DNA of 64,000 bases, taken from Pirellulaceae bacterium. Its GTDB lineage: Bacteria; Planctomycetota; Planctomycetia; Pirellulales; Pirellulaceae. This document shows, one piece after another, positions 1 to 64,000 of the stretch. A program made the translations under genes and the position numbers. A model generated the notes under the pieces. It was not told where the DNA came from. It ran no database searches and saw only the letters and a program-made list of their open reading frames with translations. The stretch covers positions 25,558-89,557 of the forward strand of contig JAQWSU010000018.1 in NCBI GenBank assembly GCA_029243025.1. The letters run 5' to 3'. Numbering within the stretch: the stretch's first letter is position 1; every line of letters begins with the position of its first letter.

Positions 1-3000
1 AAATTCGCCATCGCCATTCCAATCACCTTCGGCGAACGTTGAATTCCCATTCTGGCTGTCTTCATATTCGCGGGAAGCGACCACCAGCGAGATATCATCC
101 CTATCAAAGACGCCGTCGCCATTCGAGTCACCAATCACAGCAGAATCAGGAACGCGCCCAGGCGTGCCTCCTGAGTAGCGGCTTGGCTGCCAACTCTTTG
201 CTGAACTCCACGCTGCCAAATCCAATTGAGTCGGATTAATAATTTCCAATGAAAACCCGCCACCGTCTGTCGCAGGCAGCCAGAGATCATCGTAAGCAAA
301 AGATTGTATGACTTGCTCATCCACGGCAAGCGTCACCAACTCGCCGCCGTTCCCCAATCGCCCACTCCACTGCCCCGCCACGCGAGTCGAATGACCGTAC
401 CGAGTGGCAAACGCATCAAGGTTCTCGACAACGACGGCATGCTCACCTGGCGCCAAACGCTCAATGTCACTTCCGACAAATTCGAAAGCGATCCCTTGAT
501 CATTAAGACGTTCCAAGCTCACCCGACTCAAATCAATGGCTGAGGATCCAATGTTAACGAGTTCAATAAACTCGAATTCGTCATTATCAGTGAACCCGGC
601 CTCTATTTCGATCGCCGTCGGCGCGGCCGGGTTGTAATGTATCTCGCTAATCCTGAGTGATTCCGCAGAGGCGGGAACCGTCGGCGTTAGAAAGACGGCC
701 TCGCTCAAGGCAGACCACACACCATCGAGCCGGATCCGGGCTTTGATGCGCGTGTCGCCGACCAGGGCGACTGGCGTCTCGTAGCGCCAAGCCGCTGGAT
801 TCAATCCCCCACCTGATTGTCGAGGATCCCTCCCATCGGTTGTGAAATAGATCATCCCCTCCGCCGAATTCAATTGCAACTCAAAGCCCGCCTCGATCTC
901 CCCGCCAAATTGATTGAAGCTAGGCGCAGCAACTTTAGGAAAGATATCACGACGTTGAAGCTGTTTAAGAACGGTCTCAGTGCGATGAGGAAAATAAGTT
1001 TCGCGAAGACGATCCAATTCATTTTGCCATTCGACCTGCGGCGTGTAGGGACGCGAGGCGCGTTTTGCATCTCCCCAACGGGCTGATTCAGCCACCAACG
1101 GCAAAGCGATTTCACCTGCTCGCGCCATCCACCTCGCTTCGGCTGATTCCGGGGTCAGCAGTCCATCATTGAAAAAATGTCGCTGAACATGATCGGCAAA
1201 CAGCATACGATAATCACGATTCTTGAGCAGTCGCTGGTGGAGTTCTGTGGGCTGTAGCCGGTTGGAAATAGAAACACGAGAATCCGCGGGACTCAAGAAG
1301 GTGCGTTCGGCATCCCAGGTAAAGAACTGCCATTGGGCGCCGTCCTCACGCTTACGACCTCCAAACCAATTATTGTTATCCCAGTCAACATTTCCGCTGT
1401 AGAAATTGATGAGTAAATAATCGACCAGACTCGGCAGATCAACGTATTGTTGAATCTGTTGATAGGCCGCTTCTGATTCGAGACCATCACGAGCGACGTC
1501 AAACATTTCGTTCCAGATTTCCCGATCTCCGTCAACCGTGCCCCCCTGATGCTGGACCACATCATAGTCCTGTGGCGATCCCCCAAAATGTTCGGCAAAG
1601 TAAGCTGCATTCGGTTTTTCAAAAATGTGATAGAGCCCCCAATACAACCCGTTGATGTAAAGGTGCACATAGCGCTGCGCCACCGTTAATCGCCCCATGG
1701 CTTGTTGGGTGTCACGATGCCATTGATCACGGATGTATTGCGCTTGCTGTTGCTGCGTTGATCGGGGATGAAACCAACTATCACCATTTCCACCGCGCAG
1801 AATGATCGTATCAAAGCGATCGACGGCTCCATTTTCGAACAGAGGAAACTCTAGCTTTCCGGGTCCATACCGTTCCTTGAACAGCAAACGCAAATTATGT
1901 TTGGGGCGATTTGGATTACGACTGGCTCCCCCCTGCACTCTCAAACCGGCATTCACTTGGATCTGAGCGTTTCCATCCGAAGTGATGAACTCCATGGAGG
2001 CAGGTCGCTCCCAGGCCACACCTGCACGTTGTGGATTCGCATAGATTCCCGTCGATCGATCAAACAAGTGATCTAAATCGGTCACAATTGAGATACTGGG
2101 ATGCGACTGAAGAGCAGCCCGCACATTAGGATCGTAGTAATCTGACGTGTCATCGTTGGCAACTCGCGGATCCATCTCATAGTCAGAAAGTCCAGCACTT
2201 CCCCACCGCAATGGAAAGCCCGTCGGCTCAGCAGGCTGAGACAACACATCATCAAGGAACAAATACGAATAGGTAATCGATTCCGACGGCACCCGATCGC
2301 CTCGGAAAGCACCTGCGCGAAGCGTCGTGGTCGTACCAACCTGGATCGCCTCCTGATATTCCAACCCATTCGTCAACGTCGGAGTCGAACCGTCCAACGT
2401 GTAACGAATCGAACTACCAACCGTTTCCGTCTCGAGTCGGACCTCAAATCCGGCGTCAAAGTAACCGGAGGCGACAGAAGCCTGGGGAGACTGAACAATC
2501 GCCTCCCAGGAAAGCCCTGCCGTAGGCTTACCCGGCGTCGGACTCATCAGATACTTCCACTCTCCATCCACTCGACCAAAGGAAACATCAGCCGTTTGGA
2601 TCGGATATTGAGGAGCAACTTCATCAATCACGATGCGGTCGGGCGATGCGAGGCTCAAGTAATCACCCGATGCATCAAGCTTGAAATTTACGTGTAACAT
2701 CCCAAGCTCGTCCAACAATGGATCTGGAATATCCAGTCCCGAGGCGAAGACCACAAGAAATCCATTGGCATCCACGATCGTCCCAACTGGAAATGCCCAT
2801 TTGGTCCGCTTGTCGGGATTGTCACTCAAATAGTATCCCGACAAATCAACGGATTGGTTCGTTAGGTTCTGTATTTCCAGCCAGTCAGGTGACTCGGGAT
2901 CGCGTCGTGAAAAGGAAGAGTCCGACGTCGGTCGGACTCGAGTCACGAGTGAATTGCCATTCGCAGCCAAGATTTCGCTGATAACCAGGGGTGATTCACC

Positions 3001-4911
3001 AACAAACAAAACCACTTCAGCAGTCGACAACTCGCCTCCTGCGTCACGAACTTGATACTTAAATGTGTCGCGACCTTGAAAACCCCGCTCGGCGCGATAA
3101 ACAAAGGACCCGTCGGTTGCCAGAGAAATCTGACCGCTCGTCGGTGGACGAATCACACTGGCACTTAACGATTGTCGTTCGATATCTGCATCGTTCACCA
3201 ACACACCACGATCTGACATTACGTCCAACGTCCCGGTTGCATCTGCGAAATAGAGATCGTCAACGGCAGATGGTGGATCATTGACCGGTAAGACCTGGAC
3301 CTGCACGGCAACCGGTAGTGACGCATCTACTCCATCCGTAACCTGGTAACTGAATTGATCTTCACCAAAAAAATTCTCCGGGGGCACTACGATCAAGGAT
3401 CCATCTGCCGCCAATGCCAAATCAACATGCTTGGGGGCGGCAACGAGGATTGCTTGCAATGAGTCACCATCCTCGTCCACGTCATTAACGAGCAGACCTT
3501 GAAGCGACGTGAGAGAAAGCACCTGATCCTCTTCGAGACGAATCAGGTCGGGGATGGCAACCGGTGATGAGTTAACAACAATCGAAACAGCAATCGGATT
3601 GGACACCCCTACCCCATCTTCGACTTGATAATGAAAAGTCGCAGTACCGACCTCGCCGAGAGGATCAAACGTCAAGGAACCGTCTGAATTGAGAACGAGC
3701 TGGCCGAAAGAGGGCTCATCAACCAACACTGCCTGCAAGGGCAAATCATCAACACTGAAATCGTTTGCGAGCACACCATCTATCGACGACAACTTGAGCG
3801 CCGCAGTAGGGATCGCCTTGTACTCATCGGCAACACCATTCGGCAGGTCATGCACTGAATTGACTTTCACCCTGACCGTTGCTGGCTCCGAACCTCGAAA
3901 GTCAACGGCCTGATACGTGAACGTATCAACACCGAAAAAATCCGCATCGGGATCATACAAAAAGGAGCCGTCAGGATTCAAACCAAGCGTTCCATGCAGC
4001 GGCAATCGATCAACTCGCGTCGTGATCGGATCACCGTCAGCATCCGTATCATTGGCAAGCACGCCACTGTCACCGCCGACAAACAAGAACGAGTCTTCGA
4101 GCATCTCGTAATCATCATCCAACGCGAGCGGAGGAGAATTCTGATAGAAGTCCGTGATTTCTGCGTAGACCTCTGCTGCCTCGGCAACAGTCAGTGCTCC
4201 ATCGTAAATCTGAATCTCAGCAATCTCTCCCCGAAATTGCTCGCTTCGACTTAGATTTTGACCGATGTCGAACGCCGTCACATCACGGGCTGCGGTACTC
4301 GCCCCGTCCGCGACCACCGCGGCCCCATCATCCACCCTCAAGGTTAATTGGTCCACTTGCCGACTTACGATCACAACATGAAACTCACCATCATTTAGGC
4401 TATTCGAAGCTGAAAGCAAAGAGGTCGATGGTTGTCCCAGACCTGCCCCCAATCCGGTGGCGACCTGTCCGGTCGACATCAAGCTGATCCCCCAATCCTG
4501 AGAAAAACCCAAGCTATTGGCATGAACTAACCCCGCACCTTGATACCAGGACTCAGCAAGATTCGTCGTGCGTTGATCGGAGGCAAACATCACAACAAGC
4601 GAGAAGTCGTTGGCGTTGGAGAGCGGACTAACCGCCGACGATACGCGAAAACCGTCCTGACCGCCAGCGGAGTCAAATCGGATGCTCGCTCTGCCACCCA
4701 TCCCATCGTGAATCACAACGGGTGCCCCTGAACCAACCGCAGCCACTCCATTCACTCGATCGGTCCACTCCGCGACTGACTCTCCATCTGCGTGACGATC
4801 CACAAGATCATCAGCACGCCAATGCGTCACCAAATCACCAGCCAACAAAAGCCTCGGCTCAACAGACTCAAAACAAAATGGCTCTCTCACTCGCCGCCCA
4901 GAAGAACGCAT
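1..4911 (-). CDS. Giant secreted multidomain protein, 3' end truncated by window edge: LamG-like lectin domain, tandem Ig/cadherin-like (tandem-95/VCBS-type) repeats, lamin-tail domain (LTD), Fn3-associated/CHB_HEX_C-like domain, CotH kinase-like domain, second LTD, dockerin/EF-hand-like repeats
   Basis: Absent from the ORF track because no stop codon lies inside the window. Manual reverse-complement translation from the ATG at 4911-4909 (in-frame TAG immediately upstream) gives MRSSGRRVREPFCFESVEPRLLLAGDLVTHWRADDL... Stretches sampled in the same frame: GEFHVVIVSRQVDQLTLRVDDG...FRGEIAEIQIYDGALT (LamG-like); LANDTDADGDPITTRVD and ENFFGEDQFSYQVTDGVDASLPVAVQ (Ig-like repeats); VISEILAANG...PDWLEIQNLTNQSVDLSGYYLSDNP (LTD); GSSIRYTLDGSTPT; YVHLYINGLYWGLYHIFEKPN (CotH hallmark); EFEFIELVNIGSSAIDLSRV (LTD); GDSNGDGVFDRDDI and GDWNGDGEF (dockerin-like). 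All listed ORFs in 1-4900 are short and in other frames. The frame was sampled, not checked codon by codon. Confidence 0.9.
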   Translation of the reverse strand, partial: MRSSGRRVREPFCFESVEPRLLLAGDLVTHWRADDLVDRHADGESVAEWTDRVNGVAAVGSGAPVVIHDGMGGRASIRFDSAGGQDGFRVSSAVSPLSNANDFSLVVMFASDQRTTNLAESWYQGAGLVHANSLGFSQDWGISLMSTGQVATGLGAGLGQPSTSLLSASNSLNDGEFHVVIVSRQVDQLTLRVDDGAAVVADGASTAARDVTAFDIGQNLSRSEQFRGEIAEIQIYDGALTVAEAAEVYAEITDFYQNSPPLALDDDYEMLEDSFLFVGGDSGVLANDTDADGDPITTRVDRLPLHGTLGLNPDGSFLYDPDADFFGVDTFTYQAVDFRGSEPATVRVKVNSVHDLPNGVADEYKAIPTAALKLSSIDGVLANDFSVDDLPLQAVLVDEPSFGQLVLNSDGSLTFDPLGEVGTATFHYQVEDGVGVSNPIAVSIVVNSSPVAIPDLIRLEEDQVLSLTSLQGLLVNDVDEDGDSLQAILVAAPKHVDLALAADGSLIVVPPENFFGEDQFSYQVTDGVDASLPVAVQVQVLPVNDPPSAVDDLYFADATGTLDVMSDRGVLVNDADIERQSLSASVIRPPTSGQISLATDGSFVYRAERGFQGRDTFKYQVRDAGGELSTAEVVLFVGESPLVISEILAANGNSLVTRVRPTSDSSFSRRDPESPDWLEIQNLTNQSVDLSGYYLSDNPDKRTKWAFPVGTIVDANGFLVVFASGLDIPDPLLDELGMLHVNFKLDASGDYLSLASPDRIVIDEVAPQYPIQTADVSFGRVDGEWKYLMSPTPGKPTAGLSWEAIVQSPQASVASGYFDAGFEVRLETETVGSSIRYTLDGSTPTLTNGLEYQEAIQVGTTTTLRAGAFRGDRVPSESITYSYLFLDDVLSQPAEPTGFPLRWGSAGLSDYEMDPRVANDDTSDYYDPNVRAALQSHPSISIVTDLDHLFDRSTGIYANPQRAGVAWERPASMEFITSDGNAQIQVNAGLRVQGGASRNPNRPKHNLRLLFKERYGPGKLEFPLFENGAVDRFDTIILRGGNGDSWFHPRSTQQQQAQYIRDQWHRDTQQAMGRLTVAQRYVHLYINGLYWGLYHIFEKPNAAYFAEHFGGSPQDYDVVQHQGGTVDGDREIWNEMFDVARDGLESEAAYQQIQQYVDLPSLVDYLLINFYSGNVDWDNNNWFGGRKREDGAQWQFFTWDAERTFLSPADSRVSISNRLQPTELHQRLLKNRDYRMLFADHVQRHFFNDGLLTPESAEARWMARAGEIALPLVAESARWGDAKRASRPYTPQVEWQNELDRLRETYFPHRTETVLKQLQRRDIFPKVAAPSFNQFGGEIEAGFELQLNSAEGMIYFTTDGRDPRQSGGGLNPAAWRYETPVALVGDTRIKARIRLDGVWSALSEAVFLTPTVPASAESLRISEIHYNPAAPTAIEIEAGFTDNDEFEFIELVNIGSSAIDLSRVSLERLNDQGIAFEFVGSDIERLAPGEHAVVVENLDAFATRYGHSTRVAGQWSGRLGNGGELVTLAVDEQVIQSFAYDDLWLPATDGGGFSLEIINPTQLDLAAWSSAKSWQPSRYSGGTPGRVPDSAVIGDSNGDGVFDRDDISLVVASREYEDSQNGNSTFAEGDWNGDGEF

Positions 4912-5336
4912 CTACACTCCCGTTTCAATTCAACGATCGAAAGATCGATTTAATGACAAGATTTTTTTGCCGAACACTCCAAACCTTCGGCCGCCGGGAA
5001 TCGACTATTCGACCTTATTACACTGGCCGACCAAAAAATCGGCCAGCCATCCGCTCCATGAATCGCGTCCCCCGTCGCACCGATTCTGAAATATCAACAT
5101 GAATCGAGCAAGCGAAATCCAAACAAATGGCGGAAATTCCAAGAGGATTTGCAAAACCAAGATGAGTCCAAGCCGATCTTCAACACCCGAAACAGATCCC
5201 GGTGATTTACACACATTGCTTTACATGTTGCAATATCGGTAACCGACCTTTCATCCCAGCGTTCTGATCGAGGTGAAACCGCTTTTGAAAACTCGACGAG
5301 GACAACCTCTGTCACGACCCATCTGAAAGAACCTCT

Positions 5337-6674
5337 ATGTATTCCCAAACAACAATTTTGTTATCGCTATTAACGCTTGCCTTCTGTTCCAACACCTTCG
5401 GCCAAGTCGTCCAGCGATTCCGTGGCCCAGATGCCACAGGTGTCGTTGCCGATGACCCCCGTTTACCGGATACGTGGTCGAGCGAAGAAAATGTAAAGTG
5501 GAAGACGACCATCCCAGGCTGGGGCTGGTCGAGTCCGATCGTTTTCGGCAACCGTGTATTCGTGACATCGGTCGTCAATGACGAAGATTACGAAAAACCG
5601 AAGCCTGGTCTTTACTTGGGATTTGGGCGACGGAAACCTCCCGAGGGAGAGCATCACTGGATGGTCCACTGTCTTGACCTGGAAACAGGCGAACTGCTTT
5701 GGTCAAGCGAAGCCCATGCGGGTGAACCCCAAATCCCAAGACACCCCAAAAGCACCTACGCAAGTGAAACTCCGGTGACCGATGGAAAGCGATTGTACGT
5801 CTTATTTGGCGACGTTGGGCTTTACTGTTACGACTTAGAAGGAACTCTTCTTTGGTCACAAGAAATCGAACCCAAGAAAACATTATTTGGCTATGGCGCG
5901 GCGGCTTCCCCCGTAGTGCACGATGATTTGGTAATCATGGTGTACGACAACATGGAAGATTCCTACATTGCCGCATTCGATGCCGAAACCGGCGAGGAAA
6001 AGTGGAAGAAAACGCGAGAGGAGAAGAGCACCTGGGCAACTCCCTTCGTTTGGAAGCATGATTTACGGACGGAGGTCATCGTACCCGGAAAGAACAAGAC
6101 GCGATCTTACGACCTGGAAGGTAATGAACTTTGGTCGCTCAAAGCTCCGATGTCGAACCTGGTCATCCCATCCCCTTTCGCTGCCAATGGACTCCTGTAC
6201 GTCACGTCAGGCTACATTGGCGATAAGGAACGTCCGGTTTACGCGATTAAGCCGGGAGCTGAAGGCGAGATTGTCGTCGAAAACGAAGATTCAGAATCCG
6301 AGTTCCTTGCCTGGCATTTGCCGCAAGCCGGACCGTACAACACGTCGCCGATTGTATACCACGATGCCTACTACACACTTTATGATCGCGGCTTCCTCAC
6401 CAGCCACAACGCTGAGAATGGCGAAGAGATTTACGGCAAAAAACGATTTGCCCCTGGTGCCAGCTTTACTGCATCACCTTGGGCTTACAATGGGAAGCTC
6501 TTTTTCCTGAGCGAAGAAGGCGATACTTATGTAGTTAGTGCCGAACAGGAATTCGATCTCATCAAGACAAACTCTCTCGACGAACTCTGCATCGCAACCC
6601 CTTACGTGAGCCAAGGAAATCTGCTGATCCGTACCGCTACTCAGGTCTACTGCCTCACCAACCCGACTCCCTAG
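5337..6674 (+). CDS. PQQ-like (BamB-like) beta-propeller repeat protein, secreted
   Basis: 445-aa ORF with a signal-like N-terminus MYSQTTILLSLLTLAFCSNTFG. Repeated blade motifs: WKTTIPGWGWSSPIVFGNRVFVTS, LYCYDLEGTLLW, YIAAFDAETGEEKW, RSYDLEGNELW, LLYVTSG. Confidence 0.85.
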   Translation: MYSQTTILLSLLTLAFCSNTFGQVVQRFRGPDATGVVADDPRLPDTWSSEENVKWKTTIPGWGWSSPIVFGNRVFVTSVVNDEDYEKPKPGLYLGFGRRKPPEGEHHWMVHCLDLETGELLWSSEAHAGEPQIPRHPKSTYASETPVTDGKRLYVLFGDVGLYCYDLEGTLLWSQEIEPKKTLFGYGAAASPVVHDDLVIMVYDNMEDSYIAAFDAETGEEKWKKTREEKSTWATPFVWKHDLRTEVIVPGKNKTRSYDLEGNELWSLKAPMSNLVIPSPFAANGLLYVTSGYIGDKERPVYAIKPGAEGEIVVENEDSESEFLAWHLPQAGPYNTSPIVYHDAYYTLYDRGFLTSHNAENGEEIYGKKRFAPGASFTASPWAYNGKLFFLSEEGDTYVVSAEQEFDLIKTNSLDELCIATPYVSQGNLLIRTATQVYCLTNPTP

Positions 6675-6736
6675 CAAAAGCCAACGTTTCTTTAAATGAT
6701 TCGTTGGCTTACAAAAGCTCGGCCAGCCCTCAGCGA

Positions 6737-7006
6737 CTACAACTCGAGCGAAGAACTAGCTGTCATCCCGAAAAGGACGAGGAACAACACAAAACCGATG
6801 AGACCGAGCACGATCAAGGCTGTGCCGACCATTCCCATATACATCCCGGCCTGAGTCATTCCCTTTCCCTCAGGATCCATCTGGCCGGCGTCCATTTGTT
6901 GCAAATCCTTTTTGCCCATCAGCCAAGCAACAGGAGCGCACAACTGGCAAAAAACAATCCCCAAGATTCCTAGCACAAGTACCAAGGCACCACGATGCGG
7001 TTGCAT
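6737..7006 (-). CDS. Small membrane protein, DUF4190-like (two TM segments)
   Basis: MQPHRGALVLVLGILGIVFCQLCAPVAWLMGKKDLQQMD...MVGTALIVLGLIGFVLFLVLFG. A GGGAG Shine-Dalgarno lies about 7 nt upstream of the ATG at 7006. The track ORF extends to 7105, but that extension has no RBS. Confidence 0.6.
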   Translation of the reverse strand: MQPHRGALVLVLGILGIVFCQLCAPVAWLMGKKDLQQMDAGQMDPEGKGMTQAGMYMGMVGTALIVLGLIGFVLFLVLFGMTASSSLEL

Positions 7007-7568
7007 AGCATGACTCCCATTCAAAGCTATTGTGTATGAAACGACAGACGAAAACGTAAACCGGTCAGGAATTGCTGTAAACAGCGATATCTTATCGATC
7101 CTCACCCATCGGTTTGCGAGTCATTCGTCCTCGCCCCCCGAATCTTGCCGCCTCGCGGCATTTTCCGATACTTTTATTCTGCAGGTACCATTTACCCCAG
7201 TCCACAAGTCAGGCACAAATCGAAGCATTCAACGCCAGTCGCTGTGGAAATCGTCTCATCGGGAGTACTAATCAGGCTTTTCCCTGGCCGCATCGTCGGC
7301 TAATGCTCCTAGCTGCCATCCTTGTTAAAACAAGTCAAGTACCGACTCGGTCGAGCATCATTACCTGACGAATTCTTCCCACCGATTTACAAAACCCTGT
7401 CGACATCCCAAGGGCCATCCTGCGAAATCCCCAATCGTCTGAATTAGAAGAATACAAACCGGTTGCATGACTTCCATCTGCGATCAAGAATGGCATCAAC
7501 GCCAGCGAGCCGCAACTGGCTTCCCAGCGTAAGCCTCACATCCCGACGAATTCTGATGGGCGAAACTC

Positions 7569-8705
7569 ATGTTTGATTTGCTGCTTACCAACGGTCGAGT
7601 CATCGATTCTTCTCAGGGTCTTGATCAGATCACCAACGTCGCATTTTCCAACGGCAAGGTGGCTGCGATAGGGGAGTCAGCGAATGCAGAGGCAAATCGA
7701 ACGATCGATCTTACGGGACAGATGGTGACTCCCGGATTGATCGACCTGCATACTCATGTCTACTGGGGTGGAACGTCAATCGGCGTAGACCCCAACGCCA
7801 TCTCACGACAATCCGGTTGCACAACGCTCGTCGATGCAGGCACCGCCGGTGCAGCCAACATGCGAGGCTTCCATCGTCATGTCATCCAGCCCGCTACTCC
7901 TAAGATATTGAGTTTCATCAATGTCTCCTTCGCTGGCATCTACGCATTCAGTCAGGATGTCATGGTAGGCGAATGCAGTGATGTTCGTTTGTTAGATGCA
8001 AACGCTTGCCTGCTTGCAGCTCAACAACACGCTGACATTGTGGTCGGCGTCAAAGCGCGCGTAGGCCGAATCGCAGGAGGAAACAGCGGCATCGGACCTC
8101 TGGATATTGCCATCGAGATCGCCCAGGAATTGAGGCTACCGGTGATGGCACATCTCGATCAACCACCACCGAGTCGCCGAGATGTTCTCGATCGCCTACG
8201 ACCGGGTGACATCTTGACGCATTGTTTTCGCCCATTCCCAAATTCACCTATCAATGGCGACGGCAATCCGTTCCCGGAAATCACGGAAGCACGAGAACGC
8301 GGTATCATCTTTGACATTGGCCATGGCATGGGTTCGCTTGGTTTTCAAACAAGTCAACAGATGCTCGAACATTCGTTTCTTCCTGACACAATTTCCAGCG
8401 ATGTCCATGCGTTGTCAATCGATGGGCCGGCCTACGACCTTCTGGTCACCATGTCAAAATTCTTGGCCATGGGAATGACACTAGAAGACGTCATCCGCTG
8501 CACTACCTTGGCCCCCGCAACAGCAATCAATCAACCTCAGCTCGGATCACTCAAATGCGGCTCTGCCGGTGACGCGAGTATTCTCACCTTGGAAGAGGGT
8601 GATTTTGAATTTCACGACGCTTGCGGCAAATCGCTTCGCGGCAACCAACATTTCACCCCAAAAGGCACGGTAATTGACGGAAAATGGTTCGGGGCTAGAA
8701 ATTAA
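7569..8705 (+). CDS. Amidohydrolase/deacetylase-family metallohydrolase (dihydroorotase-like fold)
   Basis: 378 aa. The N-terminal LLLTNGRVID...VTPGLIDLHTHVYWGG metal-binding HxH motif and overall length are typical of the amidohydrolase superfamily. Confidence 0.88.
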   Translation: MFDLLLTNGRVIDSSQGLDQITNVAFSNGKVAAIGESANAEANRTIDLTGQMVTPGLIDLHTHVYWGGTSIGVDPNAISRQSGCTTLVDAGTAGAANMRGFHRHVIQPATPKILSFINVSFAGIYAFSQDVMVGECSDVRLLDANACLLAAQQHADIVVGVKARVGRIAGGNSGIGPLDIAIEIAQELRLPVMAHLDQPPPSRRDVLDRLRPGDILTHCFRPFPNSPINGDGNPFPEITEARERGIIFDIGHGMGSLGFQTSQQMLEHSFLPDTISSDVHALSIDGPAYDLLVTMSKFLAMGMTLEDVIRCTTLAPATAINQPQLGSLKCGSAGDASILTLEEGDFEFHDACGKSLRGNQHFTPKGTVIDGKWFGARN

Positions 8706-8938
8706 ATTCTGAAGCACACAGTCGATGCACCAAGTCGATGCATGCGGCGGACGGCCGTTCTAGTCACGAGCATTCGTTTGCTTCAGGCCAGTTTACTGTC
8801 ACGCAGAGACTCAAACGCCAAGGCAGAAAAAAACAATCAGGGTACTGACGATCCAGCCAGCCAATCTAGCCAGCGATCAACGAAGCTGCGAGAATGCGGT
8901 TCGGTTTTTCGAGCAAGCACAATTCAAATAAGGAGGCA

Positions 8939-9538
8939 ATGATGATTCGTTTACTGATAGCGTTCTGTGCCCTGCTGACGATGGCATCCCAAGGAATGGC
9001 GATCGAAGCATCGAAGGGAAAAGTCACGAAAAAAGTCTTTTTCGACGTCAGCATTGATGGAAAAAAAGCGGGCCGTATCGTCATCGGATTATTTGGAGAC
9101 GATGTCCCGAAAACAGCCGAGAATTTCCGGGCGCTTTGCACAGCAGAAAAAGGGCAAGGCAAGTCGGGAAAACCATTAAGTTACAAGGGCAGTATTTTCC
9201 ATCGCGTGATCCCAAAGTTCATGCTGCAGGGCGGTGATTTCACCAACGGCAACGGCACGGGTGGCGAAAGCATTTACGGTGAAAAGTTTCCTGATGAGAA
9301 CTTCAAGTTTACGCACGACAGCCCGGGTGTTCTCAGCATGGCAAATTCCGGTCCTAACACGAACGGCTCTCAATTTTTCATCACCACCATCCCCACTCCT
9401 TGGCTTGACGGCATGCACGTCGTCTTTGGCCGTGTGCTCCAAGGAATGAACCTTGTTAAGGCAATTGAGTCTCAGGGATCTCGTTCCGGACGACCGGCCA
9501 AGCAGATTCAGATCACCAATTCGGGTGAATTAAAATAA
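8939..9538 (+). CDS. Cyclophilin-type peptidyl-prolyl cis-trans isomerase, secreted/periplasmic
   Basis: [36 protein letters not shown]...[21 protein letters not shown] is a canonical cyclophilin core. AGGAGG lies directly upstream of the ATG at 8939. Signal peptide [21 protein letters not shown]. The track ORF starts at 8894. Confidence 0.95.
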
Positions 9539-9838
9539 CCGAGTGGACGACCACAACGCTCGGCTGAGTTCGTCGGGCGTTGTCGCGACTTAGCCGCATT
9601 TCCATAGCCATCCCGCCTTTCTAGCGATGACACCCTGCGACTCAGGTTTCTTACGCGACCAACGCGGAGCGGAAAACCTCTTACCTAGCACCCGCTCCGT
9701 ACAAACTTCGCAAAGATGCTAAGAGCCATTAACATCCGAATGACACGGACTCTTCCGACTTCTTGTTCGCGCCGCAACGAAGCACAAGTACACTAAATGG
9801 ATAAATCCAACATCCGTGTCTAGGTTGAGAGCAAACGA

Positions 9839-12298
9839 ATGAAACCGAGGCGTACTCCAGGTCACCAACGACGGCGGTTCACAGCAGTGGAGTGCCTTGA
9901 AACGCGAGCGATGTTAACGCTTGCAATCACCGAAATCAATTTCAACCCCTACGATTCGATACCAGAACTAGGTGAATCGGCAGAGGTGATGAGCAATGAA
10001 TATGAATTCATTGAATTCGCCAACCAGGGCGAATCAGCAATTGATCTTTCGGGTTATGAGTTACGAAAAACGATTGATGATCAAGGTGTGAATTTTTCCT
10101 TCGGCGCCACCAGTCTGGCTCCGATGGAACGGATCGTTGTCGTTGAAAACACGGCGGTATTTCCATCGCGCTACGGTAACAACGTGAATGTCGCGGGTGA
10201 GTGGTCCGGCGGATTAAGTAACGATCGCGAAGTGATTAGCTTATATCACAATGGCGTCCTCTTAGAGCAAGTCGAGTACAAATCAACGAGCAAATGGTCG
10301 ACTCGCGCAGACGGACTGGGCGCCAGCTTAGAGCGAAAAGATTTCACCGCAGAAGACTTGAGCGACCCTGATGTGTGGCGGAGCAGCATCGAGTACGGTG
10401 GCTCACCAGGACAAGCTCCAAGAATCAACCGCGATTCACCGATTATCATCAACGAAATACTGGCCCACACCGACATCGAAAACAACGGTCATATGGATGC
10501 GATCGAATTGCATAATGTGAGCGACGAACCTGTGGATGTTAGCGGCTGGTTTTTGACTGACAACGTGGTGAGCAAAACGTTGGTTTTCTCGATTGCTCCC
10601 AACACCATCATCCCGGCTCAGGGATATCTGGTACTCACCGAAACGGACTTCAATCCCAACATGAATGGATTTGCTTTGAGCGAAGCAGGTGAACCGACCG
10701 AACCTGGCCTCGACGAAGGAGGCCTTTGGTTACTCGAAGGTGGTGACAACGGTCGTCCTGTCGCTTTCGCAGACCGGGTCACATTTACCCCAACCTTTAA
10801 CGGTGCAAGTGTGGGTAACGTGCTGAACATCGACCAAAGCAGTAAATTACAGCAACTAGAATCTTTGACTTTCGGTCGAGCGAACGGTGGTCACCGAGTT
10901 GGCGAAGTAATCATCAACGAAGTTCAATATCGCCCAGCAGACGATGACGTTTTCAAGGAATTCATTGAATTGCAAAGTGGCACTTTTTCGGTAGATTTAT
11001 CCGGCTGGCAAATAGCCGATGCCGTCGATGTGGTCTTTCCAGCGGAAACCATCCTGCCGGCGAATTCAACGCTTGTACTCGTCGCATTTGATCCAGCTTC
11101 ATCTCCCGAACTGGCGAATGAATTTCGATCGTACTATGGAATCGACACTGACGTCGAATTGATGGCCTGGGGCGCCGACCAGGAAGGCATCCCTGATCGC
11201 CTGGATAACAGCGGCGAAACAATAACGCTGACAATGCCGGAAGCTGATCTAGAATTCGGGACTCTCTTCATTACGATTGACCAAGTGAACTTCGGTGACT
11301 CCGAACCTTGGCCGGAAGTGGCCGATGGTGATGGCGGTTCAATTCAACGACGCGATCCGATCTTATTCGGAAATTTCGCGGATTCATGGGAAGGTATTAC
11401 GCCAACTCCTGGCAATCAAAATTTCGACTTGTCGAATAATGAGGAAATCTTTTTAGATACACCCATCGCGTCCAATATTGGCACGGATGGTAATTTCATT
11501 CGCGGTGAGGCCGATGTTGACCTATACCGGTTCAATCCTATTGAGACCGACGACTATTCTTTTGAGATTTCGTCAGACACCCTAACGGGTGCCCGCACTC
11601 TATTACGTGTTTTTTCGACAGATGGCACAGAACTGGCAATGCAAAAAAGTGACCAGTCAAAATCAATCGAATTAACAGTACCGTTGGAAGCTGGTGAAGA
11701 ATATCTCGTTGGTGTGAATGGCGACAGTGAAAAAGCAGCCAATTATGATCCACTGATGGGCAAGGGCATTGCGATCGGAGATCTGCCAGGTACCTATAAT
11801 CTGTCCGTATCAGCGAGCGAAGTACCGTTGCCACCCTGGCAGAACCCCCAGCTGCCGGAAGATGTCGACGGCAAGTCAGGCGTCTCGCCAATCGACGCCC
11901 TGATCGTAATCAACTGGCTAAACAAAAACCCCAGCGGGGTGCTCCCCTCCCCTGGGGAATCCGGGCCGCCCCCCTATCTGGACGTGAATGGCGACGGATC
12001 GGTTTCGCCAATTGATCCGCTGTTTGTCATCAATTACTTGAATAACCAAGCCAAGCAAACGGCAATCGCAGCTCGTCCCATTGATCTTTTGGTCTCACCA
12101 CAAATCAACACAAGCACATCCTTCGATTTAGATTTCAGGACCGAGTATTCTGAGAACTACCACGAACTTGTTACCAAGCCGCTGCCTGCCGCTGTCGACC
12201 TACTATTCACGGACGACGACGATCCTAGAAAGCGAAAATCAAACCCCAACTTAGCCTCTCTCCAGCCGCTCGATCTCGCCACCAATAATTCAATTTGA
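9839..12298 (+). CDS. Secreted protein with three lamin-tail domains, a pre-peptidase C-terminal (PPC)-like domain and two dockerin-type repeats
   Basis: LTD signatures: ITEINFNP...EFIEFANQGESAIDLSGYEL; IINEILAHTD...DAIELHNVSDEPVDVSGWFLTD; IINEVQYRP...EFIELQSGTFSVDLSGWQIAD. PPC-like: GEADVDLYRFNPIETDDYSFEISS...EAGEEYLVGVNG. Dockerin-like: EDVDGKSGVSPIDALIVINWLN and LDVNGDGSVSPIDPLFVINYLN. Confidence 0.88.
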   Translation: MKPRRTPGHQRRRFTAVECLETRAMLTLAITEINFNPYDSIPELGESAEVMSNEYEFIEFANQGESAIDLSGYELRKTIDDQGVNFSFGATSLAPMERIVVVENTAVFPSRYGNNVNVAGEWSGGLSNDREVISLYHNGVLLEQVEYKSTSKWSTRADGLGASLERKDFTAEDLSDPDVWRSSIEYGGSPGQAPRINRDSPIIINEILAHTDIENNGHMDAIELHNVSDEPVDVSGWFLTDNVVSKTLVFSIAPNTIIPAQGYLVLTETDFNPNMNGFALSEAGEPTEPGLDEGGLWLLEGGDNGRPVAFADRVTFTPTFNGASVGNVLNIDQSSKLQQLESLTFGRANGGHRVGEVIINEVQYRPADDDVFKEFIELQSGTFSVDLSGWQIADAVDVVFPAETILPANSTLVLVAFDPASSPELANEFRSYYGIDTDVELMAWGADQEGIPDRLDNSGETITLTMPEADLEFGTLFITIDQVNFGDSEPWPEVADGDGGSIQRRDPILFGNFADSWEGITPTPGNQNFDLSNNEEIFLDTPIASNIGTDGNFIRGEADVDLYRFNPIETDDYSFEISSDTLTGARTLLRVFSTDGTELAMQKSDQSKSIELTVPLEAGEEYLVGVNGDSEKAANYDPLMGKGIAIGDLPGTYNLSVSASEVPLPPWQNPQLPEDVDGKSGVSPIDALIVINWLNKNPSGVLPSPGESGPPPYLDVNGDGSVSPIDPLFVINYLNNQAKQTAIAARPIDLLVSPQINTSTSFDLDFRTEYSENYHELVTKPLPAAVDLLFTDDDDPRKRKSNPNLASLQPLDLATNNSI

Positions 12299-12493
12299 CC
12301 CGACCGAGACGAGCGACGAAACATTAATCCGAGATGGGCGACGGAGCGGGCGCAGGATTCGTTCGAAATCACCCAGGCCTCGTGTTCCACCTGGACTCAC
12401 GTTTTTCGGTAAAACAGACTGGACTTGTGATTGCACCTAGAGGAAGTTACACGTTCGCCGCTTGGATTGTCGATTCCCCCCCGACCGCTCAAT

Positions 12494-13258
12494 ATGTATT
12501 ACCTCATTACCAGCCTACTTGAGCCGCTTCCGTTGCTACTCATCTTGTTGGGTGTGGGGCTCTTGAGCATCCGGATCCGATCAGGGTCCAACTCGAATCC
12601 ATTGCGGTTTGCCTGGCTGATCTATTCGGTGTTAGTCGTTGTTTCGTTACCAGCCTTTTCTTATCTTGCGTTGGGAACGCTCGAATGGCAGTATTCGCCG
12701 AACATTCGGCTCCCTGAAGACCCCCAGGCCATCGTTGTGCTGTCGGGCTATACGAAAGAAGTCCAGCACGATCTGGAGGTCGTTTTAGGCGATGACACGC
12801 TCTATCGATGCCTCACAGCCAGCAACGTCTATCAAGCGCGGCCATGTCCGATCATTCTCTGTGGTGGCAAAGTCCATCAAGACGATGCAACTCCGGCGCT
12901 TGCCGAGGCCATGCAAGCGTTTCTCATTTCTCAGGCTATCCCTGAAGATCAGATCATCGTCGAATCGACCTCACATAGCACCTACGAAAATGCTGTCGAA
13001 GCGGCAAAGCTAATACGTGAACGGGGCTTTAAATCACCCATTCTACTTGTGACCGACGTTACTCATCTAGCAAGAAGTGAACGCTGCTTCAACAAACAGG
13101 GGATTGATGTCGTCCCGATCGGATGCCGCTTTAAAACACCAAGATTCGAGTGGCGTTACTATCAATTCATCCCGAATCCTGGCGCGATTGAATCCGTTCA
13201 CATCGTGGCACATGAATGGCTAGGCTTAGGATGGTATTGGTTGCGAGATCGCATTTAA
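12494..13258 (+). CDS. DUF218 (YdcF/ElyC/SanA-like) membrane-anchored protein
   Basis: N-terminal TM segments MYYLITSLLEPLPLLLILLGVGLL. C-terminal ...STSHSTYENAVEAAKLIRERGFKSPILLVTDVTHLARSERCF is typical of DUF218. The start is uncertain: the track uses TTG at 12431, and I prefer the ATG at 12494. Confidence 0.75.
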   Translation: MYYLITSLLEPLPLLLILLGVGLLSIRIRSGSNSNPLRFAWLIYSVLVVVSLPAFSYLALGTLEWQYSPNIRLPEDPQAIVVLSGYTKEVQHDLEVVLGDDTLYRCLTASNVYQARPCPIILCGGKVHQDDATPALAEAMQAFLISQAIPEDQIIVESTSHSTYENAVEAAKLIRERGFKSPILLVTDVTHLARSERCFNKQGIDVVPIGCRFKTPRFEWRYYQFIPNPGAIESVHIVAHEWLGLGWYWLRDRI

Positions 13259-13325
13259 GCCAACGACCAGATTTCTTCCCCAGGCTCTTGACGCGTGGCT
13301 CTTGACACGCTGCGGTCGGACCTGG

Positions 13326-13826
13326 TCACTCCTTACTCCGACGCCGCTTCAGCGCGTCGACAATTGCGTTGATTAGCGGCACCAAGCTGGCGAGCCCCGA
13401 AAAACCACTTTGCACACCAGAAGAGAGCGCAGCAACACGGCTTTGTAGATCCTGAAATTCCGCACCAACTTGAGCGACCTTGTCTTTCATCTTATTCGCA
13501 TCGGCCGTGAAATCATTGATCACTAACTCCCGAATCTCCCTCGCCATTTCTTCCTCGCGACCTGGTCGCAGTCGCATTGCGACGACGACCAGTACAACAG
13601 CGAGTAAGGCGTTTACGCCAGCGATGATAAAGGCTGAATTCGCATTACTGACGTACTCAGCAAGCAACTCATAGGCACCCACATTGAGCATGACAATCGT
13701 CAATAAAACCAATCCCACGGCCACTGCAAACAGCTTGGCCTGAGTGGCAATGCGTTGAGCATGAATCCGTGCCAACGTCGATTCGGCACGGGCAAGCATT
13801 TTGAGTCTCGTGATCGTTTCGTCCAT
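13326..13826 (-). CDS. Two-TM membrane protein, tentatively YqjE-like (phage-holin-family/DUF1469-like)
   Basis: 166 aa with an amphipathic N-terminus, two hydrophobic helices (LFAVAVGLVLLTIVMLNVGAY; AFIIAGVNALLAVVLVVVAM) and a charged C-terminus. It sits immediately downstream of a DUF883-like tail-anchored gene, as in E. coli yqjD-yqjE. The family assignment is tentative. Confidence 0.45.
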   Translation of the reverse strand: MDETITRLKMLARAESTLARIHAQRIATQAKLFAVAVGLVLLTIVMLNVGAYELLAEYVSNANSAFIIAGVNALLAVVLVVVAMRLRPGREEEMAREIRELVINDFTADANKMKDKVAQVGAEFQDLQSRVAALSSGVQSGFSGLASLVPLINAIVDALKRRRSKE

Positions 13827-13836
13827 TATCTATTCC

Positions 13837-14130
13837 TCAACGCAAGTAGCGACCGAAGATGATACCTATCGTAAACACCGTGATGCACGTGATCGTTGGT
13901 AAGTCACGCATCTCATGCTCGACCAACTGCATCAACTCTTCGAACTGATGCTTAATGACCGAATCATTTCCCGACGTAGGAGTCGTTGAGTCGGGAGCTG
14001 GATCCACGGCGTCAACCGTTGGCTCGTCCGCATCGGTTCCTCGCGATTCTGCTGCATCGCATCGGGCGGTGAGTTCAGCAACCTCCGCACGCAGACGTTC
14101 CAGCTCTTGTTCCATGCTGACTTTGCCCAT
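13837..14130 (-). CDS. Tail-anchored coiled-coil protein, DUF883 (ElaB/YqjD)-like
   Basis: MGKVSMEQELERLRAEVAELTARCDAAE... ends in a single C-terminal TM segment, LPTITCITVFTIGIIFGRYLR. GGGAGAG lies upstream of the ATG at 14130. The track ORF extends to 14313. Confidence 0.5.
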   Translation of the reverse strand: MGKVSMEQELERLRAEVAELTARCDAAESRGTDADEPTVDAVDPAPDSTTPTSGNDSVIKHQFEELMQLVEHEMRDLPTITCITVFTIGIIFGRYLR

Positions 14131-14332
14131 TTGATTACTCTCCCTAAAACCGGACGTGGGCGATCTCACCCTCGAAACTGCCAGAATCGTACACGACGAT
14201 GAATCGGTTCGGCTGTACAAAGCATCAACTTCACCAAGACGATTTTCAATTCCGTTTGACAAAGCCGTTACGAATTCATCGCCCGTCTCGGAGACGCCGG
14301 CATCCCAAGGCATACTCCCTACAGAGAGAATA

Positions 14333-14379
14333 GCCTAAAAGAAAAGCTCTTCCTTGCCGTCTGGCTAAGGAAGAGCTTT
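14333..14379 (-). terminator. Rho-independent terminator downstream of the CC-repeat gene
   Basis: Perfect 13-bp inverted repeat, aaagctcttcctt (14343-14355) and aaggaagagcttt (14367-14379), with an 11-nt loop. On the minus strand it is followed by a T-rich run (cttttctttt). Confidence 0.75.
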
Positions 14380-14410
14380 AAATCAAGTTACAAAAGTCGG
14401 CTTATGAAGC

Positions 14411-14710
14411 TTAGTGCTCTGAGCCTGCTTCCGTATCGCAGCAGGACCATGGCTGACAACATTCGCCAGCGTCACAGCAGTCGAGCCCAGCGTCACAACA
14501 CTCGAGCCCAGCGTCACAGCAGTCGAGCCCCGCGTCACAACAGTCCGAGCCTAGTGCTTCTGAACCGCAGCAAGCTCCTCCCACATCACAACAGGCAAGA
14601 TTCCGCTCGCAGCAGTTATCACCGCTCGTATCAATTGCAGGGGAAGTGCCGATTGCCGCCACCGCAAGTCCGGCCCCGAACAGCAAAACCAAAGTCATCT
14701 TTGTCAACAT
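14411..14710 (-). CDS. Small secreted cysteine-rich protein built of CC-dipeptide repeats (CC-x5-CC periodicity)
   Basis: GGAGA RBS 6 nt upstream of the ATG at 14710. Signal peptide MLTKMTLVLLFGAGLAVAAIGTSPA. Mature part: ...DNCCERNLACCDVGGACCGSEALGSDCCDAGLDCCDAGLECCDAGLDCCDAGECCQPWSCCDTEAGSEH, with ten CC pairs. A terminator follows the gene. Confidence 0.7.
   Translation of the reverse strand: MLTKMTLVLLFGAGLAVAAIGTSPAIDTSGDNCCERNLACCDVGGACCGSEALGSDCCDAGLDCCDAGLECCDAGLDCCDAGECCQPWSCCDTEAGSEH
14469..14552. repeat. Four tandem 21-bp units encoding the CCDAGL(D/E) heptad
   Basis: gcgtcacagcagtcgagccca / gcgtcacaacactcgagccca / gcgtcacagcagtcgagcccc / gcgtcacaacagtccgagcct, head to tail at 14469, 14490, 14511 and 14532. 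Confidence 0.9.
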
Positions 14711-14811
14711 AATCTGTCTCCAGTTCGTTATCTCAGCCACTCAGCGCAAGCCTTCCACGCGAGTGCCAAATGATAAATTGAAACGCAAAAGAAGTAGACC
14801 GTGTGAAGAAT

Positions 14812-15171
14812 CTAAAGTCGCCACACGCACTGGAGAATGCGAACTGCTGGTCCGGCGTCGACTAATTGGTCGGCAGCCACTGAATTCCAACTGTGTTCTA
14901 CGGGAAGAACAAGAGGCTCAATGACCGACCAGCCCGATGGCTCGTCAACTGTCAACTCGCCAGCATGAGGTCGGAAAGGGACGTCGTCTTTACAACAACA
15001 ATCGAAGGGAATAGCGGGTGCCGATTCGGGTTGCAAAGCCTTGCTTTGGCAACACCCTTTTTCGCCGGAATCACTCACCATTCGCGCGGGGAGCTCACAA
15101 CAGCCGAAAGCTCGAAATGCAATGGCGACGGCGACCGTTAAACCGAATATCTGTGCTCGCGGATTAGACAT
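14812..15171 (-). CDS. Secreted cysteine-rich hypothetical protein (CC/CCC motifs)
   Basis: MSNPRAQIFGLTVAVAIAFRAFGCCELPARMVSDSGEKGCCQSKALQPESAPAIPFDCCCKDD... has a signal-like N-terminus. An alternative GTG start at 15240 lies 15 nt after the upstream stop. Confidence 0.5.
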   Translation of the reverse strand: MSNPRAQIFGLTVAVAIAFRAFGCCELPARMVSDSGEKGCCQSKALQPESAPAIPFDCCCKDDVPFRPHAGELTVDEPSGWSVIEPLVLPVEHSWNSVAADQLVDAGPAVRILQCVWRL

Positions 15172-15255
15172 GCAGCCATTATACGCAATGTCCACGTCGG
15201 GGGCAGCATTCCGAAACTTATGCTGCGACTCTTGCTTCACTCGCTGGGCCCTATC

Positions 15256-17700
15256 TCAGCGAGACAACAACGAAATCAGGTCTCGCAATTCCTGGACAGA
15301 ATATTGTTGGTGGATGCCAGCAGGCATAATCGACTGAGTGTCCAGCTTTCGATGCGCGATCATCTCGCGAGAAACGCTAATTTGCCGCCCATCAGTGGTC
15401 AAGAACTTCTCCTCCTCTTTTGAGACCCCCAATGAAAGGGCTGTAAACACTCGCCCGTCAACCGTCTCAATTAGCCAGGGCACGTATCGCGGACCAATTT
15501 CCTGACTTGGGTGCAGGATCGATTGAACCAAGCGTGAACGGTCGACCCGTTTTCCGATCGAAGTCAGGTCCGGGCCGAGATCCGCACCGCGACCGTCATA
15601 ACGATGGCAGTTTGCACACCTGGTCGAAGAGTGACCAAAGAAAACTCGCCAGCCTCTTTCGGCATCTCCTGGCAGCTTCGGATCTAGCAATTGTGATTCA
15701 ACGGCTGCGACCGACAACTTTGCATTCTCTGGCGCTTGTGAGCTATGAGAGAGCACTCGCGAGGCTTCTTGCCTCAACGCCTTGACGGGCGACTTCGCAA
15801 GCCGCTCAAGGCCTCTTTTCGCCGCGAGCTCCTCTGGGTTGATGCCGGTTAATACGATCGCCTGGAAGGGTGCCGAAAGACGACGATCACCGATCACCGC
15901 CCAACGTGCGGGATCGACAGCTGATTTTTGGCTAATGGCGAGTGTGCGGGCCGCCTCCATCCGAACTTTTTGATCTAGCTGATCGTTTTGTATCAGCCGT
16001 TGCAACAACTCACCGGTTAAGGACTCATGTTCTGGCGGTAATGTTTTGAGCGCCATCGCTTGTAGGTTAGGTCGAGATTCCTCTCGTAAACTTTCCAACA
16101 AAGTCTGTTCCCCGACGATCACTCCGCTGACAACGGCGCCTTGATCCAGCCAGTCGCGCGCGGCAAGAACTCCACGCAGCAGTTGCACGGGCACGTCACC
16201 CTCTTCCAGGAGTAAGTCGAGTGATGGGCGAAACTGCTTGAGTTGTTCGCCGGCGATCCAACGAACCGCATACAATTGAACGGCTGAGGAGTCATCTTTA
16301 AGTGCCTTTGCAAGTATCGCACCTCGTTGTCGATCCGACAAATCACTGCGTCTCGCTGCCTCCAGGATGGCCAGTCGCTGCCGCGGGTCACTGAGTCCAT
16401 CCAGACTTTCGGGCGTCAAATGCGACGAGTTCTTCAAGCTCATCATGGCAGCATGGTGGAGATAAGGATCTGCCGACGATAGCGCCTCCCAGTCGATCGT
16501 GTCGCTACCCGCCACCCGCGCAGCCTGATCTTCATCGGCACTCAACTTGGTGACGGCTCCAAGCGGGAGAGGCGATTTCCACGTCAGCCGCCAAATTCGT
16601 CCCTGTTGATGGACGTTGTAACTCTTGTCGACCCAGTCGGTAAAATAAAGCGCCCCATCGGGGGCAATCGCCAGATCAACCGGACGAAACATCTGATTTC
16701 CCTGAACCACCACCTCACGATCGGCTGTCACCGACGCACCTTTTGGTTTCAGTCGAAACCGTTCGATCCGATACTCGCCCCAACTCGTGCTGTAAAGCTG
16801 GCCATGCCATAACAAAATACCGGACGGCGCTTCACTCGTTGCGGCCGCCATGGGTAATGTACCCGGCAACTCTCCATCCCAGGCCTGCAGGGGATGTTTT
16901 CCGGATCGCCCGTAACGAAATTGGTATCCGTAATCGCCACCGGGCACGACATGCAATAATCGACAAGGAGGACTCGCATCGGGATCATTGCCAACAGTAA
17001 ATAGTCGCCCCACTGAATCAGTACAGATACTGAACGGATTCCAAAATCCTGTCGCAATCAATTCGATCCCGTGACCATCCAGCCGACAACGGTAGATATT
17101 TCCACCTTCTCCACCGCCGCGCAGAGTTTTCCCATCGGCTCCCACTAACGTGTAACTCTCACCAAGATTCTCACCCAAGCCAAAGTAAAGATTGCCGAGC
17201 TTATCAAAGCAAAGCCCGCAAAGGCCGTTATGTGGATAATCACCCTCGGTATTCAAGGTAGCGATCACTTCTCGACGATCTGCTTTTCCGTCCCCATCTT
17301 GATCCTGAGTTCGAAACACTTGCATGCGAGTGGCGATGTAAATCCACGAATCGGGACCACGCCGCAAACTCATTGTCTTTTGCGTGCCATCCAAAAACGT
17401 ACGAAATCGGTCCGCACGTCCATCGCCGTCCAGATCCTCAACAATCTTGATCCGATCCGATTTCGGCCCAGGATAATCATCGCCGGGGAAATGCGTGTGC
17501 GATTCGATCACCAAGAGTCGCCCCAATTGATCAAAGGTTAGACCAACGGGCGTCACAATATCTGGAGCTTCCGCAAAGAGTTCCAGAGTCAGACGATTGT
17601 CAAGAACCGAGGGTAGAGATGGTGCCTCTTGCCCGACGGTCGGAACGCCGACAGAAACCACCAACGAGCAACAGATCAGAGACGCGAACCGTCCCATCAC
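15256..17700 (-). CDS. PVC-type heme-binding CxxCH protein: membrane-bound dehydrogenase-like beta-propeller, HEAT-like repeats and a C-terminal cytochrome c domain
   Basis: 814 aa. Signal peptide MMGRFASLICCSLVVSVGVPTVGQ. N-terminal propeller (FAEAPDIVTPVGLTFDQLGRLLVIESHTH...DGDGRAD...DGDGKAD). Helical repeat middle. C-terminal GHSSTRCANCHRYDGRGADLGPDLTSIG heme c site, typical of the Pirellula/Verrucomicrobium heme-binding domain family. Confidence 0.9.
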   Translation of the reverse strand: MMGRFASLICCSLVVSVGVPTVGQEAPSLPSVLDNRLTLELFAEAPDIVTPVGLTFDQLGRLLVIESHTHFPGDDYPGPKSDRIKIVEDLDGDGRADRFRTFLDGTQKTMSLRRGPDSWIYIATRMQVFRTQDQDGDGKADRREVIATLNTEGDYPHNGLCGLCFDKLGNLYFGLGENLGESYTLVGADGKTLRGGGEGGNIYRCRLDGHGIELIATGFWNPFSICTDSVGRLFTVGNDPDASPPCRLLHVVPGGDYGYQFRYGRSGKHPLQAWDGELPGTLPMAAATSEAPSGILLWHGQLYSTSWGEYRIERFRLKPKGASVTADREVVVQGNQMFRPVDLAIAPDGALYFTDWVDKSYNVHQQGRIWRLTWKSPLPLGAVTKLSADEDQAARVAGSDTIDWEALSSADPYLHHAAMMSLKNSSHLTPESLDGLSDPRQRLAILEAARRSDLSDRQRGAILAKALKDDSSAVQLYAVRWIAGEQLKQFRPSLDLLLEEGDVPVQLLRGVLAARDWLDQGAVVSGVIVGEQTLLESLREESRPNLQAMALKTLPPEHESLTGELLQRLIQNDQLDQKVRMEAARTLAISQKSAVDPARWAVIGDRRLSAPFQAIVLTGINPEELAAKRGLERLAKSPVKALRQEASRVLSHSSQAPENAKLSVAAVESQLLDPKLPGDAERGWRVFFGHSSTRCANCHRYDGRGADLGPDLTSIGKRVDRSRLVQSILHPSQEIGPRYVPWLIETVDGRVFTALSLGVSKEEEKFLTTDGRQISVSREMIAHRKLDTQSIMPAGIHQQYSVQELRDLISLLSR

Positions 17701-17805
17701 AGATTTCCTTTAAAATGGGAAACTCGGCGTCCAATCGGATGCGCCCAAGCGGGCGCAGGTGTGAACGCTGCACCTTTTTTAATCGATTCCGCTCACAAAA
17801 GAAAC

Positions 17806-18177
17806 TCAAAACGGTGTGGTAAAGGGAACTCGATAGGGATTTGAAAACTGATGATACTGATACGGGTTTTGGTAGGTATACGGATTCGCGTAAGACTCGT
17901 TGTAATGGTATCCCCCGTAAGGTGAATAGGTAAACGGTGACGGTGCGGCATGGTAGTAACCAACCGAGGGATGATAACTCATCGAACCAAAACCGGGCCT
18001 CAGATTGTTGCTGCCTGGCAAGGCGCTCGGCTGCATTCCCATGGCACCCATCGGTGCAACAGAAAAACTACCCGCATGGTAGGCACCCAAGCCACCACGT
18101 GCTTGAACTTCACTTGCAGTCGCCCAGGTCAAAGTCAAAATACTGATGCAAATAATCGCTGCAAATCGTCGCCACAT
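17806..18177 (-). CDS. Small secreted low-complexity protein rich in Tyr/Pro/Gly
   Basis: GGAGA RBS 7 nt upstream of the ATG. Signal peptide MWRRFAAIICISILTLTWATASEVQA. The rest reads ...SYHPSVGYYHAAPSPFTYSPYGGYHYNESYANPYTYQNPYQYHQFSNPYRVPF. Confidence 0.6.
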   Translation of the reverse strand: MWRRFAAIICISILTLTWATASEVQARGGLGAYHAGSFSVAPMGAMGMQPSALPGSNNLRPGFGSMSYHPSVGYYHAAPSPFTYSPYGGYHYNESYANPYTYQNPYQYHQFSNPYRVPFTTPF

Positions 18178-18246
18178 TATATTTTCTCCGAAGTTGGAAA
18201 CCCGTCTTGTTGATTATAATTCACTGATGCATGTGAGCAATTCAAG

Positions 18247-19170
18247 TCAAAATTGCCGATAAGGTTTCACCTTTACCACAAGATCTCTGAGTTGCTTTTC
18301 GCCGACCTTTCGATCGGTTGTCCGCCAGGTTTGAACGCCGTTTTCGGCAATCGAAATAGTTTCCATCGACGTGACAACTTGCCCGCCACGCAAGGCCTCT
18401 TGCGTCTTCACAGTCCACTTTCCATCCTGCTCGGCCCAAAGGCCAGTCACAATTCCCCCCTGTGAGTTGAAGGTCCACGATCGAATCTGCTCCCCGGGAG
18501 CATACCATCCGATCCACTGGGTTCCCGTATTTGTCACTTTACCATTCACGGTTGCGGTGAACTCACGAATCAAGAAGTTGTGGTTAATCGACCACCGGCA
18601 GGAGGTATGGATGATTGGGATGGGTTTTTGATCTTTTTTGCCGGTCAGGGGCAGGTCATCAATCCAGCGACCAAGCAGCCAATCAAGAGCCTTCAAGTGC
18701 TTGAAATTCGATGGCGGCAAAGGCGGTCCTTCGTGGACACTGTATAGCAGCCAGTCGCCTTGATGCTTCACATGGGTCGCCGTGTAATGCCCGCCGACCG
18801 CTTGATCACGACCGGGCAACGTGGTCGTAGTTGTCCCCATTTCGAGGGCCACATCCGGCTGCGGAAAACGAATCGATTCAATATTTATGTCGATTGACGC
18901 CCCCGCGTGCTCAGAAAACAGCTTCGTGAAGGCAGCGGCGATCGCTTCACGGCCACGCTGTACTTGTCCGGTTTGGTCAATATTTTCGCCGTGGGGAACC
19001 CAAAGGTTTGCAAGTGCCTTGGCATCACCCTGGTTAAAGGCCGCGCGAAAAGTGTTCGCACTGCTTCGAATCGCCTGCTCGTTTGAATCGTTACCTGAGC
19101 TTTGCCCGACCGTGACCGAGGTGACCAATAGAACGAGCCAAACGCCGCCACAAGAACTGATGCGACTCAT
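18247..19170 (-). CDS. SnoaL-like/DUF4440 (SgcJ/EcaC-family) domain protein with a second C-terminal beta-rich domain, secreted
   Basis: AIRSSANTFRAAFNQGDAKALANLWVPHGENIDQTGQVQRGREAIAAAFTKLFSEH matches the SgcJ/EcaC (NTF2-like) pattern. GGGAG lies upstream of the ATG at 19170. Signal-like MSRISSCGGVWLVLLVTSVTVGQ. The track start is 19206. Confidence 0.75.
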   Translation of the reverse strand: MSRISSCGGVWLVLLVTSVTVGQSSGNDSNEQAIRSSANTFRAAFNQGDAKALANLWVPHGENIDQTGQVQRGREAIAAAFTKLFSEHAGASIDINIESIRFPQPDVALEMGTTTTTLPGRDQAVGGHYTATHVKHQGDWLLYSVHEGPPLPPSNFKHLKALDWLLGRWIDDLPLTGKKDQKPIPIIHTSCRWSINHNFLIREFTATVNGKVTNTGTQWIGWYAPGEQIRSWTFNSQGGIVTGLWAEQDGKWTVKTQEALRGGQVVTSMETISIAENGVQTWRTTDRKVGEKQLRDLVVKVKPYRQF

Positions 19171-19809
19171 ACAACTATACTCCCGTGAACTGATAACTAG
19201 ACACAAACCAACGTGTCTCTAGTGTACGTCTCGAGTAAGAAAAAGCTGGCGTCCATTCTGTTCTGCGAAACATTTCCGACTGCCTGACAAACAAAATCGA
19301 GCTGGCAGCTTTCGCGACGATTCCTTGCGAACTCCCCATTCGCATGAACGGCAATCCAAATTGAAAATCAGAACTTTCCGAACGCAGATCGGAATAACAA
19401 AAGGAAAGATGACAACTCGAGGGTAGGAACCGAGTAGTCCTCGCCAGCGCAACAATCATTAAGATCGGAATGGTTATTGCTTCCGCCGTCGAAAACGGAG
19501 CAAGAAAGGTGCCGAACACGGACTCGCCCCCTATTTCAGTCTGCTTGATTTGGCAGAAGCGTTGGTTTCTCTTTTGCTGGTTCACCTATTGCGGCGGGCA
19601 TCTTGCCTTGGCCAACCGGTGGATCGACTCACATCAAGAAACAGCATCAGTCGGCAAATTCGTCGCAGGCACTTCTGAGATCTTCCTTTGCATGATCTGC
19701 CTCGCTCCTTTCCCCGGCCACCGATTCTGCCGGAGGTCGAAATACAATATGTTAGTAGTTTCGTCGATTGGAAGATGCAGTCCCATTGTCATGAAAAGGC
19801 GAGGCAGCG

Positions 19810-20202
19810 ATGGTCGAAACTGAACCGGTTCTTTACGAAGCTCACCCCTCGATGTTCCGCAACCATCCTTTTTATTTCATGCTTTGCCTTGTTTTGATCG
19901 CAGCGTACGGTCTTGGGTTAATCCTTCTGCTTATTTGGTGGATCAAATCATTGGGTACCACGCTCACCGTCACCAACGACCAGACAACACTCCGCAAAGG
20001 TATTTTGTCAAAGTTCACCAATGATGTGTTTCACAGCAACGTACGAAACATCCAAGTACGACAAACTTTTTTCCAGAGGATACTGAACGTGGGTTGGATT
20101 GGGATTTCCAGCGCGGGACAGGACGGCTTGGAAATCGAAATCAACGGCATACCGGATCCAGAAGCCGTCAAGCAGTTGATCGACGATCACCGCACAAAAT
20201 AG
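19810..20202 (+). CDS. Bacterial PH-domain (bPH_2/DUF304, YdbT-like) membrane protein
   Basis: EPVLYEAHPSMFRNHPFYFMLCLVLIAAYGLGLILLLIWWI (two TM segments), then LTVTNDQTTLRKGILSKFTNDVFHSNVRNIQVRQTFFQRILNVGWIGISSAG. Confidence 0.8.
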   Translation: MVETEPVLYEAHPSMFRNHPFYFMLCLVLIAAYGLGLILLLIWWIKSLGTTLTVTNDQTTLRKGILSKFTNDVFHSNVRNIQVRQTFFQRILNVGWIGISSAGQDGLEIEINGIPDPEAVKQLIDDHRTK

Positions 20203-20350
20203 ACGTCAAAAAATAGCGACTTTGGCGACAATTTTCCTGAGCACTTGCCGCTGCAGGACTACCACTCGTAACGCGACCCTGTAAATTAATGATTCGCCGG
20301 TCGGCAAGGTGATCGACTGGATGACGCTACTATGGTGAGTCGAGACACAC

Positions 20351-21301
20351 ATGGACAAACATGTCTTTTGCGGATGCATACCGGCATTAATGACTCCCTG
20401 CAACGCGGATCGCACTCCGAACTTCACGGCCTTGGTCGCGAAAGCTCAACAGTTAATCGCGTCGGGAATGACGGCGGTTGTCTACTGTGGATCCATGGGC
20501 GATTGGCCACTGCTGACAGACGAACAACGCAAAGAAGGTGTGCATCAACTCGTCGAAGCGGGCATACCCGTCATCGTTGGAACAGGGGCGCAAAACACGA
20601 CGCGCGCAACGGACCATGCAGCACACGCTCAGAAAGTGGGTGCCCAAGGACTGATGGTCATTCCGCGTCTGTTATCTCGAGGCACGTCCCCAGCAGCCCA
20701 AAAGCAACATTTTTCGAGTATTCTGTCGGCGGCTCCCGATCTACCGGCAGTCATCTACAACAGTCCCTACTACGGATTCGAAACTCGAGCCGATCTATTC
20801 TTTGATGTACGGCGTTCATTCCCGAACTTGGTTGGGTTTAAAGAATTTGGTGGCCGAGACGCATTGAGTTATGCAGCCGAGCACATCACTCACGCCGATC
20901 CAGATCTGGTGTTGATGGCCGGCGTCGACACTCAGGTATTTCACGGTTTCCTTCGCTGCGGCGCTCGAGGTGCCATCACGGGAATTGGCAACTGTTTGCC
21001 GAACGAAGTTTTACGACTGATCGGCCTATGTAACTTAGCCGTCGCCGGTGACGAAGAGGCGCGAAAATTGGCTGAGGAGCTTGAGCAAGCACTGGAAATC
21101 CTTTCCACCTTCGACGAAGGTCCTGACCTTGTGCTTTATTACAAGCACCTCCTCGTTTTATTAGGTGAATTGGAATATGAATACCATTTCAATCCAAGTG
21201 ACGAATTGAGTCCGAGCCAGAAACGATTCGCAGAAATGCAACTTCAGTTGTTCCAAAATTGGTGGGCGACTTGGCCGGGAGCAACCGTCGCCACCGCATA
21301 G
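20351..21301 (+). CDS. Dihydrodipicolinate synthase/N-acetylneuraminate lyase family protein
   Basis: 316 aa: IPALMTPCNADRTPNF...AVVYCGSMGDWPLLTDEQRKEG...VIVGTGAQNT...VIYNSPYYGFETRADL. The specific substrate cannot be called. Confidence 0.85.
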   Translation: MDKHVFCGCIPALMTPCNADRTPNFTALVAKAQQLIASGMTAVVYCGSMGDWPLLTDEQRKEGVHQLVEAGIPVIVGTGAQNTTRATDHAAHAQKVGAQGLMVIPRLLSRGTSPAAQKQHFSSILSAAPDLPAVIYNSPYYGFETRADLFFDVRRSFPNLVGFKEFGGRDALSYAAEHITHADPDLVLMAGVDTQVFHGFLRCGARGAITGIGNCLPNEVLRLIGLCNLAVAGDEEARKLAEELEQALEILSTFDEGPDLVLYYKHLLVLLGELEYEYHFNPSDELSPSQKRFAEMQLQLFQNWWATWPGATVATA

Positions 21302-21690
21302 CCCGCGACCACCAACTCGCCGATCCACAACTTGCTCAGCGCCCTCAGCCCGACCTCGCAGCGTCTGGGACTCCAATTCCCACAACAGGACCCGCCCGGC
21401 TCTCCTCGCTAATCTGCCAGCGGGTCGATCGGCATTCTCGATCTTGAACGGCTGTGCCGGCACTTAGTGTTGAGCAGCGATTGATAGTTCAGAATGCGAC
21501 TTGCACACTCCCTGCGTTTCCTCCGATCGCATAGTTTCTGTATCAAACCCTCATATTCAACCATCGGCTCCAGCTGCCGATTCAGCGTCATCCTTGCGAC
21601 TATCGAGAGAAAAATGATTGCCAAATAGCTCTTTTTCTCGCTAGAATCATAGTACGTTCAGTCCTGTGAACGAACCAGGAGACAAGAGCG

Positions 21691-23007
21691 ATGAAGCGAC
21701 GTAACTTTCTTACTCAAACGGCAGTGGCCGCCGGTCTATCGGTCACTCTACCATCGACAGCATCAAGCTCGTTAACCAATGATCGAATTACGATCGCCAT
21801 GATTGGGGTGCGTGGTCGAGGCAACAGCGTCCTCAAAGCGTTTACGGAAAATCCCCAGGTCGATGTCAAGTATATCTGTGACGTCGATGAAACGGTTCTA
21901 CAACGTCGAACGACTGAATTGATTAAACGAACAGGTCGTCCGACAGAAGCCGTAAACGATTTCCGTAGGTGCATTGACGACCCGGCCGTCAACGCGATTG
22001 TGCTGGCAACGCCCACTCACTGGCATGCAATCCCAACCATCATGGCATGCCAAGCGGGCAAGGATGTCTATGTAGAAAAACCTGATGCGCATAATGCCGT
22101 CGAAGGACGCTTAATGGTGAAAGCAGCCAAGCAGCACGAACGGATTATCCAGCTGGGCACCCAATCTCGCAGCGGCCAATTTTTTCAAGACATGGTGCAA
22201 TTCATGAAAGAGGGTAAGATTGGCCGCCCGTTATTTGCCAAGGCGTGGGAAAGCTGTCGGCAAGGCTCACTCGGCCACCCACCTGACAGCTCCCCACCCG
22301 CGGGTGTTGACTACGACATGTGGCTCGGCCCGGCGCCAAAACGAACATTTAATCCGATGAGATTTCACGGTAACTGGCGTTGGTTCTTTGACTACGGCGC
22401 GGGTGATTTAGGAAACGACGGTGTTCATCGGTTAGACACCACTCGCTGGGCTTTCGAAGCCGCTTTGAAGGGCGCCAACCAACCCGCACTGGGCTCTCTG
22501 CAAGCCATTTCGGCACATGGCGGAAAGTGCTATTTCGATGACATCCAGGAATGGCCTGACAACTTGATGATTACCTACGACTACGGCCAAGGACGCATCA
22601 TGACCTACGAAATGCGTCTTTGGAGCCCCTATCCGTTAGAAGGAGAGACCGAAGGTGGAGCGGTTTACGGTGACGAAGGCTATGTCATCATCGGAAATAA
22701 TCGCTGGCGTGCTTTTGAAAAAGGCGGCAAGCTCGTTAAGGAACAGGCCGGGAGTTACCACGGCAATGATGTTTCACACGTGAATAATTTTCTGGATTGC
22801 ATGCGCAGCCGGACGAAGCCCAACGCAGACTTGGAGACTATCGGCCATCCGTCGAGCCTGATGTGCCACCTAGGCAACGCAGCTTGGCGTGTGGGTCGAA
22901 CCATTCGCTTTGATGCCGAGACCTATACTTGCAGCGATGACCCAACGGCAAATCAATTCTTGACGCGGCCAAAATACCGTAAACCGTGGACCCTTCCGAG
23001 CGTTTAG
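21691..23007 (+). CDS. Gfo/Idh/MocA-family oxidoreductase with a Tat signal
   Basis: MKRRNFLTQTAVAAGLSV (twin-arginine signal). ITIAMIGVRGRGNSVLKAF...VKYICDVDE is a Rossmann fold. ATPTHWHA...GKDVYVEKP is the family motif. Confidence 0.9.
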   Translation: MKRRNFLTQTAVAAGLSVTLPSTASSSLTNDRITIAMIGVRGRGNSVLKAFTENPQVDVKYICDVDETVLQRRTTELIKRTGRPTEAVNDFRRCIDDPAVNAIVLATPTHWHAIPTIMACQAGKDVYVEKPDAHNAVEGRLMVKAAKQHERIIQLGTQSRSGQFFQDMVQFMKEGKIGRPLFAKAWESCRQGSLGHPPDSSPPAGVDYDMWLGPAPKRTFNPMRFHGNWRWFFDYGAGDLGNDGVHRLDTTRWAFEAALKGANQPALGSLQAISAHGGKCYFDDIQEWPDNLMITYDYGQGRIMTYEMRLWSPYPLEGETEGGAVYGDEGYVIIGNNRWRAFEKGGKLVKEQAGSYHGNDVSHVNNFLDCMRSRTKPNADLETIGHPSSLMCHLGNAAWRVGRTIRFDAETYTCSDDPTANQFLTRPKYRKPWTLPSV

Positions 23008-23245
23008 GCAGGCTGGATCAAGGGCCTGGATGGCTCCAATGAAACAAATCCTGGCAAGTGATTCGCGTCACCTACCTCGGCGAGGTTCATGGGACGGCAC
23101 GGTTCCTTTCAACAAAGAGCTTCTGATGGCGACTCGGTTGGCAGCCAGCAGACAAGCCAACAATTCTTACCGTGCTGGGCAAGCTCGCGTTGAACTAAAC
23201 GTCTCGTTACACCAGAATAGCGTCTCTCCCAAAACGAGCCCTTGA

Positions 23246-24505
23246 TTGGCGCACGAGTTGCCCCGATCTGCTAGGAGCATTGCCCCGTTGTTAACTGAAA
23301 TCGCCATTCTGATCCTTACCTCGCTGCTAGGAAATTTCATCTTCCTTCAATGTGGCTTGCCGGGAATCCTGGGAATGATCGGAGCAGGCGTGCTACTCGG
23401 TCCAAGTGGTTTCAACTTATTGAGCGCCGAAGTGCTCATGCTATTGACGGAGTTCAAAACGGTCGCATTGATCGTGATTCTGATCCGTGCAGGCCTGGGA
23501 ATCAGCAAAGAAACTCTGAACCGGATCGGCGGTCCTGCCATCCGAATGGGATTTGTGCCCTGCCTAGCCGAGGGCACAATCATCACGCTGGCAGCCCATT
23601 GGTTACTCGATCTCCCATGCTTCGAAGCTGGCATGTTGGGATTTATCGTTGCTGCCGTATCTCCCGCGGTCGTCGTCCCGCAAATGCTTGAGCTGAAAGA
23701 AAATGGCTTCGGAAAGAAAAAAGAAGTTCCGACACTGATTTTGGCTGGCGCTTCGGTGGACGATGTGTTCGCGATTACGATTTTTGGAGCCTTTACCAGC
23801 CTTGCGACCGGCGTTTCCGCCAACTGGCTCAGACTCGCGATCAGTCTTCCAGCTGGGATCCTAATTGGCGCCGGCATCGGTATCCTGATCGGTTACCTGC
23901 TCGTTTGGTTCTTCAAACGATATCATTTGCGAGATACCAAGAAGATCATTCTCTTCATGATCATTGCAGTCGCTTTTTACGATCTTTGCGAGTCCCCCCA
24001 AGTCCAAGCAATCGTACCCATCACTGCCCTACTGGGCATCATGGCAATCGGATTTGTAATACTTGAACGCTACGACACACTCGCCAATCGCTTGGCGTCA
24101 AAGTTTCAAAAGATTTGGGTGCTGGCGGAAATTTTGCTATTCGCCTATATCGGTGCCGAAGTACAGCTTCGTGAACTGACGACTGGTATTGTCGGCGTTG
24201 GCCTGCTGATTCTGGCGATCGGGCTGGTGGCTCGCAGTGGTGGAGTTTGGGTTTCCCTTCTCGGCTCTCAATTGAATAGCCGAGAACGCATTTTCTGCAT
24301 GATTTCCTACCTCCCCAAAGCCACCGTGCAAGCGGCCATGGGCGCAGTCCCACTATCGATGGTCCTGGATGGCAAAATGACCAGCATGACCGCAGCCAGT
24401 GGCAAGACAATTCTTGCCATCGCAGTGCTGAGCATCGTCGTGACGGCGCCCCTTGGTGCAATTGGAGTCAAGATCTCAGGCCCAAGGCTCTTAAAAAAGG
24501 ACTGA
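23246..24505 (+). CDS. Cation:proton antiporter (Na+/H+ exchanger family)
   Basis: 419 aa, polytopic, TTG start. ILGMIGAGVLLGPSGFNLL...LILIRAGLGIS is typical of CPA-type exchangers. Confidence 0.85.
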   Translation: MAHELPRSARSIAPLLTEIAILILTSLLGNFIFLQCGLPGILGMIGAGVLLGPSGFNLLSAEVLMLLTEFKTVALIVILIRAGLGISKETLNRIGGPAIRMGFVPCLAEGTIITLAAHWLLDLPCFEAGMLGFIVAAVSPAVVVPQMLELKENGFGKKKEVPTLILAGASVDDVFAITIFGAFTSLATGVSANWLRLAISLPAGILIGAGIGILIGYLLVWFFKRYHLRDTKKIILFMIIAVAFYDLCESPQVQAIVPITALLGIMAIGFVILERYDTLANRLASKFQKIWVLAEILLFAYIGAEVQLRELTTGIVGVGLLILAIGLVARSGGVWVSLLGSQLNSRERIFCMISYLPKATVQAAMGAVPLSMVLDGKMTSMTAASGKTILAIAVLSIVVTAPLGAIGVKISGPRLLKKD

Positions 24506-24623
24506 CCACCGTGTTAGCAGTCACCCTGAGCGGACTTGCCAGAGTGACTAATTTGCGACAAGATCTGGACACCTCCAACAACATCATGCATCGGAGTGGC
24601 ATTAAACGGGACAGGAATTCAAC

Positions 24624-25429
24624 GTGAAATTCATTCGATACCACGATTCATCTGGCGTTACTCACTTTGGTTGCCAACATACCGACGGCAGAACAACACG
24701 CATCGACGGCGACCTTTTCGGCGAATATTCCGATTCAGGTAGTCCGGCTGATATCTCCAAACCGTTAGCGCCACTCGTGCCAACTGACATTCTCTGCATC
24801 GGACTCAACTACGCTCGTCACGCAGCAGAAGGCAACCAAACACTCCCAGACTATCCAATCCTATTCATGAAAAATATCGGTGCTCTGCAGAATCCGGGCG
24901 ACCCAATCGTCATCCCGCAGACACTCCAATGTAAAAAAGTTGACTTTGAATGTGAACTGGCCGTAGTCATTGGAAAAGAATGTCTCAATGTGTCTGCCGA
25001 CGACGCGTTGAATCACGTACTCGGATACACCTGTGCACACGACGTCAGCGAACATCATTGGCAAATGAACGGTGGAGGAGGTCAATGGTGTCGAGCAAAG
25101 ACATTTGCACCTTTTGTCCGCTGGGCCCCTGCGTCGTCACCGCGGATGAAATCCCTGATCCCCAGACACTTTCGATCAAGACAACCATTAATGGCGAGAT
25201 CATGCAAGACTGGACCACAAGTGACATGATCTTTCCAGTCGCAAAGCTCATCGAATTTCTCAGCGCAAGTACACGCCTGTTGCCCGGCACCGTAATCCTG
25301 ACAGGAACACCTCATGGTATTGGAGCCGGAAGAACTCCACCTATTTTCCTCAAACCGGGTGAGAGTGTAACGATTTCCATTGAAAAGATTGGTGACTTAG
25401 TAAACCCGGTTGTCGCCGAATCACATTAA
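24624..25429 (+). pseudogene. Fumarylacetoacetate hydrolase (FAH) family gene interrupted by a frameshift (apparent 1-nt deletion near 25107/25108)
   Basis: Two overlapping track ORFs, 24624-25229 and 24980-25429, carry the N- and C-terminal halves of one FAH-family protein. The first gives ...GLNYARHAAE...DFECELAVVIGK...GGGQWCRAKTF and then runs out of frame. The second gives ...TFCPLGPCVVTADEIPDP...INGEIMQDWTTSDMIFPVAKLIEFLS...LPGTVILTGTPHGIG. Inserting one A after g25107 restores RAKTFDTFCPLGP, the family consensus. Confidence 0.8.
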
Positions 25430-25563
25430 CAGCGCGTCAAATGCTGGACTTAATGCTCTTTCTCTGATTGTGATCAATCCGGCAACGATCACGGGCTAAT
25501 TCAAGAAAACTCGTGTTCGTGACGACGACGTGAATCGAAAACAACAAATCTAGGACCCTAAGA

Positions 25564-27210
25564 ATGACGACACCCCAACCTTCGCTGACAACCTTGCCGG
25601 CTTGGCAATCACTCGCTGCTCATCACCGCGAAATCAAAGATGTCCACCTTCGTTCGCTCTTCAAAGATGATCCGCAACGTGGGCTTCGTTTTACAACGGA
25701 GTTCGGTGGATTGTTTCTAGACTACTCAAAAAATCGCATTACCGACGAAACCGTCAAACTGCTCACAAAGCTTGCCGAAGAAGTCGGACTTCGAGAACGA
25801 ATTGATGCTATGTACCGCGGTGACAAAATCAATGTCACCGAAAACCGATCTGTTTTGCACATTGCATTACGGACACCACGCGAAAAATCAATTGTCGTGG
25901 AGGGCCAGGACATCGTACCCGAGGTGCATGCGGTGCTCGACAAAATGGCGGATTTTTGTCGGCGATTGCGCAGCAGTGACTGGAAAGGTCACACAGGGAA
26001 ACCGATTCGCAACGTCGTCAACATTGGCATCGGCGGTTCTGATCTTGGCCCCGTCATGGCTTATGAAGCATTACGATCCTACAGCCAACGAAGCCTAACC
26101 TTCCGATTTGTGTCCAACGTTGATGGAACGGATTTTTTCGAAGCAACTCATGATCTCAACCCGGAGGAGACACTCTTCGTCGTTGCCTCGAAGACTTTTA
26201 CGACCTTGGAAACGATGACCAACGCCCAGAGTGCCCGAGATTGGTTATTGAAAGGACTTCACGGAGACAAAGCGGCAGTCGCCAAACATTTTGTGGCCGT
26301 TTCGACGAACGCTGAAAAAGTTGCCGATTTCGGCATCGACACAGCAAACATGTTTGAGTTCTGGGATTGGGTCGGTGGACGATACTCGATGGATTCGGCA
26401 ATTGGCCTCTCAACCATGCTGGCCATCGGTCCGGAAAATTTCCACGAAATGCTGCAAGGATTCCATGAGATGGACGAGCATTTTCGTTCCGCACCTTTTG
26501 AACAGAACCTTCCCGTTCTAATGGCCCTACTAACCGTTTGGTACGCCAATTTCTTCGATGCTCAATCTGTCGCTGTGCTACCGTACGAACAATACCTGAA
26601 ACGGTTTCCAGCTTATCTGCAACAGTTGACAATGGAAAGCAATGGAAAACGCGTCACCATGGACGGCGATCCAGTCGCTGTTGACACCGGACCAATTTAC
26701 TGGGGCGAGCCAGGGACAAACGGGCAACACTCCTTTTACCAGTTGATCCATCAAGGTACGCGGCTGATACCCTGCGACTTCATCGCATTCGCACATCCGG
26801 TGAATCCGATCGGGCGACATCACGCCATGCTGATCTCCAATGTACTGGCCCAAGCAGAAGCTTTGGCTTTCGGTAAGACCGCCGACGAAGTCCGAGATGA
26901 AGGTACACCTGATTGGTTAGTGCCCCACCGAGTGTTTGAAGGAAATCGCCCATCAAATACATTGTTTGCTGACCAATTAACTCCTAATGTGCTGGGAAAG
27001 CTCGTAGCGTTGTACGAACACTCGGTATTCACTCAAGGTGTCATTTGGAATGTGGATTCGTTCGATCAGTGGGGCGTTGAATTAGGCAAGGTCCTCGCAC
27101 AACGTATCATTCCGGAACTTGAAAGCGAGCAAGATCTTGATCTGAACCACGATACCTCCACGAATCATCTGATCGAACGATATCGAAGCATCAGACGAAT
27201 CTCAAAGTAG
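25564..27210 (+). CDS. pgi: Glucose-6-phosphate isomerase
   Basis: 548 aa: [14 protein letters not shown]...[13 protein letters not shown]...[15 protein letters not shown]...[12 protein letters not shown]...[18 protein letters not shown]...QWGVELGK. All are classical PGI signatures. Confidence 0.97.
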
Positions 27211-27502
27211 GCAAATCATCGTCGAAGAGGCTTTTCGAAGCACGACTCCTGCCACTGAAAATCAGGAACAAAGATTTGCCGGTTCAAATCGGCCTGAGCG
27301 ATCCTAGCCCACGCCGCAGATCCCCCCCCGTGGTTCGCTGCTCTTTTGAATGCAACGGACAGGGACGTGATTTCTTCCAGCGAGCTTGTTCAGCCTGCAG
27401 AAACTCGCTTGACAAAATGACCGGCCAATCTAGCGTTACGCTGAACACGTCCGTTTGTGCCTATCACCTTTCGCACTCAAGATTAGACCAAACCACAAAT
27501 CT

Positions 27503-28405
27503 ATGTTCTCGATCAGAAGAATGTCGCGTCATTTCACCGGATCGATGGTGTTTGAACAAACAATTCTGGCAACGGTTCTTATCCTGGCGGCCCTGGCGAT
27601 CATTGGATCAATCGGGGATTTGACCGCCGTTACCATACGTACCGTCGACATAAGTCCTACCTCTGCCAACATGAGGGCCGATTCGTCCGATCCACCATCG
27701 GGAGTGGTCCCGTACGACAAGTCCACCTTTCTGCGCAATTCCCGACCCGCGTGGACCAGCGTACTTAATTGCCTTTCACTGGCTATTGCGTTGGCTTGGC
27801 TGGTTCTCCGTGAGCGTCAACGAAAGATGAGATCACCCCGCCGATTGTCAACGGATTGTGCCGACTCCGTCAGTAACCGAGTCGCAATGAAACGTCAACG
27901 AACGTGCCGTCGTCTTTATAACAACACTGCAATGTTAATGACCGGCGACATCGAAATACGCCAAATCATGACGCGGACACCTGAGACGATGCGCCCAGGG
28001 GATACGATTGAACGGGCACGGCAAATGTTCGAGAAACAAGCGGCCGACTATCTTGTCGTTTCTAAGCCGAATGGCACGCTCGTCGGCCTTCTGAGTCGCT
28101 ACTACATTGCTCGCACGAAAGCGAAACGAGTCTCAGATGCCATGTTGCCGAGACCATTTTACGTTTCGATGGATACAATGCTTAGCCCCACAGTGACGCA
28201 AATGCTAAACGAAGGTGTCTCTTGCGTCGCCGTCGTTGAAAACCATCGAGTCATCGGCATCGTTACCACCCAGGACATTCAATTAACTTTCCAAGCCGTG
28301 CTGCACGTCCTGGCGAAGAAGTCAAATGAAATTCAGTTGACGGACGGAATTGCCGCCTGCCTTGGAGAAGAGCAATCAAACTATCAGTCTTCTTCGCCAA
28401 AATGA
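27503..28405 (+). CDS. Membrane-anchored CBS-domain pair protein
   Basis: TM segment FEQTILATVLILAALAIIGSIG. Two CBS motifs: IRQIMTRTPETMRPGDTIERARQMFEKQAADYLVVSKPNGTLVGLLS and VSDAMLPRPFYVSMDTML...GVSCVAVVENHRVIGIVTTQDI. The start is uncertain: TTG 27455, ATG 27503 or ATG 27521. Confidence 0.8.
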   Translation: MFSIRRMSRHFTGSMVFEQTILATVLILAALAIIGSIGDLTAVTIRTVDISPTSANMRADSSDPPSGVVPYDKSTFLRNSRPAWTSVLNCLSLAIALAWLVLRERQRKMRSPRRLSTDCADSVSNRVAMKRQRTCRRLYNNTAMLMTGDIEIRQIMTRTPETMRPGDTIERARQMFEKQAADYLVVSKPNGTLVGLLSRYYIARTKAKRVSDAMLPRPFYVSMDTMLSPTVTQMLNEGVSCVAVVENHRVIGIVTTQDIQLTFQAVLHVLAKKSNEIQLTDGIAACLGEEQSNYQSSSPK

Positions 28406-29030
28406 CTACCGATCGACTCGACCACCGCATCCTGCTTGCTTCACAACCATGAGAGGCATTCGCCATGCGGTCACTCGGAAACCTGCATGATGGAGACAGG
28501 AGCTCTCCATCATCGGTTTTGTCGTCCCGGCAATGGACAAAACACTCGGTTCGTCAGTGTGCGATGCCCCCTTTTCATCACGTTCCCGGTTCAACTTGGC
28601 AGACTTGCTAATCCCCGACAACTGCACTAGCATTCTGGACTTGTTTACCGTCCCGATGCAATGGAAACGCCGTGAAACGATCAAAGCTTCTGCCACAGCC
28701 CAATTTGTTCTCACGAAAAAACCAGCTCAAATCCAGCAGAACACCCAAACGAGCAAAGCTTTGCAACGTTTTCCATCAGAGATAAATACAATTTCCAGTA
28801 TCGGTGGAATTGTTCCGAGCCAAGAACTTCCGATATTCTGTGTCTGGCTCCAACGATCGTTTCCTGCTACAAATGACCGCCTAAGGCTTCAGCAGCAATT
28901 TCCCTACGGCGCAGATTGTTACGATGAAGAGTGAATTAGATCGGTTGTTTTGATTCGTTGATAAAATAAGTGACATCCCGTGTTTGCGAAATCTGAATTC
29001 CGCTAAATCCCCACGAGAGAAGGACATAAA

Positions 29031-29798
29031 ATGGTCTCGATGAAATTAGTTTCGATTTTCGCTCTTTGTGTGTTCTGCTTACCCATGATCGCATCGGCCG
29101 ATACAAAATCCACAACCGGGGACACAAGTGAATTGGAATCAGAAAATGAGGCAAGTTTCATTCCGCGTACCAAGCGCGTGCTGACCCAAGAAGAACAAGC
29201 TGCCCTTACCCCCAAACAGGTATTTGAATTACTTGAAGCGGGTAACAGGCGATTCGCCAACGATTCGCTGACGATTCGCAATCACGGAAAACAACGGCGA
29301 AAGGCCGCGATCGGTCAATTCCCGAAGGCAGTGGTTCTTTCCTGCTTGGATTCGCGCATTCCAGTCGAAGACGTATTTGATTGTGGCATCGGCGACATCT
29401 TTGTTGCTCGGGTGGCGGGCAACTTTGCCAATACCGACATTCTGGGAAGTCTGGAATTCGCCTGTAAAGCTTCAGGTTCAAAACTTGTGTTGGTTCTTGG
29501 GCACGACAACTGTGGAGCAATCCACGGTGCCATTGACGGCGTAGAACTCGGCAACATCACCGCCATGTTGAAAAATATCACTCCAGCGATTGATCAATTC
29601 GAAGATTATCAGGGTAAGAAATCCAGCAAGAATCCGCAATTTGTAGAAATGGTCACCCAGGCAAACGTTCAAAACACAATCAAATTTATTCGCAAAGGAA
29701 GTCCCATTTTGCGCAACATGGAAAAGAACGGTGACATTATCATTGTCGGCGGCATTTATGACATGGATACCGCCAAAGTTCATTTCATCAGGAATTGA
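29031..29798 (+). CDS. Beta-class carbonic anhydrase with signal peptide
   Basis: Signal MVSMKLVSIFALCVFCLPMIASA. Core VVLSCLDSRIPVEDVFDCGIGDIFVARVAGNF...LVLVLGHDNCGAI carries the C..D.R / H..C zinc-ligand motifs. Confidence 0.92.
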   Translation: MVSMKLVSIFALCVFCLPMIASADTKSTTGDTSELESENEASFIPRTKRVLTQEEQAALTPKQVFELLEAGNRRFANDSLTIRNHGKQRRKAAIGQFPKAVVLSCLDSRIPVEDVFDCGIGDIFVARVAGNFANTDILGSLEFACKASGSKLVLVLGHDNCGAIHGAIDGVELGNITAMLKNITPAIDQFEDYQGKKSSKNPQFVEMVTQANVQNTIKFIRKGSPILRNMEKNGDIIIVGGIYDMDTAKVHFIRN

Positions 29799-29940
29799 TC
29801 TCTCTGTACGATTCATCGAATCAGATACAAAATTCGTGATCAATCAACCGCCCCAAGAAGGGAAAGCTGTCGCCTCGGCCACTTCCCCTTTTCCTGCCCG
29901 GCAACTCACTCCAGCTGCCGTCATCCATCGACGTGGTTAG

Positions 29941-30978
29941 TCAATCGGATAGTTGCATCACGGGTAAGTGTTCAACACCAATTCTGTTGAGCAAGCGATA
30001 AACCGCAAAAGGGAGATAATTAAAGCGAGTTGCCAACACGGTCACTCTATCCTTCGTGACAAAGGAATGACTTGCTTTGACACCCAACTTCAACCGTTTG
30101 ACTTTCGTCACGTAGTGCATGTCACCATTCACTGCCAGCCAAATGCCATCAAACGATCGAATTCGATGTTGGATCTCCTGAAAGTCCAGCGTTGCCGGAT
30201 TTTCAATCAACTGAATCGCAGCAACATCCTTCTTGTCAAACTTTCTCGAGATACCCTGTTGTGGTTTGCCTGGATTTCCGTCTGCAACCGCCTGGAGCAC
30301 TCTCAACAACTGCTTTCCCGCCACGACTGCCTTATCATACTCGAGGCATTTGGGAGATCGATTCTCAACCGGTATCGTACCCGAGCAAATGATTGGGCCC
30401 TGATCAACCTCCTCGGACATGTGATGAAAGCAATATCCCGTGTCAGCTTCTCGAAAATAAACAGACCATTGCGTTGCCATCCAACCACGATATTTCGGTA
30501 GAATCCCACTGTGCAGATTGACACAAACATCAAAGGCATCGATCAATTCTCTCCGAAAGATTTGAGTGCAACCGAAACAAAATGCAATGTTAGCCGCCAC
30601 CTCATTTCGCACAAATTCAGCGAAATCGGCGTGATTAATGTTGCGATTGGGAGGGACAATATGCCCTACCCGATATCGGCAAGCAAGCGAACTAAGGCTC
30701 CCCGATAAGCACCCACGAAAAGAAATCGGGGTGGCAAAGTTGAATACTTTTTTGGCAGTGCGGGTAATCAGGGCATTCGACATCCCGCGAAATCCAGATA
30801 CATCGGTCTGAGCATACGCTGCAGTTTTGCAAATACCGACTACCTCAAATCCCTCAATCTTGTTTGCGAGCTTCAATGCCGCCTTCGTTAATGGCACACT
30901 CTTGTCCAAATCCGCATTAACAAAGATCATCGCCTTCAAAGGACAGCGAGTGAGAGATTTGTTGATTTCGTTGTACAT
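29941..30978 (-). CDS. Formyltransferase-family protein (Fmt/ArnA N-terminal-like)
   Basis: VCVNLHSGILPKYRGWMATQWSVY...GYCFHHMSEEVDQGPII matches the formyl-transferase N..H...D catalytic pattern (N-x-H, LP-x-YRG, D-x-G). Confidence 0.8.
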   Translation of the reverse strand: MYNEINKSLTRCPLKAMIFVNADLDKSVPLTKAALKLANKIEGFEVVGICKTAAYAQTDVSGFRGMSNALITRTAKKVFNFATPISFRGCLSGSLSSLACRYRVGHIVPPNRNINHADFAEFVRNEVAANIAFCFGCTQIFRRELIDAFDVCVNLHSGILPKYRGWMATQWSVYFREADTGYCFHHMSEEVDQGPIICSGTIPVENRSPKCLEYDKAVVAGKQLLRVLQAVADGNPGKPQQGISRKFDKKDVAAIQLIENPATLDFQEIQHRIRSFDGIWLAVNGDMHYVTKVKRLKLGVKASHSFVTKDRVTVLATRFNYLPFAVYRLLNRIGVEHLPVMQLSD

Positions 30979-31311
30979 TCAACTCTGAAGGCGAAGTCTC
31001 ACTTCATGCAACTCGCCTCTCCCCCGTATTGACGAAAAAATCTTTTGCAGGCTGCGAGAATACAACCGGTGGCTTCAACACCGCCCCCAAAATGACCGCT
31101 TTGCCTCTAATGCAACCGTCACAAGCTTTCGACGCCGACGTATTCATGTCTAACGACGTACCCATCGCGTTAATCGGCATGCGTTCCGACCAATGTTCGT
31201 GCCATACTCGATTTAAGTCAAGCGATCCGTTTGAATCACCTGCATTCCCAAAGATGGTGCCCTACCCCGCCCCAACAATCGTTGTGGTATTTGCAACGGC
31301 CTAGTCGATAG

Positions 31312-33474
31312 TTAGGGTAAAGGATTACTTTTCCTTGCTGCATGACTGTTGTCACAATCGATTTGCTCACAAATAGCTTGAGCTAGTCGCTGGTTGAATT
31401 CACGTCCACTGGAAAACGTTTTTGCTTCAGCATCCCACATTCGGGACGTGACATCCAAGGCTTCGGTTCGCCGAATAAATTCCTGCCACCAAAGTGGCGA
31501 CTCTCCTGCGATCGACTGCCGCGCGTTCACAGCAAGCAAATGAAATTTACGCCCACCGGATTCGACTATTTGGCGCATTTCGTCGAGACAGGCGATAACC
31601 GTTTCCACCCCTGATGAAGCCTCGGGTTCTTGGGGATGAAACCAAGTGTTTAGCTTGCTGTTCAGCAACCACACTAACCGTGAAACATCCATCAGCTGCT
31701 CTTTTACGGTGGGAGCGAACGATTCTCGCGTCAGCCCGTCCTGGCTCACGTGAAAGACAGGCTTTGTTCGCCCTAGAAAATAATTTTGGTTTTGCTGCAC
31801 GTTTATGAAGTCGCTCGGGTTGACCAATACAAAGACATCGCCGCTCCGGTGAGAATCCCCGTCAAAGACCGACTCCATTAGTAACAATTCCTGGTCAGTT
31901 CCAAAACCAATGACACCAAAATTAAAAACTGGATTCGAGATTTGACTGGCCAGTTTCGACGAAGCGGTATCTTCGTTGTCAACATCCGTCCCCCAGACAA
32001 GCTCATCGCCAAACAGGAACACTGGAGACGCTTCGGCAAGGTCGCTTTCTCGGGAATCCGCGGAAGAAACGCGACGGCCTTTTTCATCCACGTCGACCGC
32101 AAGGTCCTGCCCTCGAACATTCCGCTGGATCTGCCGAAGATTTGGACGCGACTTCCAGCCCATCGTCGCATCAGAGATTGTTATCGGCTCACGTAGATCG
32201 AAAGCGATTAAATACCTCACATAGATTTCGCCAAGTGCCGATCCGCTAATCATCATTCCAGCAACGAGAACCAGCTTTAAGAATAAAGAACGTCGCCATA
32301 AATGACACCAGGAGACGGCTGCAAAGGTCGCACTGCAATAACTGAAATAAGTAAAATGCAATGGAAACACAATTGCCGCAAAAAGAGGATGCTTTTCTTG
32401 TGAAAAAAACAGATAAAAACGCCAATTCAGAATCAGAATGCCTAAGATTGCAAGCCACGGCGCAATTGACCAAAAGTGAAATTGAATCGTCAAAACCGTG
32501 GCTGTTACGAGCGCAAGGACCGAGGCAACCACGCGGGCGATCCCAGGGATCCGTCGATTGATCGACCAAGCATCCACTAGCAGAATCCCGACTACAGTGA
32601 GTACAGGAAACAAGATAAGCTCGGGTCGGAGTAGCGCGCTAATTGCCAACATTACAAGCAGGCAACATGTAAACAAGGCGCTTAGTCTTTGTGAAAAACC
32701 TACATTCAAATCGTTAGGAACATTTCCATCACGCAACATCAACTTTGTCCACGGCACCGCTCGGTCCCAAATATCAGTTTTCATCAACGTCCAGAGTGAC
32801 CAATGCTTTAGGTGCGTCACTTGAACCTTCTTTAACAAGCAGATGCGGTGCCCTCGACGATGAAGACGCACGCCCAATTCAATATCTTCGATACAGGGCC
32901 TCGCATAGGATGTATCAAATCCCCCAACATCAAGAAACGTTTGTCGCTTGATTGCACCACAACCGCTCCAAAACGTCGTTGCTTCTCTGCGACTGTTTTG
33001 ATGGACGAAATGATGAAACAGATTCTTATACTGCGAAAGGATATTTTGTTTCCCTGGGTTCAGATCATAGGACCCAAAGACCGCATCAATCGTCGAGTCA
33101 CCTTTAAATTCCTCCACGATCAATCGAATCGTCTCCGAATTCACAAGAACGTCGGCGTCGAGAAAGAAGACATATTCGCCTGTTGCTTCGGTAGCACCAA
33201 GGTTTCTTGCTTTGGCCGGACCGGATTGACTCGTTAGGCTTATGACCTTCGCTCCCAGATCTTTCGCTACTGCCGCAGTGTCATCCGTTGACGCATCATC
33301 AATGACAATCACTTCATACGATTCGAAGCGAGATTCTTTCAGACAACTCAGGCAAGATCTCAAATGTTCCGGATCGTTCCGAACGGGAATCACAACAGAG
33401 AGGATTGGCTTCTCACGTGAAGCCAATCCTTGCTTTTGATATTCCTCAGTACTCTGATTGACAACGTCACTCAT
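31312..33474 (-). CDS. Family 2 glycosyltransferase fused to a multi-TM region and a C-terminal SGNH-like domain (apparently degenerate)
   Basis: N-terminus: ILSVVIPVRNDPEHL...VIVIDDASTDDT...YVFFLDADV (GT-A DxD)...CIEDIELGVRLHRRGHRI. About six hydrophobic helices follow. The C-terminal part, SPVFLFGDELVWGTDVDNEDT...NFGVIGFGTDQELL, is paralogous to the product of 36063-37295. Confidence 0.85.
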   Translation of the reverse strand: MSDVVNQSTEEYQKQGLASREKPILSVVIPVRNDPEHLRSCLSCLKESRFESYEVIVIDDASTDDTAAVAKDLGAKVISLTSQSGPAKARNLGATEATGEYVFFLDADVLVNSETIRLIVEEFKGDSTIDAVFGSYDLNPGKQNILSQYKNLFHHFVHQNSRREATTFWSGCGAIKRQTFLDVGGFDTSYARPCIEDIELGVRLHRRGHRICLLKKVQVTHLKHWSLWTLMKTDIWDRAVPWTKLMLRDGNVPNDLNVGFSQRLSALFTCCLLVMLAISALLRPELILFPVLTVVGILLVDAWSINRRIPGIARVVASVLALVTATVLTIQFHFWSIAPWLAILGILILNWRFYLFFSQEKHPLFAAIVFPLHFTYFSYCSATFAAVSWCHLWRRSLFLKLVLVAGMMISGSALGEIYVRYLIAFDLREPITISDATMGWKSRPNLRQIQRNVRGQDLAVDVDEKGRRVSSADSRESDLAEASPVFLFGDELVWGTDVDNEDTASSKLASQISNPVFNFGVIGFGTDQELLLMESVFDGDSHRSGDVFVLVNPSDFINVQQNQNYFLGRTKPVFHVSQDGLTRESFAPTVKEQLMDVSRLVWLLNSKLNTWFHPQEPEASSGVETVIACLDEMRQIVESGGRKFHLLAVNARQSIAGESPLWWQEFIRRTEALDVTSRMWDAEAKTFSSGREFNQRLAQAICEQIDCDNSHAARKSNPLP

Positions 33475-34161
33475 AGCAGGCGATTTCTAGCTAATTTACC
33501 AGCAGATAAGCAGATAATACGTCATGAAAACAACATTCACCAAATCGAGACATTCGTGAAATGAGAGGAAAACAGCTAACAGCGTCTCCCCAAAAAACTG
33601 GTATCTCCGCGTCCGACTGTTCCGATTTTCCTCAATGTTCATCTTGCGGCGGCCAACCCAAAAAATCAAGCTACTGAAGCTCGACAAAACGGATCCGTCG
33701 AGATTCATGATCACTTCTCTTAGCACTTAGCAGCATTGACCAATTTAACTCGATGGGTTGTAACTGGTCGCCGGCTTCATCTTGGGGGACAAAAAATCAA
33801 ACGCAACCACTTGAAACAGGATCCTGAACCTCCAGCGCTCCGGACACCCACCACAATTCCCACAGATTGTTCAAGGCATTGATTCGGGTCTTGGAGGAAT
33901 TTACGGCATCCTCAACAGAACGGATCGCAACCCATATGATGATAGAGGTGATGCCGCATCGACACCGTTTTTCGCAAGAGAAGTCTGGCCTTGGCATGAG
34001 AAAACGGCAAAGCCCAATTTGAGCGGAGCTGACCTAGAACAGACACTCATCACTGCAAGCCGCATGCGGATAGAAACATCGCATTCGGTCAAACCGCCGT
34101 GCGATGGACTGCAAATAATTTACGAAGCATATCTATCATGCAGAATCCAACAAAAGCATCA

Positions 34162-35934
34162 TCAATCCACAGTTTCCTGAGGAGTGGAATCTTCCCGAGT
34201 TGTGGGAATTCGAGAATCGTTTCCAATTTTGATCTTTCGACCAATCTTCGATCGCATATCGACCTCAAATCCACTTACACGTTTGCCTCTCGCAGCCAGA
34301 TTTTCGTAGATTCGGATACTCTTCGCCTTTTGAACTCCATCAAATTGAACCGGAAAAGTCGCAATCAGTGAGAATTGGTCGGGTCTTTTGGAGACAAGTG
34401 TTTCGAGCAATTCGTGGTGAAGCGGAGTATCCCATCGGTAATCACAGTCATCGAGCAGAATGAAATGGACGGGAATCGAATCTATGTATTCCAGCAGTGC
34501 ATCATTCGTCGTGAATATTGGCCGGTACTTAAGACCACTCCAACTACTTTCCCCCAAAACCTTGCTTGATCGAAGCACATACTCAGTGAGTTCTTGATCG
34601 CGGATCTTTAACTCTGAGATAAACGCTCCCTCTCCAACCTCATCGGAACTTACCAACGTGACATACCCTGATCCTACATTGGGAACATATGCTGCTGCAG
34701 CAGCATATCCTGAAACAATTCTCAGGTCACGTCCCGGTGCGAACAAGACACTCACTCCCACAACTCCAGCAACAACCCCCCAGCCAGCGGCACGTTTAAA
34801 TTTACCCAAAATGAGCTTAAGACCGTTCGCATACAAAACCATCCCCCCCGTCAGAACAGGTAGCAAATAACGCATTTCGGAGACGATCGGTACAAAGAAC
34901 AAGAAGATCAACGTCGCACCGCACCAACTGATGGCAACCGCCAAATCAGCTGAGTACTCGTCTTCTGCAGCCACGCGCCGAAACCGCCGCGACAGGGGCA
35001 CTGCACCAATGAATGCGACCACGCCAATCGCAACGGAAACAACTTTATTAAAAGTATCAGAGGCGTGATTACGCGGTTTCAATAACACCGATTTGGTCGC
35101 CGATTCCACCAGATCAGATTGCCCATGGGTGCCGAGCCCTTGATTCATGGTTTCCACGTAATAAGGTATCGTAAGGAGACTGATACAGGCAATTGCGACC
35201 AAAATTTTCCAATTAAACAAAACGGCAATTTGGCGACTTACTAGAACGTACAGCGGCAGAAAGAGAATCAAGCTCAGGCCGACAGGTTTGGTCCACATCG
35301 CGAGCACGGACCAAATCACGCAAAACACAAGATGACTATTCTTTTCGGTTGCAATGAAATCACTGAATGCAAACACCGCCAAGAATGCGAACAGAGTGAA
35401 GGTCATATCCGACATCACCACAACTGTATTGGTGCGGACCAGCGGTTGACCAAGAAACACGACTATAGTCAACAGGGTAATTCCCCACCCATGATTTTGG
35501 CGAATTCGGTGACAAAGAACCAACACGACTAAACTAGAGATCAGCCCCATCAAAATCGTGATGCTCGTCTTAGAGACCCCCGCAATCATAAACCAAATAG
35601 TCTGTAAGCCGTAAAAAGCCGGGGGCCAATGTCCAAATGCCACCTTCGGGTAACGGACATAGTATTCCTCCGCAAACGCGAGAGGTGATGAACCAAGAGA
35701 CATGGTGCAATAGTCATAAACCAGCGTACCGGTTACAAAGTGAGCAGCTTCATCCGGGTGCGTTGCGATGTCTCTCGAATAGCCACCGAGCGCAAACTGT
35801 ATTCCAAATACGACAATCATAATTACCAACAGCTCAGGCAGCCATTGGAATCGCGCGCCTTTGGCGGTGTGATTCGCCACTTGAACCGCAGACGCTGCCG
35901 CATCAGAAGATTCAGTCGTGTTGATCAATTTCAT
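34162..35934 (-). CDS. GT-C fold glycosyltransferase (ArnT/PMT, GT39/GT83-like) with a C-terminal soluble domain
   Basis: 590 aa with about 11 TM helices. First-loop motif IATHPDEAAHFVTGTLVYDY (DE..H/Y) is typical of polyprenyl-phosphate-sugar dependent GT-C enzymes. Confidence 0.8.
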   Translation of the reverse strand: MKLINTTESSDAAASAVQVANHTAKGARFQWLPELLVIMIVVFGIQFALGGYSRDIATHPDEAAHFVTGTLVYDYCTMSLGSSPLAFAEEYYVRYPKVAFGHWPPAFYGLQTIWFMIAGVSKTSITILMGLISSLVVLVLCHRIRQNHGWGITLLTIVVFLGQPLVRTNTVVVMSDMTFTLFAFLAVFAFSDFIATEKNSHLVFCVIWSVLAMWTKPVGLSLILFLPLYVLVSRQIAVLFNWKILVAIACISLLTIPYYVETMNQGLGTHGQSDLVESATKSVLLKPRNHASDTFNKVVSVAIGVVAFIGAVPLSRRFRRVAAEDEYSADLAVAISWCGATLIFLFFVPIVSEMRYLLPVLTGGMVLYANGLKLILGKFKRAAGWGVVAGVVGVSVLFAPGRDLRIVSGYAAAAAYVPNVGSGYVTLVSSDEVGEGAFISELKIRDQELTEYVLRSSKVLGESSWSGLKYRPIFTTNDALLEYIDSIPVHFILLDDCDYRWDTPLHHELLETLVSKRPDQFSLIATFPVQFDGVQKAKSIRIYENLAARGKRVSGFEVDMRSKIGRKIKIGNDSRIPTTREDSTPQETVD

Positions 35935-36062
35935 GGCTTTCCTAAGGTGACTCTTTTAGTTACCCGTCAATCAGTCGCTTCCCTCATGAGTAGTTCTCGC
36001 GATGCTGCCTGCATTACGAACGACTCCCGTCCATACCTCGGATCTCTGATGCAGCAGTTTCT

Positions 36063-37295
36063 TCACGGCAAAATCCTTTTTGCTAAAGCAAATCCTAGTC
36101 GTTGATTTGCAATGGAGTTTGGATGACCGTCGAACGGAATAACGTAGGTGTCACGATCACCCGAGAACAAGTCGGAGAAATCGACTATTTCAATCGACTC
36201 GTCCCGCAAGTAGCGGGCAACCGTCGTTCCCGTTGTGGAGTCAGGATAGAGCACGACAAACATCCGGCTGCTTGCCGATTTGGCAGCCAAGAGCCGTGAC
36301 GACTGCTCGATAATTTGAGCGGTCAATGCAAAATATTCCGGCTTAATTCGGTGTGGAAGATCAACATCCAAATAACGCAACGCATTACTTGTCGCTACCA
36401 ATCCATACAAACCGCAAAGAATGCGTCGTTCGGCCAAAAAGGATTTAGCGCGAATTACATGACCATTAGATTCGAGTTGGTAACATGGCATTTGTGATCC
36501 CCAGCGACTGACCACGTACATGCTCCCTATGGCACGCCTCACATGATCGTCAATGAACACATAAATAGCGATGATGTCGCGTCCTTGGAGGAACGAGTCC
36601 CACCTACCGTTTTCTAGCGAGGCCAACATTTGCTGTGGTCCGTACCCACAAAAACCAGCATTGACAACACGGGCACCACCAGCCGCCAAACAAAATTGAT
36701 TTGGAAGAGTTTCATCGTCATTCACCCCTTCGCCGAAGGTGAATGAGCCGCCAAAAAACAGAACGACGGGCTCACCCTCCGGCTGACTTTCTGGCGTGAT
36801 CCGATACCCGTCCTCACCGATGCGATAGGTCACATCGTAGATCGGCTGCAACCCCTTAGATTTCTGCGAGCCCACCGTACAACCAGCCCGAGGTTTGTAG
36901 CCGACGACGGGATCATTCTCATAGAAACGCTGCCGGTCAGCCCCCGTGTAATGCTGGTCTGCTGGAGCACTTATCTGCAGAAGAATCCCAAACCCAGCAT
37001 CAATCACAAGCAAAATCAGGAGACTCACTGCAAGACCAAATGCGGTCGCAGTCCGTCGTGGAAATAGCTGAATTGATTGTTTCAAATCATGAAACAAACT
37101 ACCTGATGTGTGCCTTCCGTAGACGAACAGAGAGAGACTGCTTAGAACTGCAGCAAGCACCAAAAACCAAAGACGGTCACGAGACAACCAGAACAGCGGC
37201 CGTCCAAGCCAAACCTTTTCAACTATCGGTGGCGCAAACACGAGCGCCATTCCGACAAGAACAATACTGGCACTAAACAAGAATCTCTTGTACAT
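36063..37295 (-). CDS. Membrane-anchored SGNH/GDSL-like hydrolase or acyltransferase-like protein
   Basis: Four N-terminal TM helices. Then block I-like VVLFFGGSFTFGEGVNDDETL, block II-like VVNAGFCGYGPQQML and block V-like VIPFDGHPNSIANQRL. Confidence 0.65.
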   Translation of the reverse strand: MYKRFLFSASIVLVGMALVFAPPIVEKVWLGRPLFWLSRDRLWFLVLAAVLSSLSLFVYGRHTSGSLFHDLKQSIQLFPRRTATAFGLAVSLLILLVIDAGFGILLQISAPADQHYTGADRQRFYENDPVVGYKPRAGCTVGSQKSKGLQPIYDVTYRIGEDGYRITPESQPEGEPVVLFFGGSFTFGEGVNDDETLPNQFCLAAGGARVVNAGFCGYGPQQMLASLENGRWDSFLQGRDIIAIYVFIDDHVRRAIGSMYVVSRWGSQMPCYQLESNGHVIRAKSFLAERRILCGLYGLVATSNALRYLDVDLPHRIKPEYFALTAQIIEQSSRLLAAKSASSRMFVVLYPDSTTGTTVARYLRDESIEIVDFSDLFSGDRDTYVIPFDGHPNSIANQRLGFALAKRILP

Positions 37296-37454
37296 GGTAT
37301 CGAGACAACTTTCGTCACTAACCTTTTAAATCAAATCTTCGGCTCATACTGAGACCGCTTTATGATGGAGCCCTCCACACCACTTAAATAACCAACCAAT
37401 CCCTCTGTGGAACGATCACCTTACACGACTTTACATGGATTGGTGTACTCGCCG

Positions 37455-39281
37455 CTAGACGTTGGAGCCATCAAGTATTTGCTGATGAAGCTCATAGAGT
37501 TGAGCGTAAACCCCAGCGGAGCTGATTAATTCTGCATGCGACCCATTTTCGACCACGCGTCCTTCATCCAAGACCAGAATTCGATCAGCCATGCGTACTG
37601 TAGAAAACCGATGCGAGATAATTATGGCAGTACGACCTTCAACCAGTTGCCGAAAACGTCCGAACATTTCGTATTCAGTCTTCGGATCTAATGCTGAAGT
37701 AGGCTCATCGAGCACGACAACTTTCGCTTTGCTTGCGAGTGCGCGCGCGATGGCTAACATCTGCCACTGTCCACCGGAAAGGGTTACCTCACCGAAAGTG
37801 CGTCCCAGCACCGTATCGTACCCATGAGGCAGTGACTCGATCATTTCATGGACACCTACACGCTCAGCAATCTCTCGAACTGCCGCCTGATCATCTAATA
37901 AATGCTTCCAGTCACCGAATGCGATATTTTCCGCCGCCGTGCCCTCGTATTGCGCAAAAGACTGCATCACGGAAGCGATATTCGTCTGCAGACATCGCTC
38001 CGATAGCTCTTCAACATCATGACCATCAAAATAAATCGCCCCCGAATTGGGCGAATACAGTCCGGATAGCAGCTTTATAAGCGTTGTTTTACCCGCGCCG
38101 TTTTGGCCGACGATGGCAACAACTTCGCCCGGTTCAATGGAAAGAGAAACGCTATGCAAAATGGGCATCTCACATCCGGGATAAGCAAACGACACTTCCC
38201 GAAAATCGATTGCACCCTCTGGATTTGCAAGGGTAAGGCCCCCTTGCTTTGGGAAGGTCGGCTTCGCATTTTGAAATTTTTGCAGGTTGGACACAAGCAA
38301 ACTACTATTCACAAGACGACTAAATACACGAATCTGCTGACTGACTGTCGTGTACAACCGCTCCGCTGCTAACATTAAGGCCGCCACATTACCCGGTGCA
38401 ATCTTGCCTGCGATCGCTTGTGAAATCACATGGTATCCCAAAGCGGCGAGGGCGATGGTGAAGATCGCAGCAAAGACAGATTCAATAACGAAAAAACGAC
38501 CTTGAAAACGTCGATTCTCATCACAGAATGCCTGCGAAATCTCCCGAAAGCGCCGAATGAACAGCGGCGACAAATTGTATGACTTCACCTCTGGAATCCA
38601 GATGTGGTTCATGAGCTTACTGATAAAATAAGCATTCCATCTCACCTTGGTGGCGCGTCGATGATGGTACAGATAACGAAGAATCGACATCCGAAATTGC
38701 GAGATAGCAAAAGGGATCGCAAGCCCCGCCAAGACAATCGCAGTGATCGGATCCATCGCAAATACGAGACCCGACAAAAAGATGAGCTGAAATCCATTCC
38801 GCAAGAATTCGCTTGCATCATTGACCAATAATTCACAATGATGCGCTGAATTTTCTCGAGCGCGACTCATCATGTCTTGGTTAGCTGGATCCTCGAAAAA
38901 TGACAAATCCAGTCTAGACGCTTGAGCAAATAACCCTAGATTGATCGCTAGGTCCATTTCATCGCGAAGTCGAACCGCGACGTAGGTCCCAAGATTGCTC
39001 GCCATAGCGCCGCCAAAAATCACAATCGGCAACAGCATCAGCCAGTGCATGCTGCCGCTTACATCGACTCCGGCCTGGAAGTCGTTCACCAAACCTCGCA
39101 CGCAGACGATCATCACGACTGGCACCAAACTGCGAAGCAAACCGACAAACAGTGTGATTGCTACAATCGATGGCGAAGCCGACCAGGCCAGACGCAACGC
39201 CCAGATCCCGTTGCTGAAGACATCTCGAAAGCTCGCGCGATCGATTCGGTCATTTGAAATATCCCGCATATTGAAACCCAA
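37455..39281 (-). CDS. ABC exporter, fused permease/ATPase (MsbA-like type I exporter)
   Basis: 608 aa. Six-TM N-terminal half. Walker A GQNGAGKTT, signature LSGGQWQ, Walker B VVVLDEPTSALD, H-loop IIISHR. Confidence 0.92.
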   Translation of the reverse strand: MGFNMRDISNDRIDRASFRDVFSNGIWALRLAWSASPSIVAITLFVGLLRSLVPVVMIVCVRGLVNDFQAGVDVSGSMHWLMLLPIVIFGGAMASNLGTYVAVRLRDEMDLAINLGLFAQASRLDLSFFEDPANQDMMSRARENSAHHCELLVNDASEFLRNGFQLIFLSGLVFAMDPITAIVLAGLAIPFAISQFRMSILRYLYHHRRATKVRWNAYFISKLMNHIWIPEVKSYNLSPLFIRRFREISQAFCDENRRFQGRFFVIESVFAAIFTIALAALGYHVISQAIAGKIAPGNVAALMLAAERLYTTVSQQIRVFSRLVNSSLLVSNLQKFQNAKPTFPKQGGLTLANPEGAIDFREVSFAYPGCEMPILHSVSLSIEPGEVVAIVGQNGAGKTTLIKLLSGLYSPNSGAIYFDGHDVEELSERCLQTNIASVMQSFAQYEGTAAENIAFGDWKHLLDDQAAVREIAERVGVHEMIESLPHGYDTVLGRTFGEVTLSGGQWQMLAIARALASKAKVVVLDEPTSALDPKTEYEMFGRFRQLVEGRTAIIISHRFSTVRMADRILVLDEGRVVENGSHAELISSAGVYAQLYELHQQILDGSNV

Positions 39282-39723
39282 TACAAGCGATCAGGTGCCG
39301 AAAGTTTGACACCAAGTAGGGAATCAAATCGCAATCATAAAATCGCGTTTTTGGTCCCCATACTTCCGCTCAACTGTTCCTTTCATTCACCTGACAAATA
39401 ACTCGCATCGTTGGGCACATCACTTTTCTGTGAACCCGCACTGTGACCAGTCAGTGTGTTTTATGTGAACAGCATTCCCCCAGAACCATGAGGCCAGAAA
39501 ATCATTATTGAAATCGCAAAAACGCTCACTTTCACGTGTCACAGTTACCCAACTCAATGGCAACAACTTGGTTCTTAACAAAAACGAATCCCAGAGATGC
39601 CTTGCAAACGATTTACCATTTCGGAGATAGCATTGCAGCGGTAAGGATTCCATCCCTTCTTGCGATCTTGTCCAAGATCAAGAACTGTCCATGCTCACTC
39701 TTCATCGCAGATTCTTTTCCATA

Positions 39724-41202
39724 CTATACCGATACTTTCTCTTCTGCTTCTGAAATCTCTTCGTGATACTCTTGTTCCGTGTTCACAGCCCACAGATCGT
39801 GGTCTCGCCCCATCAACAGATTCTCTACGGCGAGCATACCGGTCAACATCGCGTGATCTTGATTATTGTAACGGTGTAATCCATTACGTCCGACAGTCTG
39901 TAGATTTTCAAGCCCATCAACGTACTCGCGTAGTACAGACAGATGTACGCGATAGTCAGAATCGTAAACAGGATAAGATTTCTGCACACGGAAAACGCAT
40001 CCGTCCTCGACGTCAGAATAATCAATTAAACCTAATTGGTCCATTTCGCGTTTACCCAATTCGATGAGATCCTCATCGGCCATCGTCCAGACCTCATCGC
40101 CTTCATTGCAGAAATACTCGAGTCCCAAACTACTCTGCTCCGAGTTCGGCACCATGTCCGGACTCCAGTTCTTGTAGTTTTGGATGCGACCAACCTTGAC
40201 CCCCGGGTCATGAATGTAGATCCAATTGTCTTGAAACAATTCAGCTCGGTTAACAATTAAACAAACTGTCAAAAAGTCCCGATAACTCAATTCACCTGCC
40301 GCCGCAAGCACATGATCCGGTGCGGGAGGATCAAGTTTTCGCACCAGTTCCGTCAACGGCATACTCGAAATAAAATCTGTTCCCTCAACTGCTTCCTCTT
40401 GACCGTCGCAAGCAATGATCACTTGTTTCACCTTATTTCCATCGCGCACGATACGAACCACATCAGAGTTCATTCGCACATGATTACCCTGATCCTTAAT
40501 GGATGTCGCCACCGCTCGCCACATCATACCGGGCCCCAGGCGCGGGTAATGAAATCTATCGATCAGCGTCTTGATCGACTTGTCGGGCTTGCGGAACATG
40601 TTCAAAACAGCAGTCCGCAAGGACAAACCCTTAATACGCTGAGCAGCCCACTCAGCCTTCAATTCCGTACAGGGAATACCCCAAACTTTTTCCGTATAGG
40701 TCTTAAAGAATGTTTCAAAAAGCCGCTTACCAAACCGGTTCGTCACCCATTGTTCGAACGTGTCTTCGATTCGGTAAGGAAACAGTTGCCAACGAAAATA
40801 GCTAAGGAGAATCAGAAAACTCTCGATCGGCCCGAGACTGACAAACGTGTTGAACGGCTTAAGCGGGTAGTAAAAAAAACGGCGACGATAAAAAATCCTC
40901 GACAGTCGATCCCGTTCAATGAAGTCGTCAACCAACACTTTTTCCCAAAACTTTTGGACATCTCGAGACTTTGTAAAGAATCGATGACCTCCCATGTCGA
41001 AGGAGAAACCACGGTAAGATTCGGTTCGAGAAATACCACCAACAATGGCGGCTTTCTCCAACACTGTAGTTTGTATCCCTCGATCTGTTAACTTACTAGC
41101 AGCCGTCAGTCCAGAAGGCCCACCACCAATCACAACCACTTCACGATCGGAATTTTGCACTGTCATTTTTTTCGATTGCTCTGCAAAACTTTGATTGGGC
41201 AA
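39724..41202 (-). CDS. NAD(P)/FAD-dependent oxidoreductase (amine-oxidase/UDP-galactopyranose-mutase-like fold)
   Basis: VVVIGGGPSGLTAASKL...VLEKAAIVGGISRTESYRGFSFDMGGHRFFTK is a dinucleotide-binding motif, and the C-terminus reads QTVGRNGLHRYNNQDHAM. The substrate is unknown. Confidence 0.8.
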   Translation of the reverse strand: MPNQSFAEQSKKMTVQNSDREVVVIGGGPSGLTAASKLTDRGIQTTVLEKAAIVGGISRTESYRGFSFDMGGHRFFTKSRDVQKFWEKVLVDDFIERDRLSRIFYRRRFFYYPLKPFNTFVSLGPIESFLILLSYFRWQLFPYRIEDTFEQWVTNRFGKRLFETFFKTYTEKVWGIPCTELKAEWAAQRIKGLSLRTAVLNMFRKPDKSIKTLIDRFHYPRLGPGMMWRAVATSIKDQGNHVRMNSDVVRIVRDGNKVKQVIIACDGQEEAVEGTDFISSMPLTELVRKLDPPAPDHVLAAAGELSYRDFLTVCLIVNRAELFQDNWIYIHDPGVKVGRIQNYKNWSPDMVPNSEQSSLGLEYFCNEGDEVWTMADEDLIELGKREMDQLGLIDYSDVEDGCVFRVQKSYPVYDSDYRVHLSVLREYVDGLENLQTVGRNGLHRYNNQDHAMLTGMLAVENLLMGRDHDLWAVNTEQEYHEEISEAEEKVSV

Positions 41203-41755
41203 GTGACTATTCTCGCTTCGCCCATTCCAAACTCATCAGACTAACTAGAAAATCAACAGACACTTTTGGAGCCGCAATTCTGCAATCCGAATCGTCCCTG
41301 CCAAAAACAACACTGTATTCTCGCAAACGAATCGTTATTTTCGTCACGGGAACGCTCGACCGACGGCCTACTGGCATCATGACCGACAAATGTAGGATTC
41401 TGTCAGGCGTTGGTCAAATCTTAAGAACAATGCATCAAGTCAATTTTTGAAACATAGCGATCGGAAGACGAATAGCGCCATTCGATTCATCCTAGTCATT
41501 CGCCTGCAAAAACCCCAATCTTGGCAGAGCCGACAAATGCGATTCATCCAAAGTCAGCGTCACTACCGCTATTCAATAGTTGGGCTTGCAAACTCAATCA
41601 GGATGCCATGCGAGATCGAATGCCGAAGATCATAACAGCCCCCCAGGCTATTCACGTGGCGCAAATCTACATCTACATGATTTGGGAATATTATTTCCGT
41701 CACAACCCCAGCAGAGCTCCCAATCCAGCAGAACGGCTCGTCCGATGAGAATCGC

Positions 41756-43801
41756 TTACTTCTCTGCTGAAAGAATGACGTCTCGTGGAGCAATCACTTC
41801 AATCAAGTCTGGCAGGTCGTACTTCAAAAGTGCGCCCGGAACCACGTATCCCAATAAATCTCGAGTCAACGGTTTCGCGACAACATCTTCTACCCAGGAC
41901 TCAATTGAGTCATTGACGGCCACGGAAGCAAATCGCCGATCGAGGGCGGCGGCGTGCAAGACCACCGGCCCCGTCTTCCCTCGACCAATGAGGTGAACCG
42001 ATTCAAAATCATGAAATTCCGAGAGGCTACTTGCCGCAGCTAGAATCTGATCAACCCGTTGTCCGAGGAGCGGTCGACCAATGTGAAACGCGAGATTCGC
42101 AATACGATGTTCGCTATTGTAGTACTTGGCTTTACTTCCTTGATCTGCAGTTTCCCCCACCCCTGCGATGTCAAGCGCCAAGACAACCCAACCGGCCTGC
42201 ACAAGCTTTTCATTGTCTCCTCCGACTGCTGCAGCATTCGTTTTCCCGACCGAGTCAACGATGATGACCGCAGGACATTTCCTACTTTTATCGTTTGGTA
42301 AAAACAGCAAGCCCGGAAGCGGAACCATATTTCTTTGACGAATCAGCAGTTTTTCGATGCGATACTTATCACGATCAATCGTTTCTTTCAGCTGGATTGT
42401 TTTTTCTTCGGACGCCTGAGTCAAACCGATCTGGCGCGCAACCTCGGCAAGACAATCTGCCGGATCCCGATCTCCCCAGAACCGTCGTCTTTGATCGGAC
42501 AACTCTCGCGCCCGAGCTAAGTTCATCTTTGCCACTGTATCTGCTTGTTTGAAGGCGGTAGCCACTTGGCCTGTGCTAGTCACTTGAAGCGATCGCTCCG
42601 GCTGAAGCTGCATGGCCGGTTCACGAACCTGCTTGGTGTCATCATTCAGCCATCGCTTCATCCAACCAACAACCGCTTCACGATGGGGCTCAAGAAAACC
42701 GTGCTCGCCACCATGGGAAAACAAGGCGGTTCGTTCGGGTTGACCAAGAACCGTGTAGAGTGAAGCTGCTTCCGTCGCCGCATCCTTCGTCGATTCGTAG
42801 TCAAAAAAGTCCTGCTGAGCCGCCAACGTCAGTGTTGGCTTCGGTGCACGCATCCAGTAATAATCGATGTGGTCAATACCCAGCGCTACTTCGCTAGGTA
42901 GGTGCTGACAGCCATCGGCAGGACCGATCGTTTCATACTTTCGCTGCTTCCGCATAACGTAACAGGATGGAGCTGCCGGTCCGACTCGGGGATCTAACGC
43001 CATCAAAAAATTTGTCTGCGTACCCCCGCCCGAAGTTCCTGTCAGGCCAATTGGTTTCTCCTGATCAACCTCATGACGACTGAGCAGATAATCGATGCTG
43101 CGAATCCCATCCCAGGCCTCGTACCCGACGATGCTTCGCCCAACCAACAGAGAGCCAGCATTCAACATCGCATGGGTCGTCGTTCCGTGACGGGGAGCAT
43201 CAACTAATTGATGCCGTTCCCCTTGACAGATTGGATCATAGATCAGCGTTACAAAACCATTCAGCGCCAACAATGTACAAACTTTCTGGTAGGACTCATA
43301 AGCCTTGCCATTCGCACTGTGTCCACACGCCACAGCGACACCGGGAAAGGGTCCCTTGCCTTTTGTAGGAAGGTAAAGATTCGCGGTTACATGATGGTTT
43401 GGTCGACTCTCATACACAACCTTCTCAATCTTATAGCCGTTACATTCAATCACCCCAGTCGTCCTTGCGTTCAAAGCATTTTTTCGCTGAGGCAATTCGC
43501 CGATAATTCGCCGAAAATCACGCAACAACTGCCGCTGTCGGCGACCTGCCGTTGTAGGTGAAGCCAAGGCCGCTTTGACCTCTACTTTTCGTTGTTGATA
43601 GTGGCGACGAGACTGCTGGAGAAGGGTTTCAAATACCACTTTTTCGCCACCCTTTGGCATCACCTCCAGTTGCCCCGCCAACAACGGAGCAGTAGCGAGC
43701 CAGATCATTGTGCCGAAACAGAGGCGAGAAGGGACAAAAAGGCATCGCTTCGTTCGATCCATTCTTCTTTTCCTCTCATCAACGACCTGCTGATGATTCA
43801 C
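41756..43801 (-). CDS. Two-domain alpha/beta hydrolase (acetyl-xylan-esterase/carbohydrate-esterase-like), secreted; paralog of 47422-49425
   Basis: YESRPNHHVTANLYLP...ACGHSANGK...YDPICQGER...IGLTGTSGGG (GxSxG)...; the second alpha/beta-like half carries HLIGRGKTGPVVLHAAALD. The likely true start is the ATG at 43762 (MDRTKRCLF..., with GAGAGGAAA upstream). Confidence 0.75.
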   Translation of the reverse strand: MNHQQVVDERKRRMDRTKRCLFVPSRLCFGTMIWLATAPLLAGQLEVMPKGGEKVVFETLLQQSRRHYQQRKVEVKAALASPTTAGRRQRQLLRDFRRIIGELPQRKNALNARTTGVIECNGYKIEKVVYESRPNHHVTANLYLPTKGKGPFPGVAVACGHSANGKAYESYQKVCTLLALNGFVTLIYDPICQGERHQLVDAPRHGTTTHAMLNAGSLLVGRSIVGYEAWDGIRSIDYLLSRHEVDQEKPIGLTGTSGGGTQTNFLMALDPRVGPAAPSCYVMRKQRKYETIGPADGCQHLPSEVALGIDHIDYYWMRAPKPTLTLAAQQDFFDYESTKDAATEAASLYTVLGQPERTALFSHGGEHGFLEPHREAVVGWMKRWLNDDTKQVREPAMQLQPERSLQVTSTGQVATAFKQADTVAKMNLARARELSDQRRRFWGDRDPADCLAEVARQIGLTQASEEKTIQLKETIDRDKYRIEKLLIRQRNMVPLPGLLFLPNDKSRKCPAVIIVDSVGKTNAAAVGGDNEKLVQAGWVVLALDIAGVGETADQGSKAKYYNSEHRIANLAFHIGRPLLGQRVDQILAAASSLSEFHDFESVHLIGRGKTGPVVLHAAALDRRFASVAVNDSIESWVEDVVAKPLTRDLLGYVVPGALLKYDLPDLIEVIAPRDVILSAEK

Positions 43802-43936
43802 TTTCGAAAGCGTTAGATGAGCACCGCATCAAATCCCAAATCTCGCGTGAACCGATCCATCGAGCACATGTTTCCGCACGGTCGGATCTTGTCTAAGACA
43901 AGCGTCTCTTACGCCCCCAACATCTTGCCAGACCGA

Positions 43937-45415
43937 CTACTTCGATTCCTTTTTCGACTTAGACTGTCTTCGCTTTTCTTGCCGTTCAGCGCGTAGACGC
44001 TTACGTCGCAAGCTACGTTCGGAAACAGATGGTTGGGTTTCGACATCGCCAGAATCGATTCGCTTTTGACCGCCAGTAATAGGATCGACCATTTGATCGA
44101 TCCAAGCATCAAAAGCGGTTCTCAACTCGCGAACCCGCCGCGGTTCACGATCCGCAAGGTCCGTCGTCTCCGTTGGGTCTTTTCCCAAATTGATCAGCTC
44201 CAACTTTCCACGACGGTGATGGAGCTTCCAGTCACCCTGACGAACAGCCCATTCATCTTCTTTTCCCTTGCTCCAAAACAAAGTCTCATGATGTCTTGAC
44301 GTCTGATTTGCCAGGAGTGGAAGCAGGCTTTTCCCATCAAATTCGTGCTCCGTTGGAAGACCATCGGTAGCGTCTAGGACCGTCGGTAAAATGTCGAACG
44401 AAATCACCGGCGCGTCAATCGATCGTTTGCCTGCAAACCGTTGGGGCCAACTTACAATCAATGGCGTCCGAATACCACCTTCATCAAGGCTGGATTTAAA
44501 ACCTCGCAACGGTGAGTTGTCGGCACTCATGCCCTTCGCACCACCGTTGTCGGTCAGAAAAAAGAGCAACGTATTATCGAACAGTTCTTCCTGCTGCAGC
44601 TTGTCCACGACCTGACCGACACCATCATCCAGGTGCTTCAACATCGCCATCAAGATCGTCCGCCTCTCACTGAGTTGTGAAAATTCGGCTCGAACCGCAT
44701 CAATGTCAGCTTGAGGAGCCTCAGCCGGCGCGTGGACAGCGTTGTACGCCAGATAGAGAAAAAACGGGCGTTCTTTATTCCGATCAATAAACGCGACCGC
44801 TTCCTCGGTTAGCCGCGTCGTCAGATAACCTTCGTCGTCAATGCGCTGCTTATTACGATAAATGGGGTGAGAAAATTTGGCAGCACCGTCACTGCGAAGA
44901 TCGAAATAACTATGCCCTCCACGCCCCATAAATTTGTAGCACTCATCGAAACCACGATTCATTGCATGCCACTTGAGTCGGGGATAATCATCATCCAAAC
45001 CGAGATGCCATTTTCCAATCGCTGACGAAATATATTCGTCTGGAAGAAATGCCGGAAAGATTTTTTTGCTTGGATCAAAGCCGCGCCCACCGTCACCTGC
45101 CGTATAGACCCCCACGCGTTGTGAATAGCCTCCGATCATTAATCCGGCTCGCGTCGGCGAACAGACATGACCGCTCGTATAAGCTTGCGTAAAAAGCACC
45201 CCTTGCTTGGCGAGTGCGTCCATATTCGGCGTTGAAACCTCAGCAGCATGATGTTCGTTCAAACTGATATCTGCGTAGCCTTGATCGTCGGTCAGAATCA
45301 CCACGATGTTAGGTAAAGACCTACTGTCCGCGGCCAGTTTGGCTGTTGGCAGCATGCTGATGAAAAAAATGAGCAGTGCACGGCGAAAGTCGAGATTCAC
45401 AATCGGTTCCTTCAA
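43937..45415 (-). CDS. Cys-type sulfatase (arylsulfatase family)
   Basis: Signal-like N-terminus. IVVILTDDQGYADIS...TSGHVCSPTRAGLMIGGY (CxPxR formylglycine motif)...GKWHLG...LFFLTDNGG. Confidence 0.93.
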   Translation of the reverse strand: MKEPIVNLDFRRALLIFFISMLPTAKLAADSRSLPNIVVILTDDQGYADISLNEHHAAEVSTPNMDALAKQGVLFTQAYTSGHVCSPTRAGLMIGGYSQRVGVYTAGDGGRGFDPSKKIFPAFLPDEYISSAIGKWHLGLDDDYPRLKWHAMNRGFDECYKFMGRGGHSYFDLRSDGAAKFSHPIYRNKQRIDDEGYLTTRLTEEAVAFIDRNKERPFFLYLAYNAVHAPAEAPQADIDAVRAEFSQLSERRTILMAMLKHLDDGVGQVVDKLQQEELFDNTLLFFLTDNGGAKGMSADNSPLRGFKSSLDEGGIRTPLIVSWPQRFAGKRSIDAPVISFDILPTVLDATDGLPTEHEFDGKSLLPLLANQTSRHHETLFWSKGKEDEWAVRQGDWKLHHRRGKLELINLGKDPTETTDLADREPRRVRELRTAFDAWIDQMVDPITGGQKRIDSGDVETQPSVSERSLRRKRLRAERQEKRRQSKSKKESK

Positions 45416-45453
45416 TAGAACTCATGGAGCAGTCGCTGAAGTCCGTTCGTCGA

Positions 45454-47001
45454 TTACTGCGGCAAACTGACACCCGTCGCCAAGAACTCGACGTCCCGAT
45501 CGTTTTTGATCGGTTGCCCCGGTGTACAACGGCCTTTGCGAACTTGCTCATCCAAAAGCAATAACAACGTGCGCACCTGATCAACTTCTTCGAGCACCAG
45601 ATTCTTGGTTTCGCCTGGATCTTGATCCAAATTGTAGAGTTGCATCGATGGTAATCCTTGCTTTTTCGCTACGGCCTCTCGGGGAGCACTCCATCCACCG
45701 CTGCCACCGCACAGGCACAACTTCCAAGGTCCCTGTCGGATCGCGAATGAACCACCGATTGAATGACTGATCAGCGTTCCCCTCTCAGAGGTCGCCGCAC
45801 CGTTGAACACAGGAGTCAGGTCGTAGCCATCTTCACCACCTACCGCCTGCCTTTCTTGCTCCGTAATTCTTTCCAACGTCGAATACACGTCGGTCAAGCA
45901 TGCCAACGCATTGGTTCGACGTCCCCCTTTGATTTGATCCGGCCAACGCACAATGAATGGGACTCGATGGCCACCTTCATAAATGTCAGCCTTGTGTCCA
46001 CGATAAAGACTGCTGGGCCGATGGCCATTCTTTTCGAGTAGGGGAAAGTTTGCTTCGGGCGAGCAGCCGTTGTCACTGGTAAAAATCACCAGCGTCTGAT
46101 CTTCAAGGCCAGCCTCATCAATCGTCGCAAGTAACTCACCTAGGTGGTGATCCATTTGCATCACGAAATCGGCATAAGGATTCAGTCCACTGGCATCCTT
46201 AAAAGGCGGAACGGGAACGATCGGCGTATGCGGCGCTGGCAACGCCAAATAGAGAAAGAATGGCTGACCTTCTTTCGCCGCTCCGGTTCGCGATTTCACA
46301 TAATCAATGGATTTACCAAAAAGATGAGGTAAAACTTCCGGAATGTTGAAGTCCCCTCCAATCGGCCCTTTGCGATACCAGCCGTACCGATCCTGTTTGC
46401 GAGTGACGCCTTCGACGCGATCCGGCTTAGAGGTAATCCGGCCGGTATCAACCCAAACATAAGGCGGCATGTCCAACGATCCACAATGCGCGTAGTACTG
46501 TTGAAAACCATTGATATCGGGCCCGTTCTTGACGGGCGCGGTAAAATCAATCTGATTTCCGTCCTTCTGCCAATCCCAACCCAGATGCCATTTGCCAATC
46601 ATGGCAGTATGGTAACCTGCTTTCCCCATGAGATGACCTAACGTCGGGCGGCTCTGCGGAATCAAGTGGGAACTCGTCCCACTGAGTACACCTCTGGAAA
46701 GACGGGAACGCCAGTTGTAGCGTCCCGTCAGCAGCCCGTAACGCGTCGGTGTACAAACCGAACTTGGCGTATGAGCGTCCAAAAAGGTTAGCCCCTCATC
46801 TGCCAGCATCTGCAGATGGGGCGTCTTGATCTTGCATTCTGGATTGGTCGGAGACACATCACCAAAACCTAAGTCGTCTGCCATCACGATGATGACGTTC
46901 GGCCTCGCGCCGTACGAACTATTCGCAACGACGGCTGTCAGCAGTAGATTTGGCAAAACCGCGAAGATGAGAAAGCGGATCCTGGGTTTCAGGCTTTTCA
47001 T
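45454..47001 (-). CDS. Cys-type sulfatase (arylsulfatase A family)
   Basis: NVIIVMADDLGFGDVS...SSVCTPTRYGLLTGRY (CxPxR)...GKWHLG...VIFTSDNGC...GHKADIYEGGHRVPFIVRWP. Confidence 0.93.
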   Translation of the reverse strand: MKSLKPRIRFLIFAVLPNLLLTAVVANSSYGARPNVIIVMADDLGFGDVSPTNPECKIKTPHLQMLADEGLTFLDAHTPSSVCTPTRYGLLTGRYNWRSRLSRGVLSGTSSHLIPQSRPTLGHLMGKAGYHTAMIGKWHLGWDWQKDGNQIDFTAPVKNGPDINGFQQYYAHCGSLDMPPYVWVDTGRITSKPDRVEGVTRKQDRYGWYRKGPIGGDFNIPEVLPHLFGKSIDYVKSRTGAAKEGQPFFLYLALPAPHTPIVPVPPFKDASGLNPYADFVMQMDHHLGELLATIDEAGLEDQTLVIFTSDNGCSPEANFPLLEKNGHRPSSLYRGHKADIYEGGHRVPFIVRWPDQIKGGRRTNALACLTDVYSTLERITEQERQAVGGEDGYDLTPVFNGAATSERGTLISHSIGGSFAIRQGPWKLCLCGGSGGWSAPREAVAKKQGLPSMQLYNLDQDPGETKNLVLEEVDQVRTLLLLLDEQVRKGRCTPGQPIKNDRDVEFLATGVSLPQ

Positions 47002-47421
47002 TCGGTGATCTCACTGAAGAATGATAAAGTAAAAAGTCGGTTCGCAGCATTTAAGTTTAGTCTCTCAGGCTGTGATTTGCGACGCTTTGTACTTCGCGAC
47101 CAATCAGCTTGACTCCTAGCGCATCGAAAGGACAAGATCGTTCGCGATGGCCTTCCGAGCAGACACGGTCGATTTGGGCAAGATCGAGCCAAGCATCTAT
47201 CAAGGCATGTAAGGCAACGATCGATGAAGCGATTTCTCTCATCGCCTAGCCATGCGGATCAAATCGCCCCTAAAAAATTTTCATCCCACCGTTGCACAGA
47301 CGACGGCATGACAAGCATGGGATATGATATTGGAGTCTGTATCAAGCATCGATCGGTCGATAGATCTTCGATGCATCAAGTTCAAACGAAATTAATTCCT
47401 GCGTCTTTTCGGAGAAATTCC

Positions 47422-49425
47422 ATGAGACAGGTTTTCTTGTTTTTGCTCGTCGTTAGCTCCGCCTGTTATGGAAAGGTGCACGCCGATAACTTGACTTGTC
47501 TGAGTGACGATGAGCGGCAAAGTGCTGCCCTATATGGGCAACTTCAGCAAAAGGCTTATGCATTACTTGATCGTCGTGACGCGGCCTTCGAACAACTGAA
47601 ATCATCGGCACAGATCCGCGCACACCAACAAAAGCTGAAATCCTTCCTGCTTGAGCAACTGGGCGGTTTTCCGGAACGCACCAGCCTCAATGCACGCACC
47701 GTTCGCAGCATCGAAGCTGACGGCTATCGAATTGAAAATGTAATCTTCACGAGTGTACCCCACCACCATATTACCGCCAATCTATACCTGCCTTCTCAAA
47801 GTGGCCCGGTACCTGGCATCGTGGTTTCGAGTGGTCACAGTCGCACCGGTAAGACAGCTGATTATAACCAGCGTTTTGGCATCATGATGGCCAAACACGG
47901 CATGGCCGCACTTTGTTATGACCCAATCGGACAGGGCGAACGTTCGCAGATTCTCGATTCCGAAGGCGAACCCAAGTTCGGCAGCACCACAACCGAACAT
48001 TTCCTGATGGGAGTTGGTTCGACTCTCGTGGGTCGTAATACGGCCCGATATCGAGTTTGGGATGCGATGCGATCCATTGATTATCTCGCCAGTCGCGCCG
48101 AGGTGGACGCTAATCGAATTGGCTTCACGGGGTGTTCGGGAGGCGGGACATTGACCAGCTATGTGATGGCATTGGACGATCGGGTCGCTTGTGCGGCCCC
48201 GGCTTGTTATCTAACAACGTTTCGTCGATTGATTGAAACGATTGGGCCTCAGGATGCCGAACAAAACATTTTTGGACAACTCGCATTCGGACTCGATCAC
48301 CCAGATTACTTGATCATGCGCGCACCACGCCCAACTCTGATCAGCTCAAACACCGATGACTTCTTCGACATCCAGGGAAGTTGGGCGAACTTCCGTCAGG
48401 CCAAACGCATCTATGGACAACTGGGCTTTCCCGAACGTGTGGACTTAGTCGAGATCGCCGGCAAACATGGCGTCGCCCCTCAAAACTTAGCCACCATCAC
48501 GCATTGGATGAAACGGTGGCTGTTAGCTACCGACCAACCCGTCGCGGCGACCGAACTGGCCGTGCGTCCTGCTCGCGACCTCTGGTGTACTGACACGGGA
48601 CAAATCCTAACCACTTTCCCCAACGAACAATCCGTATTCGAATTGAACGCCCTACACGAGCAAGAGCTGAAGGTCCAGCGAGAAGAAATGTGGAAGACAA
48701 CTGCTCCCGATGCGATGAAAACAAAGATTCGGCAGCTGATTAAGGTGCGGGATGCCTCCGAGATGAAACCACCGGTAGTTGAGGATATCGGTCGGGTCCC
48801 ACGTGAAACCTATCACATTGACAAGCTTGTCTTGCGCACCGATACCGGCGCCACTTTAGCAGGTCTAACCTTGCACCCAGCCGGCCCCTCGGATGACGCC
48901 TATCTTTATTTGCACGACGACGGAAAGATCGGAGACATTCATCCCAACGGCCCGATTGCGGACCTGATGGAAGAAGGGCATGTCGTGATTACCGTTGACT
49001 TGCGCGGTCAAGGTGAGACGGGAAGTCCAAAACGCGATCCCTTACTCACGGACTGGAAGACGTACTATCTCGCCTACTTGCTGGGCAAGCCCCTGCTAGG
49101 AATGAGGGTCGAAGACGCATTGGCAGCCGCCGATTTTGTTGCGTACTATGAAAAGCCCAGAAACGATCCTCGCGAGGTGCATCTGGTCGGCGTTGGACAG
49201 GCTGGCATCATTGCGTTACACGCAGCCGCCTTGCAGCCGCAACTGTTTACATCCGTCACGCTACGCAATGTCCCCAGGGAATGGGCTTCCATCCTGGAAC
49301 AAGAGATTCCAACCGGCAGCCTCGAAAACGCAGTCCATGGCGCACTGACTGTTTACGATTTACCCAACCTCGTGCAACTCATCGGCAACGACAAGGTTCG
49401 TTTCGAACAGCCGCAAACCGACTAA
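47422..49425 (+). CDS. Two-domain alpha/beta hydrolase (carbohydrate-esterase-like), secreted; paralog of 41756-43801
   Basis: GGAGA RBS upstream of the ATG at 47422. Signal MRQVFLFLLVVSSACYGKVHA. FTSVPHHHITANLYLP...SSGHSRTGK...YDPIGQGER...IGFTGCSGGG (GxSxG)...; the second half carries HLVGVGQAGIIALHAAALQ. The track ORF starts at 47224. Confidence 0.78.
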   Translation: MRQVFLFLLVVSSACYGKVHADNLTCLSDDERQSAALYGQLQQKAYALLDRRDAAFEQLKSSAQIRAHQQKLKSFLLEQLGGFPERTSLNARTVRSIEADGYRIENVIFTSVPHHHITANLYLPSQSGPVPGIVVSSGHSRTGKTADYNQRFGIMMAKHGMAALCYDPIGQGERSQILDSEGEPKFGSTTTEHFLMGVGSTLVGRNTARYRVWDAMRSIDYLASRAEVDANRIGFTGCSGGGTLTSYVMALDDRVACAAPACYLTTFRRLIETIGPQDAEQNIFGQLAFGLDHPDYLIMRAPRPTLISSNTDDFFDIQGSWANFRQAKRIYGQLGFPERVDLVEIAGKHGVAPQNLATITHWMKRWLLATDQPVAATELAVRPARDLWCTDTGQILTTFPNEQSVFELNALHEQELKVQREEMWKTTAPDAMKTKIRQLIKVRDASEMKPPVVEDIGRVPRETYHIDKLVLRTDTGATLAGLTLHPAGPSDDAYLYLHDDGKIGDIHPNGPIADLMEEGHVVITVDLRGQGETGSPKRDPLLTDWKTYYLAYLLGKPLLGMRVEDALAAADFVAYYEKPRNDPREVHLVGVGQAGIIALHAAALQPQLFTSVTLRNVPREWASILEQEIPTGSLENAVHGALTVYDLPNLVQLIGNDKVRFEQPQTD

Positions 49426-49575
49426 GCTTGCCACCGGCAATTCGCAACGATCGACATCGTGTCAAAGATTCGATGTGCAAAGACAATGTTCAACTCAACG
49501 TTGAGCTGCCAGTGTCTTGCCGAATCCCCCTTCGCATCACGATCGATTTCATCCGTTCTGCCGCATAGTGCTCAT

Positions 49576-50415
49576 TTAGGTCACCGAAATCACCACTGCG
49601 CCAGCCAACAGCAAAGCTCCAATCAGCCGCATGAACATCGTACGACGATTCGGCTGCAAACCCGACGGGTTGAATTGCAACGCCACTACCCAAGCGAATA
49701 AGACCCCCCACACACCACGCATCGAGTACATGATATTGACGCGTGTCGCATCACCAAACACACCCAGCGTCAGAGTCATGCCGATGGCTTGCACCGCCAT
49801 CAGTAACGCACCAAATGCCAACAATGGCATCAAACCCAATTGCAAAAGTTTCCTGGGTCGATCAGCAAGTGGCAAAAAGGCGAGCGAAAAGAGGGCTGAA
49901 AAGGAAAACGTCAGTGGCAAGAAATAGCCAGCCCCCCAGCGAGGAGCCCAACGCTGTATTAACAAATCAAACATCGTCATCACGCCGGCAGCAAGCAAAG
50001 AGTAGATCACCGATGCCAACACTCGGGATCGTTGGATGTTTGCATCGCGAACTTGTACGAACCCGATCCCAATCACTGCCACTGCGGCCGCAATCCAAAT
50101 GCGAGCTGGCGCCTGCTCGTCCACTACAAAATGGGAAGCCGCTGGCACGATGAGTATTTTCACACCCAAAACAGGCGCAACAATGGAGACATCACCGCGT
50201 GACACCGCGAGAAAGGTGAACAGTTGACCGGCGAGAAACAACCCACCGACAATCGCAGGTTGCCAAAGCAAGGTGGCTGACTGACTCGTTCCTCCCATCA
50301 AACACAAAACGGGAAACACGCACGCAGCGGCCCAACAGACCAAGATCATCGAAGTCCAAAAAGAGGCTCCCCGATCTTGCGCTCGCTTCAGACAAAGCAA
50401 GCCAAATACAACCAC
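49576..50415 (-). CDS. DMT-superfamily (EamA-like) transporter
   Basis: 279 aa with about 9-10 TM helices and two EamA-like halves (...AVSRGDVSIVAPVLGVKILIV...IGIGFV... and ...VFGDATRVNIMYSMRGVWGVLFAW...LLLAGAVVI). GTG start; the N-terminus is uncertain. Confidence 0.65.
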   Translation of the reverse strand: MVVFGLLCLKRAQDRGASFWTSMILVCWAAACVFPVLCLMGGTSQSATLLWQPAIVGGLFLAGQLFTFLAVSRGDVSIVAPVLGVKILIVPAASHFVVDEQAPARIWIAAAVAVIGIGFVQVRDANIQRSRVLASVIYSLLAAGVMTMFDLLIQRWAPRWGAGYFLPLTFSFSALFSLAFLPLADRPRKLLQLGLMPLLAFGALLMAVQAIGMTLTLGVFGDATRVNIMYSMRGVWGVLFAWVVALQFNPSGLQPNRRTMFMRLIGALLLAGAVVISVT

Positions 50416-51077
50416 GAAACTCGAACAGAGTGGAAGTAAAAGATAAATCGATCCAATCCTCTTTCAGCCCATGACACCCGGCAATTGTTCTTGAGGCTGA
50501 CATTCACTCGCCGGAGCAACGAGGTTGCTGCTTCCCAAGCGAATGTGGTCACTTTGAAATTTATAGCATCCGCTCGTCACGGTGTGCAATCAAAGCAGTT
50601 CCAGGATTGGCAAAACCTTGCACAACACGTGACAAAGCAAGTTACGGAACAAAAAATCGTTCCGGAGCTTTCCACAACCACTCACCCATCTAGCGACGGA
50701 GACTCCATCTTATCGGATTGGCAAGTCCTGCCAACGCCTAACAACGGTTGAGGCACGAGAAACAGTTTCAGATATCAACGCTTCTCTGTTGATATCGAGA
50801 CCTGCCGATTCGCTACCGACTGCTGTCTCATCAAGGGTTCAATATCCCAATCACCGCAGACCACACACAACCCAACAGGAGAACGCTAATCACTCCCCAC
50901 CAATTAGCTGACTCGGCTCTCCGCCGGCAACACGAAAAGCGATCAAATTTACTGAGCGAGAACGACCGATGTTCGTCGCAAGACTTTATTGACCAGCTTC
51001 GTTATACTGACCGAGAGCTTTCAAATGCTTTCACCAGGAAACATCGCGAGCGATGCCCTATCGCGTATGGAGACGTC

Positions 51078-52412
51078 ATGGCGGGGATATCGAATTACAT
51101 CGAAGCCTGCAAGTTTCGCAAAAACTTCATTAACGAGCAGTTGCAATGGTTACGTGAAGAAGATGGAAAATTTGCAACGGACATCAAGCGTTTGCAAGAT
51201 GTCGAGCAACGAATCCGTCAGGAACTGATCGGCTACCTGCTGCCGGAAATTCAAGACCCTCATCTCGATTCATTAGAGGAGCGCCTGTCCTATTCCGGTC
51301 TGCGACCAATCAAACGGAAATACGACGAAGCATTTGATGCGGCTGAAAAACGACGTGTGGAATTGGAAGCCATGGATGAGTTCCAACATTACGACTTTCT
51401 GATCGATCAAGCGAACCAAGGCGTCGAAGATATTCGGCCCAAATACGAAACAGCCTGCCAGCACATTTCCCTTTGGGAAGGTTCCAAGTGGTTCAAGCAA
51501 CTGAATCAGCGAAAGTATTTTGAACAAGGATACGTCGCTCGCTGGTGGCACACTTTTTTTGATTGGCGAGCGATTTCATTCCTCATGTCGGAATTATCGA
51601 AAAAAGCAAAGCTTAAATTCAACAACCCAGTCAGCCTGAAGCAGCATTATCGCCAACTACGTGACGAAACGAATGACATCGTCGCAGCATACGACAAACG
51701 AGTTGCAGAACGAGATCGCATTCACGGGATTAAGACAGAACATCAAGAACTGTTGAAAGCCCCGGAACGATTGCTCGCCGAGCTATTTAACGAATTGGGT
51801 GGCGCGGCGATTTCCCATCTCGATGCTTGCCCCGAAGATCTGCGCATCGACTTAGCGCGTGGAGACAAGGTCCTGAACGCGTTTCTCCGCAAGCAGACCG
51901 GCGTTCGAAAACAGATTCAGTATTTGCGCGAACTAAGCGTCACTCGCCTCAAGGCGTTGTTCCAGCAATTGAAACAGGATTTGGCAAAGACCGAAGCCAA
52001 GATCAAGAAACTCGAACTGCAAAAACGCCGAGGAAAACGCAAACATTATTACTCAACCGACCTTCAGCGAATGAGAAATGTCAAGACCGATAAATGGGAA
52101 CGGCGACGCGACAAGACGGGCCGTTTACGAAACAAGATTGCTGGGTTTGAGAAATATGATCGAGGTTCGTTCACCAGCGACTACCTTTGGTGGGATTTGA
52201 TCACGGGAGGCTCCGCAGCCGACGACATCTTCGAAGTACGGGACTTTCGCAATCGGAACCCCGAATGGGATCGTTCGAGCTACCGCGATCCAACAGAGGA
52301 TCACGCAACCACTGAAACCACTGAAACCACTGGATATGATGACGCCGCAGAAGACTTGGCAGCATCAATGCTTGACTCCCATGAAGACCACCTATTCGTC
52401 GACCCGAGTTAG
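51078..52412 (+). CDS. Hypothetical coiled-coil protein with a basic Lys/Arg patch and an acidic C-terminal tail; first gene of the radical-SAM operon
   Basis: 444 aa. GGAGAC RBS about 3 nt upstream of the ATG. No TM segment or signal peptide. Long heptad-like segments (LRELSVTRLKALFQQLKQDLAKTEAKIKKLELQKRRGKRKHY). Tail ...TEDHATTETTETTGYDDAAEDLAASMLDSHEDHLFVDPS. I recognise no family. Confidence 0.6.
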   Translation: MAGISNYIEACKFRKNFINEQLQWLREEDGKFATDIKRLQDVEQRIRQELIGYLLPEIQDPHLDSLEERLSYSGLRPIKRKYDEAFDAAEKRRVELEAMDEFQHYDFLIDQANQGVEDIRPKYETACQHISLWEGSKWFKQLNQRKYFEQGYVARWWHTFFDWRAISFLMSELSKKAKLKFNNPVSLKQHYRQLRDETNDIVAAYDKRVAERDRIHGIKTEHQELLKAPERLLAELFNELGGAAISHLDACPEDLRIDLARGDKVLNAFLRKQTGVRKQIQYLRELSVTRLKALFQQLKQDLAKTEAKIKKLELQKRRGKRKHYYSTDLQRMRNVKTDKWERRRDKTGRLRNKIAGFEKYDRGSFTSDYLWWDLITGGSAADDIFEVRDFRNRNPEWDRSSYRDPTEDHATTETTETTGYDDAAEDLAASMLDSHEDHLFVDPS

Positions 52413-52429
52413 GCCGGGGAACGAGACCA

Positions 52430-54220
52430 ATGCCTGAACCGAAAACCATCGTCTGTTATGCCATTAATGGCTCCGGCCTCGGCCATTTGACCCGTCTGAC
52501 AGCAGTCGCAAAATGGATCCGTCGATACGTGGCGTTACTCGATTGTCGCCCACCTGAGATCCTCTTTCTGACCTCCAGCGACGCCAGTGACTTACTCGCC
52601 GATGCTCGCTTCGCGGCATTCAAGATTCCCAGCAAAACCGTGGCCGTACGGTCCGAATTAAACAAGTCAGAATACAAACGCCTGGCCAAACATTTCGTCT
52701 GGAACACGTTGGGTGTGTTTTCACCCAATCTTCTCGTAGTCGACACCTTTCCATCGGGTAGCTTTGATGAGCTATTCCAAATCCTGGATGGCCCGTTCAA
52801 GAAGAGCTTCATCTTTCGAGATGTAAAGTCCGAGTACGCCGCTCGGCCAATGTTTCGTGCGGCGATCAGCTTGTTCGATAAGGTAGTTTCACCCCATCGT
52901 CGGCGCGACAGCACAACCCAAGTGGCTGCCCCCGGAGATTGCACCTACACCGGCGAGGTGGTGCAATTTGAACGAGAGGAATTGCTGCCGCGTTCTATGG
53001 GTCGAGAACAATTGGGCATTGCAGATCATCAACGATTGGTTTATTTGAGTGCAGGAGGCGGAGGCGATCCGAACGCTGAAGAGACCTTAAGGTCGCTCGT
53101 CAATGCGTTTCGCTCCCAGGACGACATCCACCTTCTGGTGGGCGCAGGCCCCCTTTATCGCGGACAACGTTTGGCCAGCCCCAACCTGACCTGGTTCGAT
53201 TCTCCCGCCGTCTGGCGATACTTCGGAACGATCGATGCAGCAATCAGCGCGGGCGGCTACAACTCGTTCCACGAACTTTTGTTTGCTCGAGTGCCCACAG
53301 CATTTTTTTCGCAAGCGAAAATCGCCGATGATCAACAGCAAAGAATTCGTAATGCAGTGCAACACGGCGCATGCCAGGAGATTTCCACGCCCCAAAATAC
53401 CGACTTGGTGATCAAAACGACGAGGGAACTTCTCGACGAAGAGATTACTGCGCGAATCCGATCTGCCTGTGATAATTGGATACCCGAAAACGGCGCACGG
53501 CAATGTGCCATTGAACTCTTAAGCCCCCTTTATGACGCGAAACAATTGGATTGGGCATCAAATGTATTGTCTCCCGCTCTGACTCATGCCTTGGAACGTA
53601 TCAATGGTGGCACGACCGGCGCGCTGGCCGACTGGCTTACGCCCCTTGCGCCACAAGAACAGTTCCAGTCTCTCAAGAACCACTCCGGACTGAACGACAT
53701 CATGCGACACTTGTCGCCAGCGGCTGCCCATGAAGTCGAGCAAATACTCGCGAAAGAAAAGGTCCACTCATCGCATTTCAAATTCGAAGCGACGCTGCTG
53801 GATCTGTTAAACACGATTCAATCAGCAGCAGCCGCACTGGGCGTTCCTGCTCGACAACTGGCCGAGGAATCACTAAAAACTCTCAACTCCGCGATCAAAA
53901 AACAACCACCACTCGCCAAGCAGAACAACCAGCAAACACCGTGGGCGTGCGAAGTGATCAAAACGGTCCGCTTCCTGCTCACCCTTTCCATTTCCGACTG
54001 TTCTGCATTCGATATCCTGCAAATGTTTCGCATCTTCCCTCGTGTCGTCGACGTCAACGTCGGAGAGGCCGGTATGCTTTTCGAGCATTTCATGAGACAC
54101 CGCATCGCGATGGGTGACCTTCCGCACGCCATTCTGCAACAGATTCAACTGCTCAAGGTCTTAGACACAAAAATAACTCGCGAAAGACTGGAATCGATCA
54201 CAGAAGGAATTTCGACATGA
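52430..54220 (+). CDS. GT-B fold glycosyltransferase (MurG/GT28-like, about 370 aa) fused to an uncharacterised C-terminal helical domain of about 220 aa
   Basis: IVCYAINGSGLGHLTRLTAVAKWI (the G-x-G-x-GH..R N-terminal motif of MurG/GT1-type enzymes). ...VYLSAGGGG...IDAAISAGGYNSFHELLFARVPTAFF is a C-terminal nucleotide-sugar binding motif. The stop overlaps the next start (ATGA at 54217-54220). Confidence 0.7.
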   Translation: MPEPKTIVCYAINGSGLGHLTRLTAVAKWIRRYVALLDCRPPEILFLTSSDASDLLADARFAAFKIPSKTVAVRSELNKSEYKRLAKHFVWNTLGVFSPNLLVVDTFPSGSFDELFQILDGPFKKSFIFRDVKSEYAARPMFRAAISLFDKVVSPHRRRDSTTQVAAPGDCTYTGEVVQFEREELLPRSMGREQLGIADHQRLVYLSAGGGGDPNAEETLRSLVNAFRSQDDIHLLVGAGPLYRGQRLASPNLTWFDSPAVWRYFGTIDAAISAGGYNSFHELLFARVPTAFFSQAKIADDQQQRIRNAVQHGACQEISTPQNTDLVIKTTRELLDEEITARIRSACDNWIPENGARQCAIELLSPLYDAKQLDWASNVLSPALTHALERINGGTTGALADWLTPLAPQEQFQSLKNHSGLNDIMRHLSPAAAHEVEQILAKEKVHSSHFKFEATLLDLLNTIQSAAAALGVPARQLAEESLKTLNSAIKKQPPLAKQNNQQTPWACEVIKTVRFLLTLSISDCSAFDILQMFRIFPRVVDVNVGEAGMLFEHFMRHRIAMGDLPHAILQQIQLLKVLDTKITRERLESITEGIST

Positions 54221-55353
54221 GCATTACGGAAAGGATTGCCACAAACGTCAAGCAAACGGATCGCGAGCGACGACTTCAGGGGATTCTTTCGAATCGCCCT
54301 TCGTTTGGACCACAAACCGTTCATTTCGACATCGCAAATGGCTGTAATGTCCGCTGTACCACCTGCTGGCACCACAGTCTTCACCTTCATGAAATCCACA
54401 CCCCGTCGATGGAATGGAAACGACAATCCATGTCCTTCGCAACTTTCCAAACCATCATGGAGGACCTGCTAAGACTCGGCGGCCTCGAACAAATCATTTT
54501 ATCCGGCATGGGTGACCCATCGCTGAATAACGAACTCATCACCATGGTTCAGTTTGCCCATCACCACAACATTGGTGTCACGATTATCACCAATCTGCTG
54601 ACCGTTGACCTGCCTGTCTTGCTCGACAGCGACGGTGAACTGAATCTATTGGTTTCTATTTGCGGCGTCACGGAAACCGTTTGGGAGGAATTTCACGGGG
54701 GATCATTCGCCGGCGGATTTAACAAACTGTTGAAACAATTAGAGATCTTGCGAAACGCTCGCTTTCAACCCAAACATGTTCAAGTCATCAATGGACAAAA
54801 TTACCATCAATTGCCCGACATGGTCCGATTCGCCGCAGAATGGCCCACCCAACGAATCAACTTCAAGTTCGCATCGCTAGTCAACGGGACAGAAGCAGTC
54901 GGACTCAACAAGCAACAAAAGCTGGAGTTACTGGAAGAACTCATCCCCCGGGCCAAGGCAATCTCGCAATTCAAAGGTATCGTCACCGACCTCGATGCTT
55001 TTCAAACACAAGTTTCACTCTGCTCGCATCGCACATCCCCCATTGAAGAAGTTGGCTGCTACATGGGGACGATCTACTGTCGAATCACCGTCGACAATGA
55101 ACTGCTCTATTGTTGCAATACCGACATCTCAGTAGGTCACATTGACGACAACACAAGTTTCCAGCAACTGTGGGAAGGTGAAAAATATGCCGAGATGAGG
55201 TCTCGACTTGGACGTGGTGATTTTTTCGAAAGCTGTCAGCAATGCGGCAAATACAAACAGAATCTGAAGTGGGCCGATAAACTCCACAAATTGCAGCGCG
55301 AATCGCAACCGCCTACGAGCGATCCCCGTTCACTACCCGAGGCCGTCGAATGA
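54217..55353 (+). CDS. Radical SAM enzyme with C-terminal auxiliary Cys cluster (partial SPASM/twitch-like)
   Basis: FDIANGCNVRCTTCWHH (CxxxCxxC), ILSGMGDPSLN (GGE-like). C-terminal CYMGTIYCRITVDNELLYCCNTD...FFESCQQCGKY. Confidence 0.85.
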   Translation: MSITERIATNVKQTDRERRLQGILSNRPSFGPQTVHFDIANGCNVRCTTCWHHSLHLHEIHTPSMEWKRQSMSFATFQTIMEDLLRLGGLEQIILSGMGDPSLNNELITMVQFAHHHNIGVTIITNLLTVDLPVLLDSDGELNLLVSICGVTETVWEEFHGGSFAGGFNKLLKQLEILRNARFQPKHVQVINGQNYHQLPDMVRFAAEWPTQRINFKFASLVNGTEAVGLNKQQKLELLEELIPRAKAISQFKGIVTDLDAFQTQVSLCSHRTSPIEEVGCYMGTIYCRITVDNELLYCCNTDISVGHIDDNTSFQQLWEGEKYAEMRSRLGRGDFFESCQQCGKYKQNLKWADKLHKLQRESQPPTSDPRSLPEAVE

Positions 55354-56345
55354 GCGTTACAGATTGGGCACGATCGTTGGCCAAGCGGCACCGTCGACCG
55401 AGACGCGATCCACCGCAACCCCCATTCCCCGACTTACAACCGACTGTCGAGTGGCAGGTAAATGGATTCTGCAACTACGACTGCACCTATTGCATTCAGT
55501 CCGCGAAATCACGCGTGGGGGTGCCAACAGATTCAACGGTGCGATCCATCGTGACTGAATTTGCAAAGCTACCCGGAGTCTGGGAAATCAAGATGTCCGG
55601 TGGCGAGCCTTTCGCCTTTAAAGGTTTTGTCAATTCGGTGATCCCACAACTCACCGAACGTACGCGTCACTTGATTTCAGTGCTGACCAACTTCTCGGCC
55701 CCAATCGACGTACTGGAAAAGTTCTGCCAGCTAACCGCGGATCGACTCAGAATCACAAGTGCCAGTCTGCATCCGGACAGTACTTCAGCGGAAGATTTCA
55801 TTGAGAAAGCGATCGCTTATCGCGAATTGCGACAGCGGTACAACCCAGCCAGCTCTTTCGTTGTGAACGTGGTGCTCGTGCCGGGTTACGTTGCGAATCA
55901 CGTGAAATATCGCGATCAAATTGAAGCAGCCGGGCTGCGATATTTCCCTCAGCTCATGAAAATCAAGGGCGGTGTTTACCCCTACCCCCCAACCGAAATG
56001 GCCCTCATTGAACAGCTCACCCATGGCAGCCACGATCCCAGCAAGGTAAACCGATCCCCCAATTACCAAGGCCTGCATTGCGAGGCAGGAGTCTGGTATT
56101 TCACCGTTGATCAAACGGGTGAAGCGTTCAGTTGCCGCACCGGAAAACGTTTCCTGGCTGAAAACGATCAAGCCCGATTAGGGAATCTCACTCAGGGCAC
56201 CTTCCAGTTACGAAAACAAGGGGGACCGTGCCCTTACACAATCTGTCCTTGCACGGTCCCAGTCAATCGTGGCATCGTCCGTCTTCCCAACCAAGAGCGT
56301 CAACAACTGATCTTGAGGAAAGCGAGCGAGAACAATGAGCATTGA
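55350..56345 (+). CDS. Radical SAM enzyme (paralog A) with C-terminal Cys motif
   Basis: VNGFCNYDCTYCIQS (CxxxCxxC), KMSGGEPFAF, ISVLTNFS. C-terminal CEAGVWYFTVDQTGEAFSCRTG...GGPCPYTICPCTVPVNRG. ATGA overlap with the upstream gene. Confidence 0.85.
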   Translation: MSVTDWARSLAKRHRRPRRDPPQPPFPDLQPTVEWQVNGFCNYDCTYCIQSAKSRVGVPTDSTVRSIVTEFAKLPGVWEIKMSGGEPFAFKGFVNSVIPQLTERTRHLISVLTNFSAPIDVLEKFCQLTADRLRITSASLHPDSTSAEDFIEKAIAYRELRQRYNPASSFVVNVVLVPGYVANHVKYRDQIEAAGLRYFPQLMKIKGGVYPYPPTEMALIEQLTHGSHDPSKVNRSPNYQGLHCEAGVWYFTVDQTGEAFSCRTGKRFLAENDQARLGNLTQGTFQLRKQGGPCPYTICPCTVPVNRGIVRLPNQERQQLILRKASENNEH

Positions 56346-57270
56346 CGCTTGGCTGCAACAACGAAGCACACCGCAAACCGAAGCAACCCTACTCGGCCGA
56401 CGCATTACGGGTGTTGTCAGCTGGAACATGAACGACTCCTGCAATTACCGCTGTTCGTATTGCACACAACGTCACATGCCTGACCGCACCGGTACGCTCG
56501 AGGAAATCGAACAAACACTTCTCGCTTTTTCTACTCTGCCGGGGCATTGGGAGTTTAAGCTCAGCGGCGGTGAACCGTTCCAACAACCGGGACTCGATGC
56601 AATCGTTTCAGGATTGGTCGCCATGGGACATTGCATCTCGGTACAAACCAATTTTTCTGCCAATGAATCGCGTTTGCTTTCCTTTCTGGAGGCAACACGT
56701 GGTGCACTCAATCTCTTTTCAGCAAGCTTGCACCTGGAATATGCCGATGCCCGATCGTTTCTTGACAAATACCAGATCGTTCAACCCTTTGAAAAAGATG
56801 GCCTTCGCTTCCACATTACGACGGTTGGTGTGCCGGACCGACTGGTGCAAATCCGAGACGAAATCGAGCCATTTTTTCGCAAACACAATCTGGTTTTCAA
56901 AGTACAACCAGAAAAGGTGGGGGGCTATTTACGCGACTATTCACCCGAACAGAAACAAATCCTGCTGGAATTAGGCGGGCACAACCAAACGGGCCGAATT
57001 GCACACAATTTCCAAGGCAAGTTATGTCATTCCGGAACAAATTACATTGTGATCAAATCAACGGGCGAAGCATTTCGCTGTTATCCGGCGAGCCGGGTAG
57101 GCGGACAATTCGCTCGACTCGGCTCATTAAGTGAAGGCATCACATTACTCGATGGGGCGAGAATCTGCCCCTACACTTACTGCAACTGCACTGTCCCCAT
57201 TCAAAGAGGCATGATTGAAGGCGTTAGCCACGACCTGCAAACCACAACAAAGGAAACCGATGTTCATTAG
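56335..57270 (+). CDS. Radical SAM enzyme (paralog B) with C-terminal Cys motif
   Basis: MNDSCNYRCSYCTQR (CxxxCxxC), KLSGGEPFQQ, ISVQTNFS. C-terminal CHSGTNYIVIKSTGEAFRCYPA...ARICPYTYCNCTVPIQRG. 11-nt overlap with the upstream gene. Confidence 0.85.
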   Translation: MSIDAWLQQRSTPQTEATLLGRRITGVVSWNMNDSCNYRCSYCTQRHMPDRTGTLEEIEQTLLAFSTLPGHWEFKLSGGEPFQQPGLDAIVSGLVAMGHCISVQTNFSANESRLLSFLEATRGALNLFSASLHLEYADARSFLDKYQIVQPFEKDGLRFHITTVGVPDRLVQIRDEIEPFFRKHNLVFKVQPEKVGGYLRDYSPEQKQILLELGGHNQTGRIAHNFQGKLCHSGTNYIVIKSTGEAFRCYPASRVGGQFARLGSLSEGITLLDGARICPYTYCNCTVPIQRGMIEGVSHDLQTTTKETDVH

Positions 57271-58147
57271 CTATCAAAATGTTCGCAATGCGATGCTTGG
57301 AACGCTAGGAGCAGCGGTCGCCGGCGTGGCTGCGTTCTTTGGATTCCAAAATCCTGATACCAGCGAACTCAAACCCTCGCCTTCGAAAACCGTGCAACTT
57401 GCCGACCTACCTGCCCCCCAGGACAAGCCAAAGTCAGTGGCGTCACCTGCCAAATCACAAGTCAATGCCAGCAAGTCGCCCGGATCGGGTGCACCCAGGC
57501 CAACCTCAACCACGCCAAACCAGTCCCCTAACCAAGGTCGCCCAATAACAACCGCTGACCAATATCGCCATGCCATGACCTTCGCGACGGCAAAGGCGGA
57601 TTCAAGTGGCAAAGGCAAAGACGTGCTGGGGCAATCAAGCCCTTGGAAATTAAATCTGTATGACGACAACAAAGACGGACAGTGGGATCGAGGCAAGCTG
57701 GATACTAATCGAGATGAGCTTGACGACGAAAAATGGAACTTCAAAAACGGATCCTGGGAAAAGGACGGTGGGAAAACCGTTTGGTCCGGAAACAAATGGA
57801 GGCAGAAGGCGGAGGCTGCACCGAATGAATTGCTGGGGGCAAATCCCGTAGCGAATCAACCTCAATCAACAAGTGACCATCTTCAGGATCGCTATCGCAA
57901 AGCGATGAAGATTGCCACACAGGCAGCTGACCCAAGCGGCAAAGGGAAAGACGTGCTCGGCCCGTCGAGCCCGTGGAAGCTGAACCTGTACGACGACGAC
58001 AAAGATGGCAAGTGGGACCGAGGCAAGCTAGATACCAATCGGGATGAAATTGACGACGAAAAGTGGAATTTCAAACGAGGACGTTGGGAAAAAGATGGTG
58101 GCGCCACCGAATGGAAAGATGACCGCTGGATTCCCAGCAAAACGTAA
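57260..58147 (+). CDS. Membrane-anchored or secreted protein with a Pro/Ser-rich linker and two copies of an ~83-aa Asp/Trp/Lys-rich module spaced 110 aa apart (DxDxDG Ca-binding-like)
   Basis: AGGAAA RBS upstream of the ATG at 57260, which overlaps the rSAM stop by 11 nt. MFISYQNVRNAMLGTLGAAVAGVAAFFG is a TM or signal segment, followed by the linker. Then two copies of SGKGKDVLG.SSPWKLNLYDD.KDG.WDRGKLDTNRDE.DDEKWNFK.G.WEKDGG. The track start is 57215. Confidence 0.7.
   Translation: MFISYQNVRNAMLGTLGAAVAGVAAFFGFQNPDTSELKPSPSKTVQLADLPAPQDKPKSVASPAKSQVNASKSPGSGAPRPTSTTPNQSPNQGRPITTADQYRHAMTFATAKADSSGKGKDVLGQSSPWKLNLYDDNKDGQWDRGKLDTNRDELDDEKWNFKNGSWEKDGGKTVWSGNKWRQKAEAAPNELLGANPVANQPQSTSDHLQDRYRKAMKIATQAADPSGKGKDVLGPSSPWKLNLYDDDKDGKWDRGKLDTNRDEIDDEKWNFKRGRWEKDGGATEWKDDRWIPSKT
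57557..58135 (+). repeat. Intragenic direct duplication (two ~250-bp copies, 330-bp period)
   Basis: Copy 1 at 57557-57805 and copy 2 at 57887-58135 encode near-identical 83-aa modules (aa 115-197 and 225-307 of the track ORF). Confidence 0.85.
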
Positions 58148-58500
58148 AGAACAGAGGTACCTCGCCACATCCCTACCGACTTCCCGGAAAACACGACAGC
58201 TATTTCCCAGAACATCGTCATTCTTATCGCAGCAGGAAACGGCTCACACCGGCGCAGATCAGCACCACAGCTTTACTCCATGTGATGGTTATCAAAAAAT
58301 GACGACCATGCTTGCCTTTTCCCGTCGTGCAGCCAGCGATCGCATCAGTAGCTGCTGTCCTCGCTAACGATTTCCTGAGAAACAGCTTCGAAACAAACAA
58401 GACCTACCCCAGACGCTTTACTCCCGAATCGCGACCACCTACCATGGCGTCACAGAAGTTATCAACGATTCCTGAGTTCTTGTTTGGAGGGAGAAATCTT

Positions 58501-59085
58501 ATGCGAAGAATTTGCACAACGCTTTTCACCACAACCCTGATCGCAACCCTTGCCGTTGCGGCTAGCAAGCCTGCTTCCGCAGCTGATGAGTATGATTACG
58601 ACCTAGTCCATTCATCGGTGAGCTTCAAAGCAAGACATCTCGACATCAGCTGGATTCATGGTCGATTCAATGACGTCGAGGGCAAATTCTCCATCGATCG
58701 TGAAAACCCAGAAAATTCTACGTTTGCGATCACGATCAAGACCGACAGTGTCGACACGGCCAACGAAGCACGTGACGAACACCTCCGGCAACCTGATTAC
58801 TTTGACACAAAGCAATTTCCAACGATTGAATTTAAGAGCACCGACGTCAAACCGATCAAAGATGGGTTCGAGGTGACCGGTGACTTCACCATGCACGGCA
58901 CGACTCGAAAAGTCACGATTGTCCTCATGGGAGGCAAGGAACATAAATTCGGGAAGACGAAACGAGTTGCCTTCTCAACTGAACTTGCACTCAAACGCAG
59001 TGACTATGGTTTTGACAAAAATGCCATTGGACCGATCGGAGATGAAGCGCTGATCATGATTGACTGTGAAGGCGTGAGCAAATAG
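58501..59085 (+). CDS. YceI-family periplasmic (polyisoprenoid-binding-like) protein
   Basis: GGAGGGAG RBS upstream of the ATG at 58501. Signal MRRICTTLFTTTLIATLAVAASKPASA. YDLVHSSVSFKARHLDISWIHGRFNDVEGKFSID...TIEFKSTDV...VTGDFTMHGTTRKVT is the classical YceI pattern. The track start is 58312. Confidence 0.9.
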   Translation: MRRICTTLFTTTLIATLAVAASKPASAADEYDYDLVHSSVSFKARHLDISWIHGRFNDVEGKFSIDRENPENSTFAITIKTDSVDTANEARDEHLRQPDYFDTKQFPTIEFKSTDVKPIKDGFEVTGDFTMHGTTRKVTIVLMGGKEHKFGKTKRVAFSTELALKRSDYGFDKNAIGPIGDEALIMIDCEGVSK

Positions 59086-59088
59086 CCA

Positions 59089-60042
59089 ATGCCCGATCCG
59101 CTCTTGTATCTCAAGGCGATGATAGCCGCCTCCATCGTCAGCGCCATCACGATGCTGACGATGGTCAAACTACGACGGAGCGCAAGCCAAACCTGGTTGA
59201 ATTCGGCAGCTGTCCTGGCAATCGGTCTCGGACTCACAGTTGGCTATTCCGTGCTGGCATTTCGATGGATCTGGCCACCCGCGAACGGTCTTGACCGTTT
59301 TTTGACGCTGGTCATTCCAGCCGTTCTCGCGATCGAATTGATTGCAGGATTTCAACAGATCCCAACCTGGACGGCTTGGGTATTACGAATCATTCTCGCT
59401 GGCACCATACCGAGAATTTTGCTGCACGGTTCGGTTTATTTGAATAGCGAGATGACCGATTCAGCAGCGTGGCAACTTGGCACCGTGCTGGCCCTTTGCG
59501 TGGCATTAGCGGTTGGTTTGTGGTGGCTGCTCTCCTGGCTATCAGTTCGATCACCCAGCATATCGATTTCCATGACGGTCTCGCTGGCAACCCAAGGTGC
59601 CGGCTTGGCAATCATGCTGTCCGGTTATATCAAAGGCGGGGCCGCTGCCTTTCCATTGGTTGCAACGGTCATCACAACGACGATCATGGCCCAACTGCTG
59701 ACGTGGCACATCAGAGAGCCCACCCGTTTGGTCTCCCCAACTGCTAGTCTTGGGATCGGACTCGTGAGTTTGTGCAGCTTGCTGCTGATCGGGTGCTTTT
59801 TTGGTCGACTCTCAACCAGCTCAGCACTCGTAATCTTGCTCGCCCCCCTGCTTTGCTGGATGACTGAATTTTCGCCGTTGCGGCAATTGAACCCATGGCT
59901 CGCGGGCTCAATTCAAATCGCACTCGTGACGATTCCGCTGCTGGGGGTCCTGGCAGTTGAGAAACACCAGTTTGACCGCGAAATGCTCCCCTTGTTGAGC
60001 ATCGTTCGGATCCAAGATGGCCTACCACATTCTCGGAACTGA
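59089..60042 (+). CDS. Polytopic membrane protein, function unknown (co-transcribed with yceI-like gene)
   Basis: 317 aa with about 9 hydrophobic helices. The start lies 3 nt after the YceI stop. Confidence 0.55.
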   Translation: MPDPLLYLKAMIAASIVSAITMLTMVKLRRSASQTWLNSAAVLAIGLGLTVGYSVLAFRWIWPPANGLDRFLTLVIPAVLAIELIAGFQQIPTWTAWVLRIILAGTIPRILLHGSVYLNSEMTDSAAWQLGTVLALCVALAVGLWWLLSWLSVRSPSISISMTVSLATQGAGLAIMLSGYIKGGAAAFPLVATVITTTIMAQLLTWHIREPTRLVSPTASLGIGLVSLCSLLLIGCFFGRLSTSSALVILLAPLLCWMTEFSPLRQLNPWLAGSIQIALVTIPLLGVLAVEKHQFDREMLPLLSIVRIQDGLPHSRN

Positions 60043-60218
60043 TTTCGTCGGGCGGTTTGATTCCACCCCCAACACCAACCGGCGAGCGCAATCAGCTCCA
60101 CATCTCCGCTAAAGACGGGGCCCTTCATCGTAGTCGCGCACGAGCGTCAGCTCTTATAAACCGACTCGAGGGATCCATCTCCCCGAAAGGAGATGGATTG
60201 TCTCCGGCACGTCCAATC

Positions 60219-61751
60219 CTAATCGATTCGTTGGAAATCGTCTGGACGCCAGGTTTTGTCAAACCATGGTTGCAGCGGTCCGTACAACCGCAGTATGGCC
60301 CACCAACCTTTCTCAGGAATCGTTTGAATCCAATTTGACTCTTTTCCTGCCGGTGGCTTGGGGCCAAAGTAAAGATCAACCGAGCCATCGCTGTTTGTCG
60401 CGATCTTGTCCCGTTTGTCATTCTTACTCGGAAACAGTTGTCCCGTCTGGAGCTCGGACCGAGTCTGTGGATCGTAAACCACAACTGACCAGAAATCCTT
60501 GGCCGGCACATTAGGCGGTAGTCGCAAGCGATAATTCTTGCTCCCATCAAGGTATTGTCCATCTGCATCTGTCGACGCAACTGCATATTGGGACCCGGCG
60601 CCAACCATTTTCAAGACCATCGCTGGCGTATTGAGCGTGTAGCCGTAGAAGAATGCAATCCGAGCATCTAGATTCCGCCCACCTTCACCATCTGCAATCA
60701 ACCAGCGGTAGTCATTTCCTATAAACGCGGTGTACCACTGTCGATCTTCATAGTAAAAAGCGTCTTTATCCCGTGGCTTTAATGTGAGCGATCGAGCGGT
60801 TGCGTTACCAATCGCCGCGGCGTCGATCAGAATTTTCTTCATCCGCGCATCCGGCTGAAAGGGCTTTCCTTTTTGAATTCCGATGCTGGCAAGCGTGCCC
60901 CGTAATTCAGGATCAATAAAATCCACAGGTTCACGTTGAACAACATCGTTAACTTCATCGAAGTAGGAGACGTCGTTCGCATGAACCGTGTTAAATGACA
61001 CGCGTGACCCACTAACGAACTCCATTTTCGGTGGGTTATCTTTTTGGCGAAGCGGATAAACCTTCAATCCCTCTTTGACCGATTGCACCGCTGCATCCGT
61101 TTTGCCGTCAACGAGGAATCCTCTCAGAACCATTACATTGACGTTGGAAGGCGACCGCGCGACAAAATAGCCGTCGGGAACCTCACCCTCGTAGTCCTCA
61201 GGCAAGATGAGGTACTTGCCTCCTTTTCCACGGTCCGGGCCAGGCGCTCCCATGTCGACGACAAAACGAAAGAACGCATCATCCACAGTACTCGGGCCAC
61301 TCCCTTCAGGGACTTCCACCACAGTGGGCCCATCACGTTCCAAATCAAGCATCACGATACTGTAGACCGTATCCGTATTACCTGTGAGAAACAGCGGGCT
61401 CGAATCTAACAGCTGATCGAACATCAAGACCTGGTTAGATCGACTAACGCCAATCGTCTTCAACCCTCGACGGATCCCTTCCAGCGACGCCGCCGGGATA
61501 AAATTGAGAAACACTTCGGTTGCTCGAATCGTATCCAAATTGTCGTAAACTTTTTTGACCGTTTCGGAACTGGGAAACCCATCATAAAACTTTAAAACAC
61601 CAATACTGGTATCCACCGAAGAAGGGGTGAGGATCTCAGGCGGTATTTGATGATTAAAGCCAGCTGTTTTCTGAGCTTGCAACGATTGTGCTTGCAGCAA
61701 AAGCGAAGCGACAAAGGTAAAAACGAGCATTTTCTGCATCAACGACACCAT
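60219..61751 (-). CDS. DUF1254/DUF1214 domain-containing secreted protein
   Basis: Signal MVSLMQKMLVFTFVASLLLQAQSLQA. TPSSVDTSIGVLKFYDGFPSSETVKKVYDNLDTIRATEVFLNFIPAASL and ...DFWSVVVYDPQTRSELQTGQ...WWAILRLYGP are as in the COG5361 family. Confidence 0.8.
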   Translation of the reverse strand: MVSLMQKMLVFTFVASLLLQAQSLQAQKTAGFNHQIPPEILTPSSVDTSIGVLKFYDGFPSSETVKKVYDNLDTIRATEVFLNFIPAASLEGIRRGLKTIGVSRSNQVLMFDQLLDSSPLFLTGNTDTVYSIVMLDLERDGPTVVEVPEGSGPSTVDDAFFRFVVDMGAPGPDRGKGGKYLILPEDYEGEVPDGYFVARSPSNVNVMVLRGFLVDGKTDAAVQSVKEGLKVYPLRQKDNPPKMEFVSGSRVSFNTVHANDVSYFDEVNDVVQREPVDFIDPELRGTLASIGIQKGKPFQPDARMKKILIDAAAIGNATARSLTLKPRDKDAFYYEDRQWYTAFIGNDYRWLIADGEGGRNLDARIAFFYGYTLNTPAMVLKMVGAGSQYAVASTDADGQYLDGSKNYRLRLPPNVPAKDFWSVVVYDPQTRSELQTGQLFPSKNDKRDKIATNSDGSVDLYFGPKPPAGKESNWIQTIPEKGWWAILRLYGPLQPWFDKTWRPDDFQRID

Positions 61752-61889
61752 TCCTTCTTAATCATTTTCTAACAATTGAAATTCTCGAGCACCGCGTTAG
61801 CCATGGCAGAAAGCAGGCAAAAGAGTGAACCGTCGCAAAAAGGATAACATGCGTTTTTCGTTCTGTGAACGATAGGGCTAAGAATCGAC

Positions 61890-63650
61890 CTAAGAAGAAG
61901 GTTTTCGGACCACGAAAACCTGATCGGCAGCCACGTTGTCCCAAACCGATTCAGCGCCTCCCGGCCATCGCACGATAACTTGTTCAGCGACCTTCTGGGA
62001 GCCCAAACCAAAATGGATCCGAGGATCGCACGCCGATGCATAACTGTAGTTGACCATCACATCACGCCGCCGTGTTTTCCCAGCGACGGTCACCAAGACC
62101 TTGGCTCCGATGACATCCGATTTTGCATCATGATCTAAACAGCGGACCATCAGCCAATGGTTACCTTGAGTCCCCACGTTTCGGAGCAATCGGGCAGGCC
62201 CATCGTTATTGGAGATCAACACATCCACGGCACCATCGTTGTCGTAATCGCCGACAGCCACACCGCGACTCGTATAGGCTGAATGCATGGAAGATCCGAT
62301 TCGAGCGGTGATGTCTGCGAAGCTTGATTCTTGCTCCGACCATTGCAAGACAACGTCTCTTTGCGCGTAACTATTATCGGATGCGTCGATTTCACCTCCC
62401 GCAATCGCCGCACCATTGCCAATGTAGACACAAGGTGAACCGTCGTTGAACAAATCGAGAAAACAAGCACCAAAGCCCGTGCGAGCAGCGGTGGGTCGGA
62501 ACAGGCGAACTCGTCGCGTCGCATCGGTAAAAATCCCCTTGGTTTCTTGAAGATAGAGAATGGCTCCCTGGGCATGATAGTTCGTTGTAAACAAATCAAG
62601 ATGGCCATCGCTATCAAGATCTTCTGCATTGGTCCCCATACTCGCTAAACCAAAACCGGCACTACTGAGGGCACAACCGCTCTCGAGTGCCTGGTCCTGA
62701 AACGTCCCGTCTCCCTGATTGATCCACAATTGATTGGCCCAACTGTCATTTGCGACATAAACATCGACCCAACCATCATCATTGAGGTCGGCACAAATAA
62801 TGCCCATGCCAGCGCCAAACGCCTTATCAATTCCAGCGACGGCGGTCACATCGGTAAAAGTACCATCACCATTGTTGTGATAAAGAATGGCGGAGCGTGC
62901 CGGAAAAGATCTTGGTCCAACATAATCGCGTTGCCCATTCTTGGTCTTTCCGACAAGATTTTTTTCTACCGACCAGTTGACGTAGTTGGTTACAAACAAA
63001 TCGAGGAATCCGTCATTATCATAATCAAAAAAAGCCGGCGTAATCGCCCAGTTACCGTTCGCAACACCAGCTGTTTCCGTTACATCGCGAAAGGTTCCAT
63101 TACCATTGTTTTTCAGTAATCTCGAGGGCCCACCGACATTCGCAACATAGATATCAACAAAACCATCGCGGTTGTAATCACCGCACGCCATCCCCTGACC
63201 GTAACCCGTATCGCCCGCACCGCTCCGGGCAGTCACGTCTTCAAAAGTACCATCCCCGCGATTTCGATAGAGTCGATTCGGCTTTCCCGCCGTTTCCGGC
63301 TGCATCAAATTGCGTCCACTTTGCACGAAGTAGATATCCAAGTAGCCGTCGTTGTCGTAATCGAGAAATCCACAACCGGCACCACTAATTTCGGGGAATA
63401 AAAACTCTCCCTTACGAACCGCGTCATGCACGAAATTGATGCCCGCAATCTGAGTAACGTCAACAAGCAAATCAGAAGCGGGGCGCCCCGCATCCGCTTG
63501 CTCGACGGAAACATTCTCCTGACGACCACAGCCCACCGAGCTAATCAGCAGCAACGCAGCGAGCGTCATCTGGAGAACGAACGGTACGGTTACTATCTGG
63601 TCGATAAAGTCGTGATTTATTTCTCTGGCTTCAGGTGCTTTTGGAGACAT
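61890..63650 (-). CDS. CRTAC1-family protein: FG-GAP/VCBS repeats plus ASPIC/UnbV C-terminal domain (probable lipoprotein)
   Basis: Repeated FLDYDNDGYLDIY, GDYNRDGFVDIYVAN, FFDYDNDGFLDLFVTN, ADLNDDGWVDVYVAN, EDLDSDGHLDLFTTN and GDYDNDGAVDVLISN. C-terminal IGAKVLVTVAGKTRRRDVMVNYSYASACDPRIHFGLG...VIVRWPGG. Lipobox-like LLLISSVGC. Confidence 0.9.
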   Translation of the reverse strand: MSPKAPEAREINHDFIDQIVTVPFVLQMTLAALLLISSVGCGRQENVSVEQADAGRPASDLLVDVTQIAGINFVHDAVRKGEFLFPEISGAGCGFLDYDNDGYLDIYFVQSGRNLMQPETAGKPNRLYRNRGDGTFEDVTARSGAGDTGYGQGMACGDYNRDGFVDIYVANVGGPSRLLKNNGNGTFRDVTETAGVANGNWAITPAFFDYDNDGFLDLFVTNYVNWSVEKNLVGKTKNGQRDYVGPRSFPARSAILYHNNGDGTFTDVTAVAGIDKAFGAGMGIICADLNDDGWVDVYVANDSWANQLWINQGDGTFQDQALESGCALSSAGFGLASMGTNAEDLDSDGHLDLFTTNYHAQGAILYLQETKGIFTDATRRVRLFRPTAARTGFGACFLDLFNDGSPCVYIGNGAAIAGGEIDASDNSYAQRDVVLQWSEQESSFADITARIGSSMHSAYTSRGVAVGDYDNDGAVDVLISNNDGPARLLRNVGTQGNHWLMVRCLDHDAKSDVIGAKVLVTVAGKTRRRDVMVNYSYASACDPRIHFGLGSQKVAEQVIVRWPGGAESVWDNVAADQVFVVRKPSS

Positions 63651-63771
63651 TTTGTGTCAACTCGAAAAGTTTATGGGTCGTCAACGGCGACCCGCTAATT
63701 CATACTATCCGCTGTCGATCGATTCCGAAAGTTTCAAGCCGTAAGTTAGTCACTTGCAGCAAAAATGGTGC

Positions 63772-64000
63772 GTGACGTTGCCAAAGCCCAATCGAAAAAC
63801 GCAAAAAGATCTGAAAACCAGCCAACCTGATCCGGCAGCCCAATCCGCCACGCGCCGAACTCGATATTTGCTTGGCTTGGTTGTCGGCCTCATCGGCCTG
63901 ACCATTCTGGGCTTGCTGTTGTCCAACCAAAAACAAGGCAATCCGGCTAAAATTGAGCTTCCACCGCTCCGCATCGTTGAGATCGAAGGCAAGACCAATG
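63772..64000 (+). CDS. Possible 5' end of a membrane-anchored protein running off the window (hypothetical)
   Basis: Manual translation of the frame opening after TAA 63742-63744 gives ...PKPNRKTQKDLKTSQPDPAAQSATRRTRYLLGLVVGLIGLTILGLLLSNQKQGNPAKIELPPLRIVEIEGKTN. That is a basic stretch plus one clean TM helix. Candidate starts are TTG 63754, GTG 63772 and TTG 63778. The listed minus-strand ORFs here look like shadow frames. Confidence 0.3.
   Translation, partial: MTLPKPNRKTQKDLKTSQPDPAAQSATRRTRYLLGLVVGLIGLTILGLLLSNQKQGNPAKIELPPLRIVEIEGKTN

What the first reader, a model, noticed from the sequence alone, without database searches (positions are those of the whole stretch)
14411..14710. Secreted mini-protein built from CC dipeptides at heptad spacing, encoded by 21-bp tandem repeats
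Seen: after a clear signal peptide, the roughly 74-residue mature chain contains ten Cys-Cys pairs. They are mostly spaced CC-x5-CC. Four consecutive CCDAGL(D/E) heptads are encoded by four head-to-tail 21-bp DNA units (14469-14552). The remaining residues are mainly Asp, Glu, Gly and Ala. The gene has its own RBS and a strong terminator.

Established: vicinal cysteine-rich, acidic, low-complexity polypeptides are typical of metal-sequestering proteins (metallothionein-like). I know of no described periplasmic CC-heptad family.

Inference: a metal (Cu/Cd/Zn/Hg or Fe-S) buffering or redox-active envelope protein. The DNA repeat could allow copy-number variation.
Basis: partly seen in the sequence, partly recalled or inferred. 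Interest (0 to 1): 0.6.

Follow-up and report, generated by a model that had tools for sequence, protein, structure and literature searches.

The report
Exported cysteine-pair protein, likely copper sponge
This is a real gene for a small exported protein made almost entirely of adjacent cysteine pairs; it belongs to an undescribed planctomycete family that always follows a second small cysteine-motif gene and often sits beside copper pumps, so it probably traps copper-like metals outside the cytoplasm.

Summary
The gene is on the minus strand (14411-14710, 99 aa). It has nine Cys-Cys pairs, not ten, and three full plus one truncated CCDAGL(D/E) units from a 21-bp tandem array. It has an N-terminal export helix, a GGAG ribosome-binding site and a strong terminator.

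It is not an orphan. An 85-aa ortholog sits in a syntenic marine locus (dN/dS 0.22). A profile finds relatives in 21 of 151 genomes of the same family and in few genomes elsewhere in the phylum. Members carry 5-19 CC pairs, 75% of them spaced exactly 7 residues apart. Only the cysteines are conserved, and net charge runs from -16 to +11.

No Pfam, NCBIfam or solved-structure family matches, and sources call them hypothetical.

The gene always follows a second undescribed gene (here 14812-15171). That gene encodes a membrane-anchored Cys-motif protein that usually ends in CVWRC.

In other genomes this pair lies next to Cu-type P1B ATPases, CusA-type pumps, a multicopper oxidase, a Csp1 copper store and heavy-metal MerR regulators.

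Best reading (about 0.55): an exported metallothionein-like sponge for Cu(I) or a similar soft metal. No metal binding or expression was measured.

The parts
14411..14710 (-). CDS of the CC-heptad protein (99 aa; ATG 14708-14710, TAA 14411-14413). It has nine Cys-Cys pairs.
   Evidence: An 85-aa ortholog lies in a syntenic locus, with dN/dS 0.22 and dS 0.78. Family members are shown.
14642..14710 (-). N-terminal export signal (MLTKMTLVLLFGAGLAVAAIGTS). It is Sec-type, or possibly an uncleaved anchor.
   Evidence: Direct reading and hydropathy. The same M-x-T-K + hydrophobic core is conserved across the family. The cleavage site was not predicted by any program.
14462..14542 (-). In-frame 21-bp tandem units encoding CCDAGLD, CCDAGLE, CCDAGLD and a truncated CCDAGE.
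   Evidence: TRF gives 14466-14551, period 21, 4.0 copies, 89% matches. The in-frame units are shown. The ortholog lacks exactly two units (14 aa) here.
14718..14721 (-). GGAG Shine-Dalgarno-like element, 7 nt before the ATG.
   Evidence: direct reading.
14337..14379 (-). Intrinsic terminator: a 13+3-bp hairpin followed by UUUUCUUUU, 32 nt after the stop codon.
   Evidence: (-29.5 kcal/mol, z = -3.56).
14812..15171 (-). Partner gene (119 aa from ATG 15171; the longest ORF runs from GTG 15240). It has an N-terminal membrane helix ending in GCC, then CC and CCC motifs, and the C-terminus ILQCVWRL (CVWRC in most relatives).
   Evidence: The partner profile hits one copy per genome in 36 of 401 genomes of the same family. 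Wherever the flank is available it lies directly upstream of a Cys-rich exported gene on the same strand. AF2 is confident only for helix 4-22.
15178..15184 (-). GTATAAT, a -10-like element 6 nt before the partner's ATG. It is a possible promoter of a near-leaderless two-gene transcript.
   Evidence: The element is conserved in the three genomes of this genus. In other genera it takes the form AAC-N16/17-CGTA. This is an inference; no transcript data exist.

Best explanation
The gene encodes a Sec-exported, metallothionein-like protein. It works as a high-capacity thiolate buffer for a soft metal, most likely Cu(I), in the periplasm. It is the second gene of a two-gene unit.

The first gene encodes a small protein held in the cytoplasmic membrane by one N-terminal helix. 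That protein exposes conserved CC, CCC and C-x3-C motifs to the periplasm.

Proposed course (inferred, not shown):
- The pair is transcribed together from its own promoter and ends at the terminator after the CC gene.
- Both products are exported unfolded and metal-free.
- Cu(I) that reaches the periplasm, for example pumped out by a CopA-type ATPase, is caught by the membrane-anchored partner. The partner passes it to the CC-repeat chain.
- The chain is disordered on its own and wraps the metal in thiolate clusters, using neighbouring CC-x5-CC units (four thiolates each).
- Capacity scales with the number of CC pairs. That number changes easily by slippage or duplication of the 21-bp units.

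Shown: the gene is real, conserved and under purifying selection; only the cysteines are conserved; the partner linkage; the link to copper-handling genes in other genomes.

Inferred: export, metal binding, the metal's identity, the relay role of the partner, and co-transcription.
For: (1) Real gene.
- An 85-aa ortholog (62-72% identity) lies in a fully syntenic marine-metagenome locus.
- dN/dS is 0.22 at dS 0.78.

(2) Family.
- phmmer over 1.8 billion representatives gave about 18 true relatives.
- The profile hits 21 of 151 genomes of the same family, 7 of 401 genomes across the phylum, and a second family of the same class.
- The invariant columns are the start Met and cysteines only.
- Of 238 CC-CC spacings, 75% are exactly 7. 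There is no lone Cys in 18 of 25 proteins.
- Composition is C 24%, A 18%, with almost no aromatics or His, as in metallothioneins.

(3) No autonomous fold. AF2 pLDDT is 52.6 for the CC protein and 47.1 for the partner.

(4) Partner linkage.
- The partner is single-copy in 36 of 401 genomes (20 of 126 genera).
- In all 14 genomes hit by both profiles in the 151-genome samples, the two hits are adjacent on the same strand, partner upstream; the further partner loci fetched later mostly show the same.
- The gene downstream of the partner is always an exported metal-binding-type protein: the CC-heptad type, a CGC-repeat type, a CCC/CxC type, or in one genus a YHS/TRASH protein.

(5) Copper context.
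- P1B ATPases with YHS and HMBD domains lie in the same gene cluster as the pair, from directly adjacent to about 4 kb away, in five independent loci (L027, L030, L045, L080, L081). For the two full-length ones checked (L045, L080) the CPC, YN(x)4P and M(x)2SS motifs are present and TIGR01511 scores above its cut-off; L030 is cut off and shows CPC only, and L027 and L081 hold only part of the gene.
- A CusA/CzcA RND pump with its adaptor lies directly upstream in L056 (787 bits against a 701 cut-off).
- RND and YHS genes lie in L036, L045 and L070, and a CDF transporter in L037.
- A Csp1-family copper store lies in L081.
- A multicopper oxidase, RND/OEP and HMA genes surround a short family member in L086.
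- A heavy-metal MerR regulator is divergent from the pair in L080.
- Such genes lie within 8 kb in 8 of about 25 genera. In the window's own genome only 3.2% of positions are that close to one. Binomial p is about 7e-7, but the test was framed post hoc.

(6) Repeat number varies: 9, 7 and 10 pairs within the genus, 5-19 in the family.
Against: - Nothing was measured: no metal binding, no expression, no localisation.
- The window's own locus, and most loci, have no metal gene nearby.
- Free thiols are not expected to persist in an oxidising periplasm, so the cysteines may be disulfide-bonded.
- The MerR regulator in L080 has three Cys, as in sensors of divalent metals. Its textbook MerR-type promoter (TTGACC-N20-TATGAT with a dyad) points away from the pair.
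- The enrichment test used queries chosen after seeing the data, and a background from one genome.
- The window's partner has lost the last Cys of the C-terminal motif (CVWRL).
Confidence: 0.55

Rival explanations
1. Disulfide-ladder structural protein. After export the CC pairs oxidise. Each Cys of a pair bonds to the preceding or following pair, as in granulin, or bonds to other envelope proteins, as in keratin-associated proteins. The result would be a rigid rod or a cross-linker of the protein-rich planctomycete envelope.
For: The protein is exported to an oxidising compartment, judging by its signal sequence. The only solved-structure matches to the family profile are granulins (best E = 0.037), because of the CC-x5-8-CC pattern. 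Gly is the commonest residue in the middle of the x5 linker, which fits turns. The genome holds other Cys-rich exported proteins. Own knowledge: planctomycete envelopes are reported to be rich in cystine.
Against: The granulin match is not significant, and no Pfam granulin or keratin model hits any of the 16 members. No residue other than Cys is conserved, and repeat number ranges from 5 to 19. AF2 sees no fold. This reading does not explain the repeated adjacency to Cu ATPases, CusA, a multicopper oxidase, Csp1 and YHS proteins. It also does not explain why a YHS protein replaces the CC protein in one genus.
Confidence: 0.17
2. The same sponge architecture, but for a divalent thiophilic metal (Hg(II), Cd(II) or Zn(II)) rather than Cu(I). 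Vicinal Cys pairs would act as in the mercury-handling proteins MerT, MerC, MerF and MerA.
For: The MerR-family regulator next to the pair in L080 scores best against Hg-MerR and ZntR models (141.7 and 137.9 bits, just below their cut-offs). It has three Cys at the positions used by sensors of divalent ions. A thioredoxin-like protein with a faint MerC hit lies beside it. A CDF transporter lies upstream in L037. Own knowledge: vicinal CC pairs are typical of Mer transport proteins.
Against: The adjacent P-type ATPases that could be checked carry the Cu(I)/Ag(I) signature motifs and score highest as copper ATPases. Csp1 and the multicopper oxidase are copper-specific. No merA, merP or merT gene was seen in any locus.
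Confidence: 0.12
3. A periplasmic thiol/disulfide or sulfane-sulfur buffer. The many vicinal dithiols would cycle between reduced, disulfide and persulfide states. This would absorb oxidative or sulfide stress rather than bind metal.
For: Rhodanese and a rhodanese-fused pyridine-nucleotide disulfide reductase lie in the L081 cluster, and a thioredoxin-like protein in L080. An ECF-type promoter motif, typical of envelope-stress regulons, lies upstream of the partner in 11 of 20 loci.
Against: These redox genes occur in single loci only, and there they lie next to CopA. No dedicated reductase or oxidase is conserved with the pair.
Confidence: 0.08
4. A precursor of a modified peptide (bufferin-like RiPP). 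The signal peptide would export a core whose cysteines have been enzymatically converted into metal-chelating heterocycles.
For: Bufferin precursors are small, Cys-bearing, carry Sec signal peptides and protect against copper (PMC11626156, PMC12452194).
Against: The window's genome has no MNIO (PF05114) gene at all, although the control genome was detected. No modifying enzyme is conserved beside the pair in about 45 loci. No NCBIfam precursor model hits.
Confidence: 0.03
5. A spurious ORF created by a 21-bp DNA repeat.
For: The sequence is low-complexity and repetitive. An antisense ORF of similar length exists on the plus strand.
Against: The CC frame, signal peptide and partner gene are conserved across about 25 genera and two families. 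dN/dS is 0.22. The gene has its own RBS and terminator.
Confidence: 0.01

Closest known systems
Metallothioneins, especially those rich in CC/CCC motifs with modular repeats (ciliate Cd/Cu-MTs, vertebrate alpha-domain CCxCC; own knowledge)
   Same: About 24% Cys. The remainder is mostly Ala, Lys, Glu, Gly and Ser, with almost no aromatics or His. No fold is predicted without metal. The architecture is modular and repeat-expanding, and only Cys is conserved.
   Different: The protein is exported by an N-terminal signal sequence rather than cytosolic. Cys occurs exclusively as vicinal pairs on a strict 7-residue register. It is genetically tied to a membrane-anchored partner gene. No Pfam metallothionein model matches.
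Csp1 copper storage proteins (PF03860 / TIGR04401), exported Cys-lined four-helix bundles
   Same: A Cys-rich protein exported to the periplasm that stores many Cu(I) ions on thiolates. A Csp1-family gene lies in the same cluster as the pair in L081.
   Different: Csp1 is a folded helical bundle and is Tat-exported (own knowledge). This protein has no RR motif and no predicted helices, carries Gly/Pro-rich linkers, and gets no Csp hit.
Bufferins (MNIO-modified, Sec-exported copper-chelating RiPPs; PMC11626156, PMC12452194)
   Same: A small Cys-bearing product with a Sec signal peptide that acts in the periplasm against copper stress.
   Different: Bufferins need an MNIO enzyme and a DUF2063 partner, which are absent here. 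They have few Cys, not 10-38 in pairs.
PcoE / SilE periplasmic metal 'sponges' (own knowledge)
   Same: Small, disordered, periplasmic, high-capacity Cu/Ag binders encoded in metal-resistance clusters.
   Different: They bind through His and Met. This family has essentially no His or Met and uses Cys.
Granulin modules (PDB 2jyt, 2jye, 6cku)
   Same: CC pairs spaced by 5-8 residues. They are the best, though non-significant, solved-structure match.
   Different: Granulins have a fixed 12-Cys module with conserved non-Cys residues and a defined disulfide-stacked fold. Here repeat number is free, there is no other conservation, and no confident model was obtained.
Vicinal-Cys mercury-handling proteins MerT/MerC/MerF (own knowledge)
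   Same: The partner carries a CC pair at the end of its single membrane helix, as in MerT TM1. Vicinal thiolates are used for soft-metal hand-over.
   Different: There is no sequence similarity and one helix instead of two to four. No mer genes are nearby, except for a faint MerC-like neighbour in one locus.

Membership tests
Metallothionein (functional class) | Small, Cys-rich (15-30%), with few or no aromatic or His residues and Cys in C-C, C-x-C or C-x-x-C motifs | tested here: met
   24% Cys, all in CC pairs. Aromatics and His are near 0% across 25 members.
Metallothionein (functional class) | Binds d10 metal ions in metal-thiolate clusters | not testable with these tools
   Needs purified protein and ICP-MS or ESI-MS. 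Only genomic association with copper genes is available.
Metallothionein sequence families in Pfam | Match to a curated metallothionein model | tested here: not met
   No Pfam family at E <= 0.1 for any of the 16 members, and none in NCBIfam.
Bufferin / MNIO-dependent RiPP | MNIO (DUF692, PF05114) enzyme gene next to the precursor | tested here: not met
   No PF05114 match anywhere in the window's genome, while the control genome was detected. None was seen in the loci examined.
Bufferin / MNIO-dependent RiPP | Sec-type signal peptide on a small Cys-bearing precursor | tested here: inconclusive
   A signal-like N-terminus is read directly and conserved, but no signal-peptide predictor was available.
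Csp copper storage protein (PF03860/TIGR04401) | Four-helix bundle with Cys lining the core, and a match to the family model | tested here: not met
   No hit. The AF2 model has one short helix, pLDDT 52.6.
Granulin | 12-Cys module with four central CC pairs and a significant sequence match | tested here: not met
   The best PDB profile hit, granulin-5, has E = 0.037, and there is no Pfam granulin hit.
The undescribed CC-heptad + CVWRC-partner module (defined here and in earlier scan notes) | An exported protein with at least 5 CC pairs mostly 7 residues apart, encoded directly downstream of a small gene with an N-terminal helix, CC and CCC motifs and a C-terminal C-x-W-x-C | tested here: met
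   The window has both genes, 101 nt apart on the same strand. The one deviation is that the partner ends in CVWRL instead of CVWRC.

The most novel reading that the evidence does not exclude
This is the first exported (periplasmic) metallothionein system. It would be a self-contained two-gene unit, often driven by an ECF-type promoter. A new kind of single-helix, Cys-motif membrane protein would relay Cu(I), coming from CopA or from outside, to a disordered CC-heptad chain. The chain's metal capacity would be tuned over evolutionary time by slippage of 21-bp repeats.
Probability: 0.4. Interest if true: 0.75.

Novelty: new variant of a known kind. Interest (0 to 1): 0.6.

Why it matters
Bacterial metallothioneins are rare and cytosolic. 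Known periplasmic copper buffers use His/Met (CusF, PcoE/SilE), a folded Cys-lined bundle (Csp1) or enzymatically modified peptides (bufferins).

A Sec-exported, unmodified, all-vicinal-cysteine polymer with its own membrane partner would be a fourth solution. It would raise the question of how thiolates are kept functional in an oxidising compartment. It would also give two unnamed gene families a testable role in Planctomycetia, a group whose envelope biology and metal ecology are poorly known.

The strict CC-x5 register and freely variable repeat number could also make it a simple scaffold for metal-capture studies.

Tried and rejected
- Pfam and NCBIfam scans of the protein, of 16 family members and of 11 partners gave nothing.
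- The PDB profile search gave only non-significant granulin and anaphylatoxin matches.
- AF2 on both proteins with family alignments gave low-confidence models (pLDDT 52.6 and 47.1). I therefore ran no fold search.
- Six literature searches found no description of the family. One further search was rejected for syntax.
- The bufferin/RiPP idea was rejected because the genome has no MNIO gene.
- The PVC-type haem-binding gene upstream (15256-17700) is syntenic only within the genus and is not part of the unit.
- The MerR-type promoter in L080 faces the merR side, not the pair, so it cannot be used as proof of metal induction of the pair.
- A sigma-70 consensus scan found no promoter for the unit in the window.
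- The ECF-like AAC-N16/17-CGTA motif does not match in the window itself.

Full report
**What is in the sequence**

The ORF lies on the minus strand, 14411-14710 (ATG 14708-14710, TAA 14411-14413), and encodes 99 residues.

- The N-terminus is MLTK followed by a 17-residue hydrophobic core and TSPA. It has the n/h/c layout of a Sec signal and no twin-arginine motif.
- No signal-peptide program was available. A Pro after the likeliest cleavage site leaves an uncleaved anchor possible.
- The remaining ~76 residues contain 18 Cys, all in nine CC pairs (not ten). The spacings are 7, 7, 10, 7, 7, 7, 6, 6.
- Three complete heptads (CCDAGLD, CCDAGLE, CCDAGLD) and a truncated fourth (CCDAGE) are encoded by near-identical 21-bp units. 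Tandem Repeats Finder reports period 21, 4.0 copies, 14466-14551.
- GGAG lies 7 nt before the ATG.
- A hairpin of 13+3 bp followed by UUUUCUUUU lies at 14337-14379: -29.5 kcal/mol, z = -3.6.
- The gene is the densest CC-pair ORF among 119,526 six-frame ORFs of at least 40 aa in its 8.35-Mb, 52% G+C genome.

**It is a real, conserved gene**

- An 85-aa protein (62-72% identical) is encoded in marine (TARA) metagenome contigs. The locus is gene-for-gene syntenic with the window.
- The codon-level comparison gives dS 0.78, dN 0.17 and dN/dS 0.22.
- The ortholog lacks exactly two heptads, giving 7 CC pairs. A genome of the same genus has 10.

**It belongs to an undescribed family**

- phmmer against 1.8 billion representative proteins returned about 18 true relatives among 24 hits.
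- All have the same build: M-x-T-K, a hydrophobic core, then CCxxxLACCxxGxACC-x7/8-CCxxGxxCC and so on. Apart from the start Met, the invariant columns are cysteines only.
- In 25 representative members there are 5-19 CC pairs. Of 238 CC-CC spacings, 75% are exactly 7, and 18 of 25 proteins have no lone Cys.
- Composition is C 24%, A 18%, E 8%, K 8% and G 7%, with aromatics and His near zero. Net charge of the mature part runs from -16 (this gene) to +11. Acidity is therefore a peculiarity of this genus, not of the family.
- Several members have their own, different internal tandem repeats: ECCEAKA, CCNEAKA, and a triplicated PTCCMKRAYCC module.
- Whole-genome six-frame searches find the family in 21 of 151 genomes (19 of 126 genera) of the window's taxonomic family. 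Across the phylum it is in 7 of 401 genomes, essentially only in this family and one other family of the same class.
- No Pfam or NCBIfam model matches any of 16 members. Where sources give a name, it is 'hypothetical protein'; most members carry none.
- The PDB profile search gives only non-significant granulin matches, best E = 0.037.
- Six literature searches found no description.

**The overlooked partner gene**

- Directly upstream on the same strand lies a 119-aa ORF (14812-15171). It has one N-terminal hydrophobic helix ending in G-C-C, a CC motif about 15 residues later, a CCC motif, and the C-terminus ILQCVWRL.
- The same gene precedes the CC gene in other genera. There it usually has the motifs LALPPGWCC, CCH, CCCxRD and a terminal L(K/Q)CVWRC.
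- A profile of it hits exactly one place per genome in 36 of 401 genomes (20 of 126 genera) of the family.
- In all 14 genomes hit by both profiles in the 151-genome samples, the two hits are adjacent and co-oriented.
- Where the CC profile had missed, the gene downstream of the partner is still an exported Cys-rich protein. It is either a CGC-repeat type or a CCC/CxC type. In one genus it is a secreted protein with two YHS/TRASH-like CxxxGK...CCxxC units.
- The pair also occurs in the second taxonomic family, including one decayed copy.
- The partner has no Pfam or NCBIfam match. AF2 is confident only for the helix at residues 4-22.

**Transcription signals (inference only)**

- In the window, GTATAAT lies 6 nt before the partner's ATG and is conserved in the three genomes of the genus.
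- In other genera, AAC-N16/17-CGTA ends about 6-9 nt before the start. It is present within 90 nt in 11 of 20 loci, against 0.15 expected from shuffles with a maximum of 3.
- This resembles ECF-sigma promoters (own knowledge) and suggests a near-leaderless two-gene transcript. The motif was defined after looking at the data, and it does not match in the window itself.

**Evidence for function**

The neighbourhood beyond the pair is not conserved, but metal genes recur.

- P1B ATPases with YHS and HMBD N-terminal domains lie in the same cluster as the pair, from directly adjacent to about 4 kb downstream, in L027, L030, L045, L080 and L081.
- The two full-length ATPases examined carry CPC, YN(x)4P and M(x)2SS. 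These are the Cu(I)/Ag(I) signature (own knowledge of P1B-1 pumps). Both exceed the TIGR01511 copper-ATPase cut-off.
- A CusA/CzcA-type RND pump with its adaptor lies directly upstream in L056.
- RND and YHS-repeat genes lie in L036, L045 and L070, and a CDF transporter in L037.
- L081 also has a Csp1-family copper storage gene.
- A short family member in L086 sits among a multicopper oxidase, RND/OEP genes and an HMA protein.
- L080 has a divergent heavy-metal MerR-family regulator.
- With the same queries and threshold, only 3.2% of the window's genome lies within 8 kb of such a gene, against 8 of about 25 genera for the pair. Binomial p is about 7e-7. The test is post hoc and uses a single-genome background.

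**Caveats**

- The window's own locus carries no metal gene.
- The L080 MerR has three Cys, like sensors of divalent ions. Its textbook MerR-type promoter faces away from the pair.
- Nothing was measured.

**Most likely mechanism**

The protein is an exported, metallothionein-like thiolate sponge for Cu(I) or a related soft metal. It would be loaded in the periplasm, possibly through the membrane-anchored partner. Its capacity would be set by the number of CC units. Confidence is about 0.55.

Rivals:
- A disulfide-ladder or cross-linking envelope protein (0.17).
- The same sponge for Hg, Cd or Zn (0.12).
- A thiol or persulfide redox buffer (0.08).
- A bufferin-like RiPP precursor (0.03). The genome has no MNIO gene.
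- A spurious ORF (0.01).

**Comparison with known systems**

- The protein works like a metallothionein but meets no sequence-family test. It is exported, and it is tied to a partner gene.
- It is not a Csp, a bufferin, a granulin or a PcoE/SilE-type protein.
- Earlier notes from this scan on other genomes describe the same family and partner, and reach a similar reading. I list them as leads and do not count them as independent support.

**Verdict**

In my judgement this is a new variant of a known kind (a metallothionein-like metal buffer), in a new cellular location and with a new genetic architecture.

Noticed in passing
window 15172-15184 (minus strand); L027, L031, L063, L067, L071, L080, L081, L085 upstream of the partner gene: A CGTA/GTATAAT -10-like element lies only 6-9 nt before the partner's start codon. 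In 11 of 20 loci it is preceded by AAC at 16-17 nt, which is an ECF-sigma-like promoter. This suggests a near-leaderless transcript.
   Followed up: partly
L080:5855-5894 (MAG Planctomycetes bacterium, GCA_016191165.1): A textbook MerR-type promoter, TTGACC-N20-TATGAT, has the perfect dyad ACCCCGTA/TACGGGGT in its spacer. It faces the merR / thioredoxin-MerC-like side of the divergent region, not the partner-CC-copA side.
   Followed up: partly
L054:6410-7172 (genome G493, second taxonomic family): A decaying copy of the pair. The partner is intact, but the downstream protein has most CC pairs reduced to single Cys and ends early.
   Followed up: no
L067-L069 (genus g3), directly downstream of the partner: In this genus the CC protein is replaced by a 144-aa secreted protein with two CPLSGK...FFCCANCPKAF units. 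These are YHS/TRASH-like by eye, but NCBIfam gives no hit.
   Followed up: partly
genome contig C60 around 451834 (+), outside the window; also C6, C15 and two further places on C60: The same genome has other exported Cys-rich low-complexity proteins, including GCDxGCD/CGC repeats. Some form N-terminal regions of larger, possibly outer-membrane proteins.
   Followed up: no
window 13837-14313 (minus strand): The 158-aa ORF downstream of the terminator corresponds to two separately called genes (59 and 97 aa) in the syntenic marine locus. A holin-X-like membrane protein follows at 13326-13826. Either the start assignment or a fusion differs between the two genomes.
   Followed up: no
L045:4547-6994 (P1B ATPase of genome G142): The N-terminal region of this copper ATPase itself carries two CC pairs (SSCCGGG...SSCCSGH) between its YHS and HMBD domains.
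   Followed up: no
L081 and L090, directly upstream of the partner: A VIT1-family (iron/manganese transporter) gene immediately precedes the partner in two metagenomic loci.
   Followed up: no

Follow-up and report, generated by a model that had tools for sequence, protein, structure and literature searches.

The C-terminal Ser/Thr of pilins is glycosylated by TfpO and TfpM (PMC9829042), and in the mycofactocin cluster a radical SAM enzyme and a glycosyltransferase accompany a peptide whose C-terminal motif is highly conserved (PMC3023750). Here we have analysed a six-gene cassette (g1–g6, Table 1) in a 64,000-nt stretch of Pirellulaceae DNA, called the window below. It encodes a helical protein (g1), a MurG-like glycosyltransferase (g2), three radical SAM (rSAM) enzymes (g3–g5) and a repeat protein (g6). 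A sequence-only reading had proposed that this is an undescribed system. Indeed, no equivalent six-gene system was found described in the literature or in the PDB searched by sequence. When the six proteins were searched against Pfam, NCBIfam (June 2026), PADLOC and PHROGs, only the generic Radical_SAM and SPASM models passed their curated cut-offs, and the rSAMs fell into no characterised Pfam or NCBIfam subfamily. Foldseek searches with g1 and g6 likewise gave no known equivalent.

Gene order and modules of the cassette

From the ORF coordinates and junction sequences, it is clear that the six genes are tightly packed on one strand between 51078 and 58147, as had been claimed. A 17-nt gap separates g1 from g2, ATGA (4-nt) overlaps join g2 to g3 and g3 to g4, and 11-nt overlaps join g4 to g5 and g5 to g6; the junctions are judged to be translationally coupled. 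The g6 frame is open upstream as far as a TTG at 57215, and the ATG at 57260 is supported as its start since all homologues begin with MFIxYQxVRN. The leader, put earlier at about 660 bp, measures 662 bp (50416–51077) and is a divergent intergenic region adjoining a minus-strand EamA-like gene. It has no match in Rfam, and its promoter- and terminator-like sites show no excess over shuffled expectation. Leader length varies between loci, the upstream gap being ~110–160 nt in related loci versus 662 bp here.

The g1–g6 order, all on the same strand, recurs in ~45 independent loci from more than 10 phyla with unrelated flanks, so the arrangement is far beyond chance. These loci come from Pirellulaceae, Myxococcota, Acidobacteriota, Gloeobacterales, Ozemobacteraceae, Eremiobacterota, Actinomycetota and others. 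Every source encountered was a MAG or a metagenome, with no cultured host among them, and a g2 relative is present in 521 of 185,579 species genomes. This cross-phylum synteny and the database searches above support the earlier claim of a single unit belonging to no nameable pathway, and the shared order together with the coupled junctions indicates that the six genes are one functional unit. One locus adjoins a Mu-like prophage, and one locus of a variant form described below adjoins a small-ORF pair, judged by eye to be a toxin-antitoxin module.

Within this unit the cassette is made of two modules, g1+g2 and the rSAM triad with g6. The first pair occurs together in 70 of 72 loci, with g1 upstream of g2 (an additional divergent g1 was found in one locus). 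It also occurs without the rSAMs, and nine loci lack the triad. The triad is accompanied by g6 in 45/45 loci, and in one locus (L105) g3–g6 are present with neither g1 nor g2 nearby. Two loci (L071 and L084) have g6 with no rSAM found.

Table 1. Positions of the cassette genes and their features in the window
Feature	Position	Strand	Details
g1	51078–52412	+	ORF, 444 aa
g1 basic patch	51987–52142	+	residues 304–355, K/R-rich, last long helices
g1 LWWD motif	52185–52196	+	residues 370–373, at least 95% conserved in 72 multi-phylum homologues
g1 acidic tail	52302–52409	+	residues 409–444, disordered, terminus V-D-P-S-COOH
g2	52430–54220	+	ORF, 596 aa
g2 GT-B core, MurG/GT28-like	52430–53524	+	residues 1–365; NGSGLGHLTR, SAGGGGD, AGGYNSFHEL
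g2 C-terminal extension	53525–54220	+	about 220–230 aa, poorly conserved, helical
g3	54217–55353	+	ORF, 378 aa
g3 CX3CX2C	54343–54366	+	CNVRCTTC
g3 auxiliary cysteines	55057–55245	+	C281, C299, C340, C343; twitch-type domain
g4	55350–56345	+	ORF, 331 aa
g4 CX3CX2C	55470–55493	+	CNYDCTYC
g4 auxiliary cysteines			C244, C262, C294, C299, C301; at least 90% conserved
g5	56335–57270	+	ORF, 311 aa
g5 CX3CX2C	56440–56463	+	CNYRCSYC
g5 auxiliary cysteines			C231, C249, C278, C283, C285; at least 90% conserved
g6	57260–58147	+	ORF, 295 aa
g6 N-terminal stub	57260–57289	+	MFISYQNVRN, conserved across phyla
g6 TM helix	57290–57349	+	followed by Pro/Ser-rich linker
g6 repeat domains	57551–57805, 57866–58135	+	~85–90 aa, helix + six strands, DxDxDG-like loops

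Features of the encoded proteins

The g1 family is compact (276 representative clusters, about 405–490 aa) and free of domain fusions. AlphaFold gives g1 as an elongated all-alpha bundle with a disordered acidic tail (pLDDT 88.7 overall, <50 over residues 409–422 and 432–444), and this confident model matched no solved fold, the best Foldseek E values being 0.02 against the PDB and 0.003 against BFVD, with TM <0.25. Weak resemblances to BAR and SMC-type coiled coils were noted. In the basic patch, K308, R318, K336, K339, W340 and R351 are conserved within Planctomycetota, and an xWW[DSYE] motif is found in 120 of 128 full-length representatives (pairwise identity <50%). At the extreme C-terminus, 126 of these 128 proteins end in [D/E]-x-[S/T] (Ser in 124, Thr in 2), as do 75 of 77 locus-derived g1 proteins, against a background of 9/549 flanking ORFs and 0/237 ORFs of distant rSAM arrays. 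The tail ahead of it is variable in length and sequence and predicted to be disordered. Of the earlier description of g1 as a structural coiled coil, the helical bundle holds, but the conserved C-terminal [D/E]-x-S means that the protein is probably not merely structural, and we regard this terminus as the strongest functional clue in the cassette.

The rSAM-less cassettes keep the g1 terminus, which ties the motif to g2. A variant cassette, seen in four loci, leads to a similar view: there a TPR/TM/zinc-ribbon protein with no detectable homology to g1 (hhalign probability 0.2%) lies upstream of g2′-g3′-g4′, and it ends in D-H-S in 4/4 cases, suggesting that the motif tracks the glycosyltransferase and not the g1 fold. 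The variant g2′ (362 aa) consists of the GT core without the C-terminal extension, and retains 56 of the 78 residues that are invariant in the g2 family; of the invariant residues in the N-terminal half, most are kept. Two rSAMs are kept and g6 is absent. Just ahead of its tail, the variant protein has a hydrophobic stretch rich in Ala and Gly; should this stretch cross the membrane, the tail would be extracytoplasmic, a point against the tail-centred reading given below.

The MurG/GT28-like motifs noticed earlier in g2 are present and nearly invariant, and 78 positions of the core are at least 90% conserved over 71 homologues. The g2 profile matches the C-terminal half of MurG in the PDB (E 3e-4) and PF04101 is found in some homologues, while the NCBIfam scores are weak (TIGR01133, 12.8 versus a cut-off of 250; TIGR01426, 16 versus 260). 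With its nucleotide-sugar-binding motifs intact, g2 appears to be catalytically active. Its acceptor-side half is very strongly conserved across phyla, which fits one invariant acceptor; a universal lipid would fit too. Beyond residue 365 almost no conserved columns are left among the 71 homologues, and the only profile matches there, all weak, come from designed helical bundles and vinculin, meaning that the ~220 residues taken earlier for a fusion are a family-wide, poorly conserved helical extension with no recognisable fused domain.

As had been noticed, all three rSAMs carry the CxxxCxxC motif, a GGEP-type motif and C-terminal cysteines, the last two being at least 90% conserved among 49–57 homologues. 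The g3 protein exceeds the Pfam cut-offs of PF04055 (33.9 bits) and PF13186 (30.3 bits). It was considered as a SPASM protein and rejected as such, the PF13186 call really reflecting a four-cysteine twitch-type domain, whose cysteines align with the C-terminal auxiliary-cluster cysteines of BtrN. Its best NCBIfam model is TIGR04317 (73 bits versus 380), and its nearest solved structures are PqqE, BlsE and BtrN (30–40 bits). The paralogous g4 and g5 (35% identity) match PF04055 at 39.7 and 37.1 bits and NF038073, the STM4011 family, at 39.5 and 56.2 bits versus a cut-off of 200; the g5 profile matches viperin, PqqE, BlsE and MoaA in the core N-terminal half (24–36 bits). A C-x17-C spacing of auxiliary cysteines is common to g3, g4 and g5. 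As judged from these residues, all three have twitch-type auxiliary-cluster cysteines and look active, with CX3CX2C and auxiliary cysteines kept. Their nearest solved relatives are mostly sugar/nucleoside-ring enzymes (BtrN, BlsE, viperin, MoaA) or peptide-acting (PqqE), and since these matches are weak (24–40 bits) and confined to the N-terminal half of the core, they do not reveal the class of substrate.

Neither g1 nor g6 had been recognised from sequence, and g6 indeed has no Pfam family and no Foldseek match (best E 0.2), although AlphaFold models both of its domains at pLDDT 92–98, with a disordered linker. Homologues have one to five repeats, which are Trp/Lys/Asp-rich with largely invariant Trp, Asp and Gly positions. 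Because a basic stub precedes the TM helix, an N-in signal-anchor topology is likely, and g6 is predicted to be a single-pass membrane protein with its repeats outside the cytoplasm.

A possible modification of the g1 terminus and its alternatives

We infer that the tail is the acceptor and that the rSAMs act on a sugar or on the terminus, and we likewise infer how g6 is oriented, what it does and what the system is for; on this reading the whole cassette would be a two-module, probably membrane-associated protein-maturation system. The long helical scaffold of g1 would present, on its flexible acidic tail, a hydrophobic-[D/E]-x-Ser-COOH terminus that g2 may recognise, most likely moving a sugar from a nucleotide-sugar donor to the terminal serine. 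The rSAMs, by 5′-deoxyadenosyl radical chemistry and with one twitch-type auxiliary Fe-S cluster each, could remodel the donor sugar before it is transferred, or else the terminus once it has been glycosylated. The g6 repeats, outside the cytoplasm, may bind calcium or glycan, and the cytoplasmic stub would link the envelope to the machinery inside the cell. The pilin and mycofactocin cases cited at the outset serve as precedents. Taken jointly, these steps form a tentative proposal built on sequence and structure models, and we would sooner expect some part of it to fail than all of it to hold. MurG/GT28 relatives usually have lipid or small-molecule acceptors. In SSB and FtsZ, the conserved C-terminal tip of a disordered acidic tail is a docking peptide, and by analogy the g1 tip could equally be one. 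The tail-centred model also leaves the 45/45 association of triad and g6 unexplained, and this strict co-occurrence could mean that g6 is the rSAM substrate. L105, where g3–g6 stand without g1 and g2, also speaks against it.

It is possible, if doubtful, that the rSAMs and g2 instead produce or modify a free metabolite (an unusual sugar nucleotide, a glycolipid or a cofactor), with g1 as a membrane scaffold whose [D/E]-x-S tip, in the same doubtful reading, docks g2, and with g6 as an anchor or sensor. The resemblance of g2 to MurG/GT28 and macrolide-type GT1 enzymes with lipid or small-molecule acceptors fits this, as do the nearest solved rSAM relatives, which include BtrN, BlsE, viperin, MoaA and the lipid synthase Tes; the elongated g1 bundle with its basic patch and weak BAR/SMC-like resemblance; and the tight gene coupling, which suggests a stoichiometric complex. 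In addition, 2-oxoacid:ferredoxin oxidoreductase (POR) genes neighbour the cassette in four loci; they also suit the main reading, as a possible supply of reductant. However, no transporter, flippase, nucleotidyltransferase or sugar-activating gene is conserved in or beside the cassette, and an invariant last residue on two unrelated partners points more to a substrate or a site of modification than to generic docking. The conserved acceptor half of g2 fits one invariant acceptor, although this could also be a universal lipid.

A second alternative centres on g6: the triad would modify its repeats or N-terminal stub before or during export, in RiPP-like or cross-linking maturation, and g1+g2 would be a separate, co-regulated module. 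We consider this unlikely as a whole, even though g6 accompanies the triad in 45/45 loci and is otherwise rare, L105 has g3–g6 by themselves, the varying repeat number is like that of repeat-type precursors, and distant g4/g5 relatives lie in arrays with TPR-fused rSAMs, hinting at protein or peptide substrates. Paired paralogous rSAMs next to a repeat protein also recall HxsABCD, with weak matches to HxsC. Set against these points are the confidently folded g6 domains with their largely invariant residues, the lack of cysteines in g6, and the N-in topology, which would make the repeats extracytoplasmic. The variant cassette has two rSAMs and no g6, L071 and L084 show the reverse, and no RRE domain, protease or exporter is found in the cassette. 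An anti-phage or conflict system, in which viperin-/MoaA-like rSAMs would make modified nucleotides or sugars and g1 and g6 would be sensor or membrane parts, seems to us very improbable. The patchy distribution and unrelated flanks are expected after horizontal transfer, the prophage and toxin-antitoxin-like neighbours (the latter called by eye) would suit such a system, and there are weak N-terminal matches to pVip models and viperin structures. These pVip matches, however, are limited to the generic cluster-binding region and far under family level (NF038283, 28–31 bits versus a cut-off of 180), and the other PADLOC models give none. Ordinary genes of metabolism and the envelope, rather than defence islands, form the flanks; no viral contig encodes a g2 relative; and nuclease, protease, NTPase and kinase are all absent from the cassette. 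Its GC content is that of the surrounding chromosome, and the window has no tRNA genes.

Comparison with known systems

In the LysW amino-group carrier and in pearlin scaffolds (TglA), an acidic flexible C-terminus hands a group from one enzyme to the next as it grows or is modified. These carriers are small peptides or proteins, and they depend on a ligase (ATP-grasp or PEARL) together with a peptidase for release. The possible likeness to g1 lies in the carrier idea; the ligase and peptidase are absent here, and there is no sequence similarity. The STM4011–STM4015 and HxsABCD cassettes contain paired paralogous rSAMs, and both are uncharacterised NCBIfam/TIGRFAM sets. Of the full-length models, NF038073 scores best with g4 and g5; g1, g2 and g6 match none of the remaining models of these two sets. 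Nothing related was found in the literature on STM4011, so this resemblance says nothing about function.

MurG/GT28 and GT1 (MGT, EryCIII-like) enzymes share with g2 the G-x-G-H..R loop, the Gly-rich second loop and the C-terminal nucleotide-sugar motif; g2 differs in falling far under the family cut-offs, in its extra ~230-aa extension and in being paired with g1 outside cell-wall or antibiotic clusters. Among the rSAMs, g3 resembles BtrN in that its four auxiliary cysteines can be aligned with the twitch domain of that enzyme. C-x17-C is also present in g4 and g5, whose N-terminal core has its closest relatives in viperin, BlsE, MoaA and PqqE. These matches are partial domains at 19–40 bits that reach no equivalog model and leave the substrate-binding regions unaligned.

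Mycofactocin also combines an rSAM, a glycosyltransferase and a highly conserved extreme C-terminal motif (PMC3023750), and g3 matches the MftC model TIGR03962 over its full length, if weakly (48.8 bits versus a cut-off of 265). The MftA peptide has ~23–30 aa, whereas g1 is a folded protein of 444 aa; the Mft glycosyltransferase is of group 2 (PF00535), whereas g2 is GT-B; and a single rSAM with a full C-x2-C-x5-C-x3-C motif contrasts with three twitch-type rSAMs here. The putative mycofactocin-binding protein, the creatininase-family protein and the FMN-dependent dehydrogenase belong to mycofactocin and have no counterpart here. TfpO and TfpM are polytopic membrane proteins active in the periplasm. 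They transfer glycans en bloc from lipid-linked donors, with no rSAM involved and no sequence relationship to g2, which is a soluble-type GT-B with nucleotide-sugar motifs. The likeness lies in the target: TfpO and TfpM glycosylate a last-residue Ser/Thr (PMC9829042), and g1 ends in Ser in 124/128 and in Thr in 2/128 representatives.

Organization and distribution of the cassette

From the junction sequences, it is clear that the six genes of the cassette, g1 to g6, are packed exactly as claimed in an earlier sequence-only reading of this DNA, with a 17-nt gap, two ATGA overlaps and two 11-nt overlaps, and that every start is preceded by a purine-rich stretch. The g6 reading frame stays open upstream to a TTG at 57215; since all g6 homologues start with MFIxYQxVRN, translation probably begins at the ATG at 57260. 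The GC content of the cassette is that of its surroundings.

Genes of the cassette and the two genes downstream of it (window coordinates)
Feature	Coordinates	Orientation	Family match
g1, helical protein with disordered acidic tail	51078-52412	same strand as g2-g6	
g2, putative GT-B glycosyltransferase	52430-54220	same strand as g1, g3-g6	
g3, radical SAM enzyme	54217-55353	same strand as other five	
g4, radical SAM enzyme	55350-56345	same strand as other five	
g5, radical SAM enzyme	56335-57270	same strand as other five	
g6, repeat protein, probably membrane-anchored	57260-58147	same strand as other five	
YceI-like periplasmic protein	58312-59085	same strand as g6, downstream	PF04264, E 1e-42
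317-aa polytopic membrane protein	59089-60042	same strand as g6	

The leader of about 660 bp noticed in the same reading does exist: it is a 662-bp divergent intergenic gap beside a minus-strand EamA-like gene. It has no Rfam match, its promoter- and terminator-like sites are not above shuffled expectation, no conserved small ORF was found in it or in the cassette flanks, and its length is not conserved, the gap upstream of g1 in related loci being only ~110-160 nt. These results led to the rejection of a riboswitch or precursor role for the region, and it is not counted within the feature.

The rest of the window resembles an ordinary Pirellulaceae-type chromosome (sulfatases, esterases, glycosyltransferases, PGI); it holds no tRNA genes, and its scanned ORFs gave no mobile-element family match. 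The YceI and membrane-protein genes were rejected as cassette parts and probably form a separate unit, since the pair does not recur beside the cassette in other genomes. Elsewhere in the window, an 819-aa protein (9839-12298) combines three Lamin Tail Domains with a type I dockerin, which is unusual for a planctomycete secreted protein. Another stretch, at 41756-49425, has two sulfatases (43937-45415 and 45454-47001) between two large proteins, at 41756-43801 and 47224-49425, each resembling a double alpha/beta-hydrolase/acetyl-xylan esterase; it appears to serve the degradation of sulfated polysaccharides and has no relation to the cassette.

Relatives of g2 fall into at least 398 clusters from several phyla and, when one genome per species was scanned, occurred in 521 of 185,579 genomes. 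The best 80 of these 521 loci include Pirellulaceae, Myxococcota/Polyangia, Acidobacteriota, Gloeobacterales, Ozemobacteraceae and Eremiobacterota/Xenobia, and also Actinomycetota, Treponemataceae, Burkholderiales, Clostridia, Bacteroidota and Ignavibacteria MAGs. The cluster members inspected were all of MAG or metagenome origin, with no cultured host among them, and a phage origin was rejected, as no g2 relative was found on viral contigs. Mapping by tblastn gave the order g1-g2-g3-g4-g5-g6 on one strand wherever the contig was long enough, and a g5-seeded metagenome scan returned the same order. The six-gene order is kept across phyla, while the flanks differ and are unrelated between loci.

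Within this conserved order, the gene immediately upstream of g2 is g1 in 70 of 72 loci; in one locus fetched from another genome or metagenome (such loci carry L numbers, with coordinates counted within the locus), L081, the protein upstream of g2 is a divergent g1. In 57 loci the sequence continues for at least 4.5 kb past the end of g2; 45 of these have the complete radical SAM triad, always together with g6, three have a partial set and nine have no radical SAM gene. Two loci, from Bacteroidota and Ignavibacteria (L071 and L084), consist of g1-g2-g6 with no radical SAM gene found, and L105 has g3-g6 without g1 or g2 nearby. In 29 loci (including L045:6364-6687 and L061:2656-2985), all confined to a clade with a shorter g2, a gene of ~110 aa, g0, precedes g1, its stop overlapping the g1 start (ATGA). 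Its product carries the motif LDG(F/Y/W)D..(R/K)(V/I)G(F/Y)E(F/Y)(I/L)T.EAGDR and matches no Pfam or PHROGs family; g0 is absent from the window. Based on the cassettes without radical SAM genes, the g1-g2-g6 loci and L105, the unit is read as two modules, (g0)-g1-g2 (module A) and g3-g4-g5-g6 (module B).

Several other features were observed around individual copies. In L046:8716-11826, L114:3487-7035 and L120:2567-7785, 3-5 kb of unrelated DNA separates g3 from g4 or g2 from g3, which suggests insertions splitting the unit. The copy in L007:15370-21461 directly adjoins a Mu-like prophage, recognized by a run of small genes on the minus strand and by a transposase of the Mu type (HTH_Tnp_Mu_1, rve, Mu-transpos_C). 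Genes for a 2-oxoacid:ferredoxin oxidoreductase (POR_N, TPP_enzyme_C, POR) adjoin the cassette in L009:15778-18254 and, upstream of g0, in L035, L039 and L074; this adjacency is seen in two different clades, and the oxidoreductase could be a reductant source for the radical SAM enzymes. GAF-adenylate/guanylate cyclases recur 1.3-3 kb from the cassette in seven loci.

Radical SAM enzymes and putative glycosyltransferase

The three middle genes had been taken for radical SAM enzymes, and they do belong to this superfamily: g3, g4 and g5 score 33.9, 39.7 and 37.1 bits against PF04055 (cut-off 29.5), and the cysteines of their CX3CX2C motif, like those of their C-terminal set, are at least 90% conserved among 49-57 homologues. 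The g3 protein also scores 30.3 bits against the SPASM domain PF13186 (cut-off 21.5). It was rejected as a full SPASM enzyme, since the seven-cysteine motif (C-x2-C-x5-C-x3-C, two auxiliary clusters) is incomplete, its C-terminal part having only C340-x2-C343 without the x5-C-x3-C. Its residues C281, C299/C300, C340 and C343 align with cysteines in the C-terminal auxiliary-cluster region of BtrN, the four twitch-domain ligands of that enzyme. Since these four conserved cysteines align in this way and the x5-C-x3-C is missing, g3 is predicted to be a twitch-type enzyme with one auxiliary cluster. The C-x17-C spacing of g3 also opens the auxiliary regions of g4 and g5, which are paralogues with 35% identity.

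None of the three reaches any curated subfamily cut-off, and their placement stays at the generic Radical_SAM level (with SPASM for g3). In NCBIfam, g3 comes closest to TIGR04317 (73 bits, cut-off 380). Assignment to MftC (TIGR03962, 48.8 versus 265 bits) or PqqE (TIGR02109, 23.2 versus 381 bits) was rejected, with no conserved short ORF found, as was assignment of g4 and g5 to the STM4011 family (NF038073), of which they appear to be only distant relatives, scoring 39.5 and 56.2 bits over near-full model length against a cut-off of 200. Prokaryotic viperin (NF038283, PADLOC PDLC02903/4) was likewise rejected at 28-31 versus 180 bits, the match covering only the N-terminal 85-110 model positions. 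Against the PDB, the radical SAM profiles reached only 24-40 bits over part of the core, with PqqE, BlsE, BtrN, SkfB and Tes among the matches of g3, and viperin, PqqE, BlsE and MoaA among those of g5.

For g2, the search against Pfam gave no glycosyltransferase family, only FAM180 below its cut-off, and NCBIfam (June 2026) gave only weak MGT and MurG matches, none above a curated cut-off. In the PDB, the profile of its homologues finds MurG at E 3e-4, over the C-terminal half, and also, weakly, YjiC-type UGTs, the MurG/YjiC-type C-terminal halves lying at E 3e-4 to 0.03. The GT-B motifs (Gly-rich loops and the C-terminal nucleotide-sugar motif) are present and invariant. Across 71 homologues, 78 positions within residues 1-365 are at least 90% conserved, including the motifs NGSGLGHLTR, FK(I/L)PSK, VVDTFPSGSF.EL, SAGGGGD and AGGYN..HE, while the last ~230 residues are barely conserved. 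Identity with MurG (GT28) was rejected: TIGR01133 scores 12.8 against a cut-off of 250.25, the window protein has no Pfam glycosyltransferase match, and the genomic context of g2 in the mapped loci is g1 and the radical SAM genes, not a cell-wall context. Judged by its sequence, g2 would thus fall outside the MurG equivalog though carrying GT-B motifs. Plasmid relatives were only generic glycosyltransferases with 22-28% identity, and the best of them, a Priestia plasmid glycosyltransferase beside spore-coat genes, is uninformative.

The g1 terminus, g6 and the variant cassette

The first and last genes of the cassette had been said to match nothing recognizable, and this holds in Pfam, NCBIfam and, by AlphaFold and Foldseek, among solved folds. 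The g1 model (pLDDT 88.7) is an elongated all-alpha bundle with a disordered tail, with no significant Foldseek neighbour in the PDB or BFVD. An exhaustive HMM search of 1.84 billion proteins yielded 276 g1 representatives, nearly all of 405-490 aa and none with a fused domain; a word-based search found only 32 g1 clusters, all from Planctomycetota. In the g6 model, a helix at the N-terminus is followed by a Pro/Ser-rich linker, which is disordered, and by two helix-plus-six-strand domains (pLDDT 92-98); Foldseek found no structural neighbour in the PDB. Each g6 repeat has many invariant Trp residues and two DxDxDG-like loops (YDDNKDGQWD, DTNRDELDDE) conserved across the family, and the repeats may bind calcium or glycan; Pfam gave no family match and no Ca-binding family.

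Across phyla, the g1 tail varies in length and sequence. It is acidic and predicted to be disordered, and Ala, His or Tyr are often abundant in it. Its end is [D/E]-x-S, usually preceded by a hydrophobic residue (for example DPS, DAS, DGS, DVS, EVS or DFS). When full-length g1 representatives with less than 50% mutual identity were counted, 126 of 128 end in [DE]-x-[ST], the last residue being Ser in 124. The end motif is present in 75 of 77 g1 proteins from the fetched loci, against nine of 549 flanking non-g1 ORFs, none of 237 ORFs in distant radical SAM arrays and none of the g2, g3, g4 and g6 proteins, and it is retained in cassettes without radical SAM genes.

A variant four-gene cassette (L127:4191-9556; also L136, L137 and L139) has a tail protein, then a glycosyltransferase (g2′), then two radical SAM enzymes, one of the twitch/SPASM type and one g4/g5-like, and no g6. 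The 362-aa g2′ has the glycosyltransferase part alone; it retains 56 of the 78 positions that are invariant in the family, and in the N-terminal half most of them are kept. The tail protein has a signal peptide, TPR, TM, coiled-coil and zinc-ribbon parts; homology to g1 was rejected (hhalign probability 0.2%). Since this unrelated protein beside g2′ ends in D-H-S in all four copies, the terminal motif travels with the glycosyltransferase and not with the fold of the carrier protein. If the Ala/Gly-rich segment of this protein crosses the membrane, the variant tail may lie outside the cytoplasm.

In L127, two small ORFs of 98 and 99 aa come after the variant cassette and, judged by eye, resemble a toxin-antitoxin pair. 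Distant g4/g5 relatives (24-32% identity) occur in tandem arrays in L148:59-11492, L146, L150, L153, L157 and L160. That of L148 has ~11 consecutive same-strand ORFs, the first four of which Pfam confirms as radical SAM, while tblastn matches g4/g5 to eight further stretches; among the confirmed genes are one for a SPASM radical SAM enzyme fused to TPR and one for a B12-binding radical SAM enzyme with TPR.

Possible roles and relation to known systems

The reading that we favour, as a tentative one, has four parts. In it, g2 would recognize the hydrophobic-[D/E]-x-Ser-COOH end of g1 and most likely glycosylate the terminal serine, and the three putatively twitch-type radical SAM enzymes would modify either the sugar, before or after its transfer, or the terminus. 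The g1 protein would double as an elongated scaffold with a basic patch, and g6 would be held in the membrane by one helix, with its conserved basic stub on the cytoplasmic side and its repeats on the outer side, and would thereby connect the system with the envelope. This model has weak points. GT28-like enzymes usually take lipids or small molecules as acceptors, and the g1 tip could be a docking peptide instead; the strict association of the radical SAM genes with g6 is left unexplained by a model centred on the tail, and the possible position of the variant tail outside the cytoplasm would also speak against it. A bolder form of the tail reading, which we consider unlikely, would make g1 the founder of a new 'C-terminal handle' class, on whose terminal serine the GT-B enzyme and three radical SAM enzymes build a glycosyl-derived group. 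The D-x-S-COOH end would then be a portable tag grafted onto unrelated proteins and directing glyco-radical maturation, the product would be a protein-tethered cofactor, signal or anchor without known parallel, and g6 would be its envelope-side partner.

The GT28 likeness of g2 fits a metabolite or glycolipid pathway, for which g1 would be the scaffold and its tip a docking motif, and so do the sugar- and nucleoside-acting relatives of the radical SAM enzymes; we regard this pathway as somewhat doubtful, as no conserved transporter or sugar-activation gene lies in the flanks. The 45 of 45 association, together with L105, where g3-g6 stand alone, would be accounted for if the triad matured g6. 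That is quite improbable, however, given that the g6 fold is confidently predicted, has no cysteines and probably faces outward, and that the variant cassette has radical SAM enzymes without any g6. A defence system appears very improbable: the patchy distribution and the generic viperin-like N-termini would agree with it, but the genes around the cassette do not form defence islands, and PADLOC has no fitting model.

A RiPP cluster was rejected on the conserved gene content, the sequence-only reading having already pointed to the lack of an obvious short precursor, protease or transporter: no conserved short precursor was found in the leader or flanks, and no protease or transporter/exporter recurs in the flanks. 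The wider searches of g1-g6 (Pfam, NCBIfam of June 2026, PADLOC, PHROGs) returned generic radical SAM/SPASM matches only, those in PHROGs being generic radical SAM and those in PADLOC-DB v2 generic pVip N-terminal matches, with g1, g2 and g6 none above noise in the latter; sequences and profiles gave only partial, weak radical SAM and MurG matches in the PDB. The claim that the unit fits no nameable pathway agrees with these results, and a description of the cassette was not found in the literature collection searched, which is itself incomplete.

Taken together, the finding is real, and the proposal of an undescribed system is supported. If the tail is the substrate, the cassette would represent an unknown post-translational chemistry, cytoplasmic C-terminal serine glycosylation combined with three radical SAM steps, in more than 10 phyla, and functions would follow for three unassigned radical SAM subfamilies, a GT-B subfamily and two families that lack any Pfam or fold match. 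Under the scaffold reading, the cassette would still point to an undescribed pathway for a metabolite or glycolipid in Planctomycetota, Myxococcota and Acidobacteriota, groups noted for their unusual envelopes and lipids. With its invariant [D/E]-x-S terminus, g1 offers a concrete handle, making the substrate question directly testable.

The enzyme superfamilies from which the system is partly built are familiar ones. Its architecture, the two orphan proteins g1 and g6 and the putative C-terminal handle have no described counterpart in the literature collection searched. Precedents for the proposed tail chemistry are provided by two described systems, namely TfpO and TfpM, which glycosylate the C-terminal Ser/Thr of pilin (PMC9829042), and the mycofactocin cluster, in which a radical SAM enzyme and a glycosyltransferase accompany a peptide with a highly conserved C-terminal motif (PMC3023750).
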